This document shows, in pieces, positions 1 through 64,000 of a stretch of DNA of 64,000 nt. The stretch is taken from contig MQRK01227496.1 in assembly GCA_001938485.1 (NCBI GenBank), forward strand, positions 1 to 64,000, given 5' to 3'. Positions within the stretch are counted from its first letter, which is position 1, and each line of letters begins with the position of its first letter. This DNA comes from Girardia tigrina. Its lineage: Eukaryota. The notes under the pieces are model-generated. The model was given only the letters and a program-made list of their open reading frames with translations, was not told the DNA's origin and did no database searches. The translations under genes were made by a program, and so were the position numbers.

Positions 1-2
1 TG

Positions 3-125
3 ACAAAAGTATCGAGCTTATGCTTTCAAAAATACAAATGCCTTAAAGTACTCGGAGAAGGAGGATATAGCAAGGTTTTTGAAGCTATCAAATTAAGAAC
101 CTCTGCAGAGATACAACAACTATAA
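3..125 (+). pseudogene. Protein kinase subdomain I fragment, cut by the window start
   Basis: Frame 3 reads ...QKYKCLKVLGEGGYSKVFEAIKLRTSAEIQQL*. Gly-rich loop GxGxxxxV, then a stop with no splice donor. Confidence 0.5.
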
Positions 126-155
126 TCCACAATTATATTATTTAATTGAGTGAAT

Positions 156-253
156 TAATTTCTCCAATGAATTAATTTCCCTAGTGAATTAAATTAAGAT
201 TAAATTCATTAAAAATTAATTCACTAGGGAAATGAATTCATTGGGGAAATTAA
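156..253. repeat. Imperfect inverted repeat (hairpin) with ~36-bp arms
   Basis: taatttctccaatgaattaatttccctagtgaattaa pairs with ttaattcactagggaaatgaattcattggggaaatta. Confidence 0.75.
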
Positions 254-3240
254 TGCGTTATCCCCAAAATAATCATTTATTGCATTACTACAAGAGTCAC
301 ATTTTCACAAGAGTCATATTTCGATCTAAATTGAACTTTTTCGGGTTCATTGAGAGAACAAAATGTTTCAACAAAAACGAAAAGCAAATTAGCTGTATTA
401 AATTACAGAATTTTAAAAAAATTATCTTTGGATAAAAATACAACTTTAATTTTGTAAGAGAGTGTCGTTAATTTTTTAATTTTCGGAAATAAGAATTTTG
501 GTTTTTAAAAATTTCGAATTATAATCGAAATTAAAAAAATAATGGAAAATAGAATTAAAAAAAAGAAAATAAAAATATGAAAATTTGTTTAAATAACAAA
601 TTTAACCTGTCGTAGATTAATAAATTTTGCAAGTCTTAATTTCTTTTTGATTTAGAATGGATGATAATTCCCAACCTAACAAATTTTTTACAAAATCTTT
701 TTTTTGTAAATTACAAAAATGCATCTATTTAATAAAATTCCTGTAATAGGATTCCATAACAAAAACTAAAGACGACTTAATGCAAAAATATATATTTAAT
801 AATTTTAAAATTACACGCATTTGTTGATATTATTTAAACAACTTCAAGAGATTAATTTGAATATTCTGGACCCGTTATTGTAATACATTTAGTACAATAA
901 AGATAATATAAATACCATATAATTATTTATCCTCTAAACTACACATACTAAATAGTGCATGAAATTTTATAGAAAATTATGCACATAACTTTTTAGATTA
1001 AATCTGGTAAACATATATAAAATTAAAATATTTTGATTTTACACCACTAAAAAAACAAAGATTTATTAAATGATTAAAAATCTAAATTTTGATAGACCAA
1101 AATATTTTATAGTATTAATAGAAGCAAAATCAACGAGATTAGACCATTTTCTATGGAGACGAGGAAGATTGAGATTAGTAACGGTGAGATAAAATTAGTG
1201 ATTCCCTCACCTCCCAGGGACGACTCACCGACCCGCAGTACCACATACACGTAACCTAGTACGCCTCGCTAATACGTTCATCAAAAATATTATTTTTGTA
1301 TACCTATAAATGGGAATCACATGATATTCCGCAAATGGGATAAAACTATTATATTTGAATGATACTTTTCGACTATCAAAAGTAATAATATAAGACTTTA
1401 AAGCTCATATTTATCCAAACAAACTCTGAAAATTATAATATTTTCGTAATAAAGTTTTCTACTCTTGGAAAACTTTTTAATATGATTTATTTGTTTAACA
1501 CAAGTTAGAGTTTCAACCCGTTTGTTAATGGCGCTTGAAGATGAACAAAACATGAAATTACTAAAAAATATATAGAAAAAATCATTAAAATAATAATTAT
1601 TTTAAGGAGAATATTTCCTCATACAAAACTTTTGAAAAAATGAATAAGTTAAAAACTGTAATGAAAAGAAGTAAAAATGTAACAGCAAATAATAAGTTAC
1701 AATGTATAACATTATTTATTATTAAGGGAAATAATTTTAGGAAATTTATAGAAAAAACTTTTTTTGCATATGTCACAAAACAAATGATTTAATTTTCTTT
1801 CTATGAAAAAAATATTTCTTCTCAAAGACAAAGAAAATATAAAAATAATTCCCACAAATATGTGAATAATTTTGATGAGGAAAAAATAACTCAAAAAATA
1901 AAAAAATGAAAATAATAAATAAATATAAATTTATTATAAATATTTATATATTAAAACTATATTGTTATTTCTTTTTTTTGATTTTTGTAATCTCTAACTT
2001 CTTTTAAGAAAGTTTTATCTCTAAGAGAAGAAAAAGTAAAAATTCTGAAAAAATAAATATAAATTCTGAAAAAAACATTACGTTTAAATTTTCCTTTAAA
2101 AGATGGTTGACCTAAAAGTTGCATTCTTGAACAAAAATACCTTCAAATCATCGAAAAATATATAATAAAAGCTTTCCATGTATTAAATAAGTATTTTTTG
2201 TTTATAAATATATTCATGAATTTTTTGTTTTATTTATTTATTTTGACATTTGAATGAAATAATATTTAATATTACATAGGATAATTATTCAGAATCACAA
2301 ATAAATTTGCAAAGACAAAAAAAATCGAAAAAGTGTGTCGCTTTAATTATCGTTTTTTCTTTTTTATTTTTAAAATTAAATGAACTAAAAACGAAAATAA
2401 ACATAATATTCAAAATTAAGTAATTAAAATTATTTACAAATCAAGAATAGTAAAAAAATATATTATATTTATTTTATTTTGATTTTGTCCGTATGTATTT
2501 TTTTATTTTATTAAAAAATCAAAAATTATTAAGACATTTAAAGTATAGACAAAAATATTTTAAAATAAGACAAATATGAAAAATAAAATTATATTTTTTT
2601 AAAAAATATAATATTGTTTTGCTTTATAATTATTGGTTAGATAATTTATAATATGGAAAAAAAGATAATATATAATTGTTTTTCTTATTACCAAATATTA
2701 TTTATAGTAGAAGATTTTATTATTCTTTCTTTATTATTTTATTTTTTAAATTTTTATGAATTGAAGTTTGTAATAATAATTGTTATTTTATTTTTCTCAT
2801 TTTTAGTATTTCTTATAATATATTGATTTGGAAACTTTTTTCAAAATAAAATGTTATCACAACAAATATCACAAAATGTTATAATTTGTATGCAATTTTT
2901 AAGGTTATTAAACCTTTACATCTCCGCAAATTCATAAAACTATGTATTTTACTTTAATTTAAGGAAGTAGAAGAAAGTACCAGAATTTTCTTCCTATATG
3001 TCTAAGACAGTTTATTTGTATTTCTATTTTTGCTTTCAATAAGCGTCACCAATATTGAAAATAGCATTTTTAAAAGACTGTGGATTGTTTATATATTTCA
3101 AATTTTAAAAAAGTTAGCTTTTTACTCGAAATTTTATGTATTATTTCAGTACATAAATTTAAAACTGTTTTTTTACAATTACTGTCAAGAACATTTTCCG
3201 ATTATATCCCCAGGGCGTATTCTCAGAAAACTGCGGTAAA

Positions 3241-4360
3241 TAGTATGTTGCATAAGTAAGGAACACCCAGCAATAATTTTATTAAAGAAAATTAACGAAT
3301 AACTCTGTAAGCAAGCACTTAATATATCCCCGTCGGCATAGATGAATAGAGACGGTGGCACATTTTAGGTGTTACAACATGGTCTCAAGCCTTTGTAATG
3401 AATTGAAGGAGGATTTGTAAGTTAGTCACATTGTCATGCTTACAAATGTAACCTTTCATTAAACCCCATATATTTTCAATGGGATTCAAATCAGGGCTTA
3501 AAACATGACACCGTGTTGATTCAGGCTACTTGGAGAAACTGCCGTGTATGTGCAGCGGAATGTGGTGATGCGTTGTCTTGTTGAAACAAATGGCCCCGGT
3601 AGATGGAGAGTGTAACATCTTCAAGGAAATGCTTGAGATATGCCTCTAACATAGATGTGTGGTGTGTGGCAGTAATGTTACTATCAATGAAGCACAATTT
3701 TTGTCATCATTACTCGCGATACATCCAAAGACCATCAGTTTTTGACGAATGTTTGTTGAAACAGGTAAAACACTACATGAGGCAAACTTATAATTTGACT
3801 GTTGTTGAACAAAAGCACGTCTTTTTGCACTACAGTCCGCGAGCTCAACAGAATTTTCATCCGAGAATAACCCCGCACTGAAGCCAGTGTAATAATGAGA
3901 GCGACACCAATTCCGTCTGGCTATTTTATGTCGTTGGGTAAGATCGTCTATTGCTGCAAGCTTTGAGGAAAATCAACGATGAAGGGTATTATGAGCAGCA
4001 TGGACAGAGAGGAAAATCTCTTCTGCACTTTTCCGTAGAGATAAACCCTCTTCACATTTTCTGTAAATGACACGCACAAGGTCATCAGATAAGCGCATCC
4101 CACGTATTGTGTTCTGCTTCAGAAAAAAATGACTTACTATGAAGTTAAACATGTGACACCTATGCACTTCACACAATTATGACAGAAAGAGTCTGTATAC
4201 ACACATGCACATACATGCCATGACACTGGCGCTGATGGCAGAGAGAGCAAAGTCCACAACGTATATCTACCCTCACTGAGGTAAAAGTATGCACTTTGGC
4301 TTCACTTAAACTCTCCTTATCATAATGATTGTTGGGTGTTCTTTCTTTGTGTACATATTT
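3241..4360 (-). mobile_element. Degenerate Tc1-like (DD34E) transposon
   Basis: HTH-like MRLSDDLVRVIYRKCEEGLSLRKSAE; catalytic remnants FQQDNASPH and DLNPIENIWG; imperfect TIRs (taaggaacacccagcaat / attgttgggtgttcttt). Confidence 0.8.
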
Positions 4361-5095
4361 ATATCAAAATATAATATTATTTTCAAGTTAGAGAAAAACA
4401 ACCGATTTACAAAAATGATAAGATTGTATTTGAATAAGATTGTATAATAATAAGATTGTATATAAATATTTCAACAAAGAATACAAGGATAATACAATAA
4501 TATTATGAGTGATAAAAGCCAATGATGGCAGCCTAGAAGCCAAATTCTTAATCCTCAAAATCAGGTTTGTACTTCTGTTATTTATTTCCTGATTAAATTT
4601 TTAATAATTTTTATGTTACTAAAATTCTGATTATTATACAAAGTTTTACAAACCTGATTTGAGTTGACTTTGAAAATTATTATTTATTTTAATGTTTTTA
4701 AGTCACCCCCTAAATGACACAATCATAAAGTCAAAATATATTTATCCAGAGGGATCACAATCCAGAATGATCAAAACCCAAAACAATCAATGTATTCTTC
4801 AATATCAGTTAAAAAGTTTAATGTCATTTAATTCATAAACCAAAATTACAGTAGATTAAAATTCGAAATGAAATTCATCTTATTTGTGGTAATTATTTTC
4901 TAACTTGGATCAACCTTAAAAATAAAAAAAAGATTAAAACCTGAAAGATCAAAATCTTAAACGTGTCCAATCACTCAAAACCTTGAGGGAAATATATAAA
5001 TACAACAGTGGCTAAACGTTAATTTATAATATCAACGTATGTTTCAGAAAAAATCATTTAATATGATAGATTAAAAATAATCAATTCGAACAAAC

Positions 5096-5407
5096 CATTT
5101 TTGTAGGACTGGTCATTGGTTGACCATGAATATGTGGTCAAAACTGCGTTCTTAAGGGTATTATCTTTGTTGGTAAAAGGACATATATTCATTAGGGAGG
5201 ATTGGTTGACCATAGGTGCATTGCCATATTCTTTCAATAAAAACGTTTCATCTTCTCTAATACTTTTAGAATCTTTATTTGTTTTATGGGGTAAAGATGA
5301 ATAAACACTAGCATCAAGAATCCGACCGGGTGGAGAATCAAAACTACTGTTGTCACTGGTCATTGAATGGGCTTGTTGAAGATTAGGGGATAAAAAACTT
5401 TTGATTT
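5096..5407 (-). CDS. DDR: DDR-like exon, cytoplasmic juxtamembrane region
   Basis: 312 bp, phase 1/1, acceptor tttttttaag, donor gtttgt. Ser/Tyr-rich open frame [38 protein letters not shown]...SYKN. Same strand and phase as the TM exon; linkage across a 21-kb intron is inferred. Confidence 0.68.
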
Positions 5408-8400
5408 CTTAAAAAAAATATAAACTTTAAAATTATTTACATAACAAAAAATTCTCATATTTAAGATTCGTAATAAAACTTTAAATATGCAATAAAATGT
5501 GATATTATTATATAAGTAACTATATAATCATTAAATTATATTGATATTGATTATTTTATAAATTTTAGTAATAATTATAACTTATTAGGTCAATTTTCAA
5601 ATAGTAGTATAAGTAAAAATAAGTTTTTTTGTGATTAAAAATGGGTTTTGTCTCAGAACAAAATGAATGAACGGAATAATCAAAGTATCGTCTATCACAG
5701 ATTACCATTTTTATCATTTCTCAGCCACATTTAAATCGCCATTCTTGATACATAGAAACTACTTAATTCATGATCAATCAGTTGGAGCTTTGCCAATATA
5801 CAGTGATTGAAAGCATTCAATAAAAAAACATCCTCACAATCCGCATGAAATCAACGGATTTCATTACAATATTGCTTAGCCCTATTTCAAGCTTCAATAT
5901 ATCATTGCTCAACCTGATTGATTCATCAGACATTACTACAAAGCTATCGACTGCAAATTCATCTTGCTTCACAACTGTCTTCGAACTTGATTACCGACAA
6001 TCTATCCCACAACTTTTACACCCAGAGAATAAACTGGCCTTGTTGTGGATTAAAAGTCCACTGGTAGTACGATGGACACGTATCATTCAGTTATTGGCTA
6101 TCTCAGATACTTTCTCCTAGAGACGGAATTAAATCGTCCTTCTTGTTGGACGACTTCGTAAAGTACAGCGTTTACTCTCTACCCGTCATTTTTTCCTATC
6201 CGCTACATTTTTGTAAATCCCCGTTTTTGGCGGGTAGGAGAATCAACACTGCATGTCTGACTGGCTGGCACAGAGATCCATAACAAAAGAATAGTTCTTT
6301 TAATTTTTATTCCAATAAATAATAAAATTATGAAAATAAAATATATAAATAATGAAAATTATTTAAAATAAAAACCTAATAAAATCTGTGTCCAGATCCC
6401 CTTATATATTTGGTTTTTATTTTTTCGAAATTCGAGAATATTCTGTTCAGTAATTAATAGGTATTAGTAAATATAATTGTTACTTGGTCATTATAATCTC
6501 TTAAACTTGGATTTTCATCAGTTATTTTATTAAAAAAACATTAAAGTAGATACAAAATTAAATTTTTATCTCAGAAATATTGATCAGCTTCATCACATAT
6601 ACAAGATGTTGTATCTCTTTGCTTCCTAATGTCGTTGTTCATCAGTTTAATGTTGAAAATGGCTGAATAACATTTGGAAATCGTAACAATATCAAAGTGG
6701 AAAACCGTCAATACGGAAAGCATTGATAACATTCTATCTTCAAACAAAAATTTACTACATGATTCTTTTGATGAAAATGTACTTTTCAATTCCTTCAGTT
6801 TGAGCAACATCAAATGGCAAATGGAAAATAGGATCGGAAAAATAAATCTCATAAAATATATTTTTTTACATCAAAAATATCCTAAAATTATATCACCTAT
6901 ACCAAACGTATTGCGAGAGACCTGAACGAATTAGGACATTCGGAAATCTTGAAACATCTCATTTTTCCATCCATTCACACATCAAAGCGATTTGAAGACC
7001 TTTTTTCAATTCCAAAAAAGCAAAAAAAACAATATATAAAAGACTGAGTACATTTCGGTTTTTATAAGTTACGTGTAGGGAGCGTACATGGAAGTCGATG
7101 ATCGAGTATTGCACTGTAGGGTATATATTGGTGAACAAAATTTATTTTGTTCAAAAGTTTTAAATAAGTAGAGTTGCGTTTTATATCTTTTTGTATATTT
7201 TATAACCAATAATTAAATATATATTAGGATCATAATTTTTATGCCCTTACAGAGGATATATATTACTGTTTCTTCTTCGGAACAGATCTGTTCACAGTTT
7301 TTATTTTTCCAAAGATATATTTTTCTTTGAAAGAATTAAAGATATTGTTTTTTTAAGATTAATATATTTCATTTTAACCCTTTCAATACTAATTTCGGTC
7401 AGGGAAGATATTTCTGTATAATTGAATTAAATGTGCTGTAAATACATAAAAGAACATGTTTACATAATTTAAGATTTCTAAAAATATGGTTTTTGAAAAA
7501 TGCCTTTGAATACATAAGTACATTTTTTTCGCACCATTATTTTTTAACATTCTCTGTGACTTTACGTATACCCACAGTATCGCAAGATTTAGAGGATTTT
7601 TTTAAAAAAAATTATTTTTTGCAAAAAAGTATTTTAAATCGTTGATACCATTCAGTAATCTCTTTTACTTTGATAAATACACAAATGAAATGCAAATTTT
7701 ATGAGCCATATAATTCAAAGTATTTATTACAAAATAATGGCTCCCAGCAATAATATCAACTATTTCCTGTTTTATTTATTATAAAGTAGTTTGTTTTTTA
7801 TTTTCCTAAATGAATTCAATTGTGTCCTAAAATGCTATCAAATTATTATTAATATTCCCATGAATAAGATATATAAAATAAATTAATTATATATATAAAG
7901 AACATCAACATTTTCTTTAACTAAAAAAATTCAAAATATGTTATAAGGATATTTCATTTAATAGGTGGTATTATTAATGTGGCTGTGGTACTGTAGCGCT
8001 GGTGCGGTGTCTCCGGATGACGGGGAAATCTTAATGGTATTGTTCCACTTTAGTTAACATTAGTGTATGTCAATATAAGGTGTATGCAGATAATTTTTAA
8101 TAAGTAAAATGTCAGTTTGACCCGACATACAATCGATTGATTGAAAATATATACGAAAACATTCCAAGTCATATTCAGAACAATCAAGTCTACTCAAAAT
8201 AAAAATAATTACACACACATAAATGTCGCAGGGAGTAGCTTACATGTTAAATACAGTGGATAATTTTTATTTTTGGTTTTTTGAGTTATATTAAGATATC
8301 ATCATTTGAAATTGATCATCGGGCAACATCATACCCACGAGTCGCAGTTTGAGACCATTGATTTAAATAATACTAGAAAAAGTTTAGGACCCCTTAAAAA

Positions 8401-11400
8401 TTAAAAAACCGTATGTAAAATGCGTGGCACGTTAAAACGTCGAAAGCTATTAATTTTTCGTTAAAAACCACATATTTCTATTTTCTTCTAATGGTTTCAC
8501 CATTCGTAAACATAAGGAATTTTTAATTTTTGGATTCAAATCAACACATATATATATATATTTATATTTTTATATACCTAAAATCACTTAGGGTAAGTAG
8601 AATCTACTTCTCAAACTATTCAAAATATAAATTCATAAAGTAAAATTTAGGCTTTTAATCTTCTTTGTAAAATTGTGATTATAAACTGTGAATAAAATAT
8701 ATATATTTTTAAAATAATATCACGTTTTTTTTCTTTTTAATCGAAAAATATATCAATCACCTAGATACATCAACATAAATATAAAAAAAATAAAATATCA
8801 TATGATTTCATAAATTATAAAATTAAAATATCATTGTTTTGATACAAAATGTCACTATCGAAATCTAAATGTAATCTAAAAACGGTTAAGTTGAAATAAA
8901 TAAAATGTTATTATAATTATAATTTTTTGAAAATGTATTTTAATTGAAATGAAAATGTACGTTAAAATGTTAATTAAAAGGTAAAGTGTTAAAATGAAAA
9001 AGTAAAATAAAATGGAAATTTAATAAAAGATGAAATTTTGTATCATGATTATGGGAAATTCTGAATTCGTACCCAGTAAATTCGTATAGAGCAAGTTCAT
9101 TTTCATTTCAAAAAAAATAATTTAGGTATATTTAGAAATTGCATTAACTTTCACTTATTCATTTATTCACTTAAGCATTATTGAATAACACATCATTTCA
9201 TTTAAGGTTTTATTAAAAAAATTTTTTCGATGTTTTAACAATTCGACGTTTTTTTTCGACGTTATTTTTTCGATGTTTTTTTCGACGTTGTAACGTGGTA
9301 CCGGTAAATTGCTAATCCAAAAATTTTGAATTGGATTTCGAAATTCTTCAACATTTGAGATAATAAATGAAAATAACTTAGATAAAATGCGTTTCAGTAA
9401 ATCTATTCCCGCGATCAAATTGTGGCTTGATGACTTTGCTATATATTGGTGGTAATTAATTGATTAACTTATGTGCCATGTCATTCACTGAAACAGATGA
9501 TATTTATGTTTTCGGAATAAATAGTATTATAATATTATTTTGTTATTATTTATAGTGGAAAAGATCTTTTGCTCCTTGCCTAAAGACGATTCAAATCAAC
9601 ATTTTCTGTTATCTTTATTTAATATTTGTCTGAAGTGTTTGTTTTTTTGCTTATTTGTCGGTTACGCTATTAAATGTATAATTGCGGGTAACCGGAGTGA
9701 ATCCACTTAAGGACGTGGTCAATATGGATGGCCCGCATCAAAACAATTCTGTCGGTACAGCACCTTTGTCGAAAGACGCCTGGAAGTCAACGAAATCGAT
9801 CGAATGCCGTAAAAATCGTTAAATGGTTTAATTAACACAAATTTCGAATAACCATGATTTTGATGATTCTGACAAGAAATTTCTAGAAAATTTGTTTTAC
9901 ACAAAATCCCCCATCTTGAATTATTTTTTTGAGTTTATATGGAAACTCTGCTGCCGCAACACTATCACAAATGGCCGCTTCCCCTCTAAAGCTTAAATTA
10001 TGTAAATTTTCTCTGTTTCTAAACCGATCAAACCACCCATTGCTAGCTTGGAATTTGAAATCATCATTTATGCTCGTGCTGGGCTCTTGTAATCTTAAAC
10101 TATCAAAGATTGATTCTGCCTTTTCTTTGACGAGTATCTTGCTTAGCAGCATCCTATGGTAATTCTGCTTATGTATCCATAATGTTAGAAGTAATTCCAT
10201 TCTGACCATTAAAGTGCATCTGTTGCGTGTACATTGTCGGGAAAACAATTGCGTGGAATTTCGGTTTCGAATGCTTTTAACTGTCGATACTAGCAAGATA
10301 AGAGACCCTGCGATTTCTACAGCCGTATGTTTACGATCAAAGCGCTTAAGTATATCCAAAGACTTTCTGGAAGATTTGCGTTTACTGCTCATGCCCATAT
10401 TAAATTTTGCAATTATTAAAACAAATTTAATGTTTAAATTAATGTTAATTAATTAATTTATTTAATGTTAAATTTTATATGGCGAAAAATAAAAAATCAA
10501 TCGACGGAAAAGCGAATAGAAGCATAGCGGGCTTTGATATATAAAATATTAATACTTAAATCACAAAATTAATTATAAACACAATTTACTGATGTTAAAA
10601 ATGATTTTCCTTTTTTTACTTAATCTTTTCCATCAGTACACTAAGCTTTATATATAAAGATATACAAATAAAAATGTGTAATTAAATTAAATATAAAAAA
10701 TGAATCTTTTTATTAAAAAATAATTTTAATCAATGCTCATTTAGCAAGCAAAGAATTAATTAACGATGACTCATTGAGTCATTTTTCAATTCATTATGAC
10801 CGAGTAATCGAGCATTACCAAATTTGTGTGCCGATAAATAATTTAATAAATGGACAGTGAATGAAATAACTCACTCTGATTGCTCAACCAATGAGAGTGA
10901 GCCTTGAGCCAGACATCAATTTCACTATTAATTTAATTTTTTGAAATTTTGTTGGGGAACGTAAAGTGAAAATTAATTTATTATTTAATTGAAATTTTGT
11001 TGAGCTTTTTATGGAGTTTTTTTTAAAGTTTCATTGAAATTGATTGTCGAACGTTAATTGTATGAGATTTAGTCAAACATCAATTTTATTTTTGAAATTT
11101 TTCAAACAGTACCTATCTTAAAATTTTATTGAAAGCTCGTTGCCGATTATTTTAAATTTTGTCAAACTTTCCTTTATTTCAAAAAAGGTTATTGAAGTGT
11201 TTCTTTTGAATATGTAATCTGCACAATAAAATGGGTCCAGCACGAACATAGAATCTTCAAATTTCAAATCCGACACTGCCACTCTATTGCTACCACCGTC
11301 CAGTCTTCGGAGCAACTTGGAGATTGGATGGAACAAGTAGCTTACTATATCGCATTATGTTTTTATTTGTATAGTATCTTATAAATTTATTAATCTTTCT

Positions 11401-13578
11401 TAAAACATTAAAAAAATATTTTCAAAAAAAATAATTTACCCATTAAAAAACATTTAAATAATTATTTTTGATTAAAAAAAGTCACTTGCATTTCTCCACT
11501 AAAAAACGTTTTCTCAATAAATATTAATTTAAAAGAGAAATTATAAAAAATAAAGTTTTCTTCTTTAATTATCTTTGAAAAGAAACAAGTAAAAAGAAAA
11601 CTAAGAAAAGGAAATTACATTAATTTAACAAGGATTAAAAATGTTATTGTAATTTAGAGAACCTAATCATGGGAGTATAATAAGTTATACTTTATACAAA
11701 TTGTCTGGGGATTATCTTTCCTAACTTATATTAAGAAACTGATTGATTTTAAATTTCTGATTACTATTTCTATTTTAGTTTAATTAATTAGTAAAAAACA
11801 TATAGGCAACGAAAAAAATATCTTTTAGTTTATTTTCGAAGCTCAAGTAAATTGTGGATCTCGATATGTTTCTAAAACTATTTGTGAAGACATTCAACGG
11901 AACGTTGAAATTTAATTTTTATTTATTTTATTAAAATTTTGTAATTAATTAAAATTAATTAATGTCTAGTTATTAATAAGTTTAATTTAAATATTTGAAA
12001 TATTATAATTTTAATTATTATTTAATGTTAAATAATATGTTTAAGTCAATATATTAGGTTGGTCGAAAAATAATGGCGGTTTTTGAGCTTTATACTTTGT
12101 TTATCTACTTTGATATGTATATAAGTTTAAATGCATTAGTGTTAGATATTATTTGAAATATTATGCCTAGCTGTATATTCCTATACCATTATTAACATAT
12201 TGCTGTTATTTTTTAGAATATTTACGGTGCTAAATTAATAATGGAAAAAATTAAAATTCGAGCAATTTTCTTGTACGAATTTAAACTTGGTCGTAAAGCA
12301 GCAGNNNNNNNNNNNNNNNNNNNNNNNNNNNNNNNNNNNNNNNNNNNNNNNNNNTTAATAATGGAAAAAATTAAAATTCGAGCAATTTTCTTGTACGAAT
12401 TTAAACTTGGTCGTAAAGCAGCAGAAACGGCTCGCAATATCAATAAAGCGTTTGGCAAGAGAACAGCTTCTGAATGCACAGTGCAACGATGGTTCCGAAA
12501 ATTTTCGGATGGAGATGAAAACCTTGAAGTTGAAGAAGGTTGTGGTCGTCCAGTTGCTGTGAACAACAACAATTTGAGGACAATGGTGGAAACAGATCCC
12601 AGTACAACAATCAGAGAACTTGCAGATTGGTTGGGCATTAGTCATTCAACAGTCTTGGATCATTTAAAACAACTTGGAAAAATCAAGAAACTTGATAAAT
12701 GGGTTCCACATAATTTGAATGAAAATCAAAAGAACCGACGCTATGAAATTTGTTCTGCCAATCATCTTCGCAATAAAAAAGATCCATTTCTTGATCGTAT
12801 TGTTACCTGTGATGAGAAATGGAACCTGTATGATAACCGACATCGATCTGCACAGTGGTTGGACAAAGATGAAGTACCGAAAGATTTTCCAAAACCGAAA
12901 CTAAGGTTATGGTGACAGTTTGGTGGTATGATGCTGGAATCATCCACTATAGTTTCTTGAATCCAGGTGAAACAATCACAGCGGAGAGGTATTGTCATGA
13001 AATTGATGAAATGCATAAAAAATTGAAAACCCTTTGTCCGGGATTGGNNNNNNNNNNNNNNNNNNNNNNNNNNNNNNNNNNNNNNNNNNNNNNNNNNGAA
13101 ATGCATAAAAAATTGAAAACCCTTTGTCCGGGATTGGTCAATCGAAAAAGTCCCATCCTTCTTCATGATAACGCTAGACCTCATATTTCAAAAGTGACTC
13201 TTCAAAAGTTTAATGAAATGGACTATGAAACCCTGCTTCATCCACCATATTCACCAGACCTCTCGCCAACGGTCTTCTACTTTTTCAGGCATTTGTACAA
13301 CTTCCTACGTGAAAAAATTTTCAAAAACCTAAATGATGCTCAAAATGCCTTCCAAGAATTCGTCGCTTCGAGAACCGATGCATTTTATGCTGCTGGAATA
13401 AAACAACTTGTTTCTCGTTGGCAAAAATGTATTGGTGCCAACGGTTCATACTTTGATTAATAAACTTTTGTTTCTGTGAATTTGCACGTCTTTGAAGTTT
13501 TTGTCCCAAAACCGCCATTATTTTTCGACCAACCTAATATAACAGTAAGTCTGTTTTATAAAATTTGTATTTTTAATG

Positions 13579-13627
<49 letters not shown>

Positions 13628-16143
13628 TAATAATAATAAATATTATAATAAATATATTGATAATAATGATAATAATAATAAAACTCAAAATGTGTTTAAA
13701 GGTAAGTAATATAACAATCAATAAATTTGTTAATAATGAAAATATTTTATAATATTTTATATTTTACGTAAATTTTAAGATGAATAAAACATTTCGTCAT
13801 ATAAAAAATATAATTAAAAAGATTAATTTTTTGCTTTATTTCCTTGTTTCAATCAAAATTGACATTTAATTGAAAAAATATAAAAATCTAAAAACGTCCG
13901 TTCTCCAGATTTATTTTTTTTTCAAAACTTTAAAATTTCTTAAAATCAATTACTTAATTAAATTAATTAAATTATTTCCTTTATCTGTGCGACTAATAAC
14001 AGATTATAAAACGATTTACACGTTTAATTCTCTCTAAATCGAAATATTTGGAGAAAGTTTATAATATGAAAGCAAAAAAAACTGAAGTTATTTTGGCGGT
14101 TAATTTTTGAAGTTTTTTTATCTAAATATGATTTTAGTTGAAATGTAGTTTATTATTAAATTAAATTTAGTAAACTTTGTAAGCAGCAAAATGTTTTACC
14201 AAATAATCCATTTAAAAACTCTTTGTAACACATCATTGAGCAAATTATTAGTGGAACAATTTTGATCAATTAATGCAATAATAAAAACAAGTTCGCTATT
14301 CAATCATGCTTCCTCAATGTGAAAATGGATACTCATTACGAGTCTCATGTGACTCTTTTGGTCAATTATCCAAAAACATGTTGTATTACAGTCTCCCCTC
14401 GTTAAACCGCCACACTTAGTTCCAGAAAAAAAGCGATTTAACGAGGGTAGTGGTTTTACGAAATCTCTTTGAACCACCGTAATTTGGCGGGTTATCGATG
14501 TTTCAATTAATTAACTACTACCATTAATTTTACTTTTTTCTGACGTTTTATAAAATCTATTAATGAGAGCAATTTGGTCTTGAATCAACTTTTAAATTAT
14601 GTCTTCAATTTTAATCCCCAAATTTCGTGTTATTTTTTAGTGGCTATCCTCATCACCAACAGTTCAAAACCACATATACCAGAAAATCTTGTATTTGCTT
14701 TACATCAATACAGTTTATTTTGGTTTAAAATATTTTGTGATATAAGGCTGATGTAAATTGCTAAGTGCCAAACGATTAATAACTGCTGACAACTTCAAAG
14801 TCACAGAAATATCTTCATCTGTCATGGTTTGACTTTATAGATAAGTCAAAATTGTATCCATGAATCATTTCGCATCCTTAGCAGTTGGGACAAGCATTGG
14901 ACTTTCGTCCTCTTAATCTTCATCAGCTTTAATATTGTCAGCATCATTTTCTAAAAGAGAAATTACAAAATTTCTAAAAATATTGAAAAATTCTACATCC
15001 TACAGTGTATTATGTACCTATCTTGAACTAGGTCTAAAATAATCTCTGTAGATAGCATTTTTATTTATTTTCTAATTTAGTATTTTTCTTTTGATAACTA
15101 ATTCTATAATAATACTTCAAAAATTTTTCTCTTACTTTTAATTCCTAACATATACTTTTGATGCAACGATTTGAATTTTGTCTTAGGAGAAGTTATCGTT
15201 GTCGAATGACTCAGTCTTTTGCTGGTGGTCGAAAACACGCCCGCTGCACGCTTAATTCGGCGCCGAATTAAACAAGCATGTTAAGTGTTAATAGAGGTTT
15301 GTATTAATAATTTATTTAACACTTTTATTTATCTACGCAAATAGTTCTTTAAAAAATAAATTAAAAATATATAGTTTAAAAATTTAACAATAAAAGTTTT
15401 GTTCTCACAAATTCATCAATCATAAACTCAGTCTAATAAAGTTGTTACTCAAAAAAAGTTCGAACAGTATTTCGACCAAATAACAATTTTTCAATGAAAA
15501 CTGTCTCAAAAAAATAATCTTTTAAAAATTGATTTTAAAATCACTTCAAATTTTTAAGCTCACTTTTATTAGTCCGCCAATCAGAGCAAGTTATTTTCCA
15601 ATTCAACCTACATCAGGAAAACTCACTGATAAAAATTGATTAATCGCTCGATAGCTCGTCACATAGTGAATATTTTGACACTCAATGGTTCATTGATATG
15701 TTGATTATTCGATAATAATTTGAAGAAAGACTTCTTTGTTCGGATTTCAAAAATTCAGTTAAACCCAATTATTTAAAATTGAATTCTTTTTTTTATTAAT
15801 ATATTTTTTTAATTAATAATATTTAATTATATACATATCAATATTTTTTTATAATCAAGCGAAGCAGCAATAAGACAGATTGATATTATCATATGAAACG
15901 ATTCTGTCTTTTGGACAAGGAGGCTAAATTATAAATAAAGATAATAATTATAAATAAATATAATCCAATTAAAATTTCGAAACAATTATTATTATATTTA
16001 ATAAAAAATCAACAATTTAAAATTTACATTATCACTTTGTCGAATATTATACACAATATAATAAATTTATAAAATAAATAATAGCGGATGATAAATTTTC
16101 ATTAATATTAGTATCACAATAGAATACCTAAAGTCATCATTTG

Positions 16144-16181
<38 letters not shown>

Positions 16182-19100
16182 AAATAAGGGAAAATTTTTA
16201 ATCTGTCATTCATTTTACGTTTTTCCTAAAAACTATTTTATTGAAGAAAAATCAAAGAAAATAAATGGAAGTCCCATTACCCTGAAATCTCATTTATTTA
16301 TATTCAATACAACTGCTTCCTTTCCTATTTAGTTTTAATTTGCTGTTGTTCGGCATATCAAAGTTATATTATTTATTTTTATTCTTTCTTCATGAATAGA
16401 AAATATTAATAAAATTATTAGTAAAAATAATATTCTTCCGTCTGTATTTTTATTCTTTTCAGAAATTTAATTATATTTCTGAGTTCAAAATAGTTGCTTA
16501 CTTTTCCACAATTTTACGAGATCAAGTTTTCAAATGTATGAATAATTCAAACATTATTATTTAAAAAAATATATTAAATTTTATACTAAAAACATTTAAT
16601 TTATCCATATGTCAAACATGTATTAGAAAATAGTGTATCTAACAAAACGAAATATTTAACAAAAACGAAATTTAATAAGTGAGTTTCAGAGGGTTTCAAA
16701 ATATTTGTGGTTATTGCGATTCAAAGACAGATATTTGAAAATCGGCTTAGGAGTCATAGGTTCCCTCGTTTTGAAATTTTTCCTTCACAGTTAGCAATCT
16801 TTTATCTTTAACCCTGCAGTGCTAACACGATTTTTGTAACATTAGTACTAACATCCATTTGTACGACCGAATTCAGAGAATGCTATTTTATTCATATACT
16901 TGGTATTCATATAGTACTTTTTTGGTAAAAAAAAGTATAGCAGAACATAGCAACAAATGTGTTACGATGATTTGATGAGAAATGTGGGGTTCGGTCTGAG
17001 AACGGAAAGTTAGCCCTGGAGGGTTAAAAGTACTACAGAATTATAAAGTCAGATAAAAATGTAATGGAAATTCAAAAAATCATTTTCATATAAACATCAC
17101 CATAAGTTTGATACTTAAATATTTCTCTTATATTAATAATATTAATAATATTAAATCATGTTAATATGTTAAACCTATTGGAACATTAATTACATTAGTC
17201 TAAGTTCGTATGAGCTATTAAATTCAACGTGCTTTAACAATAGGCTAATAAAATTATTCAATTAAAGTGACTTTGTATAATACTGCTTGACTTAAGCAAA
17301 AGTACTTTCTTATTACCCTTCATGACTGAAACGTCAGCTAGGTTTTCTAAAAATCTCTAACTATAGTCTGTGGTGCTGCATTTCACAATAATTCTCTAAC
17401 TAAATCCAGCAATGTATCATAGGTTGTCCTCCATTTGTCCTGAAGTATGCAGTACAGCACCCGTGGAATTACTCGTTGAAAATGAATTATGTAGAGTTGG
17501 TAGAATAAACTGGGAACAACTTTAAAGAGACAACAGCGAAAAAGCATTTTCCTCGAATGAACTAATTTAATAATTGCTTGTCACCAAAAACTATGAAGTT
17601 ATATAATATAAACTCATTGTATGATGGTGATACTTCAAAAATAATATCATTAGAAAGAGGAGACAAAGATCTACCAACATCTCTGTTGCTTATAGAATAA
17701 ACTGAATGGATGTTGGAGATAAGATGCATGGGGATTAAGAGACCGACACCTCTTTTAGCCTATTTCAAAAGTCAAAATTTAACATATTTCATTAAAACAA
17801 AAACAATTTATTATCATAAATTTAACTTTGATGTAGTTTTACTGTAACTAGTCCAAATTATTTCATTATCTCATAAAAATTAAAACATATTAAAAATTGA
17901 AATATAAAATTCTTTACTACAATAAAAGAACTAAAAAAATAAACTAATTTAAAATAATAATATTTCATTAAAATAAATAAAAAAATTCCAGAAAAACGAA
18001 TATTAACATGTAAAGTTCAAAATGTAAAATATTATATATTTTATAATTTTTATATTAATTCTTAAAATTGAAAAAAAATTTTTCTAAATAATGTAATAAT
18101 ATTTTTTGTAAAAGAAATATATTTTTTTAAATATAATATTTTTCTCCATTTTTCAAAATAAATGTTTTATCATGCACGAAAAATAAAGTTTCGTTTTTAC
18201 ACCTGAACAATGGCTGCCTTTTTAGAATCTTTTTCTTTTTTACAAACTCTTTTTTCAAAGTAATTTAAATAAAAAATATTCTTTGTATATTAAATAGATA
18301 TTTTATAAAAATCAAATCAGATTTTTAAATAACTTTAAATAAAAATGGAAAAATTTTAATATTAGAATTACATAAATAAATAATGAATTATTAAGAGAAT
18401 TATTAATTAATATTAGAATATTAATTAATAAAATTCGTTTCATATAAATATATTTTTTAAAAAAAGAGTCCCGTATAATTTTATTCATAATCACTATTTT
18501 ATTTAAATAATAATGGCAATGAAAATTACACGAATTGATATTCATTAAATAATTTTTTTACATATGATTAATTCAATTTTAGTAGTCAATGGCCGCAGTT
18601 GGGTATTTCGGATCTCGTCCGATCTCTGAAGTCAAGCAACCAACGGCCGTGTTAGTACTTATTTGGGTGACCGATAAGGAAATCGCGGGGCCATTGACTA
18701 CAGGTCAGGTCAGGCAATCTGTCTGCTACAGGTCCCATGTAAATCTGTAATACCTGTCCCATGGTCGATTAGTTGGCGACGAAACCGGCTGCCTCACCCA
18801 GAGCAACCTGGATGAAGAGGTGTGTGGACACCTAGCAGGATGAAAAACAAAACATAGCAAAGGGCGGATGAGCTCCTTGGAGCCAACGGCCATCCATACC
18901 TGGAGAGGAGATAGGCGCCACCAGGTTCCTTGCCCACTGAGACACTCAAATATATATGCAAAACTCAAGCCATGCTTATGCATAAGCGAGTGCACCCACG
19001 GCCCAAAGGCTACGGTACTAAAAAAAATTCAATTTTAAAGATATTTAACAGAATTATTTAAATATTTTATAATTTTTATTACACGAATTTAAAAGAAAAA

Positions 19101-22100
19101 ACTATTTTTACGAATTTATTTCAATTACATATTTTTCAAGAATTATTTTTCTATATTCTGATATAGATTTTCATTTAAAAAAATTAATTAAAAAAATTAT
19201 AAGTAAAATTTATATTAACTTACAAAATAAAAGTTCTATCTGAGAGTCGTAAAGAATAAATCAGTATATAAATGCAGAATGATGATTAAGTAAATGATTG
19301 TCTGAATATCGTTCCAATCATTCTAAATAAGCCCTTATTAGAACTGTCGTTTGAACACGGATGTTACAAAGAGTATGTGATACTATTTTTTGTTTGATCG
19401 ATTAACCTCTTTAATCAGTAAAAATAGACAAACAACTATAGTAAACCAAATATTATTAAATAAACGCAACACGGAACAGAAAGCAAAAATAGAAGTATTG
19501 TCACCTTGCTAATGAAATAAACACATTCAATGAACAAATAGTTTGATCTAATGTTTTTGGCTATTGAATTGTATTAACATGAAGTTAACAGAAAAAAATA
19601 CCTCTGATTTTTTTTGACCAAAGTCATTGGGCTGTTGGTGCATCCAATCTTGCACAAGCCTTTTGCGGATTGGTTCTTACATATTTATTGTGTGCATCAG
19701 TAGTAAGGAAGTTTCACTGACGCAACCCGTTTCTGAGTGTCCTATTAAATCAGCCTACTTAATGAGCTGCCGACTTTTGGAAAGTTCGTGTAACACAAAT
19801 TATCATCGTGTAACACAAATTGCTCACTAACTAGATCTCGCTGATTTCAAGGCAACAGTTTGTTGGATTGAAAGATGGAAGCAACGATATTTAATTATTT
19901 TTAGAACCATTGTAGAAAAATCAGATAGCATTCACACTGCTGTGGTAAGCTATAGAATTAATGACCTTTGCTTGTTATAATCCGTATGAAACAGCATATG
20001 TACAGTATTGATAAGCACATGTGCAGTCTAGGCAGCCTAGGCTTAGTGCAGTATTGATATTTGCACTTTTTTGTGTAATTTTGATGGTTTTTACATGTTT
20101 TTCATGATTTTTAAGGTGTTTTCCATGATTTTTAAGGTGTTTTTCATGGTTTTTAAGATAACAATGATGGTTTCTAAGGTGTATATATAATATACATAAT
20201 NNNNNNNNNNNNNNNNNNNNNNNNNNNNNNNNNNNNNNNNNNNNNNNNNNNNNNNNNNNNNNNNNNNNNNNNNNNNNNNNNNNNNNNNNNNNNNNNNNNN
20301 NNNNNNNNNNNNNNNNNNNNNNNNNNNNNNNNNNNNNNNNNNNNNNNNNNNNNNNNNNATGGTTACGGTAACCATGATACTTTGATAGGTGATGCCTGGC
20401 CTAGGCCTAGTCTAGGCGATGGTTACGCTGAGGTACATTAGATGATTATACAGATGTTATGTATTATATCCATGCATGCTTGAAGTACAATAGGAGTTTT
20501 TACATGTAGATTTTACATATAAAATAAAATGTTATGTATCTTTGTTACGGTAACCATGATACTTATGATTATACTTGTGTACATTAGGAGATTCATGAGG
20601 TATTGTTTGATTGTAAACAACATACATATATCATACGGGTTTCAGATATGTACATATAGATTTTTGAGCACTTTTTTGAGAATTTCAGAAATTTTCGAAA
20701 AAATCGATATTTCAGCATTTTTTCGAAAATGTTGACATGGAATCTGAATGTACGTATATGGGTTTCTATTCAAGTGCATAAGCTTTTTTTTGATATTCTG
20801 CTTTCTTGTACCTTTAAAATCAATGTGCAATATGTGCAAATTTGAACATTATGCTTATTATAGAGAAAAGTAATCAATATATGGAAATTTGAATTGCATA
20901 TTCAAATAGAGAATCAAAATGTATATCAAACACATGATATTGAATTTTGACACTTGTAGTTTTAAAAAATTTTATGTATTGATTTTTACACTTTTGCACA
21001 TGTGCAACTTGAAAAGCACTGTGCTAGCACATTATAAATGTGTGGCAAAATGTGCACTACCGATTAGTACTTTCAAAATATTCCTTAGCACCTCTGAGCA
21101 CTGTGCATTGATCGGTTAGCACTTTTTTCTACGGTCCTTAGTTACGGGGTGATGGTTGCTATGGACACGAGAACCGTTATCATGGTTACAACCGCCTTGG
21201 ATCACTGTATCCGTTTCTAATGAAAAACGTCCCTTGGTTACCCTTACTATGGCAACCATGACCTTGGTTACCGTGACCAAGTGAACCGGAACCGTTGCTA
21301 GGGAACCCAGGAACCAATCAGAAGCGTTGCTAAGGTGATCGCGACCGTTGCAATGGTAACCGCGCGCGGTAACTGGTTATGTTGCCATGGTAACCACGGT
21401 AACTAGGTACGACCCCCCGGGGGGGTTGGTCCAAAACATACATTTTTCCCTTACTAATTCAACTTATTCCAAACTGCGATTTATCCATGTTGGACCTTAA
21501 GAAAACTAAAATTTTGAATAATTCTGAACATTATTTGGTTCTCCTGAAATACTTCGACTTAATCAGAAATTCGAGTTAGCACTGTATTTAAAAAGGACAA
21601 CCCTTTTTATCTTAATTTTTGGTTTAAACTTCGATTTTTATTTAATTTTTGTACATTTTTTAATATCAAATAAAAGTAAGAAAAATTATAAGAACATATT
21701 AAATAATTATTTTTATTGGAATTAAAATTAAAAATATTAATTAATTTTATTATATTTAAATATATATAAATATCAGATTTTTTTAAATAAACTTTTACTC
21801 TAAAATTTTTAAATAAGAATAGTTCTATATTAATTTGATGGAAAATATTTTATTTTAAAAATATTATTTTTATTGTTTAGTAATTGAAATTTTTTAAGTT
21901 AGTCACATAGTTATATCAATTATTACTTAAAATATTGTATTATATATAAAAATATTTAAAAGCACTTTAAAAGAGACATTAATTAAAGTCTTGCGGCGCC
22001 CTCTGCGGTTAAAAGGGTACAAATTTTTATATGGTTATTACATTTTTATTGCCTTAAATGATATTTCGGCACATTTTTTTAATATTTCTTTATTTTTGAG

Positions 22101-25100
22101 TGATATTTGAAATAAATAATTTTTAAATGTTTTTTATAGAAAAAAAATTAATATTTTAATTTGCTGTGACAGCGCCATTAATTAGCGTCTGTTCGTGTGA
22201 AATATAACGATCTGTACACTTACCACGAGTTGCTTTCAATAAACTGAGACAACCAACAATTAAAAGAAAAAATAAATTTATATTAATAATAAATATTAAA
22301 GAAAATATTTTTTATGAGTTTCCTTAAAATTGGTAAAAAAATATTCTTTTTCGGAAATTTTAATTATAAAATAGGTTAAATTTCCAATGAGATATTTTAA
22401 TAATAATTAAAAAACGAATTAAAGGAAATTAATTTATTGGATTGTTCGGAAAGTCATTTCGTTTTTTTGTATTAAAGTAAAAGACAAATTTTTATGACGA
22501 ATAAATATTTTATTGAAATACATATTGACCATTGTGGTCCAATACCTTCTTCCATCTTCCTGGCAGTGACATGATTCCACATTCATAAAATATTTGTTCT
22601 TTGCTGCTAAAAAATCTTTTCCAGGTTATTTTTAACATCTTCATTTGATCCAAAGTGTTACCATCTAAATAATTTTGTAGAGACCAGAACAAATGATAAT
22701 CAGAAGATGCGAGGTCTGGAGAATATAGTGGGTAAGGCATGATGTTCCATCCAAGCTGTAAAACCTTTTGGCGAGTTACCAAACTTGTATGAGGTCTGGC
22801 ATTAACTTGGTGAAACACTACACCTTTTCTATTGATCAATTCTGGCCTTTTGTGTTCAAGGGATTCATTTAATTTGTCCAGCTGATGACAGTAGACGTCC
22901 GAATTGATCGTAGTTTGTCCGGAAGAAGCTCATAAAATACGATTCCTTTGAAATCCCACCAAACCGATAGCATCACTTTTTGTTTATGAAGTGCTTTGAG
23001 CAGGTTGATCGTTTTTAACTCCAAGATCTCTTGCGTTTTACATTATTGTAGACTACCTATTTCTCATCTCCAGTGACGATGCGCTTCAAAAATGGATCAT
23101 TTTCTTGAGGTTTGAGAAACATATCGCAGATGTCTAAACGACAGCATAAATTTCGTTGGGTAAGATTATGAGGAATCCATGTTTCGAGTTTTGATGTAAA
23201 ACCTAGGCGCTTCAAATGATCATGGACGGTCGAATTAGATAAATGTAATGTCTGGACAATTTCGCGAGTTGTTATTCGCCGGTTTGGATCAATTAATGTC
23301 TTTATTATGTCTTCGTCGGCCTCAATGGGCCTTCTGGAATCTGAAGAATCTTCAACATCAAAATTTCCGGATCTAAATTTTTTAAACCAGTTTTGGCATT
23401 TGCGTTCTGTCAACACATCTTCTCCATACACTTCGCATAATTTTCTTCTGGCTTGTACAGCATTTTTACCTTTTCGGAAGTAAAAAAGTAATACATGAAG
23501 TAAATGCTGATTCTTATTTCCCATCTTTGATAGGTCAAAAATCAAATATAAATGTTTTTAATTATTCCAAAATTTTCCAAATCTAACCTTGATTACCAAC
23601 TGCTAAAATAAATAATATAGTCAATGATTATTAATATAAAAAATACATTTAAAACAAATATTAAAAAAACGAGATGACTCTCCGAACAACTCAATAATAA
23701 TAATTCAATAATTAGATTTAATTAAATTATTTTTATAAGGAAAAATAAATCAAGTTTTTCAAAGAAATGTTAAATCATTTATTATTTGTTAATTGTAAAT
23801 GTTGTTCTGTCCTAATGTTTTATATATAATGGAATATAATAATGGAATATAATGGAATAATCAAAGATTGCGTTTTTGACCAAGTCCGAATATAAAAACT
23901 AGAAAATACAGAAGGTGTATTAAAATTTAAATTCAGTTATCCATTCTACAATCTGATTTTTAAAAAATTTTGATATTTAAAAAATATAATAACTGATTCT
24001 CTTTTAATGTATTTCTTCACCGTAGATTATAAATAGAGAACCCGAATGAGCCAATTCATTATGTTTTATTATAATTTATTCTCACAGGGAAAATCACTGA
24101 ATGTTGATAAGATGATATATTTCTAAATGGTAGTTATCTCTAAAAACATTGAAAATGGTCCTCTACATTTCATTCCGAAAAAATAGTCTGAAAGATGCAC
24201 TCTGGTCCAAACGACCAGTTGAAGTTCCTGGCAACAAAAAAACAACCCTGATTGATTCACTTATACTTTTGGCGACAAGAAAAATCCCAGAGGCCCTAGA
24301 AAGATTCAAATCAAGTGCTGTAAATTATTTTTAAAAATGTAGATTAGTAACTCTACTCGTGGTTGCCGAATAAGCTATAAGAAATAAATTTAGTGAAACG
24401 TAGAGACATTTGCGATTCACTTTATAACTAGAACAGAGTGATTTATTTTGTTTTTACAACCATACGAAGCGGGATGAGCCTGTCAAAACGATCCCAAAGG
24501 TTTCTTAAAGAATTTTGACGAATAAAACCTTCAATTTAGATAGATCTTATGATACAATACAACATATATGATACTCAATACAACATACAAGGTTTTGCCA
24601 ATCATCAGAAACTTTATTTTGTAAATAATACGGATTTAGGACCGACGATAATTTTAAATTTCAACTATTTAAAGGGTACATAATTGGAATTGCATTTTAT
24701 GTTACTATAGGATGTGAAGTTCAGCCAAAAAACTTGGTACTTCCAACGAAAAATCAACCCAGTATTTTAAGAAAATTAGTAAATTCTCAAATGTTTTTCA
24801 CTGGAGGAAAATCATTTAAATTATTGAATATTATGATTTCTTGAGTGAAACAATCATTTTAATTTCCTCTTCTTTGTCTTATAAAATATCACAATCTCAT
24901 TTAAAAGTTATGGCATAGTAATTAAATATTTATTTTATATACTGTTGTTTTATATACTTGGGAAATTTCCATTCATTTTTTATTCTTCCTAATCTTCTTA
25001 TTAACATAGAAGTATAGGGATCGATTTTTTTAGCTTTTTTGTATATTGCATTCATGTCCGGTTGAACGATGCAAAACGAAACTTCACAAACTTGTCATTT

Positions 25101-28100
25101 TATTCTGCATCCATGCTCTTAAAGAATTCTTCAATTTATTATGACTGGTTGTGACTTTTTTAACTTTTTAAAGCTGTTGATGCTTAGTAGGGGAAAAATG
25201 CGGGTTCTCACCCACCCCCCCCTATGCTATGGATACGGGGGCCATTACCATGGTTACAACCGCCTTAGATCACTGTATCCGTTGCTAATGAAAAACGTCC
25301 CTTGGTTACCGTTACCCTGGGAACCGTGACCTTGGTTACGTCACCAAGTGAACCGGAATGGTTCCTAAGGTGATCGTGACCATTGCTATGGTGATCGCGA
25401 CCGTTGCTATGGTGATCGTGACCGTTGCTATGGTGATCGCGACCGTTGCTAAGGTGATCGTGACCGTTGCTAGGGAACCGTCGACCAATCAGAAGTGTTT
25501 TTAGGTAATCGCGACCGNNNNNNNNNNNNNNNNNNNNNNNNNNNNNNNNNNNNNNNNNNNNNNNNNNNNNNNNNNNNNNNNNNNNNNNNNNNNNNNNNNN
25601 NNNNNAACCGCGACCGTTGCTAAGGTGATCGCGACCGTTGCCATGGTAACCCCGAGTGGTAACTGGTTACGTAACAATGGCAACGGGCTACCCCCCCGGG
25701 GGGGGTGGGGGAGAACCCGCATTTTTCCCATACTATGCTTTTGTCAAGCAATTATTTACACAGTTCATTTCTCATTCATGACCGAAATCCTTCAAACTGA
25801 TTAGCTACTTAAAGATGAATATTGTCAGTGTATACTAAAATTAGTAGATTTTGTAATCATTTGACTAAATAAACTGAAAATAGCTTCATAATGAGAAGTG
25901 GTTTATGTTGTGACAACACTACAGCTTTCTAACTATCAATTCAAAACTTCTATAAACTTGAGAAATTCAAATGTTTACGTTGCTACATCCTTCATTTTTG
26001 AGGCTTCTTTAAAGGTTTCCTGCTAGGTGTGACCTAAGAAGAATATGGGTGTACACTGAACATGAATAGTATGATATTCCTGTGACCATGGAATCCCTTT
26101 ATACCCTATATAAATGAGCTTGTGTCGGAGCATGTATGTACAAAAGGTAGACATAATGTGTGGAATAGCAGTGTGTGTATTTTTAATGAACCAATACTTT
26201 ACCTATATATAGCCACATTTTTGGGTGTACATTTACAAACCCAACCCCTCAGTATAAAATAATATGTTATAATATTAAGTATAATATGATATATTTATAT
26301 ATATAATTTTTCTTAACTAACTTTCTGTTTGACTATACTGTTGATAAATTGAGCCGATCTCATTCCCGATCATGTACTGAATCTTGCTGTTCTTTTTGTA
26401 TTGTCGTTTTTGTTTCATTTTGTAAAGAATTATTCCAATAATTAAAATGAATACAACGAGTAAAATCAGACCGACAATCGTGGCTACTGTTAATGTGGTA
26501 TCTTTCTCCGAATCAGAAAAAATGTCACGACCGGATATGTTTGGATAGAAGTCTGAAAATGATACTAAGAAAATCAATTAATTCACATATAGGAAACTTT
26601 AATGAATTTGATAAAATTTGAAAATTATGTCATCAGTTTAATTTTAATAAGCTTATTATAAAAATAATAATTAAATTAGGAATCTTGGTTTAATTAAACT
26701 CCCGATTATTCACCATTATGGCTGGAATTTTCTATATATTATACCAGGATAATCCAACACATAAAAAAGTTCATTGAAGGCATGGGCTTGGCTCCCCTAA
26801 TGCAATAGTACCGATTTCGAATCTGAAGTCCGTTTATGTCGCGATGCCTCCATTTTCTGGTAAATTACGTTAATATATTTTTAGAAATGGAAAATGTAAT
26901 TTCCTGTACATATTTTTATAAAATAATATAATATATAATTAATATATTCAGTCTATTAACGTTGAGAATTCTGGAAGGAAGTACAATCAAATGATTTATT
27001 AAAAGAAACACTGAAAATGCTAGAAAAAATTATAAAGCCTAGTGTCAGGAAGCAATTTTACTAGAATATGTATATTCTGGATTGATTTCATCAATTCTTT
27101 AGGTTTTTATATTTTCTACAATTTTCTGCGTTTGTTTTAGAGAATTATTTAGTTGTAATTCCTTTTAGAATTTTCTAAGATAATATACTGGCCATTGCTT
27201 TCAAGTGCTGCGTTTGTATTTCATTCTCATGACTTCGCGTGGATGTAAGATTATCCAAAATAGCTTCTGCTACATCTGTGGCGAATATACAACGAGGAGG
27301 TATCAACACTGACAAAGTGAAATAAAAATCTACAAGTTATATTTTCAGTGAGGTGTAGGTGATCATGATAAGGCAGAGGTGTGAAATGCTCATCAGAACT
27401 TTATTCTTAGTCCAAAACTGGACGATGCCGTCCTTTTGGTGTACCCACGATATAGGGAGACCAACGATATCATGTGACAGATTGCTACTTCTGCATCATC
27501 TCGCTCACTTGAATCCAAACTAGAGGCAGGAAAATCCTGCCTTATCAAAGTTAAGATTCAGCTATTTACCCGGTCTACATTCTGTCGAGTTACCAATCCT
27601 AATGCCACCATCATACCTCTCTCTGATTCATCCTCCAAAATTTCATCTAATAGTGACACTGAAGAATTGCCTTACACTCCAGCTGACATCATCTTTGCGC
27701 CATATATCATCACACAAAGTGAGCTGAACAATCTAGTCAGGGATCACAATTTGACAAAATATCAAGGTGAGCTTCTAGCATCGCGACTTCAAGGATGATA
27801 TTTATTGGATATGAACGCTTAAGTTACATTAATGTTCAAGAGAAATTCGAAATTGGAGACCATTTTCCATGAATGAGGTTTTGTGCTATTGTAATCGCAT
27901 TTCTTCTTTGCTACCTCAGTTTGGTATGACACACAAGAATGGCATATTTTCATCGACGCTTCTAACACTAGCATAAAGGGTAACCTTCTGCTCAATATAA
28001 ATGCGCACCCATCTATCCCTCTCGCCTTTTCCGTCACAATGAAAGAAAACCACGAAAACATGAAGGCAATCGTGAGTTGCATCCAATACGATGAAATTCA

Positions 28101-31100
28101 GTGGGTCATCTGTGTTGATTTCAAAGTTATTACCATTCTGAATGGACTACAATTGAGGTGCACTCAGAACTGCTGTTTTCTTTGCTTGTTGGACAGTCGA
28201 AATCACGCTCCCAACTATCTTTACGAAATATGACTCTTCTTGGTAAGAGCTACATCGTCAAAGCGTGATATTGCTACCTCTCCATATCAAGCTCGGATTG
28301 ATGAAGTAGTAGTAAAAAAGTTGGACAAAGAATGCACGGCGTTCAAATACCTGAGCAAAAAATTCATGTGCTGAACGCGGTAAATATTAAATAAGGAGTG
28401 TTTGTGGGACCGCAGATCAGAGACTTGCTGAACCACAACCAGTTTGAAAAGATCATGGATCACATTCAACAGGCATATTGGAGAGCTTTTTAGGCTATAT
28501 TTCAAGGGTTTCTCGGAAATTTCAGCGCTAAGAATTATAAAGAACTTGCTAAGTACCTACTACACTCCTACGAAGCTTTTGAATGCAATCTGATTCTAAA
28601 AGCTTCACTTTTTGATGTCTCATTTAGATTTCTTCCTGGAGAATATGTACAGTATCAGTGACGAACATAGAGAGTGTTTTCATAAAGACGTCGCTGTAAT
28701 GATAAAATGTTACAAAGGGAAATCTGCATATTGATAAATGATGCAACGTAACGCTCCTGACGTTCGCCATAAGCGAGCAACTTCGCCAAAACACTTCTAA
28801 ACACTGTTTACATCTATTCCGTTACTATTTTTGTATATCAGTTTGTATTAAAGCGTTTTCCGTATACCTACATCAGTTTTCAATTACTATTTCTACCTAA
28901 ATTAGGTTAAAAATAAGGAAAATAATTTCTCTCATTTTCCTACTATTGGAGTCATGATGACTAGAACGGACATTAGATTCGGAATCAGGACTATCGACTA
29001 GGAATATGGTGAATTTCTCCATGAACTTTTTTGAAAGCGTATATTTGTTGGACAGTGTAATTATGCTTCTTTGTAAATTAATGTATCAAAAATTTTTTTA
29101 TGGAATTCCGCAGTGTATTTATTACAATATTTTTATTGGGAAATTTTTGATTGTGTGATAAAAAAGTTTTATTGTTCACTGAAAAAGTTAATTTGAATGA
29201 ATAATTTTTTATAAAGAAAAGTTTTCAATTATTCTGTCACGGTTGTTTATGAGCACGCATTTCTTGATACTGACATTCATGAACAAATTTTAGATTTATT
29301 TTACTTCTTCAAATGAAAAAGATTCAAACAAAAGACACAAACGACGCGAAACTCATCCTGATGACATTCATCAGTTGCCCTAAACTTCTCGCGTGTGTTC
29401 GAAATGTTTTTAAAAATATCTAGTTGCAAATGAAATTTGACCGTCGTGTTCAATGTTATCATTGAGGATTTTGTTGTCATCCTCTTAGTATATTACATTT
29501 GTATATTTCTATTTGTAGAGACCTGGGAAGACAATCACAACAACTAGGCATTTTCTTTTACTAAAATAAAATATAAAACCTGGTTTTCACCCTATTTAAC
29601 TGTTAAGGCTATTGGACTGTTCCATTGAAAGTAAATTTTAAAAAATACTTTAGAATTAATTTTCAAATATTGATATAAAGTTACAGTGGCCATTTTCAGA
29701 TCATTATTTTTGTAAGCTTGAATTATCATTTAATTTTAAACTATTTCCTTATTAAAAATTGGAAGACGTCATTTTAAAATACAATTTTTTATTAGATCAA
29801 TATATTTCGACGGAATATCCATCATCGTCAGGTGATTCTGATTGTAGCTGTTAAGCTTATGTATTTAAAAATGAGGATTGTACAATCAATTACGGAATTA
29901 CTGTTTCACCGAAAACTTCACTACAAACTTCCCCCGACTGAACCGATAGCTGTGTATTGTAGGGACTATAGTACCAGAATTGACGCACAGGGTAGTGAGT
30001 CATAGATTCTGTATCGGGTAGAAACCAAAAATTGACAATACAGACCTTACTGACTTTCTCGTACGGCTTTAGATGCAAGAATGTGAGCTTTCAGTGCACG
30101 GACACGCTTCGGTTTCCCAGTCAGAAAGGACCAGTCATGATCCCTCGTACCGTGATTCTGTAGAGTTTTCACTGTGTAAACACGTTTCGTACAATAAGTA
30201 AAGTTACACCGAAATATCCCCACATCATTTGTATTATTTAACCGAAAATCGAGAACCCTTGGAACCACTCCTGGGTCCATGTCCGCTGTACCGTCGAGGG
30301 GCCCTGACATATCTTGCATCACGATCGGGTTTGAAGATTTTGTACATCCTCCATCAACGTTATTTTGTGAAGCACTAGTACCACTGGTATTGCCTTGGGT
30401 TCGTTGATCGATCAATAAATGTCGCTTTAACCAATTATACCATCCGTTTTATATGTTTTGTGACAATTTTCCATGGGGCACTATATAGGTTTGTATAAAA
30501 TAGATTTATAAGATTCGTGATTTAATACATGAGTGACTTTTGTATTTAAGTTTATGCACTAAAAATATGAATACTAAATAATTTAAAAAATTTAAAAGAA
30601 TTTTATTTTCATATATTCTTTTGTAGTCATTTATTTCAATTACGAAAACGTTGTTTCGAGTGTGACTCGACATAGAACCGCAAAAGATTTATGTAATTAT
30701 TTAATATACAGGGTGCCCCAAGTTCACAACTCATCAAATGTGAAAAAAATGTTAAATAATTAAACCTTTAAAAAAATAAAACAAGCAAAAAAACACTGAA
30801 TTATTTGCAAAAAAAATAATTGATTTCACAATCAATTAGCATGGTGATTTTTATGGCTGAAAATTATCAAATGCGGAATGGTATTTCAATGACAATACAT
30901 TGACATATAAAGTACCACATAAATATCGGCCTGTTAGTAGAACGAGCAGCTTTGTCGTGGATACTCTTTCAATAAGGAGACTTAATATTGGCGGTATTTT
31001 GAAAGAACGTATTTATAGTGGGAGTTAAGGAAGCATAGACACAGCTCAATCCTCTGCTTCTTGGTAGAACAAATCATTTAGCATATAGATTGTAAAGTTC

Positions 31101-34100
31101 TTGTAGCTCATGTGTCGACCATTCATTCGACCATTCATAAGACTTAGTTGATTTATGGAAAACATGACTCCCAGCAAAACCATGAACATATCTGATGTCT
31201 GTCTTAGGACGTTGCATGTGGCTACTGTTTTGTTTCGTAAACTTTAGGTTGGATGAGTGGGAACTTGACTAAAAGTATACACTTGCATTATGACAAACCT
31301 GAAAATTTGTCTTAGAAATATCAAGTATATGCGATTACATGTTCGATATTAACATCAAGTACTATTTGGTATAACATATATACCATATAGATGATATGTG
31401 CCATTCGGCAAACCAACTGAACTGAAAATTTGTTGAATGTGGACGAAAGACCATACTTAGTATGGTGGAGAGAGACCGGAATAGTTGTATCTAGATTCTC
31501 ATGATAAGCTCCTCTAAACATATCGTCACGAGGGGAAGGAATCCTCGGATAATCACTTCTCACAGTATGAGGAAGTATATTTCTTTGTCTGCATTTGACG
31601 TTTCTTCATTATAAGCAAGTTTTTTTCAAGTGTATTGCTGCTTACATTCTTATGATTAGTTATAACATTTGTTAGGTTAGCTTCAGCTTCGGATCTCGAT
31701 AAATCGTTCTGACTCTTATAAGGATAACTCAATATTTTGTTTGAAGACTTGTTAGTTCTTTCCAGCTGTGCTTTCCGTTTTTTTTTCGATTTTTCCAAAA
31801 CTCAATTGAAAATGATTTTATTTTAGTTTTACAATATTTTCATCAAACTAATTTTCTAAAATTACAAATCGTAATATATTAATAATCGGATTTACTGAAT
31901 TGTATTTAATGAATAACTTATTGCCTAAAAATTAAATTCTTTATCAAATTTAAACTAAAAGTTAAGTTATTATTTTACACTTAATTTACTTTTTTGTTTT
32001 ATTAATCAAAGTCGAAATATTCGCCAATCGGTAATCTAGATCTTTGAAAACGCCACAAAATATAAATAATTAAACAGGATTTTACATAAATGCATAGATG
32101 AAAAACCCGTCGGAAACTTGAAACAAGCATCGATCGTCCGGACAAGCGAGTTAATCAACTAAAATAAATGAAATATGTATTCAAGATAAATGTCCGTAGA
32201 AAACAAAAGGAGACACGAAATAATAACGGACTCAAAGACTAATAAATTTTGCTTTTCTAACATAGTCTAATTAATAAAAGGAAAACACAATTGAAAACAA
32301 AAAAAAACAAGCGTAAAAAATTCTCCCAGTTCTTTGCCGAAAGTGATTTTGTAGAAATTATTTCATTTTTATTATAAATTTATAAAAAATATAATATAAA
32401 ATATAATATAATTTTACAGTATTTCTATGAAAATAAATATTAAAACAACACTTCAAAAAGATTTCAATCACAAAAAAATCAAACTATTATTTATAATAAA
32501 ATAGTAAAATTATATAATTAAAATTAATGAATTTAAACAAAAAATTGATTAAAAATAAAATAAACCGATAATTTACGATTCTTTGATTTGTTGTTAGGAT
32601 TTTTTTCCTATGTTAAAAGTCGAATAAAACCGTAAATAATGTAGAATTAAGTTTAAATATTTTGTAATGTTGTTTTTTCAAAGCGGTAGTTGATTTAAAC
32701 AAATAAATACTTTGAATATTTTTTTGTTTTGTTTCAAAATAGAAAAAAAGAATTTTTAATAGTTTTTTTTTCAAAAAAAATGAGTTTTTGAATTTTTTTG
32801 AATCTCCATTGAATACTTTGTCGGGTTTTAATTTATTCTTTATTTATTAATTTTCTTATTGTCTCATTAAATAATTTTTCAAGGGACGATTTACATGGCC
32901 ATTCTTATGCAAAATTTATTTAACATAGTTTGGCAAGCATCAGTTTCACAAATCTTGAAGACCATGACCTAAATATAAAAACATCTTATCACACTTTGTT
33001 TATACTAAGGTTAAAAGAAGCTTTTAGCAGTTGTTTATAACCCCGTATCCCATTTTCTATCTCTATTTTTTGTCTCATAATGAATTTCTTTCCTCTCAAT
33101 TGACAGATCTAAAAACAGTGAAGAACCATTCTTTTCCAACTTTACCGTGAAAACAATATTTCGATGTAAATAATTCATATATGCCAGCAAGGTCAACATA
33201 TAATCCTTTCCATAAGTGTGACAAATTTTCAAGACAGACTGTTTTGAATAATTAAATCAATAACAAAGATATACGACAAAAATGAGATAAAAATATTTTA
33301 TTGTAATTTAAAAATAAGACGATTGATTTTTATAAGAATAATATAATGAAAGTGTTAAAATTGTCACCAAAATTTATATCAACATGCAGACAGACGACTA
33401 ATAAATCATTTTTTTTAATTTAAAATATATTTTGTTGTTCAAAAAAGTTTGAAGGATATATATATATATATATATATATCCTATGCAAATAAAGCTAAGT
33501 TGTTTTTAAACGAAAGATATTCTTCTAAAATTCTTATATACTTCACCGGACAGTTTTTGTGAACTGAAGTATAAAAGACACATGATTAAAAGCTTAATTT
33601 ATCGCTGTTAAATCTATAGAAAGTGTTAATAAACTAATTTCCTTGTTACATCAGAATTGTTATTCTACATCTTTTCTGGAAAATGAAGGAAACAGTTGAT
33701 AAAATACTTTTGAAAGATATTTCAAACAATAAGAAATTAGCTTCTCTTGATAGATCTAAGAAAGAAATTGAAGTATCATTAGATATTAATAATATGCATA
33801 AATATTGCTTAATTGTACCTTATTCGGAAGGATTTAAAAACTTTAAAAATACATTGTTAAAAGCAGCTAACAATGAATAAAATTTAAAAATTATATCACG
33901 ATCTCATAAATTCAAAATATGTTCAGTAATAAATATGTTACACCTTTAATACTTTGTTCTGATGTTGTTTATGAATATAAATGTAATGGGTGCGATGTCA
34001 CATACATTGGAGAGACTGCCCGTAATCTCTGTATAGAATTCAAGAACATGGTCGAAAAGAGAGTAAGAGTAATATTGCAGAATATAGGAAAAATGTAAAT

Positions 34101-37100
34101 GTGATGTTAATTTTCATAATTTCTAAATTCTGTGTAAGCATTTTGACAGTTATTGGGAGAGAGTGTCGTGTGAAGCATTGTTAATTAGGTCACGTTGCCC
34201 TAAAATCAATGTTCAATCGGCAGTCTCAACAACCTTATTGAGAATTTTTGATTAGCGTGATTTCATGCAATCGATTACATAATCATCATTTTTTGTATTT
34301 ATATACAGGTGAATTGATTATTAATCAGTGACCTGAAGATGACGGTAGATCCGTCGAAATATATTATCTCTAAATATATTTTAAATGGATGAGTTTCGTT
34401 TTCAATTCTTCTAAAAGGTATGTTTTAAGTTCCTTGTAATTTAATATTAAGGTGATTAAAATGGACCATCAAATTTGTCATTAAGTATAATTTTTCTAGT
34501 CAATCATCATCAGGCAACTCCATAATAACAATATTTTTCCTATCAACAATAATTTTATTTCCGGCAGACAATCAGAAAAACGGTGAAATACTTTGCCCTT
34601 CGAAACCCATTTTACTTTATTTTGAAGATAGATATTAAAACAATATTTGGTTCTAGCTCAGGGGAGGCCAGACATTTCTCGACGAAAGCCGCAAATCAAA
34701 AATATCAGATTTTTAAGAGCCACATGAAGAAAAATGTTTCAATATATTATGAAATATATGACAGTAGATATAAAGCCAAGGTTTTAAAAATATTTTATAC
34801 ATTACAAATGAAATGTTTTTAAACATTTATTTTTAATCGACATATGTTTATTCTACGTTTATTTATTAATTAAAAATCTGTGAAAAGCCGGTTCGTAGGT
34901 TTTTAGTACCGTACGAATAAGTTCAGTTGAATGTTCATTAGTCAGTTGGGAACGGTATTTTGATTAATTAAAATTCATTGTTAAATACAAAGATTAACAA
35001 GATTTTTTTTCACATTCAATTTTTTAAAGTAAGATATTTCGAATCCGGTACGATTTTCCAAAATTATTATAAATTCCCGTGATTTATGGTGCATCCGTAA
35101 TGCACGATCCTCTTGAATTTCTATTAAATCCACATTTGCAACAGCTTTGTTAGATAATTAATACTTTGGAAATGTAAATTCTTCGCTCATTATATTAGGT
35201 GTACAACTAATTAATTTCGTATTTGTTATCACTTTTATACTTAAATAAATGGTTTTTTAACAAAAAACACGAAATTAATTAGTTGTACACCCAATATCAA
35301 TTTGAAATAGACGAACAAGTAATTCAACACAATATCTTAAATATCTTCATTTTTTTCAAGAGCCGCATTAAAAAGTTAGAAAAGCCGCTGTTTGGACATG
35401 TCTGTACTAGCTCATTTATTTCCTTTTTCAACTATAAAATAATCCTTGAAAAAAATTCAAGAGCTGAAATAATAATGATACCTTTGATTAAAATTTTGAA
35501 TATGATAACTATGAGGAGTTAGTTAATTTTCTATTTGCTGAAAACCTTTAATAATTTAGATATGATTAGAATTTTTAAACATTATTTTAAATTTTTTTAA
35601 AATATACTTCAAATTCAATTTTGATTTAAAGATTAATAATATATTTGAAATACAATATGTTCTTAAGAATATAATTTCTGAAAATAATAATTTTGAACTA
35701 TAATTACTTTTTAATATGTGGGTATAAAATGTTTTCCTAAATTTTAAAAGAAATATTATTTTAAAATAAATTATATCAATTTTAAATTAAAAAAATATTT
35801 TAAATATTTTGTAAAGAATTGTTTATCTTTAAAATATGTATTATTTTAGAATAAATTTTAATCGATTTCGATATTGTTTTTAGGTTGCAGTTTTGAGAAC
35901 TTTAATAAGAATTCGATCGTTAAAATAAATGTCGGCGAATCGATTATTAAAAGGAAATTGAAAATTTGTTTGAATTTGTATAAAATAAAAAATATTATTT
36001 TGTGCTAATATAAAAGTTTGCAATTATGAATTCAAATTCAAATATAAAAAATGATACCAACGGAACTTACAATAATAAAAAGTACTTTGAAAGACATGTT
36101 GGACCGGGAGAAGATAGTGTCAAAATATAAAAGTGAAACATTCCTTTAAAGTTTCCTTCTTTAATCTACGGTCTCAAGACTTATGTTCCAATTAATAAAA
36201 TCCCCAACATTTATACCAAATTCTGAGTTTCTTTTAATTTAAAAAGTATTTTTTTAAATATATACATAACAAAATGAATTATTGTTTTAAAAAAAATTGT
36301 CATTAAAATTTCTATTTTATTTTCACCACTATATTTATACACTGTTTAATTAAATTACATTTATTTTTTATTGATTCATTATACTCATGCAACATTTTAT
36401 TATTATGAAGAGAAATTATCAAGAGGTTTACATGGTGTTAATGATTATTTATTATTTCCAGTCTCTTTTTGTACTAGCAAATCTGTTTCGTCAAATACAC
36501 TATTCTTAAAGAGGCCCCCGAGGAATGATCCCATCAATCTTCCTTTAAAAGTCTGAAAGATGATTTTGTAAATTGCGAAGGAAATCGGATAAATGTTTAT
36601 TTTTCAATTTGTATTTTTCTACTTAACATCAATTGATATTTGTGTCTTTATAATCATTTGTTTATTTTTATTATTAATTAAAAAAATAATTTTATTAAAT
36701 ATATTTTTATTATTTTTGTATGATTTTACGAAGTGAAACTTATGAAAGGAAATGTACATTATTATTTAATTTTAAAAATAAAATAAAAAGATCAAATGTA
36801 TTTTTTAGACCAAGAAAGACAAATAGCAATTAAAAAAATATTATTATCTTTACTTATAATATTCTATACTAAAAATATTCTGTATTATATAAGCTTTTGA
36901 TCAATCATTTTCAGCATTGTCTTGAGTTAACAGTTAACATAATTCGTAGTTTATTGTTCATATACAGGGTGCGGCAGCTATTTGAGAACAAAATGACATA
37001 AAGTTCAAAAAATGAATATACAACAGAAAAATAATATTTATTACAATTTAAAATTTTACATATATTAACACGTACATANNNNNNNNNNNNNNNNNNNNNN

Positions 37101-40100
37101 NNNNNNNNNNNNNNNNNNNNNNNNNNNNNNNNNNNNNNNNNNNNNNNNNNNNNNNNNNNNNNNNNNNNNNNNNNNNNNNNNNNNNNNNNNNNNNNNNNNN
37201 NNNNNNNNNNNNNNNNNNNNNNNNNNNNNNNNNNNNNNNNNNNNNNNNNNNNNNNNNNNNNNNNNNNNNNNNNNNNNNNNNNNNNNNNNNNNNNNNNNNN
37301 NNNNNNNNNNNNNNNNNNNNNNNNNNNNNNNNNNNNNNNNNNNNNNNNNNNNNNNNNNNNNNNNNNNNNNNNNNNNNNNNNNNNNNNNNNNNNNNNNNNN
37401 NNNNNNNNNNNNNNNNNNNNNNNNNNNNNNNNNNNNNNNNNNNNNNNNNNNNNNNNNNNNNNNNNNNNNNNNNNNNNNNNNNNNNNNNNNNNNNNNNNNN
37501 NNNNNNNNNNNNNNNNNNNNNNNNNNNNNNNNNNNNNNNNNNNNNNNNNNNNNNNNNNNNNNNNNNNNNNNNNNNNNNNNNNNNNNNNNNNNNNNNNNNN
37601 NNNNNNNNNNNNNNNNNNNNNNNNNNNNNNNNNNNNNNNNNNNNNNNNNNNNNNNNNNNNNNNNNNNNNNNNNNNNNNNNNNNNNNNNNNNNNNNNNNNN
37701 NNNNNNNNNNNNNNNNNNNNNNNNNNNNNNNNNNNNNNNNNNNNNNNNNNNNNNNNNNNNNNNNNNNNNNNNNNNNNNNNNNNNNNNNNNNNNNNNNNNN
37801 NNNNNNNNNNNNNNNNNNNNNNNNNNNNNNNNNNNNNNNNNNNNNNNNNNNNNNNNNNNNNNNNNNNNNNNNNNNNNNNNNNNNNNNNNNNNNNNNNNNN
37901 NNNNNNNNNNNNNNNNNNNNNNNNNNNNNNNNNNNNNNNNNNNNNNNNNNNNNNNNNNNNNNNNNNNNNNNNNNCATTCGTAAGAGTAGCTTCTGCCATG
38001 TCTACCAGCAAAAATAAAATTATGTAATTATAACACACAAAAAGATATGGTGTCTATATTACGTGTTCTCAAATAGCTGCTGCACCCTGTACACCTTACT
38101 TAAAACAAAATCTTTTTTATTGCGCTAAATCTGAAGAATCAGGATCATAACTGTTTTACAATAATCTAATTAATGTTTCGTGCAACGGCTATGAGCATTT
38201 TCTGGTGTACCATTCTTTTTACAGTACTATTACTGTCATGAAGGATGTGGACCGTTTTGATGTTGTTTTGTTAAATATACGAACAGACGCCAAAGGTGTT
38301 TTCGAACTTCCTTTAACTACTTATATATAAAGAATGATAACTAAATTATTCGATTAACAAAATTCATTTAATTGACAATGGAAGGTGAAAAAAGTTTTGG
38401 GTTAGATGACAGAAATATGAAATTAGGTTTATATGAACAATAAACTACGAATTATATCAATTGTTAACTCAAGACAATGCTGAAAATGATTGATCAAAAG
38501 CTTATATAAAACAGAATAATTTTAGTGCAATTTTAATATGATGATTGGAATTTTATGGAATTTTTAAAACTCGGTCTTTATTGGTTTGGACACAGAGTTC
38601 AGTATTTTTTTGCTTTGATTCTGAGAATGAGAATAGGATATTCCGGTGATTTTGGCTAGATCTGATTCAGACAATGGAAAGAAAATTAACTAAATAAGTC
38701 TGATAGGAATCGTAAAGTATGTGAGACCAGATATAAATGGAATAGTTATTGATGGATAGGTGTTGCGGACTTTGATTTTCGACTGACGAACTATGGCATG
38801 TGAATGATGAATATTTACTTGTTTGGAGACTATTTGTGCCTATTTATTTAATCCTATTTCATATCTCAGATGGTCTTCTGTGCGTGTGCAGTTTTTCTTT
38901 CCGATCTGTAACAATTTTGTTTTGCCTGCAACTACTTTTTTTTATTTCATATGTTTTTTGGTATGTTGTTTTGCGTATCAATGGAGCACGAAAACTTTTT
39001 TTTGTTAGCGTACCAAAGAAGAAAAGAAAATTCTTATATCTGCGAAAGGAAAATAAAGTCAGGAAACTGAATATAATAATCATAAATAATAAATATTGCT
39101 ATTAGCAATAAATATAAAAGTTTAAATTAGTCGATCAAAAATTATTGATCACAATAACAATTATAATAATTGCTCAATTCGCCAGAATCTCGTTTTGATT
39201 CATCATCAAAACATTGGCTAGTCCTATCAAATAAAAACAAAATTCCGGTTCAAAATCGTCGTCAACTGGTTTGCTTAATCCAGTGGACTATTTTAGGAAT
39301 CCGGAGACAGAACGATACATTTCACAAACCATAACCCTCCGATCAAGGATAACCAGTCGAAGAATCCTGATTTTCGAGAAGAATAGACACAGTCGTCAAT
39401 TTAATCGAACAAAGCAGACAATCAATCTACGACACCTTCGTCATCTTAGTCGAACATCAATATCTAACTCCAAAAACGCTTGTCGAAGTCTCAATTGGAA
39501 GTAAACGTTTTATTTTTTTGTGACAGATCTATTTGACTCTTGCTGATATTCTCGACATCATCATTCTTTTGTGATCAAACAACGCCTTTCGTTTTCTTGC
39601 TATCATCCGTTAATAATTGTGTATATATAATTATAATTTCGATGGTTGGTACGTCTCTTTTATTTTAACCATTACGAGATTGCGTAGACGAGCTAGTGAC
39701 GATCTTTGACTCGCTTACGTAATAATAGGCACCAACATAGTGAGAATTATTTGATACTGAATAATTTCTGTTATTTGTAATTTTTATCTGTTTTCACCGA
39801 AGAGATTTCTCTGTAGAGTCCGTGGATTTTTATTTTTAGGTTTTATAATTATAGATATTTTATATTCATATATATTTTAAGATTTAAATATTTATAATAT
39901 TGTTATTATACATATTCTCTTCTGACTGGAGTAACTGTTTAGGGTAAGATCATGTAGTAAAAACAGGAAAGAGATCTTATAAATAAGTATATAAATAAAT
40001 TAAAAAAGGAAATAAATAAAATACATCTTATTTTAATATAAATACTAACATATTTGTGTTTGGGTATGTCACTACACTCGCTACTTAGTGTCTATTTAAA

Positions 40101-43100
40101 AAAAAGAATGATATCTTGTACCTAAAAAGTTTTTTAAGGGTTTCCTTCAGTCTAATGATTAATTTAAAATTTTTAATTCGATTTTGATGAATTAGAAGTG
40201 TTAATAAAAGCAGAAGCGTCGCTAGGCGGATGCAGGGGGTGCGGACTGCACCGGGTGACACAATCTCAGATGGTGTCACTAAATGAAAAATACAACGCGG
40301 AAATAACCCTGTATAAAGAACCAGACGTTAGGCTAAGGTTAACTAAAAAACACAGGTTATTCGGAGTCTATGACGTCAGTTTCTGGTTTATAAATATTAT
40401 TATGTCATGTCATGTTGATTTAACTTTACCAGTAATTATATACTATGATAAAGTAACGCACACTTTCGTTGACTTGTTCTGAAATGATTCAAAAGGTTCT
40501 GGTACATAGCTACTGCAGATACCCTACAAAAATACATTTACAATGCATGAAGGCGGATTGGGCTCCACTGCCTCCACACTTAGAATAAATCTGGAGGGGT
40601 GACACCGTGACTTTATCGCACTGAGTGACACCAACCCTAGCGACGTCACTGAATAAAAGTTTATCCTTTTATTTTATTATTTTATTTTATTTATCGTCAA
40701 AATTATTCAAAACTAAATTGTCTAAATTCATTTAAGGGTTTCATATTCTTATATTAAAACTTAAACTTTTTGTCATAATTTTAATACTAACTTTTTATAA
40801 TGTAGTATTAAAAATATTTTTTATACTTATAAAAAAGCATACTGAAGAAATTGTTTTAAATCAATGATTCGATTTAGGTTTCCCATAATTAATTAACATA
40901 TTAAATATAATAAAGTAGTTTTCTAATAAATAAATAGTAAATAGAAAAAATACATTGAAAGAGAAACATTAAGTTTCTAAATATTAATTTTAAATTTTCG
41001 TCATTAAAAATAAATAAATAAAATTTCCAAATGTATAAAAAAATAAATTTATTTAATGATCGATCTATTATTTAAAAATAATCCAGTAATAGATTAATAT
41101 AAACTTTGTCTCAAATTTTATTTTATATTTGTAGTAATCTTTTAATTGCATTTTTTTGTATGGTTAGATTGAGGATTATAAGTTATTAACATTTAAGTTT
41201 TGATCAAATTATTAATTGAATTAATTAATTTATAAAATAAAACTTTTTGTTATAAAACAAAATAAAGATATTTTTTGTAGAAACAAACGGAAAAGAAAAT
41301 TACTTGGATTAATTTTGTTATGTACAAAATGTTTATCGAAGGAATCTGATGTTTTGTTCTTCTTTCCATCCGCTTTGATTCCGGACTGAAATGGATTTTG
41401 TGTCGGGTAAATTACTTGGGCAATGTCTTCGGCCAGCGCTAAATAGATACAAATACTATTGATAAAATAGAATTAAAAAATATTTATAAATATTCAATTA
41501 AATTATTAAATATAGAAATTTATTTTAATTAAAAATAATTACATACATTCAGATTTAGGTTTTGCATTTCAATGTATATATTTTGATGATAAAATCAATA
41601 ATTTCGTAAAAAATTTGGAAAAAAAACGAAGAAATACAAAACAAATGTATTTAGTCGGTGTGCGATTGTCTTGCACTGACCGAATGTGTTGACAAAATTT
41701 TATTATCATAAAACAAGTAGAAAATTAGGGTCACAGAGGACCACAGATAAAGGGCCGTTTTAGACTACAGCGTCTTTTAAACGTCCAGTGATTGAATTCG
41801 TTCCAGGATTGAGTTGGTAGGCGTATCCTTGGAACAGGGATTGTAGCAGAGAGTGTTGTGCTTCGCCCAAGTTGATGCGCAGTGTTTGATGTTGGAGATT
41901 ACACATCTTCTCCTGAGATTATTGATTACGGTTTCGGATAACTTCAAATCCACTAGTACCTCGTTGTTCTTTTCTGGCCAGGATCCGAGACATCCTACGA
42001 CAATAGTCCCGAGTTTAATGTTCCATCCTGGGTATTTGGTTTTAGCTTCTTTTTCCAGGGGCTCATACTTGGTTTCATTGAGTTCTCTTGCAGACTTGAG
42101 GTTTTCAGTCTCGTCATACGGAGTTTTGATATCAAGTAGCCATAGAGTTCTTCCTCCTGNNNNNNNNNNNNNNNNNNNNNNNNNNNNNNNNNNNNNNNNN
42201 NNNNNNNNNNNNNNNNNNNNNNNNNNNNNNNNNNNNNNNNNNNNNNNNNNNNNNNNNNNNNNNNNNNNNNNNNNNNNNNNNNNNNNNNNNNNNNNNNNNN
42301 NNNNNNNNNNNNNNNNNNNNNNNNNNNNNNNNNNNNNNNNNNNNNNNNNNNNNNNNNNNNNNNNNNTTTTTGCTCAGAGCATCAGCCGATCTACCAGCAT
42401 TCGCTTGTCTTGACCAATCCACAAATTTCTGGTGACGATATAGTCTGTGAAATTGGAAGGATAGAGTTTTTTTGTTTGCGGCAGAAATTGTCAACGATTC
42501 TTTGGTTACTGAGTGTCACCAGTGTCAAACTTGGTACAGTTGAGAGAACACACTATTCTCTCAGATTGTCATTTTGTAACACATTTCAGTCGAATTGTAT
42601 CGATGAGATTTCGGATTCTTTTTGGTTAATTGTGAAGGCTAAATTTGTGGATTGCATTGAATGTGAAACGTTTTTGATGTCTTATCAAATATATCATTTA
42701 AATAATGTAGTAATATTTATTATAATGAATATTAAATCTATAATTTATCCCAAATCTATCAGTTATCACATGATAATCATGATTTCATGAAGAAGAAATG
42801 TAGCGTTTTCTTTTAGAACAAAAATAATCTTGGGGATGATGATTTAAGGTTGCCACAGAATAACACGGTAGAAGGTCGGTGATGGTATTGATGGTATTAT
42901 TTCAGAGTTAATTTGAGCGCTACTTTGTTTCCAAAACCATTCAATTGATAGGAATGTATCAACATTTTATAGAATTGTCTAATTCCCTTTTGCGGGAATG
43001 AGCGCAACAACATTTCTGCAAGACCTTTCCAAGGTAGTGAACAGCTGGTTTGAGATTATATGAATTCCTGTGATATCTAAAGTATATAATAACCCCGAAC

Positions 43101-46100
43101 TCAACTAAATAGAGAAGGGTTGGGAGTCATTAGAGAAACCAGTAAGAAAGAGAAAGCCCCTTCTTTCGACGCACATTGCTCTAAGTCATTATTTGCAGGA
43201 AGAGTGGACCTCAATCTAAATGGAATTAATGCATAATATTGAAAATACCATTTCTAAGATAGTGTCTGAGATTATAAATTATCATGAATATTCAACAAAA
43301 TACTGATCTGATGTGCTTTCATTATCGAATTCATGAAAATAACTTATTTCATTATAGAAAATCGTTATTTAATCCCAATACTATAATCGGATACTTATTC
43401 GAGGGCGGATTATTTATCGCTCATTCAAAATTTGATGGACATAAAACTTGAAACGTGGCATGGACCACAAAAATTCAAAAATAGGCCCTAGTTGTTCCTC
43501 ATGAAAAACTTTGCACATCATGAAAATTGTTAATAAATCTAGTTTGATGTATAAGTGTCTTTTAATTATAAATTAATTTGGACCAACCAGGTTCATCTAA
43601 TAGAAAAAATTAAATACATTCTATGTCAATATTCTATCAAAACTGTTAACTTTTTAACTGTTTACTTTCAACACACGGATGAAGAGAATACTCATAAAAC
43701 GATGTCGTGCGAACCTGAGAACCCCTTAATTTAACCCATACTCCTTCTTTCACGTATCTGTATTTATGCTACTTAGTTCCTCAGGTCATTTTTATATGAC
43801 CTTATTTTAAAAGTGATCTTAAAAAGTAATCGATTATTTACTTTCCGAAATATAATTAATGTGGTCACACAATATTTTGTCAAATGAAAGTATTATGAAA
43901 TACATAATAAATATAATACATATTTTACTTGATTCAAAGTTAATCTCCGAAACAAAAAGCCATTTCTCTTTGGCAATATACAAATGAATCTCCACATTAT
44001 TTCCAATTTTGTTCAGTAATTCCATTGTAAAAATTGCTCCCCCAACGCGATTTATTTGCACATTTATTAATGAAACATCTTTGCTGATTTCGAATTCCAA
44101 TTTCGAATCAGTTTTAAAAATAAGATTAATTTTAGAAAAAATATCAATTGTTTTATTTGGGAGAATGTGAGAAAATATTTCCAATTTTGTGAAATTTCTT
44201 GCTGAAAGATAAAATATAATTTTAAACTTTTTATGAAAAAAAATATATTTTTTTAATAAAATTTACCAATTATTTATTATTATTTAATGATTAGTTTTTT
44301 TAAAGATTGACTTTTACAAATATTTTCTTTGATGGTTTTTTTTTATTTATAATGATTTTTAGAGAGACATTTTTTTCAAAGATAAAATTTATTATTCTAT
44401 GTAATAGTTATTTATATTTTGAATATATGAACATGTTTAAATAGGTAAAAAAAACATGACACTAAATTTTATGTTATATTACAGTATTTTATATTATATT
44501 TTAACATTCAAATCTAAATCTTTCATACTCTTCTGTATTAAAGACTTTAGCAAAAAGTCATACTTTTATACATTTTATGTTTTGAAATGCATCTTGTATA
44601 ATCATAAACATCATTAACTAGTCAAATAATGGCAATTTCTTAAGTTATATATCAAAGAATTGAAGGCACCACATTATGTGATAGTCACATACTTAAATCA
44701 AAATAGTGGAATTTTATTTTTAAAAACATAGAGATGTCATTTAAAGAAACAATTTATATTATTAAAGGTTATTTTTTATGATGGAGTGTTTGCACGTATA
44801 TTTGTGTCTTGCTCTTGTACTTAGGTGGATATGAGCTATGTTATGCATATTCCAAAATAGTTGATTTTTATATTAATCGACCTCCTTGAAGACGATCTAA
44901 AGCGATTCAAGATGATATTATTGGTGATTTAGTGCATAAAAACCCAAGGATCACCTCGGCGAATATTGATGAAATATGGAATATAAAGCATCGACTGTTT
45001 TTGTCATTTTAAGAAACTTGAATTTACTTTAAAGCTTAATACATAAGTGCTACTATATAAAATAACTGAACAATATGTACCATGTCTCACCATTTATTTT
45101 TAGTCAAATATAACTGAAAATGATAAATTGTTTTGTTTTAAAAATTTGAATAATATCTAACGAAGAATCATGAAAAGATGAACTTGAAAGGGTCAAATTT
45201 AAGGTAGAAGCAAACAAGCTACCATCGTTAAAAATATTTTTGTTTAGTTGGACCGTGAATAAATAATTTCATTGTTTCATACATGTGACGAAAAAAAAGA
45301 GAAGACCACCTTGCTGAACTCATTGAAAAAATAAAAGCTAAAAATCAAGTTTATGAAAGATTACAATTTTAATGTCCTGCAGCACTCGCAGTATTTAGGG
45401 AACTATCTTACTGAGAGGAAACCAAAAAGGAAATTCATATTAAAATTTGAGTATTTTGTTTAGTGACCGAGAGAGAGAGGATCCTCGTGAATCTACTGTT
45501 GTAATAACACTCATAAATTCATCTGTCGCCAATGGATTATATTTAGGATTCGGACCCCTGTGGGAAAGCTTAAAATGTTCTGAGCATTATTATTTCCCAA
45601 ATATTATATAACTTTTAGGTTATATTTTAAATAGTATATTATTTTTCTTGAAGAAGAATAATAATATCAATGTATAAATTACTTTTTTCATAATAAAAAT
45701 GGATTGGTATATATTGATATGAGCTTTCTTTGGTAAAAATCCACCCTATGAAATAGGGTTCCTTCAAACCGTCCAGGTTACCCACCCAGGCTCTATTGTC
45801 AGTCAATAAACCGAGACCGTTTTGGAGGATAATTTCATTGCTTTTAAAAGTCTTTTCTCCGTCATAATAGCGATCATAGGTCGGTATCATTTCGGAGTTA
45901 GAGTATTCAAAATGTTCTCCTTCCAAAGTGGAATAAGTTTTTGGAGAATCTAAAATAATATTATGTAACAAAAATCATATATATTTATAAAAATCACTTT
46001 TCTTGAATAAAATGTAGAGTTATAATTTAATAAGAGAAATATTTAATTTCATTCTTGATTTAAATATCAAACCAAAAAGATTTAGCAGTCATATTTGTAT

Positions 46101-48114
46101 AATTTATGAAAGAGATAGGTAAAGTAAATCTATGAATACGGGATATCTTGTGATAGTGGAGGATAGGGAGTTGTAGCTAGGCGGTCAACAACGGAAATTA
46201 TAATTGGATGTTACATTAAAAATCTTATGTTAGGTACTAAAATATAACTCAGTTCAAGTCTAGTAACCATTCATTTCTTTTGCGTTAATTTTGTATTATA
46301 CTTATCATGAACACTAATATCATTTCCAATACTTTTGTTAACACCACAACTCGAATTGCCTCCAGGACAATACTCCACAATACGATCGTAGTTATAAATC
46401 GTTCTCTAACAAATTTAAATTACGATTCCTAAATAAAATGTTTTTAAATTATTTTCGAAAATATTTTAATTCATTTTAAATATTTTATTAATGATTAAAT
46501 AAATCTTTACGTTACAATACACATTAAAAAATACTTTAAATCACTTTCAAATAAATTTAATATATTTTGAATAAATTTGATTATATATTTATTGATTCAA
46601 ATATATTAATTTATTTTAAAGTTGTTATTTACATTTCAAATTGTTAGAATAATCCGACTGTTCAAAACATTCAAAATATCAATCTTCCATATGGGTGGAA
46701 GAAACACAATCCTAAAACAACATGTCAAACACAACATACAATAAACATTTTCCGAATACATTCCACACAATTCTCATTTGATGCTTTACATACCACGTTT
46801 CTTTCTTTGTTAAAGAGTCTCGCGACAAAGTTGTTACATTTCAGGTGTGATTCAGTATTGTTCCATGGAAAGAGACCAAAATATTGAAAAATATTTTTCC
46901 CTCCTGGAGTCATGATTTAAAGAATGCATAAAAACATCTTAACAAAATAAACAAAAGTATTAATAATATGATTGCATATATATGAATAGATATTTGTTAT
47001 AATTATGGTGACTATATGTCCATATTTTCCAGGACATATCCGGGTTTTTATGTTTGTCCAGAGTAGGGCTGGCAAACTCGGGATCCCCGCATTTCAGGAT
47101 TTTAGGAAAATTTGTTTCCATTGAGATAAAATATTATAAAAAATTGATGACTTTTTAAATTTGAACTTATTGGTAACAAAATCTACTACTAATCAGTAAT
47201 AATTTACAACTGCTTTATAACTGATTAAATTATGATTTTTTTTCAGAAAATTCAAAAATAAAATTACTCTACTAATCAGTTATAAAACTTTTTTTCGTTG
47301 GGATGACCACTTGTTTAGTGAAGAAATAAGTTTTATTGTTTCATCCAGGTCATTAAAAACTAACAGTGGACCCACTTACCAAACTAAACATCAAAGTTTA
47401 AATTAAAGATTAAAATTTTTTTCTTGCCGCACTCGCCGCTTTTCCGGACCTATAATACTGAGAAAAAACCGCAAACGAATTTCATATTGAAATTTAAGTT
47501 TTTTGTTTAGTGAATGAGAAAAAGCCTTGCTTATAATAATGTATGTCACATGTCGTACGTACTTCCCTCGAATCGAATACAAATCTTCTAAAAATATAAA
47601 ATTTTATTTCGTCCAAGTCAATAAAACAAAGTCTATTCTTTAAAATAATAATATAAATAATTTCCAATAACCTTTAATTTTTGAATATATAAAAATTTAG
47701 TATTTCAAATAATCTGTATCTTCAAAAATTTTGTATCCGGCTATTGAGTTTTTAACAACGAACATGGATTAACACACATAATTTACAAACTCTAGAATAA
47801 TCTGTCACCACATGATTATATTTACAATGCAATGCGTTTTGGTGGAGCTTAAAATTGAAAAGAGTTTTCTTTGGCTAGAATAAATGTAAATGAACTATTC
47901 ATTATAAATACCAAGTACTGAATACATCAGATGACTACCTAAGTTCGTACCTAATGTCCAAAGATAGCGTTGATGATATGCATGTTCGGATTTGAATTAA
48001 TAAAATTTGAATTGGAATTTTTAATCAAATTTCAGTTCATTAAATTTGTATTAAAAAATATATATATATAATAAAAGGAAAGAAAAAAAATAAATTAAAA
48101 TTATGTATACTTAT

Positions 48115-48159
<45 letters not shown>

Positions 48160-51100
48160 ACGTAAGAGTTTTTTGTTTCTAATTCGTTTGTCTAAGCGAA
48201 TCAGTTATTACAGAGTTTGATATCTAATAAAGATTACTAAGGATTATCGATTGCTTTATTATAGAAATATTAATTAACTGAAATTGAATGTCTAATTTAA
48301 AAGAACAGATAACTTTACCATGTGATTATATTTTTAATGTGGATTATTTTATGAAGACATTTGAAGATAATCATATAAAAATGTCCGAAGAAATCATTTT
48401 ACCTGCTGTTGCGTCTCTAATGAGAAATCCGTCAAATCCAGTCGTATTTTTCGATGTCAGTGTTGGTGGTCAGGATATTGGCAGAATACAGTTCGAATTA
48501 TTTGCCGATATTGTCCCGAAAACTACGGATAATATCCGTCGATTTTGTACGGGTGAATACCGTAAAGATAGAGTTCCTATTGGCGACGAGAACTTTGAGA
48601 TGAAGCATGATAGTGCCGGCAAATTGTCCATGAGATCGCATATCAAAGGAACTGACGAAATTTTAGCACCCACCTAAATTTGTGGAAACATTCATGGTCA
48701 ATGGGAAAGAGAAATGACCGTCAGAAGGCTAAGAAAATTAAAATCGGCAGAAAAAATATGCATGAAAAAAAGTTACAGCAGTCAATGAAGAACAATCCAC
48801 ATTAAATACAACATAAATCGAAAAAATAATTGTAGAGTGGATTGCGATGTGCCACATTCAGAGAGGATAGAATTGAATGAAGATTCGCCATACACTTATG
48901 AGCATTAAAACTTGACCGAGGTGTTGCAAACGTATTAATGGTATTCGTGGTGCAGAGCCCATTTACTTTAAATTTAAAAATCTTTGATTTTTATTTTGCT
49001 TATATTTCAATTATTGTTCACAAAATAGTAATTGAAAAAAGTTAAAAATTATTTTGTTGTCACCAAATATTTTGATTTTATTACAAAAATAATCGTCAAC
49101 GTATTTTCAGAATCGTCACAAATTATAATTAAAAAGTGGTCTATTTAAAAAAGTCATTTAAACAATCACTGACCACTTGCTCTAATTGGCCAGCCAATCA
49201 TAGCGAGTCATTTAATAATTCCTCTAATTCGGTCATTCAAGTCCCAAAACTATTGAAACATTTTGTCAATCTTCAAATCCATGGGTTACATAATAATGTT
49301 TTTTTTGCATCTGATAAATTTTAATAGTTTATGTTAAAAATTTTTTTCGGTATTCATTATCTTTAAAGAAAAATACCAAACGAAACGTTTTTCCCATGAT
49401 AATTAACGACCCTGTAAATATCCTCTAATGATAAAATGACATTTTTATAATGATTTTAACATATAAATAATTTTTGAAAAGCCTTTTAATATTTAAATAT
49501 TCTGATTTAAAAATTCAAGTAAATATAAATATGAAAGTGTAACAAATTTGTACTCAAATAATACTTTTTATAATTTCAAATAAATGGATATATCAGACAA
49601 TTATTAATATTTATTATCATTATTATATTATTACGAATGTTATTAAAATGAATTAAAATATTTATTAACCGTCAAAACTGCATCCAAACATAGCAAATTT
49701 AATACAAATCATAATAGCATTGTGTGGATCCACAGGGTATATCTTTATGGATGATGCGATTATGGCGGGGATAAAACTCGTCCGACTCTGGGTTCGGGCA
49801 TCTGTGTTTATTGGAATAATCTGAGAGTCACAACTTTCATTTAAATCTGTTAATTAGGAAAATATTTTTACTGTTTGATTTTCTGTAGTTCTATATTCGT
49901 AAACTCGACCATTTGACTCTCTTTGATAAGTTATTCTTATTGTCGGAACAAATTCAATATACTGAAACCAATAAACTGATAAAATAGAAATATAAGAAAA
50001 AAATGTTAAAAATTGTTTGTTGTGTCATCCTTTCAAAAACATTAAACATAAAGTTCTTTTATTATTTTCAATAAATTAATTTGAGATATTAAGTAATTCG
50101 ATAATTAAAGCATAAGGTAAAAATTTCTGCAAACATTTTATAAAAATTTACATAAAAATGTTTATAGAAAGTTTAAAAGTTACATTGTAAATGTTAAGAA
50201 TTTTTGTCGAAAAGCTTTTTAATATTCAGTAAAGCTTTTTTAAGAGTTTAATTGAATCAATTACAAGTTATATTGGAAAAACTTGTAAAACCATAAATAT
50301 AATAATAAGATATAAAATTTGAGGAAATTAAATTAAAAAGTTTATTTAAATTGTGTTATAAGTTAGAATCAGCCTCCCCCAAACTGTAGAATAACATCAT
50401 AAACTTCATTTGAGCACAGTGTATTGAATCACAGACTCTTTATTAGGTAGAAACTATAAAATAAACAATGCTCTCGCATGGCTTCAGACTTGGGAGTGCC
50501 AGGTTTCAGTGTACGGGTACAATTTTGCTTATAATTTAAGAATAACAATTCATGATCCCGAGATATTCAAAATAAATAGATGTAGAAACACTTTTATCGC
50601 ATTAGGTAAATGGACAGTTGAACATTCCTCTGTTTGCTTGTTTTCCCAGCCTGAATATTATTATTTTCCTTATGATCACTTCTTAGTGTTACCTAAAGTG
50701 ACTGGAATATGATATACTGTCTAATTAAAAGCATGTGTTCTTCTGTTTTCTGTGATATTTGAAGTTTTTATTATGTGATTGATCAACCTATGTCGCTGCA
50801 ACCATCAATTCATTTTGTCACTTTTGTGTTAGTTCCTAATGAGGCAGGAAGAGGATACAGCTCATATTTATCACTGAGACACTGGGCCCAAATTTATGTT
50901 AGTAATGCGTCGTTAAAGTTTCTTCCGTTCAGCTCATTATTTGTTATTAAATATTATGAGGAAGTCTTTTAGACAATAAATGTTACTACTACAAAACACA
51001 AGTATTATTTTTTTGTCTATAAACGACTTTTCGAGTGCTGGAAAGAAATGGACAACTCGCCGAAACTTTTAAATTACATTGTGTAACTTCCAAATAACTA

Positions 51101-54100
51101 CATTACAACAATAAATTTTATTTTGAACTTTGAAAACATTTCAAGTCAACGAGGTGGTCATATACTTGTCAAAGGTAGCTTATATGTTTAACTTTGACAA
51201 GAATTTTAATATAAGAAGAGATGGAGACGTAGAAAACGATGCTGCTTTGTTTACATTTTTTGGAAGGTTAGAACATTATTGACATTTTCATAAAAATGTT
51301 CACGAAATTCCGTGTAGGAATCATCAAAATCGTCATTATTCGAAATCAGTGTTAATTTAACCATTTAATGAGGAACGGTTTTCGATAGATTTCATCGGCT
51401 TCCGGACGACTTTCGGCAAAGGCGCTGTACCGACAAAATTGTATTGATGCGCGCTATCCAGATTGACCACGATCTTAAATGGATTCACTCTGGTTCTTCC
51501 GCAATTTCACATTGAAAAGCGTGACCGACAAACAAACAAACAAACCAACATACTTTTTAGGCAAATATTATATATATATATATAAGTACTTTTTGTAACA
51601 TTGGATGAGGTTTGTTTAGCTTTTTAATTTTCTCGAAACGAATTGATAATCCTATTATTATTAAAAATCCTAAAAACGAAATTTCGTTAATAAATTTACA
51701 GAAAGTTTAATATAAATTCACAAAAGTTATACGTAAATGTAAATTAATTGAAATAGCTTACCTATCTATAAATTATTATTTTATAAATCTTTTATTTAAT
51801 ATTTAGAAAACTCAAAATTTATTGTTTTTAAAGTTTTATTAAAATTAATAAAGCAGATAAGAAAGAATATTATATTTCATGAATAGAAATAAAATAATAT
51901 AAATCTGTTTTGTTATTTTTTAACAAGATTATTACAAAATAAATTATGAATAAAACCAGTTAATAAGCAACAAAGAAAACATTTAGTTATGAAATTTTGA
52001 CAGGAAATTTTCTTTTTTTTCATTTTGTACTATTTATTGTTAAAGTATTTGTATGCAGAAGTATCGTTAAGCGCCACTCTCATTAATTTTTGTTTTAGAT
52101 TTTGAGAACTTTTTCGAAACGAACTGCCAAAGATGTGGCTATTCATATTCCCAGCGGAAATAGTGCTTATATTTCTAGTATTGTGGTTATACCACCAGAA
52201 AATATCAATAAAAATAGCAATGATGATGACATGGATGATTAAGGTATTGTTGGGGATGTAACAGGTATCGAAGTTGTTAATATCAGGGCTGCGGAGTCGG
52301 AGTCGTGAAACTCAACTTCGAGCAAAATAATAACAAATATTATATATTGACCTAAAAAGGAGTCGGAGTAGGAGTCAGGCATTTTTGGTCCGACACCGCA
52401 GTCATGGTTAATATCGAAACAAAGAATAAAGAAGAAATATCTGAATCTGTTTCAAAACCAAAATTAAATGCAATTAGTCATTATCGAAGAGTGTATTATA
52501 AAATAGAAGACTTTAATTCAACCAGTACAGACATGTATGATTAAAACTTTTCTTCATTTGGATGAAGTTGACTTTTTTGAACTTTTCTTTTACAAAAATT
52601 ACTTCGAGATCATATTCTCCGAGAAACTAGAACTTTTGCTCAACAAAAGAATAATCACGCCTTTTCATTGACTAATGAACAATTAAAAGGATTCATTGAT
52701 TATATTATTAACTGGGTACAACAGAAGACCATAGCAAAAGTTATATATTTCTGATGCTGAGGATTTACGCGTTCCTTTGGTGACAAATACAATGAACCGA
52801 CCACAGTTCTTGCAAGAAAAGGAATATTTTCACTTCAATAATAACACAAAGCTCTCAAAATAAAGCAGTTATCGTTTTTTGGAATTTTTGTGCTGCAGAC
52901 ATTGGCGGAACAGTTAGCCACTGGAATAAGGGACAAGGCCATGTTGATGTTTCCATACCAGAATTAATTCAAAACTACAACTTAGGCATGGGTGGTGTGG
53001 ATTTGAAATAGACAATGCGGGGAACAGTTACAAAATATCCATCCCTTCTAAAAAATGGTATTGGCTACTTGTAATGAATGCTCTTCAAATGCGTCACAAA
53101 TGCTTTGCACTTACACAATATGGTACATGGTAATATGAAATCTCTACTTGGTTTTACAAGAACTATAGCTATGGAAGACATGAAACACTGTAAAAATCGA
53201 TCAATGAAGAGAGTGGTACAGTCACCAAGCAATTTTAATGCAGTGAGGTGAGAAATCCCTTTATGCATTACATTATAACCAAGTTATATGTGAATTTGAC
53301 AATTTTTTTAAGATATGATGGCGTTGGTCATTTTATGGCCAGAAGAGAAAAGCAAAGTCGATGTCAATGCGAGAACTGCAGCGGTAAACGCCGATCCTAC
53401 AATAAAAATACACTGTAACATTATTTCAAAACTGTTTTAAATATTATCATGTTAATTGAGGGAAAAATATATTTTTCTATTTTTGCCCATTTTCTGCATG
53501 TAAAAGACAACTGATCATATTTGGGATCAGCAAGTTTGACCCACATATGGTAAAGGAATTCTATGAACTCTTGGGTTTCCAATGATTGATAACCTTAATG
53601 AATGATAACCCTAATAAAAGACCTCGAGACATACAACAAAATAAAACTCTGAAACAAAAAATAGCCTTTTTAAACTAACTTTATAAAAAAGTAACATTGT
53701 AACTAACAAATAAAATTGCTGATGATTGCAAAAGAATTTCCAAACATGTGTTAGGGTTTCGAAAAAATTTAAATATGAATAAAAAAAATCAAAAAAAATA
53801 CATATGAACACTTTTGATAAAATTTTATGTAAAAAAATTTAAAATAATTCTTTTGATAAAATTATTAATTTCAAACAAAATAATATTTAGTTTAGCAAAA
53901 TTTGGAATCAAAATTAAAAATATTTTAGTCTTTGTTTTATTTGATCAATTTTCAAGGTTAGAAAAAACTAATATATAAACAACAACGAATTCAGTCACAC
54001 ACACCAATAATTTCCTGCAACAAATTTTTAAGAAGATTCCGTGTAGAGTAAATTTATTTAAATTCTTTATTTTTATTTCTTTACTTGAAGTTGAAGTCGA

Positions 54101-57100
54101 ACTAAGTATCCTGTATAGGAGAATAAAATTCATTTGACTTTAAGGGTTTAACGGTTATCGTTCGTTTAGAAGATTTATAGTTTGAAAATTAATAAACTTT
54201 GATCTGATAAACTCTCATCGAATATCCGTTTGTGAATTGAACAATATAAGCTGTGTGCTATTTTGTGTCATTGGAAAATAAAGTTTTTAAAAGAATTTGT
54301 GTTCATTCATTTATATATTTATGTTGGAAGTCCTTTCTGATTAATTGAAGTCAGATTAAAGATTTCAGATTAAAGATTAAAGATTTCAGATTAAAGATTA
54401 CAGATTAAAGATTAAAGATTAAAAAATAAAGATTTGTGTTTGAAACGTAAATATTTAAATTAAAGATAATTTTAATACCCAACACATGTACAATAATCGA
54501 ATTCTTTAAAAGCTTTAACAAAATTATTTTTCAATATATAATAAAAGGAAAATAGTTTTAATTAATCAAAAATGCATTCGAAGTAAACTAAAAATAGTAA
54601 AAGTAAAGGAAAAAGCATATAAAATAAAAACAAAACAAAGGTTTTATTTTCACTTTTCCTTCTCATGTTTTAATGAAAGAGGATTATATTTTCAATTCTT
54701 AAATCTTGTTTTACATAATTTTTGATTTTTTTGGATATATTTTTTTACAAAAATTTATTTACGTTTTTTTACATTCTTTTTTAAAAAAATAAAATTGCAT
54801 ATTTTGACGCAAAATAAACAATTTATTAATGAAGATATTTTGTTTTAACTTTCGAAAGAAAATATTAATGAGAAAAGAACAAAAGAATAAAAGTAATTCT
54901 CATTTTAAAGAGTTAAAAATAAATGTCTACTCTAGTTATTTAAAGTTTTTCATTAATTAATTCTTTGTTTTAAATGAAAAGAAGTAAATTAATCCTTAAA
55001 ATATCTTGAGGGATATCTCAATGTTTCTTACAATAAAGTTTTGTACAATTAAGTTTTGTACGAGGAAAACTGAGTTTTGTAACAAAATATTTGCTGAACA
55101 AAACAGTCTTTCAGTAAAATACAATTTTGTTTCAAATTTGAACCATAAGAAAATTAATTTTATACAGGTTTTTAATTAAATATTTGTTACATTTAAGTTT
55201 TAGACAATAATGATGTATTAGTTATTCAATACAAACTTTATTATAAGTTAATTAATTAATTAATTAATTGGAATTTACAAAAAAAATATATCACAAATAG
55301 ATTCAATTGTAGCGTTTATTATGACCCCCTTGGGCCCTTAAATAAGATTGTGTAAGGGTATATGTCAATAAAATAATAATTATTATTTATTATAATTTAT
55401 ACTTTTTTACTGATTTCATACTGAATAACTTCGATATTAAATCCATACATATTTTTATAAATGCATATAATTGGTAGTAGAGAGTAAAATATGACATCAA
55501 TAAGATCAAAAAACGAACGAAGGATGTATCTGTCTGTACATAAACCCGAGTTATGATATTGGAAAGGAGAACTAGTGATGGATAAACAGTTAATCTGGAA
55601 TTCTCATTTCGACTTTGGGTGGAAGTGTGAACAGAACTTTGAGAAGATCAATAAGAAGATCGTGGACACCAAAATAAAACAAGCAAAATAACGTTGAGTG
55701 ATTTTCAAAAAGCACTGCTTTAACAATCGATTAGCATATTGATGCTTATGGCAGCATATTATCATTTTCAAAATGGTATTTCTATCACAAAACATTGAAA
55801 TAGGTAGTAACAAATACTCACCTAAAAGTTGAAAGGGTAAGCTTTTTCGTAGGTACCCATTTAACAAGAAGATTTAATAATATCACTTTTTTGATAGAAT
55901 GCCCTTAAAGTGGTATTAAGAACACCAACATGGGTTTTCAAACTTTTATTTTCATTACAATCAGAATTGTCTTTTGGACAACTCTCAGCAAAACTCTCGT
56001 CATTCGACATCGTTCTAAATTGATAANNNNNNNNNNNNNNNNNNNNNNNNNNNNNNNNNNNNNNNNNNNNNNNNNNNNNNNNNNNNNNNNNNNNNNNNNN
56101 NNNNNNNNNNNNNNNNNNNNNNNNNNNNNNNNNNNNNNNNNNNNNNNNNNNNNNNNNNNNNNNNNTTTTATGTAAAGAAAGAACATTTAATTAATTCAAA
56201 ACTTAGTTAAAACTATTTATTTTATTTAAATTTTAATATGAAAATTTGAAAAGATTTAATATTTTTAATGTTTTTAAATATCTTTTAAAATGTAAATTAT
56301 ACTCGAATAATTATTTATCGTGAACATCCAAAATATCAATTTTCCATCTGGGTGGGAGAAACACATTTCTAAATACTAAACTCAACATACAAAATTCAAC
56401 AAACCAATTTCAACATACCAAATTTAAATATTCCTCACAAGTGGGGAGTTAAGAAAGCATAAACACAGTTCAATCCTGCGGTTCTTTAAGCATCTAGATT
56501 GTAAAGTTCCTGCTTTTGCAAGATGTGTATTTGATTCGTCATAAGATCTAGTTGACTTACTAGGTGAAATGTGACCCACAGCAAAACCATTAACTTTTAG
56601 CAGTTGTGAGGAATATTTTGAATGTTTGATGTTTTGTGTTTGAATGTGTATGTTGATTGGGAATTGTGTCTCTCCTACCCAGATGGATGATTAATATTTT
56701 AATTCTTATTATCTAAAAATATGTAATGTTTAAATTTATTTTTAATTTAAAATAATTTTAAAATTTTAAATAAGTTAATTAATTTTTACAATTTTTAATA
56801 AATAAATCAAATTAATATTTTTTAAATAATTCATTATCATTTTAATTATTATCCAATAAGTTTTGAGTAAATATTTTAATAAAATATTTATTTCTCCATT
56901 TGCTAAAAAAATTATAAGAATTAATTCAATAATCAATTTAGTTTAGAATGCAATTGTACGAAAGCTTTCACGAAAATTGTCTTCAGGACAATCCAAATTG
57001 TAGTTTAAATAAAAATATGAAAACTCAAATTGGTGTTCTTAATAGCAGTATAAAACCTTATCTGATGTCTGCTTGAGGACCATGCATGGGATTACTTTTC

Positions 57101-60100
57101 AGCTTCAAAAAATTTAGATAGGATGTGTGAGAACTTGACCTGAAGTCCACACCCGTAGTCTAATAAGCCTGATTACTGTATCGTACCTCAAATGGTACTG
57201 GTCCCGAGACATTCATTGATATCGGTAAGTAATAAAAAATGTATACTTTATTTATAAGTGCAAGAAATCTCTAAACTGTATCATCTGCGTCATGATCCTT
57301 TTATTCACATAATTGTCACTTATGATGAAGCGTAGATATACTTTAACAATCTAGTCAATGTTGGCGATCAGATCACAAAACGGGATCAATTCTAAAGGAA
57401 GATTTTTAGTGTGTTTTGTTGAATTTCAAAAGTTTAAATCACATCAAGCTACTTTTAAATGATTGAATTATTGATGTTTACCATTATTGAGCTCAGCTTG
57501 ATCAAATTTATCAGTGCCTTGTGCGTGCTTGTGATACCTCATTTTAGCAAACGGACTGTGTTCGATGTTTTCACATGCGTGTACTTCATTCTCTTTATTT
57601 CTTTTGGATGTCCTTGCTTGCATTTGTTATTTATCTTTTTTTGTGGGTGTCTTCACGTTTGTTGTTGTCTTGCACATGTGTCGATGTATTAACCACAGTG
57701 ATTATATTTTTTTATTTTATATGAAGTAGATTATTTGTGTTGTGTTTATATATATATATATTTTTATATCGTTTTATTTTGTGTTTATCGGGAAAGAGAC
57801 AAAATCGAAAAACCCCCGAAAGAAAAATTTGAAGCAGATAAAATATCATAATCGCAAGAAAATTAATTTATGAACGAAAGAAAAAATAATCAAGGAAATG
57901 AATACAATCATTGAAAGACAGAAAGAAAGATTGAAAGAAGAGACAAATTATTATTTTATTAAAATTAATTATGCAATTTGAATTCGAATTACAATTCGAA
58001 TTGAAATTGATTGATAATTAATATTTTCATGACGATTAATAATTATGAATTCATAATTACGAATTTACTTACCAATTTATTCGACAATTTATTTGACAAT
58101 TTACTTGACAATTTCCGGCGTATTTACTTATTATTAATCAAAAACTAATTATTATTAATCCAAAGGATATCTGCCCAATATCTAGTTGATCGGTTACTCC
58201 TAACAAATTTGCTGACGATATTTATTTGTATAAATTGACTGATAAAGTTTATTTGAGAACGATTGTTTTGGTCAGAGATTAATTTTTCTGCTATGAATTA
58301 TATAGTTTTCGAGTCTGTTGTTCTTATTTTCCTATTAATAGTTAGAGTATGTTAAGTACCGATTAAATTAATCAAACCGCCAGGAAATTGAATAGATTTG
58401 ATTAGTTTAGTCTAGCCTCTATCTTAATCAAATTTTTTCTATAATTTAAGTGAGTTAAAAATATCGAAATCGGTTCCCAAACCAGAACTATACGAAAAGG
58501 AACCTTTCTCTTTTCTGATCAGTGGTAGCCGAATTTGATATTTTACAGTGCTCTTCTGACACAATAACACTTAAAACCGAATACAAACCGCCAAACCCAA
58601 GGAGGAATAACGCTTGACGCCATTGAACTATTTTAACATCCAGCTTATATTTCGTACCCTGTCCGTTCATTAGTACCAAGAAAAAAGGGAAACAAAAAGA
58701 TTATGGTTTATATGAGAAAAGAATTCTAGAATACCCCTAATGGAGTTCTTCTTTTTAAAATTTTTTATTTTCGAATTTTGACGTCCACAAAATTTTCTTT
58801 TGACAGAAAAAAAATTTAAAAACCGATTTTAATTTTTACTCATATTTTTGTTAGAATTATTTCTGTCTAAGATCTCTTTTATATTTTCCATCGCATTTTA
58901 TTAATAATAATATAATCAAAAAATTATCTATCCATTTAACGTTTTATTATTCATAGGTTGATTAATAATTTATAAGAACATAAAACAAATAAAAAAAACA
59001 ATGTCCCTAAAAACAATTGCCATTTTCATTAATAAATGAATCTATGGAAAATTAATAAGCTCAAAATATAAAGGAAAAAAAACCTTAGAAAAAAATATTA
59101 AAATAAATATTAAAATTATCGACATAGGAGAAATATAATTATTTTTTTAATAAACAAAAAAAATATATCCAAAAACGTAAGTGAAAAAATAGAAAAAACG
59201 AAAAATTGATTTTTTGCAGGTAAATAAAAATAATATTGATAAAAATAATAATATTTTAAACAAGTCTTTCGACATTTGAAAGACAATAATTGTGGCAATA
59301 AAATTTAGCAAATATCGTTTCTACAGATCATTATCATCCTCTTCCTCCTCCTGCTCATCCTCACTCATCCTCATCACTCATCAACCATTCATTAGTCCAA
59401 TGAATTATTTAATTCTCACCCAACCAACACACGATATCTAATTGAAATGGTATTATATGCTTTAATCATCTGAAAGGAGCGGTAATTAATCAACCTCTAT
59501 TCCCAGGATGGTTCCCGCACGAAGCAGCTTCACGAGCGAGGAAGAAACACTCGTTTTCAATTGCATTTAATACAATCAATGCTTTCCTGACCAGGAGGAA
59601 TTTAATCAATAAGTTTTCCTCTACAATTCCATACTTAATCAATCAATTAATAATCAATAAAAATTAATTAACTAATTAATTAATCAGAATTTTATCACAA
59701 TGACCAATTGTCGAATTAAAGGATATCAATATTCGTATTTTGATTCCATTTAAATATGATTTAATTATATTTTTTGATTTTTATTTTTCAAAAAAATAAT
59801 CGATATTTAAATATGGAAATTATTTATTTATTTATTTATTTCAGAAATATAAAAATAAAGGAATTTATAAATATTTATTTATTAAATTAATTTTTTTAAT
59901 AATTATTTTAATTTTTTTTTATAAAGAAAGAAAAAAAAATATTTTTTATAATAATTTTTGTTTCTGTTTACAAAAAAAATTTCTGCCAAAAATAAATTAT
60001 TTAATCAATAAATTCTGTGTTTTTTTTGTTTTCTTTTGCAATTTTTATTTCTCGTTTTAATTTATTTCTAATCAATAAAAGTTAATTAATTTACTAATTA

Positions 60101-63100
60101 AGAAGTATTTTTTTAATAAACAATTGTTTAATAACAGTTTTCAGTTAATAGGTTTTTGTTTTTTCGTTAATTATAAATTGAAACGCTATTAATTATTATT
60201 AATTATAAGGAAAAAAGAAAGATCTTTTATATAATGAGGAAAAAGAATTTTTTTCATAATATTGAAAGAAATATGTTTTTCGCATTTTGTTTTATTTTTT
60301 TCTTTAAGGGTTATATTCTTTATCGGACCGACATGCGATTAAATATTTGGAATATTTAATCAATTTAATATAATTATTTAATTGATTTATAATATATTTG
60401 TCTAAAGTGTTAGTTTATTTGTTTTTTTTCGTACACACTGTGAGGAATATTTTAAATTGTTTAAATGTGTAAATGTATTGATGCTGTATATTGATTTAAG
60501 TATGTTGAATTTAGAATGGTGATTCTCCCACCCAGATGAAAATTGGTATTTTTTATTAAGTTTAAAGGATTGACTATTCGAATATAATTAAAATAATCAT
60601 TTTATAAGTTCATATTTTTAATTTAACAATTAAAATTAAGTTTAATATTTTTTGGTAAAATTTAAATTAAATGTATTTTTAATAATTTGATGACATTTTT
60701 ATTATTTTGGGATTTATTGAGAAATGAAAAAATTTATTATTTTTAATTAATATTAATTAATATATTTTAAAAAATGACTTAGAAAAATTGTTTGAATAAT
60801 CATAATTAAAAATAAAAATGAGAAAATCAATTAGAATGATGACAAATGATGAAAGACTTTCTAGAGTCATAATGTTTCTAGATGTGATTGTAATAAAAGT
60901 TCAAATGCGACTTGTCTAAATGTTCTTAATATGGCGACACACGACCACGTGACAGCAATTATCAAGGGACCGGAGACATTCGATGGGTCAGAAGTAAAAT
61001 TAGAAGAATTCCTAATAAGCTTTGAGAGATATTCAAAGATTTTTGGATTTAAGGAAGAAAGAAAAGCGATATTAGTTACAGTATTCATGACTTCCGAGGC
61101 GATAAACAAATATGAGAAAACACAAGGAGACAACTGGGAAACAAGAATAAGAAGTGCATTCTCTAAAGATAGAAATATTTTTGAAATAATAAAGGAGCAT
61201 GTAGAGATTAGAATCGGGGATAAAAATCCATCAGAAGTATTTAAAAAGATTGATGAACTAGTGGAAAAATGAGTTGAGAAAAATGTAGGAAAAAAGGAAT
61301 TTTCAGATCTAGCGTACGCCAACGCCATCGAAGATAGAGAAGTAAGAAGAGAAATAACTCTGAGAAATGCTCCAAAAGCAGAAGATATAAAAAATATCCA
61401 GGAGAAAATTTACGAATTTGAATTGAAAGACAGGAATATAAGAGTAGACGCGTACACGACAAAGTAAAATAAAGAATGGAAGAAAGTAGAATATAGAACA
61501 AGAAGACTGAAACCAAGATACGAAGAGAGAAAGTACGAAGAACCAAGAAGAAATTTTAAAGCGAGAAGGATCATATGTCGAGCCTACCATGAAGAAGAAC
61601 ATGTGAGACGGGAATACCAAATGTTAAATGCAACCATTGTAACAAGAGAGGGCATGTAAGAACACAATGTTATGAGAATCCAAACAGATTTACAGAACGC
61701 GAACAATCTGGAAGAGAAGATACAAGGAATAGAAGAAATGAACGAAAAGAATACACAAACACACAATACAGAGGTCGGATAGGATATACGAATAGAAGAG
61801 ACCAAGTAACAGAATTAGAATACTCCGATGACGAGTGGGAAAGAATGTCGGAAAGATCGAATAATAAAAGAGGAAGTCTAACAAGAAGAGTAAATATTAC
61901 AAACAAGAAAATTTCAGAGACGAACCGCGAAACGAGGAGGCACGGTCACAGGGAGAAGTGATCAGTGCACTTCACTAAGAAACGAATGTATGCGTATGTT
62001 TGACTGTGAGAATGATTGTTTGTATGATGACGTATGCTGTGTAGGGGATGCTGTTGAAAATATTCATCAAGAATTATGTATATTAGATGGTAAAAACGAA
62101 ATACACAATGATAAAAAAAGAGTTCCTTAAGACGTTCAAAAAAACAAAGGATTTAGAATTTTACTCTCAAAATTATCAGATTTACATCTGAGAGAAAATT
62201 TACAATATCTACAACGATACGTATATGTTAATAATTCATGAAGCTCATAATTCCAATATAATTCATAAAAATGCTTAAATTGCTAGGTCATGTGTGAATT
62301 GAAAAAAACTTTAAATGCTATGAACTGAAAATTCTTTTGGCCAGATACGACAACAGATATAAAAAATCACGTTACTTAACCTGAAGCCTTTCGAGAATTA
62401 CAGACGAAAACACTCGCAAATAAAGGTCATCTATAAATATTTTTTGTAAATCAATCATTTGAAATGTTTGAAAAAGAAAAAAAATTATGGTCCTTTTCAT
62501 TGTACTAAAGATGGACATTTTTTTAGGCATCATTGTCTACTTTTCAAAATATCTGTCTCTAATTCATATTAAGAAAATATATTTGAATACGATTAACACA
62601 TTGAATACTGAGTACGAGATATCTCGTAATTTAACGTTATATGCCTGCCGCGCGGCAGTAAACTTTTTTGTCCCACGCGTTTAGACGTTCGGTGCATCAA
62701 CAGCAGTCAATGTGTTAAGAAAATTAGTCCTTACAGGACCAACAAATATTGGAATGTGGGAAACCAGAAAAGATTAACTCAAATATAGTTAATTTTTCGA
62801 TAAAAATTCAGAATTTATTTTGTTTCAATAACAATAGTAAAATGTTTTTGTTACGAATAAATATTTTGTAAAAACTTCACTCTAATTTTAATGAAGTATT
62901 TAACAATTATGTATGTATGACGTTATTAAAATAGATTGATATAAATGGTCATTTAAATTTTATTTTACCTCTTTCTAAATTGTTTATGTTCAAACCATAA
63001 ATTTTAAAATATTTTTTGATGCTAATTCAAGAACAATTAACTGAATATTAATTATTGAATATTAATTCATTTGAATTATTTGATTTTATAATTTCATATT

Positions 63101-63383
63101 ATTAACCATTTTCAATTTAAATGGTTAAAATTATCAATTTATTAAAAAATAATTATTATTATGAATAATTGCTTAGTAACCAAAATTTAATTAAATTATA
63201 TATTTTTTTCAATTTGGACTTACATTGCCTTCTCCTCTTCCTTTTGTGTAAATTCCGTTTATTATTTTTATGGATTTGAAATCCACTTGAATCCATTCTT
63301 TGATATCTGTGCCGACTCTTTTGTTTGGGCACCAGGCGTTACCATTATCCGGTTGGGAATTGGATCGGAAGATGTAGAGGAGT
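5096..63383 (-). CDS. DDR: Discoidin domain receptor (DDR)-like single-pass membrane protein gene, partial, 8 reconstructed exons; 5' end outside the window, 3' end unresolved
   Basis: Exons 63383-63224, 49961-49872, 49820-49670, 45949-45683, 44201-43929, 41438-41304, 26552-26322 and 5407-5096 all have AG/GT boundaries, with junction phases 0,0,1,1,1,1,1 that match. The translation follows DDR order: AWCP...TKGR...EF...[12 protein letters not shown]...GLGLLTD...FIGW...[15 protein letters not shown], stalk, TM, cytoplasmic tail. Confidence 0.9.
9883..10398 (-). mobile_element. Tigger/pogo transposase 5' fragment (psq-HTH + CENP-B HTH)
   Basis: [10 protein letters not shown]...KEKA...[14 protein letters not shown]...GEAA...QIF, truncated before the DDE domain. 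Confidence 0.85.
10750..11000 (-). repeat. Dispersed repeat with palindromic ctcactctgattg..ccaatgagagtgag core, copy 1
   Basis: Core at 10868-10902; the reverse complement aligns by eye with 15470-15700 and the core recurs at 49175-49208. Confidence 0.6.
12054..13537 (+). mobile_element. Full-length mariner, cecropia-subfamily-like, inactive
   Basis: Perfect 30-bp TIR ttaggttggtcgaaaaataatggcggtttt, [32 protein letters not shown](V). Frameshift near 12905 and third catalytic D replaced by V. Confidence 0.95.
13575..13680. repeat. (AAT)n microsatellite
   Basis: Direct reading. Confidence 0.95.
14390..15293 (-). mobile_element. Tigger/pogo deletion derivative
   Basis: TA-cagtctcccctcgttaaaccgcc terminus. 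Minus-strand C-terminal remnant ...[17 protein letters not shown]...[11 protein letters not shown]. Other end approximate. Confidence 0.55.
15470..15700 (+). repeat. Palindromic-core dispersed repeat, copy 2
   Basis: gctcacttttattagtccgccaatcagagcaagttattt followed by taatcgctcgatagctcg..gacactcaatgg, homologous to the 10.8-kb copy. Confidence 0.6.
16812..17023. mobile_element. piggyBac-type MITE, 212 bp
   Basis: TTAA|ccctgcagtgctaac ... gttagccctggaggg|TTAA. Confidence 0.85.
18582..19025 (+). mobile_element. 5S rRNA-derived SINE (SINE3 type)
   Basis: 120-nt 5S-like head (gatctcgtccgatctc, A-box agtcaagcaacc, gttagtactt, C-box-like tgggtgacc), ~320-nt body, A-tail and 12-bp TSD aattcaatttta (18570-18581 / 19026-19037). 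Confidence 0.9.
19830..19975 (+). mobile_element. Tigger/pogo CENP-B-domain remnant
   Basis: [30 protein letters not shown] resembles 'FKASNGWLERWK.R..I.FR.I.GE'. Confidence 0.6.
19980..21455. mobile_element. Long terminal fragment of a Maverick/Polinton-like element
   Basis: Ends ...cccccgggggggttgg...catttttcccttact, the same terminus as the 25.7-kb element. Rich in ggttaccatgg-type palindromes, with 21-bp tandem units at 20095-20157. Left boundary approximate. Confidence 0.5.
22437..23694 (-). mobile_element. Full-length mariner, mellifera-subfamily-like, inactive
   Basis: ~30-bp TIR ttggattgttcggaaagtcatttcg with [48 protein letters not shown]. Stops and frameshifts present. Confidence 0.93.
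24040..24763 (+). mobile_element. Highly degenerate mariner remnant
   Basis: [14 protein letters not shown]...LIDS...TRKI resembles mariner 'SLKDAPRSGRPVEV..IKALI...TTREIA'. Confidence 0.55.
25186..25734. mobile_element. Non-autonomous TIR element, Maverick/Polinton-like miniature (Academ is the alternative)
   Basis: ~36-bp TIR agtaggggaaaaatgcgggttctcacccaccccccc. AG...CT termini flanked by the 6-bp duplication atgctt. Internal 21-bp tandem array. Confidence 0.65.
25360..25642. repeat. 21-bp minisatellite (gaccgttgctatggtgatcgY)n, partly in a gap
   Basis: At least 6 visible units. Confidence 0.85.
26322..26552 (-). CDS. DDR: DDR-like exon, transmembrane helix and basic stop-transfer
   Basis: 231 bp, phase 1/1, ttttcag...gttagt. 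[24 protein letters not shown] followed by [10 protein letters not shown]. Confidence 0.85.
26753..29057 (+). mobile_element. Degenerate Chapaev3 (CMC) DNA transposon
   Basis: [26 protein letters not shown]...[34 protein letters not shown] motifs. Right end ...ttgttggacagtg|TAA; left TAA|tccaaca has lost the terminal cactg. Confidence 0.88.
29890..30415 (-). mobile_element. 5' fragment of an RLE-clade (R2/NeSL-type) non-LTR retrotransposon, N-terminal C2H2 finger
   Basis: Low-complexity N-terminus, then [26 protein letters not shown]; frameshifted afterwards. Clade assignment inferred. Confidence 0.45.
31017..31310 (+). repeat. Dispersed, possibly LTR-type repeat; second copy at 56440-57170
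   Basis: gggagttaag..agcata.acacag.tcaatcct...tagattgtaaagttc...cagcaaaaccat...tctgatgtctg shared by both copies. Confidence 0.7.
32880..33240 (-). mobile_element. Penelope-like RT C-terminal remnant
   Basis: [30 protein letters not shown]...ETK...RK resembles PLE 'LN..H.NI.FT.E.E....FLD....T..YRK'. Confidence 0.8.
33520..34400 (+). mobile_element. Penelope-like element 3' part: RT thumb, GIY-YIG endonuclease, pLTR
   Basis: [28 protein letters not shown] and [15 protein letters not shown], followed by a hammerhead-like core at 34333-34363. Confidence 0.88.
34325..34370 (+). ncRNA. Degenerate Penelope-type hammerhead ribozyme core
   Basis: CTGAAGA-t-gacgg(tagat)ccgtc-GAAA-tata directly after the GIY-YIG ORF; stem I is poorly paired. 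Confidence 0.55.
34659..35404 (-). mobile_element. hAT (Buster/Charlie-type) deletion derivative
   Basis: caggggaggccag ... tttggacatgtctg ends, gagccgca subterminal motifs, 8-bp TSD ttctagct/tactagct. Minus-strand remnant [17 protein letters not shown]. Confidence 0.75.
35195..35294. mobile_element. 100-bp mariner-type MITE nested in the hAT element
   Basis: TA|ttaggtgtacaactaattaatttcgt ... acgaaattaattagttgtacacccaa|TA (26-bp TIR, 1 mismatch). Confidence 0.88.
36867..38527. mobile_element. Non-autonomous element with ~100-bp TIRs (CACTA-like end), interrupted by a Tc1/mariner
   Basis: 36867-36964 is the inverted copy of ~38429-38527; right end ...ttttagtg. Confidence 0.7.
36965..38089 (-). 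mobile_element. Tc1/mariner element (CAGGGTG TIR), interior mostly assembly gap
   Basis: TA|cagggtgcggcagctatttgagaaca ... tgttctcaaatagctgctgcaccctg|TA. Possible ORF start MAEATLTN on the minus strand. Confidence 0.85.
40211..40651. mobile_element. hAT non-autonomous element, 441 bp
   Basis: TIR cagaagcgtcgctagg / cctagcgacgtcactg, perfect 8-bp TSD aataaaag, ggtgacac subterminal motifs. Confidence 0.9.
41304..41438 (-). CDS. DDR: DDR-like exon, extracellular stalk
   Basis: 135 bp, phase 1/1, tttag...gtaatt. Open frame [48 protein letters not shown]-richer island in the expected position; no conserved motif. Confidence 0.7.
41550..42650 (-). mobile_element. 5'-truncated NeSL/Utopia-type non-LTR retrotransposon (RLE domain + 3' UTR)
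   Basis: Stop-free LLDIKTPYD...[12 protein letters not shown]...[14 protein letters not shown]...[19 protein letters not shown]...* (stop at 41777). The 3' UTR recurs at 63790-64000. Confidence 0.88.
43929..44201 (-). CDS. DDR: DDR-like exon, DS-like domain part 2
   Basis: 273 bp, phase 1/1, acceptor tttatctttcag. Begins (T)[11 protein letters not shown] (DDR2 'IRNFTTMKVH') and ends [12 protein letters not shown] (DDR 'WLLFSEISF'). Confidence 0.9.
45683..45949 (-). CDS. DDR: DDR-like exon, DS-like domain part 1
   Basis: 267 bp, phase 1/1. DSPKTYS...DRYYDG...NGLGLLTD...YFIGW...IHFYYEK resembles 'SY..P.G...DSTYDG...GLGQL.DG...YVGW...EFEFD'. Confidence 0.9.
46303..46769 (-). mobile_element. 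Gypsy solo LTR, older copy
   Basis: Homologous to the 55.9, 56.6 and 60.4-kb LTRs (atgggtggaagaaacac motif, tgtgtggaat start). Flanks atact/attct match 4/5. Confidence 0.7.
48381..48632 (+). pseudogene. PPIH: Cyclophilin H (PPIH) fragment, intronless, in-frame internal deletion, 3'-truncated
   Basis: [53 protein letters not shown]|[16 protein letters not shown]. The GGQ and CTGE.RKD.VPIG motifs are PPIH-typical; the YKG..FHR...GGDF segment is missing. Confidence 0.9.
48657..48704 (+). pseudogene. PPP-family Ser/Thr phosphatase motif fragment
   Basis: [15 protein letters not shown] resembles PP1 'ELEAPLKICGDIHGQY', in the same frame as the PPIH fragment. Confidence 0.65.
49130..49240 (+). 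repeat. Palindromic-core dispersed repeat, copy 3
   Basis: acttgctctaattggccagccaatcatagcgagtcattt. Confidence 0.5.
49670..49820 (-). CDS. DDR: DDR-like exon, DS domain C-terminus
   Basis: Follows a 51-bp intron; 151 bp. [50 protein letters not shown] resembles 'PPMVARLVRFYP...VCLRVELYGC'. Confidence 0.9.
49872..49961 (-). CDS. DDR: DDR-like exon, DS domain middle
   Basis: 90 bp, phase 0/0, tttcag...gtaaaa. [30 protein letters not shown] resembles DDR 'KEFSRSYRLRYSRDG..W..W'. Not in the ORF track. Confidence 0.88.
51125..51250 (+). mobile_element. FLYWCH-like (MULE) transposase remnant
   Basis: [12 protein letters not shown] / YMFNFDK...RWR, frameshifted. Confidence 0.4.
51280..51586 (-). 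mobile_element. Helitron/Helentron-type non-autonomous element end with (GTTT)n
   Basis: gacaaacaaacaaacaaaccaacatacttt...tattatatatatatatataag layout, typical of DINE/HINE-like ends. Confidence 0.4.
52060..53600 (+). mobile_element. Degenerate piggyBac transposase (PGBD3-like)
   Basis: [17 protein letters not shown]...[15 protein letters not shown]...[35 protein letters not shown]-terminal DGVGHF...RCQCENC. Confidence 0.85.
52284..52406. mobile_element. 123-bp hAT MITE nested in piggyBac
   Basis: cagggctgcggagtcgg ... ccgacaccgcagtcatg, perfect 8-bp TSD gttaatat, ggagtc repeats. Confidence 0.88.
54352..54434. repeat. 7-bp minisatellite (agattaa/agatttc)n
   Basis: About 11 units, direct reading. 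Confidence 0.85.
55914..56439 (-). mobile_element. Gypsy solo LTR
   Basis: tgtgaggaat...ggtgttcttaata on the minus strand; 5-bp TSD agtgg (55909-55913 / 56440-56444). Confidence 0.9.
56605..57044 (+). mobile_element. Gypsy solo LTR
   Basis: tgtgaggaat...ggtgttcttaata; 5-bp TSD gcagt (56600-56604 / 57045-57049). Confidence 0.92.
60439..62470 (+). mobile_element. Truncated Gypsy LTR retrotransposon: 5' LTR (60439-60931), PBS, broken gag with two zinc knuckles, integrase remnant
   Basis: LTR of the same family, then tggcgac. Gag PETFDG...FL..FERY; knuckles [14 protein letters not shown] and [15 protein letters not shown]; integrase Zn-finger remnant GHV..EKT...FFWP at ~62290-62370. Protease/RT/RNaseH and 3' LTR not seen. 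Confidence 0.88.
62597..62714. mobile_element. 118-bp piggyBac-type MITE
   Basis: TTAA|cacattgaatactg ... cagcagtcaatgtg|TTAA. Confidence 0.75.
63224..63383 (-). CDS. DDR: DDR-like exon, discoidin (DS) domain N-terminal part
   Basis: Acceptor ttcag, donor gtaagt. [54 protein letters not shown] matches DDR 'GAWCP...EYLQVDL...VGTQGR'. Confidence 0.92.
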
Positions 63384-63544
63384 CTGAATAATTTCAATTA
63401 ATCGGTGAAATATATTCAACATGAAAGAAATTTAATTTTGTAAATTATCCGTACAAATATTTTAAAAAAAAGAATAAAATGCAAGGTTTTCATTATCAAA
63501 TTATTATTTTTTATGACGACTAAACGATATATTTTATTTTATAA

Positions 63545-63547
<3 letters not shown>

Positions 63548-63594
<47 letters not shown>
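63548..63594. repeat. (TA)n microsatellite
   Basis: Direct reading; shorter tracts at ~16146, 33457 and 48123. Confidence 0.95.
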
Positions 63595-63597
<3 letters not shown>

Positions 63598-63789
63598 ATA
63601 AAAATAAGACGACGCGTTTCGCGATATTAATAATCCCATTATGAGGTCACAAAATGCACTAAGCAAGTACACTATATGGAATAATTTATATATTATAAAT
63701 TATTTATATATTATTTATATATATATATATATATATTATTTATATATTATTTATATATTTATATATTACTTATGGGATTAATTATTTAT

Positions 63790-64000
63790 TATATTGATTT
63801 TACTTTACAATGTGTATATTCCGACATTAAAATCAATTATTTTTTGAACAAATTGGAAAGAACAAAGGAATTCAAAACGAAATGTATTTTGTCGGTGTGT
63901 GATTGTTTTGCATTGACCAAATGTGTTATACAAAATTTTATTATCATAAAACAAGTAGAAAGTTAAGGTCACAGAGGACCACAGAGAGGGCCGTTTTAGA
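63790..64000 (-). mobile_element. 3' UTR of a second NeSL/Utopia-type copy, continuing past the window end
   Basis: Aligns with 41550-41765 (gtcggtgtg.gattgt...caaaattttattatcataaaacaagtagaa...ggtcacagaggaccacaga). Confidence 0.85.

What the first reader, a model, noticed from the sequence alone, without database searches (positions are those of the whole stretch)
18582..19025. 5S-derived SINE whose 120-nt head keeps the 5S fold through compensatory changes
Seen: the head is exactly 120 nt and closed by a perfect 13-bp helix GTAGTCAATGGCC/GGCCATTGACTAC, longer than 5S helix I. Pairings gttgg/ccaac, ccgtg/cgcgg and cttatt/gataag occupy the positions of helices II, V and IV although their sequence differs from standard animal 5S. 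There is no TTTT anywhere in 444 nt of an otherwise very AT-rich locus. It has a 3' hairpin (ggcc-caaa-ggct), an A-tail and a 12-bp TSD. Known: SINE3s use the 5S internal Pol III promoter, Pol III stops at T-runs, and folded 5S RNA binds TFIIIA and uL18/L5. Inference: a Pol III retroposon under selection to mimic the 5S RNP, possibly to reach ribosomes as Alu does through SRP. I cannot place the body in a named SINE domain, so the family may be undescribed.
Basis: partly seen in the sequence, partly recalled or inferred. Interest (0 to 1): 0.7.

Follow-up and report, generated by a model that had tools for sequence, protein, structure and literature searches.

The report
Flatworm 5S SINE built on RTE
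This is one copy of an abundant short jumping element in a flatworm genome, made of the host's own 5S ribosomal RNA joined to the two ends of a host retrotransposon whose enzyme it likely borrows, a design already known from other animals, and its 5S part has decayed rather than been kept as a ribosome-part mimic.

Summary
The element is real: a dispersed, high-copy SINE3 with A-tail and 12-bp TSD (40 of 40 scored hits 91-100% identical; 3,540 first-look candidates). The body is not unplaceable: it is the first ~270 nt plus the last ~47 nt of a 3.2-kb host RTE-type LINE. The architecture (5S head + bipartite RTE) is that of HaSE3, CoeSINE5 and SINE-1_Pmo. The 'compensatory changes' are mostly the host's own 5S sequence (104 of 115 positions identical in the young consensus). 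On the SINE lineage, loop A lost 4 nt, canonical helix II collapsed, 3 of 36 pairs broke (3.7 expected at random), and no inner pair changed on both sides, so 5S-RNP mimicry is not supported. What survives is a SINE-specific extension of helix I to 13 bp; its outermost pair likely went from A-U to G-C between old and young subfamilies. TTTT absence is unremarkable (P=0.53). The host is a flatworm; a Dugesia preprint already reports SINE/5S and LINE/RTE expansions at class level, and this scan noted what reads as the same family twice on other pieces of this genome.

The parts
18570..18581 (+). 5' copy of the 12-bp target-site duplication
   Evidence: exact repeat at 19026-19037
18582..18584 (+). 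SINE-specific 3-nt 5' extension (host positions -3 to -1); pairs with 18699-18701; likely the Pol III start, restoring the start-to-box A spacing (48 nt against 49 in host 5S)
   Evidence: start site itself inferred
18585..18699 (+). 5S rRNA-derived head: host type-I 5S positions 1-119 minus 4 nt of loop A; 15 substitutions in this copy, 11 of them at family-diagnostic positions
18630..18644 (+). box A of the type-1 Pol III promoter (host 50-64; limits recalled from the Xenopus numbering), one family change
18647..18652 (+). intermediate element (host 67-72), unchanged in the family consensus, one change in this copy
18660..18677 (+). box C (host 80-97), two family changes
18700..18703 (+). 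4-nt joint replacing the 5S T-run terminator; its first two letters extend helix I; old subfamilies have two more T here
18704..18972 (+). first ~270 nt of the host RTE-type LINE (whole 5' UTR from its first base, ATG at 18956-18958 and a few codons)
18972..19019 (+). last ~47 nt of the same LINE, with the small 3' stem-loop; predicted recognition site for the LINE protein
19020..19025 (+). A-tail (the LINE ends in AAG repeats instead)
19026..19037 (+). 3' copy of the TSD; holds the first downstream T4 run (19033-19036), the predicted Pol III stop for this copy

Best explanation
It is a copy of a non-autonomous SINE3 made of host 5S rRNA fused to the 5' and 3' ends of a host RTE-type LINE; it is likely transcribed by Pol III from the 5S internal promoter and likely copied into new sites by that LINE's endonuclease-reverse transcriptase through the shared 3' end. 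Shown: the three-part anatomy, the dispersed copies with TSDs and A-tails, the partner LINE, and a stepwise series of five subfamilies drifting away from both parents. Inferred: the head serves as a DNA promoter, not as a 5S RNA mimic; it was born by a template switch from a full-length-5' RTE RNA onto 5S RNA, with loss of the 5S terminator so that Pol III reads into the body; the 4-nt loop A deletion moved the start site 3 nt upstream, and the new 5' letters are kept paired with the joint, giving a 13-bp stem that folds the head away from the RTE hairpins that the LINE protein would need.
For: Copy number and uniform structure; exact 22-mer head-body joint 272 times, control 0. TSDs of 7-13 bp in 27 of 52 young copies with both ends. 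Host 5S. Body = LINE 5' end: 82-86% to 7 separate LINE loci among 30 fetched, 88.9% to the consensus of 22 LINE 5' ends, 15 of which begin exactly at the base where the SINE body begins; old subfamilies 92.9-93.4%, young 89.9%. Tail = LINE 3' end: 4 LINE loci; the oldest subfamily differs at 2 of 47 letters, read by eye. LINE is 3,233 nt with one endonuclease-RT frame running to the last codons and an AAG tail. Subfamilies O1, O2, I1, I2, Y from 113 non-redundant copies, 15 unassigned; divergence from own consensus 11.8, 12.8, 10.6, 6.1, 4.1%. Constraint lies in the RTE part: 27 differences break 3 of 61 predicted local pairs against 7.9 expected, P=0.009 for Y (0.047 for I1; 0.07 and 0.13 for O2 and O1); in the head 3 of 36 against 3.7, P=0.44. 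No self-cleavage at the joint: no HDV-like fold by my descriptor in SINE or LINE 5' end (it found 2 of the 3 control folds), none in Rfam, and 27 of 30 loci picked by a body motif keep 5S sequence upstream.
Against: Pol III transcription was not shown: only contigs were available; SINE pieces lie in two metatranscriptomes (34 and 6 contigs) and one contig of a probable RNA run, which can be DNA or read-through. Promoter boxes are not measurably more conserved than the rest of the head (3 changes against 3.9 expected). RTE-clade membership rests on architecture, not on a tree with named references. The body test cannot tell whether the constraint acted on the LINE or on the SINE lineage, and its structure is predicted. 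No headless bipartite precursor was found (4 distinct loci, 3 with head sequence). TSDs were not detected in 25 of 52 copies.
Confidence: 0.9

Rival explanations
1. The head is under selection to mimic the 5S RNP (TFIIIA, uL18/uL5) and reach ribosomes, as Alu does through SRP9/14.
For: The head still folds as a three-armed structure (z = -4.38) and would form first during transcription (helix I probability 0.99-1.0 up to 420 nt). Loop C, the L5 site according to PMC3257258 (passages), has one change, and the loop E core is kept; helices IV and V stay formed. Helix I was lengthened.
Against: Loop A, the high-affinity TFIIIA site (PMC3257258, passages), lacks 4 nt in all five subfamilies; canonical helix II is lost; two helix III pairs became G-U; 0 double-sided changes in 36 pairs across subfamily consensuses and across 49 young copies; breaks at the random rate. 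In hagfish SINE1 the Alu-domain claim rests on compensatory substitutions (PMC7245038, passages); these are absent here. Rfam score fell from 107.8 to about 60 bits.
Confidence: 0.07
2. The 5' extension is a mechanical by-product: at the end of reverse transcription the cDNA or the enzyme folds or jumps onto the partner strand of helix I and copies a few letters, so the 5' end matches the joint without selection on RNA structure.
For: It would give exactly this complementarity and its change between subfamilies. One copy (L003) has helix I partner-strand repeats stuttered upstream of its 5' end.
Against: The extension stops at -3: T at -4, which further copying would give, is seen in 12 of 42 young copies, no more than background (P=0.90). 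It may have made a master copy, but does not recur at each insertion.
Confidence: 0.25
3. A set of 5S pseudogenes or one-off 5S-LINE chimeras rather than a SINE family.
For: One-off 5S-LINE chimeras exist in this genome (L039, L044; L047 has the ribozyme-like fold but no LINE match).
Against: Hundreds of copies share one joint, one internal deletion and ordered diagnostic changes.
Confidence: 0.01

Closest known systems
5S-headed SINEs with bipartite RTE bodies: CoeSINE5 (coelacanth), SINE-1_Pmo (python), HaSE3 (Helicoverpa) (PMC5786205, parts 1-4 of 5 read; PMC3272025, passages)
   Same: 5S head with boxes A, IE, C, followed by RTE 5' UTR sequence and a ~45-nt RTE 3' end; partner RTE in the same genome.
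   Different: [quoted passage not shown] Five short motifs of this family were not found in that paper's one supplementary file.
'SINE/5S' and 'LINE/RTE' classes reported as expanded in Dugesia genomes (bioRxiv 10.64898/2025.12.11.693146, passages)
   Same: Same repeat classes in planarians; possibly this very family.
   Different: The passages give automated class totals only, with no anatomy, partner or subfamilies; its supplements and repeat library could not be seen.
SINE1-1_EBu of hagfish and Alu (PMC7245038, passages)
   Different: 7SL head with compensatory substitutions keeping the protein-binding domain; here the protein-binding junction of 5S is deleted.
Cassandra and Ajax TRIMs (PMC10886601, passages)
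   Same: 5S sequence captured as a Pol III promoter; Ajax does not keep the 5S fold.
   Different: Those are LTR elements; this has no LTRs and ends in a LINE tail.

Membership tests
SINE3 | 5' head derived from 5S rRNA with boxes A, IE and C | tested here: met
   box limits recalled from Xenopus numbering
SINE3 | dispersed copies of one uniform short composite with tail and variable TSDs | tested here: met
SINE3 | non-coding, 3' end shared with a LINE of the same genome | tested here: met
   (no sense-strand frame of 100 aa)
SINE3 | transcribed by RNA polymerase III | not testable with these tools
   only contigs of RNA runs
Bipartite-RTE SINE | [quoted passage not shown] | tested here: met
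   both parts in one 3,233-nt element, L103
Bipartite-RTE SINE | partner belongs to the RTE clade | tested here: inconclusive
   architecture fits (single endonuclease-RT frame, no ORF1, 3.2 kb, AAG tail; homologues of about 1,000 aa); no tree with named references; these clade features are recalled
5S RNP mimic | loop A three-way junction intact | tested here: not met
   4-nt deletion in all five subfamilies
5S RNP mimic | canonical helices II-V kept by compensatory change against host 5S | tested here: not met
   0 double-sided changes, 3 of 36 broken against 3.7 expected, helix II probability at most 0.02
5S RNP mimic | loop C and loop E core kept | tested here: met
   one change in loop C; loop E changed only at its edge, positions 102-103; may be inheritance and promoter overlap
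5S RNP mimic | binds TFIIIA or uL18 | not testable with these tools
   needs pull-down or binding assay
Named SINE bodies (CORE, V, Deu, Ceph, Meta) | conserved central domain between head and LINE part | tested here: not met
   only 4 nt lie between the 5S head and the LINE's first base
Catalogued family in Repbase, Dfam or SINEBase | an entry with this sequence | not testable with these tools
   those libraries are not held

The most novel reading that the evidence does not exclude
The SINE has evolved its own terminal stem, absent from 5S, and uses it as a switch: the 5' hexamer pairs with the head-body joint while the RNA is being made (13-bp stem), but in the finished RNA can pair with the RTE tail instead (predicted 3.7 kcal/mol better in the young consensus; helix I probability 0.05), bringing both ends together and gating access of the LINE enzyme. 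The outer pair changed from A-U to G-C along the master lineage (G at -3 in 0 of 16 old and 38 of 58 later copies; A at -3 in 11 of 16 old).
Probability: 0.12. Interest if true: 0.55.

Novelty: new member of a known kind. Interest (0 to 1): 0.24.

Why it matters
Modest. It extends 5S + bipartite-RTE SINEs to flatworms and gives a clean case in which both parents (5S gene, RTE LINE) and five successive master versions sit in one genome, so each change can be ordered. The subfamilies could serve as markers for planarian phylogeny and for curating automated 'SINE/5S' annotations. The covarying terminal stem is a small, testable handle on what a SINE3 head needs beyond its promoter.

Tried and rejected
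Ribozyme at the head-body joint: the LINE's sharp 5' start suggested one, but an HDV-like descriptor found none in SINE or LINE 5' end (it found the folds in L039 and L047, missed L044), Rfam at E<=5 found none in 2 SINE and 3 LINE loci, and headless copies do not pile up at that base (3 of 30 loci, 2 distinct, lack 5S sequence). A hammerhead-like stretch in the body lacks core letters (seen by eye, not tested further). tRNA-related segment: none by ARAGORN on the window or Rfam. TTTT avoidance as evidence of selection: P=0.53. Purifying selection in inserted copies: stems changed more than loops (4.6% against 2.7%, non-CpG; 49 copies), as expected of neutral decay of GC-rich stems. Headless bipartite precursor: 6 pattern matches, 4 distinct loci, none shown headless. 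Whole-element fold is not unusual (z = -1.5). Expression: contigs only, no start, end or strand; summed contig depth in run X1 (about 10^6 over the head, about 10^2 on the left flank) is not a copy number. Raw reads of organism E cover only a 40-nt piece of the RTE part. ESM Atlas gave no answer for two proteins. Literature searches for a description of a planarian SINE3 family listed none beyond the class-level preprint; PMC11410931 had no SINE passage. PMC7614390 and PMC2111863 (passages) gave nothing usable; the fixed-distance rule for the 5S start site is recalled, not confirmed in a call.

Full report
Observation. The window shows a 438-nt GC-rich island (18582-19019) in AT-rich DNA, followed by an A-run and flanked by a 12-bp direct repeat. 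Rfam finds 5S rRNA at 18585-18699, 60.9 bits, the only match in the window. The 120-nt head folds far better than shuffles (z = -4.38); the whole element does not (z = -1.5).

A family. The element has 3,540 first-look candidates in the genome; all 40 scored match almost end to end at 91-100%. Of 30 loci fetched, 25 are non-redundant, with unrelated flanks and the same ends. The exact 22-mer across the head-body joint occurs 272 times, an older form 37 times, reversed controls 0. Exact TSDs of 7-13 bp were found in 27 of 52 young copies with both ends; the shortest may be chance. Pieces occur in runs labelled as four organisms and in biofilm, sediment and leaf-litter metagenomes; laid contigs cover head, body and tail in organisms A, B, C. 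Mitochondrial cox1 pseudogenes read AAA where Asn and ATA where Ile are expected (conserved positions recalled) on a T-rich strand, which points to the flatworm code; a freshwater planarian is the likely host.

Host 5S. The Rfam search of the genome (46 matches of 47 scored; 30 matches examined) gave true 5S genes at 104-108 bits, followed by T-runs. All 36 canonical pairs form in this sequence. The young consensus differs by 11 substitutions, a 4-nt deletion in loop A and three added 5' letters; this copy has 15 substitutions.

Body. Searching for LINE endonuclease domains (126 matches of 150 scored; 30 loci and 20 longer stretches fetched) showed the body in the 5' ends of 7 separate LINE loci at 82-86%, and the tail at LINE 3' ends. 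One locus holds both, 3,233 nt apart end to end, with a single decayed endonuclease-RT frame and an AAG tail; its relatives are proteins of about 1,000 aa. This is RTE architecture. Of 22 non-redundant LINE 5' ends, 15 start exactly at the base where the SINE body starts, 4 nt after the 5S. So the SINE is 5S + LINE 1-270 + LINE last 47 nt, the pattern described in PMC5786205 (parts 1-4 of 5 read) for CoeSINE5, SINE-1_Pmo and HaSE3.

History. 113 non-redundant copies sort into O1 (12), O2 (13), I1 (9), I2 (15), Y (49), with 15 unassigned. Changes accumulate in order; old bodies are nearer the LINE (93%) than young ones (90%); divergence falls from about 12% to 4% (samples are biased to well-preserved copies, and the O1 and O2 consensuses carry some noise). 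This copy belongs to Y, 95.7% to its consensus.

Test of 5S mimicry. The 11 changes break 3 of 36 pairs (16-62, 17-61, 72-103); the same changes placed at random break 3.7 (P = 0.44). Two weaken pairs to G-U, two close former mismatches (80-96, 10-109), none is double-sided. Loop A, bound mainly by TFIIIA (PMC3257258, passages), is deleted from the oldest subfamily on. In its favour, loop C and the loop E core (PMC4511217, passages) are nearly intact and the head would fold first during transcription. By contrast the RTE-derived body does show structure-sparing divergence: 3 of 61 predicted pairs broken against 7.9, P = 0.009 for Y, weaker for older subfamilies.

What is SINE-specific. Helix I grew from 9 to 13 bp. 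Old copies have A at -3 (11 of 16, P = 0.013 against background) facing U at the joint; after the joint lost two T, later copies have G at -3 (38 of 58; 0 of 16 old; Fisher P = 1e-6) facing C (five of the old copies were picked by a pattern fixing -2 and -1 but not -3). The extension brings the distance from the 5' end to box A to 48 nt, against 49 in host 5S, which fits the recalled rule that Pol III starts at a fixed distance from the internal promoter. Selection for a closed stem or a one-time templated fill-in could each explain the pairing. In the full RNA the same 5' letters are predicted to pair with the tail instead, in O1, I1 and Y but not O2, with differences of 0-5 kcal/mol, within prediction error.

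Mechanism. Likely: TFIIIA/TFIIIC-dependent Pol III transcription from -3, read-through of the mutated terminator, stop at a flanking T-run (19033 here), recognition of the RTE tail and perhaps the 5' UTR hairpins by the LINE protein, target-primed reverse transcription with 7-13-bp TSDs. Transcription and mobilisation are inferred, not shown.

Novelty. The design is known. SINE3 was listed for vertebrates and some insects in PMC7245038 (passages), but a Dugesia preprint (10.64898/2025.12.11.693146, passages) reports SINE/5S and LINE/RTE expansions; its supplements could not be seen and may hold this family. Four paper searches listed no family description. Two earlier notes of this scan reach the same reading on other pieces of this genome; they are not independent support. 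Verdict: a new or merely uncurated member of a known kind; interest 0.24.

Noticed in passing
L037, L039, L041, L054 (e.g. G000:C193406:120-238 and 431-549, - strand): A second, divergent 5S rRNA type (94 of 119 identical to the main type, 91-100 bits for intact copies), with double-sided changes in helices I, II and V and two copies 311 bp apart. It could be a second host 5S class or a contaminant.
   Followed up: partly
L039, L044, L047, just 3' of the 5S match: Single 5S copies joined through 2-6 letters to HDV-like ribozyme folds; in L039 and L044 this is the 5' end of another LINE family (endonuclease, RT, C2H2 finger). None of the 50 LINE loci and stretches checked had 5S upstream, so these look like one-off 5S-LINE chimeras joined at the ribozyme cut, the kind of event that founds a SINE3. 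L039 and L047 share a similar upstream flank.
   Followed up: partly
window 19627-19710, - strand: A 5'-truncated, decayed copy of an old subfamily of the same SINE (74% over 86 nt) 600 bp downstream, in opposite orientation.
   Followed up: partly
window 18727-18764 (body); LINE 5' UTR positions 26-61: Two interlocking complementary pairs (7 bp and 6 bp) could form an H-type pseudoknot kept in LINE and SINE; the first hairpin of the UTR shows a U-A to C-G double change between LINE and SINE, seen by eye (positions 8 and 23).
   Followed up: no
window 18641-18649, 18885-18893, 19003-19011: A similar 8-nt motif occurs in the 5S head, the LINE 5' UTR and the 3' stem-loop; chance or a repeated protein site.
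   Followed up: no
L003, upstream of the element's 5' end: Stuttered repeats of the helix I partner strand precede the 5' end, suggesting a template jump or fold-back at the end of reverse transcription.
   Followed up: no
window 12217-13460, 22510-23557, 9883-10452, 41777-42373, 48288-48677, 60865-61961: Frames that look like mariner and pogo-type transposase remnants, the endonuclease end of an R2/NeSL-like element, a cyclophilin fragment (Pfam hit) and a gag-like LTR fragment (labels other than the Pfam hit are by eye).
   Followed up: no

Follow-up and report, generated by a model that had tools for sequence, protein, structure and literature searches.

Host coding fragments within the long terminal repeat of a BEL/Pao retrotransposon family in Girardia tigrina

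A 64,000-nucleotide stretch of DNA from Girardia tigrina (positions 1 to 64,000 of contig MQRK01227496.1, assembly GCA_001938485.1; hereafter, the window), belonging to an AT-rich animal genome assembly of 1.43 Gb, contains an intronless mosaic of host gene fragments, raising the question of how pieces of other genes came to lie joined at this locus. The original prediction placed the mosaic inside a DDR intron, as cargo of a gene-capturing element. Pfam matches agreed with this location: a minus-strand DDR gene has its F5/8 exon at 63212-63397 and DS-like exons at 45642-45974 and 43837-44262, and the element described below lies antisense to it, between the F5/8 and DS-like exons, where small intervening exons are possible.

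45975..63211, minus strand: DDR host interval, from the F5/8 exon to the DS-like exons (Pfam F5_F8_type_C, DDR1-2_DS-like)

Elsewhere in the window we noted remnants of two mariner-type transposases, together with a Tc5/pogo DNA-binding remnant (12355-13457, plus strand; 22513-23557 and 9886-10452, both minus strand). A minus-strand frame at 41780-42157 resembles, by eye, the end of a non-LTR element that encodes a restriction-like endonuclease, and has no Pfam match.

The frame at 48288-48677 matched Pfam Pro_isomerase (E=4e-6), its named protein relatives were mostly cyclophilin H (PPIH), and its layout was as first described, with a 31-aa leader, PPIH residues up to VPIG, a jump to DENF, an end at LSM and eight further codons. 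The leader and these eight linker codons, previously left without assignment, correspond to codons 1-31 and 36-43 of a PP1-like gene, and the GDxHG stretch also derives from this host phosphatase. The mosaic of host fragments is real, with two parents only, the PPIH piece being nested in a PP1-like capture, and it is, as predicted, the cargo of a gene-capturing mobile element. Both parent genes are present in the assembly: the PP1-like parent (locus L228, G000:C192807) is intronless, with a full Metallophos match at the locus, and PPIH occurs at L230 (G000:C254982) and L067 (G000:C231200). The PP1-like parent reads GQW and is missed by a GQ[YF] pattern; a longer cargo copy led us to it.

48266..48380, plus strand: PP1-like 5'UTR and codons 1-31, ATG at 48288; 88% identity over 117 bp to parent L228
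48378..48584, plus strand: PPIH codons 1-68, comprising exons 1 and 2 with the first part of exon 3; parent exons in L230 and L067
48585..48632, plus strand: PPIH codons 107-122, 3' of a 114-nt in-frame deletion; 47/48 nt identical to the parent
48633..48656, plus strand: PP1-like codons 36-43, the 8-codon linker; the parent segment starts directly after CAG
48657..48704, plus strand: PP1-like codons 63-78, which include GDxHG; 42/48 nt identical to the parent
48705..48755, plus strand: 3' terminal module of the long terminal repeat (LTR), in phase with the cargo frame; 165 exact matches to its last 18 nt, against one for a control, a count inflated by haplotigs

As proposed, the PPIH piece comes from a spliced RNA, lacking two introns whose sites correspond to 48473/4 and 48538/9. 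The suggestion that LSM marks an exon end also holds in this genome's own PPIH gene, since the piece stops exactly on the exon-4 donor, where the parent reads on GTAATT. The FHR segment falls within the 114-nt in-frame deletion, and a cryptic-splice origin of the VPIG/DENF deletion was discarded, as the bases do not fit. A second in-frame deletion, of 57 nt, separates PP1-like codons 36-43 from codons 63-78. PPIH replaced PP1-like codons 32-35 and was therefore captured second; as read from the sequence, the order is nested, with the PP1-like capture first, two in-frame deletions, and PPIH inserted within. The 5' join between PP1-like and PPIH sequence has a 5-nt overlap (48378-48382) and the 3' join a one-base overlap. 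The 5' join would fit a template switch at its overlap. The 3' join coincides with the exon donor and lies directly after CAG in the PP1-like sequence, and splicing therefore fits it better than a template switch, so that this join may have arisen by splicing. The PPIH intron that follows exon 4 is interrupted by a 3.6-kb N stretch; its readable sequence showed no LTR remnant.

The stop at 48675-48677 is private to the window copy (1/45 copies scored), and in subfamily B, to which 30 of the 50 copies examined belong, another 45 nt are deleted in frame. A related LTR type (L210-L229, e.g. L222 and L223) starts with TGTTTGAG, ends in GATCA and carries a longer PP1-like fragment, with a polypurine tract (PPT) in one copy and a primer-binding site (PBS) in another; for this type the pattern matches 337 sites within two mismatches, including the PP1-like parent and tubulin-type LTRs. 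Separately, about a dozen loci (L147-L163) share flanks around a second intronless PP1-like fragment, possibly the cargo of another element.

To what kind of element does this mosaic belong? Copies elsewhere in the genome aligned with the window across 47983-48755 and none extended further, and we regard this segment as almost certainly a solo LTR left by a BEL/Pao retrotransposon.

47983..48755, plus strand: solo LTR, BEL/Pao, PPIH-cargo type, subfamily A; the extent is common to copies, and the same LTR type precedes a PBS and gag-pol elsewhere
47976..47982, plus strand: direct repeat ATATGCA, left copy, 7 bp (target duplication)
48756..48762, plus strand: direct repeat ATATGCA, right copy, 7 bp
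47983..48265, plus strand: LTR front common to cargo types (putative U3 and R), AT-rich, with a TA microsatellite

PPIH-type copies start with TGTT and end in AACA; the window LTR has the TGTT start, its final bases deviate from the AACA of most copies, its target duplication is 7 bp as compared with the family norm of 5 bp, and no PBS lies 3' of 48755. The boundaries thus differ from those first suggested: the supposed Helitron start near 48150 is an internal TA microsatellite, and the weak end near 49425 is no boundary; the unit ends at 48755. Likewise, of the roughly 250 bp of further coding-like sequence, 48705-48755 belongs to the unit, whereas 48756-49100 matches no copy; this right flank gave only two short matches elsewhere in the genome, and none to Pfam among the stretches tried. 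The flanks at 47900-47982 and 48756-48965 read like one coding-like stretch, interrupted and of low copy number.

We counted at least 150 PPIH-bearing copies, since 150 of 401 candidates were scored and all 150 matched, with haplotigs inflating the counts. Because the junctions are repeated at 150 or more sites and both parents were found, neither a chance match nor an assembly chimera accounts for them. Exact 5-bp target-site duplications (TSDs) flanked 10 of 18 two-ended copies, compared with 1 of 306 control pairs; allowing one mismatch, the figures were 15/18 and 17/306. Target-site duplications of BEL/Pao elements are 5 bp long.

Some copies run into TGGTAGCAGAG, a primer-site motif that we take to match initiator tRNA-Met, and then into a shared interior. 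We located 69 such PBS-leader sites, seven of them with PPIH-type LTRs; none of these seven belonged to the window's subfamily A, and no two-LTR element of PPIH type was recovered. A tRNA scan of three loci was negative. The interior encodes, in order, a ubiquitin-like domain (Ubl), DUF1759 Gag, Peptidase_A17, Integrase_H2C2, rve and DUF5641, which is the BEL/Pao order; the matches to RVT_1 (E=3e-4) and rve (E=6e-4) fall below Pfam cut-offs, and the protease is recognized by motif only. The accessible text of PMC3118150 gives this domain set for BEL/Pao. Locus L099, with PP1-tubulin cargo, spans 7.7 kb and has paired LTRs (98.4% and 95.2% identity over two blocks), a TSD, a PBS and a PPT, the last also present in L098. 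By its domain order and termini, the carrier family is a BEL/Pao LTR retrotransposon.

Several observations concern the interiors. After the PBS, L080, L084 and L098 encode a Ubl ending in LRLRGG, in frame before the BEL/Pao Gag (Pfam E ~1e-16), whereas the version in a second sub-lineage is distinct and closer to ubiquitin. Loci L129 and L176 show an LTR with a PPT before it and a PBS after it, consistent with tandem elements sharing one LTR. The interior of L084 is broken at 3845-6028 by long open frames of another element, with a weak RNase_T match (E=0.006).

The LTR front contains a hairpin-like box (~48183-48200), an initiator-like TCAGTT (48201-48206) and AATAAA (48226-48231); among 43 LTRs scored, AATAAA or ATTAAA occurred in 40 and the initiator-like motif in 30. 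Because the cargo follows the poly(A) signal and precedes the PBS, we infer that the rear of the LTR carrying it is U5.

Comparison of the 69 PBS-linked LTRs revealed a common front and a rear whose cargo varies. The cargo types were distributed as follows (PBS sites):

BTB-like: 20/69
PP1 plus tubulin: 10/69
Type D: 7/69
PP1 plus PPIH: 6/69 by motif, 7 by clustering
Histone H2B: 6/69
Type F: 3/69
Type E: 2/69
Tudor: 2/69
PP1 tail with another leader, not recognized: 2/69, one locus
Striatin: 1/69
Unassigned: 10/69

Pfam matches in the cargo were to tubulin, histone, striatin, Tudor and cyclophilin; the BTB-like label is based on a Pfam match of E=0.035. Searches of PDB with types D, E and BTB-like and with the L073 leader gave no confident match, the best for type E being a zinc-finger protein (E about 1e-3), and the weak PP1 matches of L073 came from its tail. 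The LTR front type agreed with the interior type at 37 of 38 scorable sites, and BTB-like, type D and H2B cargo occurred on both sub-lineages, so that cassettes appear to move between them. Additionally, 3' modules are common to several cargo types. H2B and Tudor cargo in L200, L172 and L127 have a common leader with a weak match (E=0.03) to DUF543, presumably the Mic10 family; the Tudor cargo appears to be inserted into an H2B remnant, and both Tudor copies are broken, with a stop in common. Locus L201 has almost no cargo, with about 70 nt from the conserved box to the PBS, and could be either a cargo-free ancestor or a deletion.

Is the cargo read? At 62 of the 69 sites the longest stop-free run 5' of the PBS lay in one and the same phase, and runs of at least 60 codons numbered 41, 0 and 4, phase by phase. 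When 144 stretches taken from 15 of 26 clusters were scanned against Pfam in six frames, seven matches resulted, all sense and six in the main phase, the sole off-phase match being Tudor. All five PPIH-lineage junctions (5/5) were in frame. The stop-free runs thus place the cargo lineages in one shared phase, although copy-based counts overstate independence because the copies are related. Past the PBS, 15 of 26 copies were in phase at the LRLGG motif some 60-115 codons on, despite length changes (p=0.009, the copies not being independent). Beyond the poly-G run, 7/26 copies agreed in phase with Ubl-Gag, no more than expected by chance, and so give no evidence of a fusion to Gag.

We examined substitutions in 50 copies. 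Changes private to single copies (191 nonsynonymous, 55 synonymous and 11 stops) fit the neutral expectation, whereas those shared by at least three copies (48 nonsynonymous and 24 synonymous) lean silent (p=0.064 as compared with private changes), some of the shared silent changes perhaps being host-side. Two shared changes were scored as stops, one of them in a two-change codon that reads Tyr. All 35 indels were private, with no shared frameshift, and in 23 of 45 scored copies the frame that begins at the PPIH ATG stays open until the LTR ends. We read this pattern as suggesting selection on the open frame more than on the peptide: the amino acids of the cargo appear largely free to drift, constraint on them being weak. 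That sister lineages bear different host pieces mostly in a single frame likely means that the element translates its stolen host cargo.

RNA contigs lend the element weak support; the runs consist of contigs only, mostly from one sample labelled 'RNA?'. Among those of X1 and X2 we recognized spliced PPIH, the PP1-like gene and the subfamily-B joins; a 5,241-nt contig begins in the PP1-like tail and appears to continue into the PBS letters. Run X3 gave low-depth coverage of leader, Ubl and Gag, and run X6 gave nothing.

Overall, we consider it probable that the cargo was acquired from host mRNAs during reverse transcription and that its frame has likely been preserved. Starting from the PBS, reverse transcriptase would copy U5 first and could sometimes jump onto a co-packaged host or chimeric RNA; the switch product, lying in U5, would be duplicated into both LTRs, and recombination would leave solo LTRs, the window copy included. 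A start codon brought in with the cargo would precede all others on the element's RNA and be read first, which is likely why cargo stays in frame and in-frame captures alone would persist; captures that break the frame would likely disappear, an open frame being required across the primer site. The copy in the window is itself dead and unremarkable, and the finding lies in the family-level pattern. More tentatively, the LTR might act as a swappable cargo bay, its U5 frame starting a polyprotein from which host deubiquitinases free Gag at ubiquitin-like ends, such ends being represented here by a degraded LRLGGG and by a complete Ubl that terminates in LRLRGG. If so, the element would sample, shuffle and express host domains at little cost, scattering histone fold, Tudor, striatin, PP1, cyclophilin and tubulin as hundreds of solo LTRs.

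The prediction had favored a Helitron or a Pack-type DNA transposon as the carrier, a reading that the concatenated host fragments and the internal microsatellite would suit. It is now extremely improbable: 5-bp TSDs, TG..CA ends, PBS, PPT and lost introns speak against it, as do the paired LTRs around BEL/Pao pol, those of the PP1-tubulin type (L099) included, and the carrier is a BEL/Pao LTR instead. Helitrons have 5' TC and 3' CTRR ends and produce no TSD, in place of the TGTT/AACA ends and 5-bp TSDs found here. We also rejected a Pack-TIR transposon, which would have terminal inverted repeats and intron-bearing genomic cargo, there being only 5-6 complementary terminal bases and two cargo introns absent, and a Ginger-like TIR element, in view of the lack of real TIRs and the presence of PBS and PPT. 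A neutral by-product, with the rear of the LTR a hot spot for stray switches and the common frame due to descent of few modules, would account for private changes at the neutral expectation, for the many closed frames (just 23/45 open from the PPIH ATG) and for 3' modules common to cargo types. However, five of five independent PPIH-lineage joins would be in frame by chance once in 243 cases, unrelated cargos share the same phase and no frameshift is shared among 50 copies, so that this reading is already strained and we consider it quite improbable.

Two further alternatives concern what the frame is for. By carrying host sequence in its most abundant part, the element could turn small-RNA silencing onto host genes and thereby gain anti-silencing camouflage; the accessible text of PMC13534243 reports silencing directed at host genes for Drosophila telomeric elements, the PPIH cargo, 88-97% identical to its parent, lies within the targeting range given there, and a Tudor fragment is among the cargo. 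Nevertheless, the identified cargo is mostly housekeeping and the conserved frame is left unexplained, making camouflage unlikely as the main account, although it can coexist with in-frame capture from host mRNA. Alternatively, the LTR frame might encode a separate short protein ending at the poly-G run, where the ubiquitin-like motif LRLGGG lies, with Ubl-Gag starting at its own Met or by slippage. The most frequent length of the poly-G run puts the frame out of phase with Gag, a Met some 27 codons beyond it is conserved, and in L098 a single frame encodes both Ubl and DUF1759; yet the stretch from run to Met lacks stops, by eye, in several copies of both sub-lineages, and slippage affects long G tracts in old copies as well as in assemblies. 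We hold this possible, if doubtful; it is a variant of the capture account preferred here and leaves the LTR assignment unaffected.

Elements that retain gag-pol thus carry host coding fragments in the LTR, where each capture is doubled on replication and solo-LTR formation spreads it, offering a high-throughput route of exon shuffling in an animal. Such LTRs will inflate family counts of PP1, cyclophilin and tubulin and absorb RNA reads. P0001, a JGI metagenome protein, corresponds to the cargo frame of a subfamily-B LTR that had been annotated as a gene, which shows a route of such LTRs into protein databases. Should the cargo frame be translated, one could test in what way a retroelement tolerates stolen peptides or makes use of them.

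LTR elements are usually said to capture genes only rarely, the capture replacing the interior and leaving a non-autonomous element. Host sequences or open reading frames within LTRs have precedents in Cassandra, with 5S rRNA in its LTRs, and in MMTV sag and HIV nef, which lie in U3, while ubiquitin insertions in pestiviruses create host-protease cleavage sites and may resemble the present family in the use of ubiquitin as a processing signal. Unlike these fixed single features, the LTR frame described here is a changing mosaic 3' of the poly(A) signal.

The accessible text of Tan et al. (2016, PMC5131818) describes LTR-mediated retroposition in animals, in which mRNA replaces part of the internal ORFs. 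Their cases, which include a mosquito BEL example, resemble ours in joining incomplete, intron-free host mRNAs to an LTR element, in having several parents per copy and perhaps in the short overlaps at joins, and the present family likewise has a spliced mRNA fragment with LTR-element sequence on both sides. As far as that text goes, ours differs in that the cargo is inside the LTR, 5' of the PBS and in both LTRs of L099, with the interior retained and the internal ORFs not replaced, in at least 150 copies, variable among lineages and in one frame. In plants, multi-gene, exon-only captures by Bs1 and TRIM elements, and foreign sequence brought into the LTR of BARE-2 by template switching, are reported in the accessible parts of PMC4717578 and PMC13317346; there, unlike here, TRIM cargo is described as internal, and BARE-2 took the sequence of another retrotransposon and not host coding sequence. 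Drosophila telomeric retroelements are similar in their repeated capture of host fragments (140-235 bp) by autonomous elements of high copy number, but are non-LTR elements that took mostly piRNA-pathway genes and act via small RNAs, the accessible text of PMC13534243 describing no conserved cargo frame. Burro giant Gypsy elements, in the available portion of PMC6431247, also have host-like domains in an LTR-element polyprotein, including a Ubi2/SUMO motif; they differ in belonging to the Gypsy clade and in the internal position of these domains, and no variable LTR cargo is described there. Our searches of the open-access literature turned up no description of variable host coding fragments inside LTRs. 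LTR-mediated gene capture is known; what appears new in this family, as far as these searches reach, is host coding cargo within the LTR itself.
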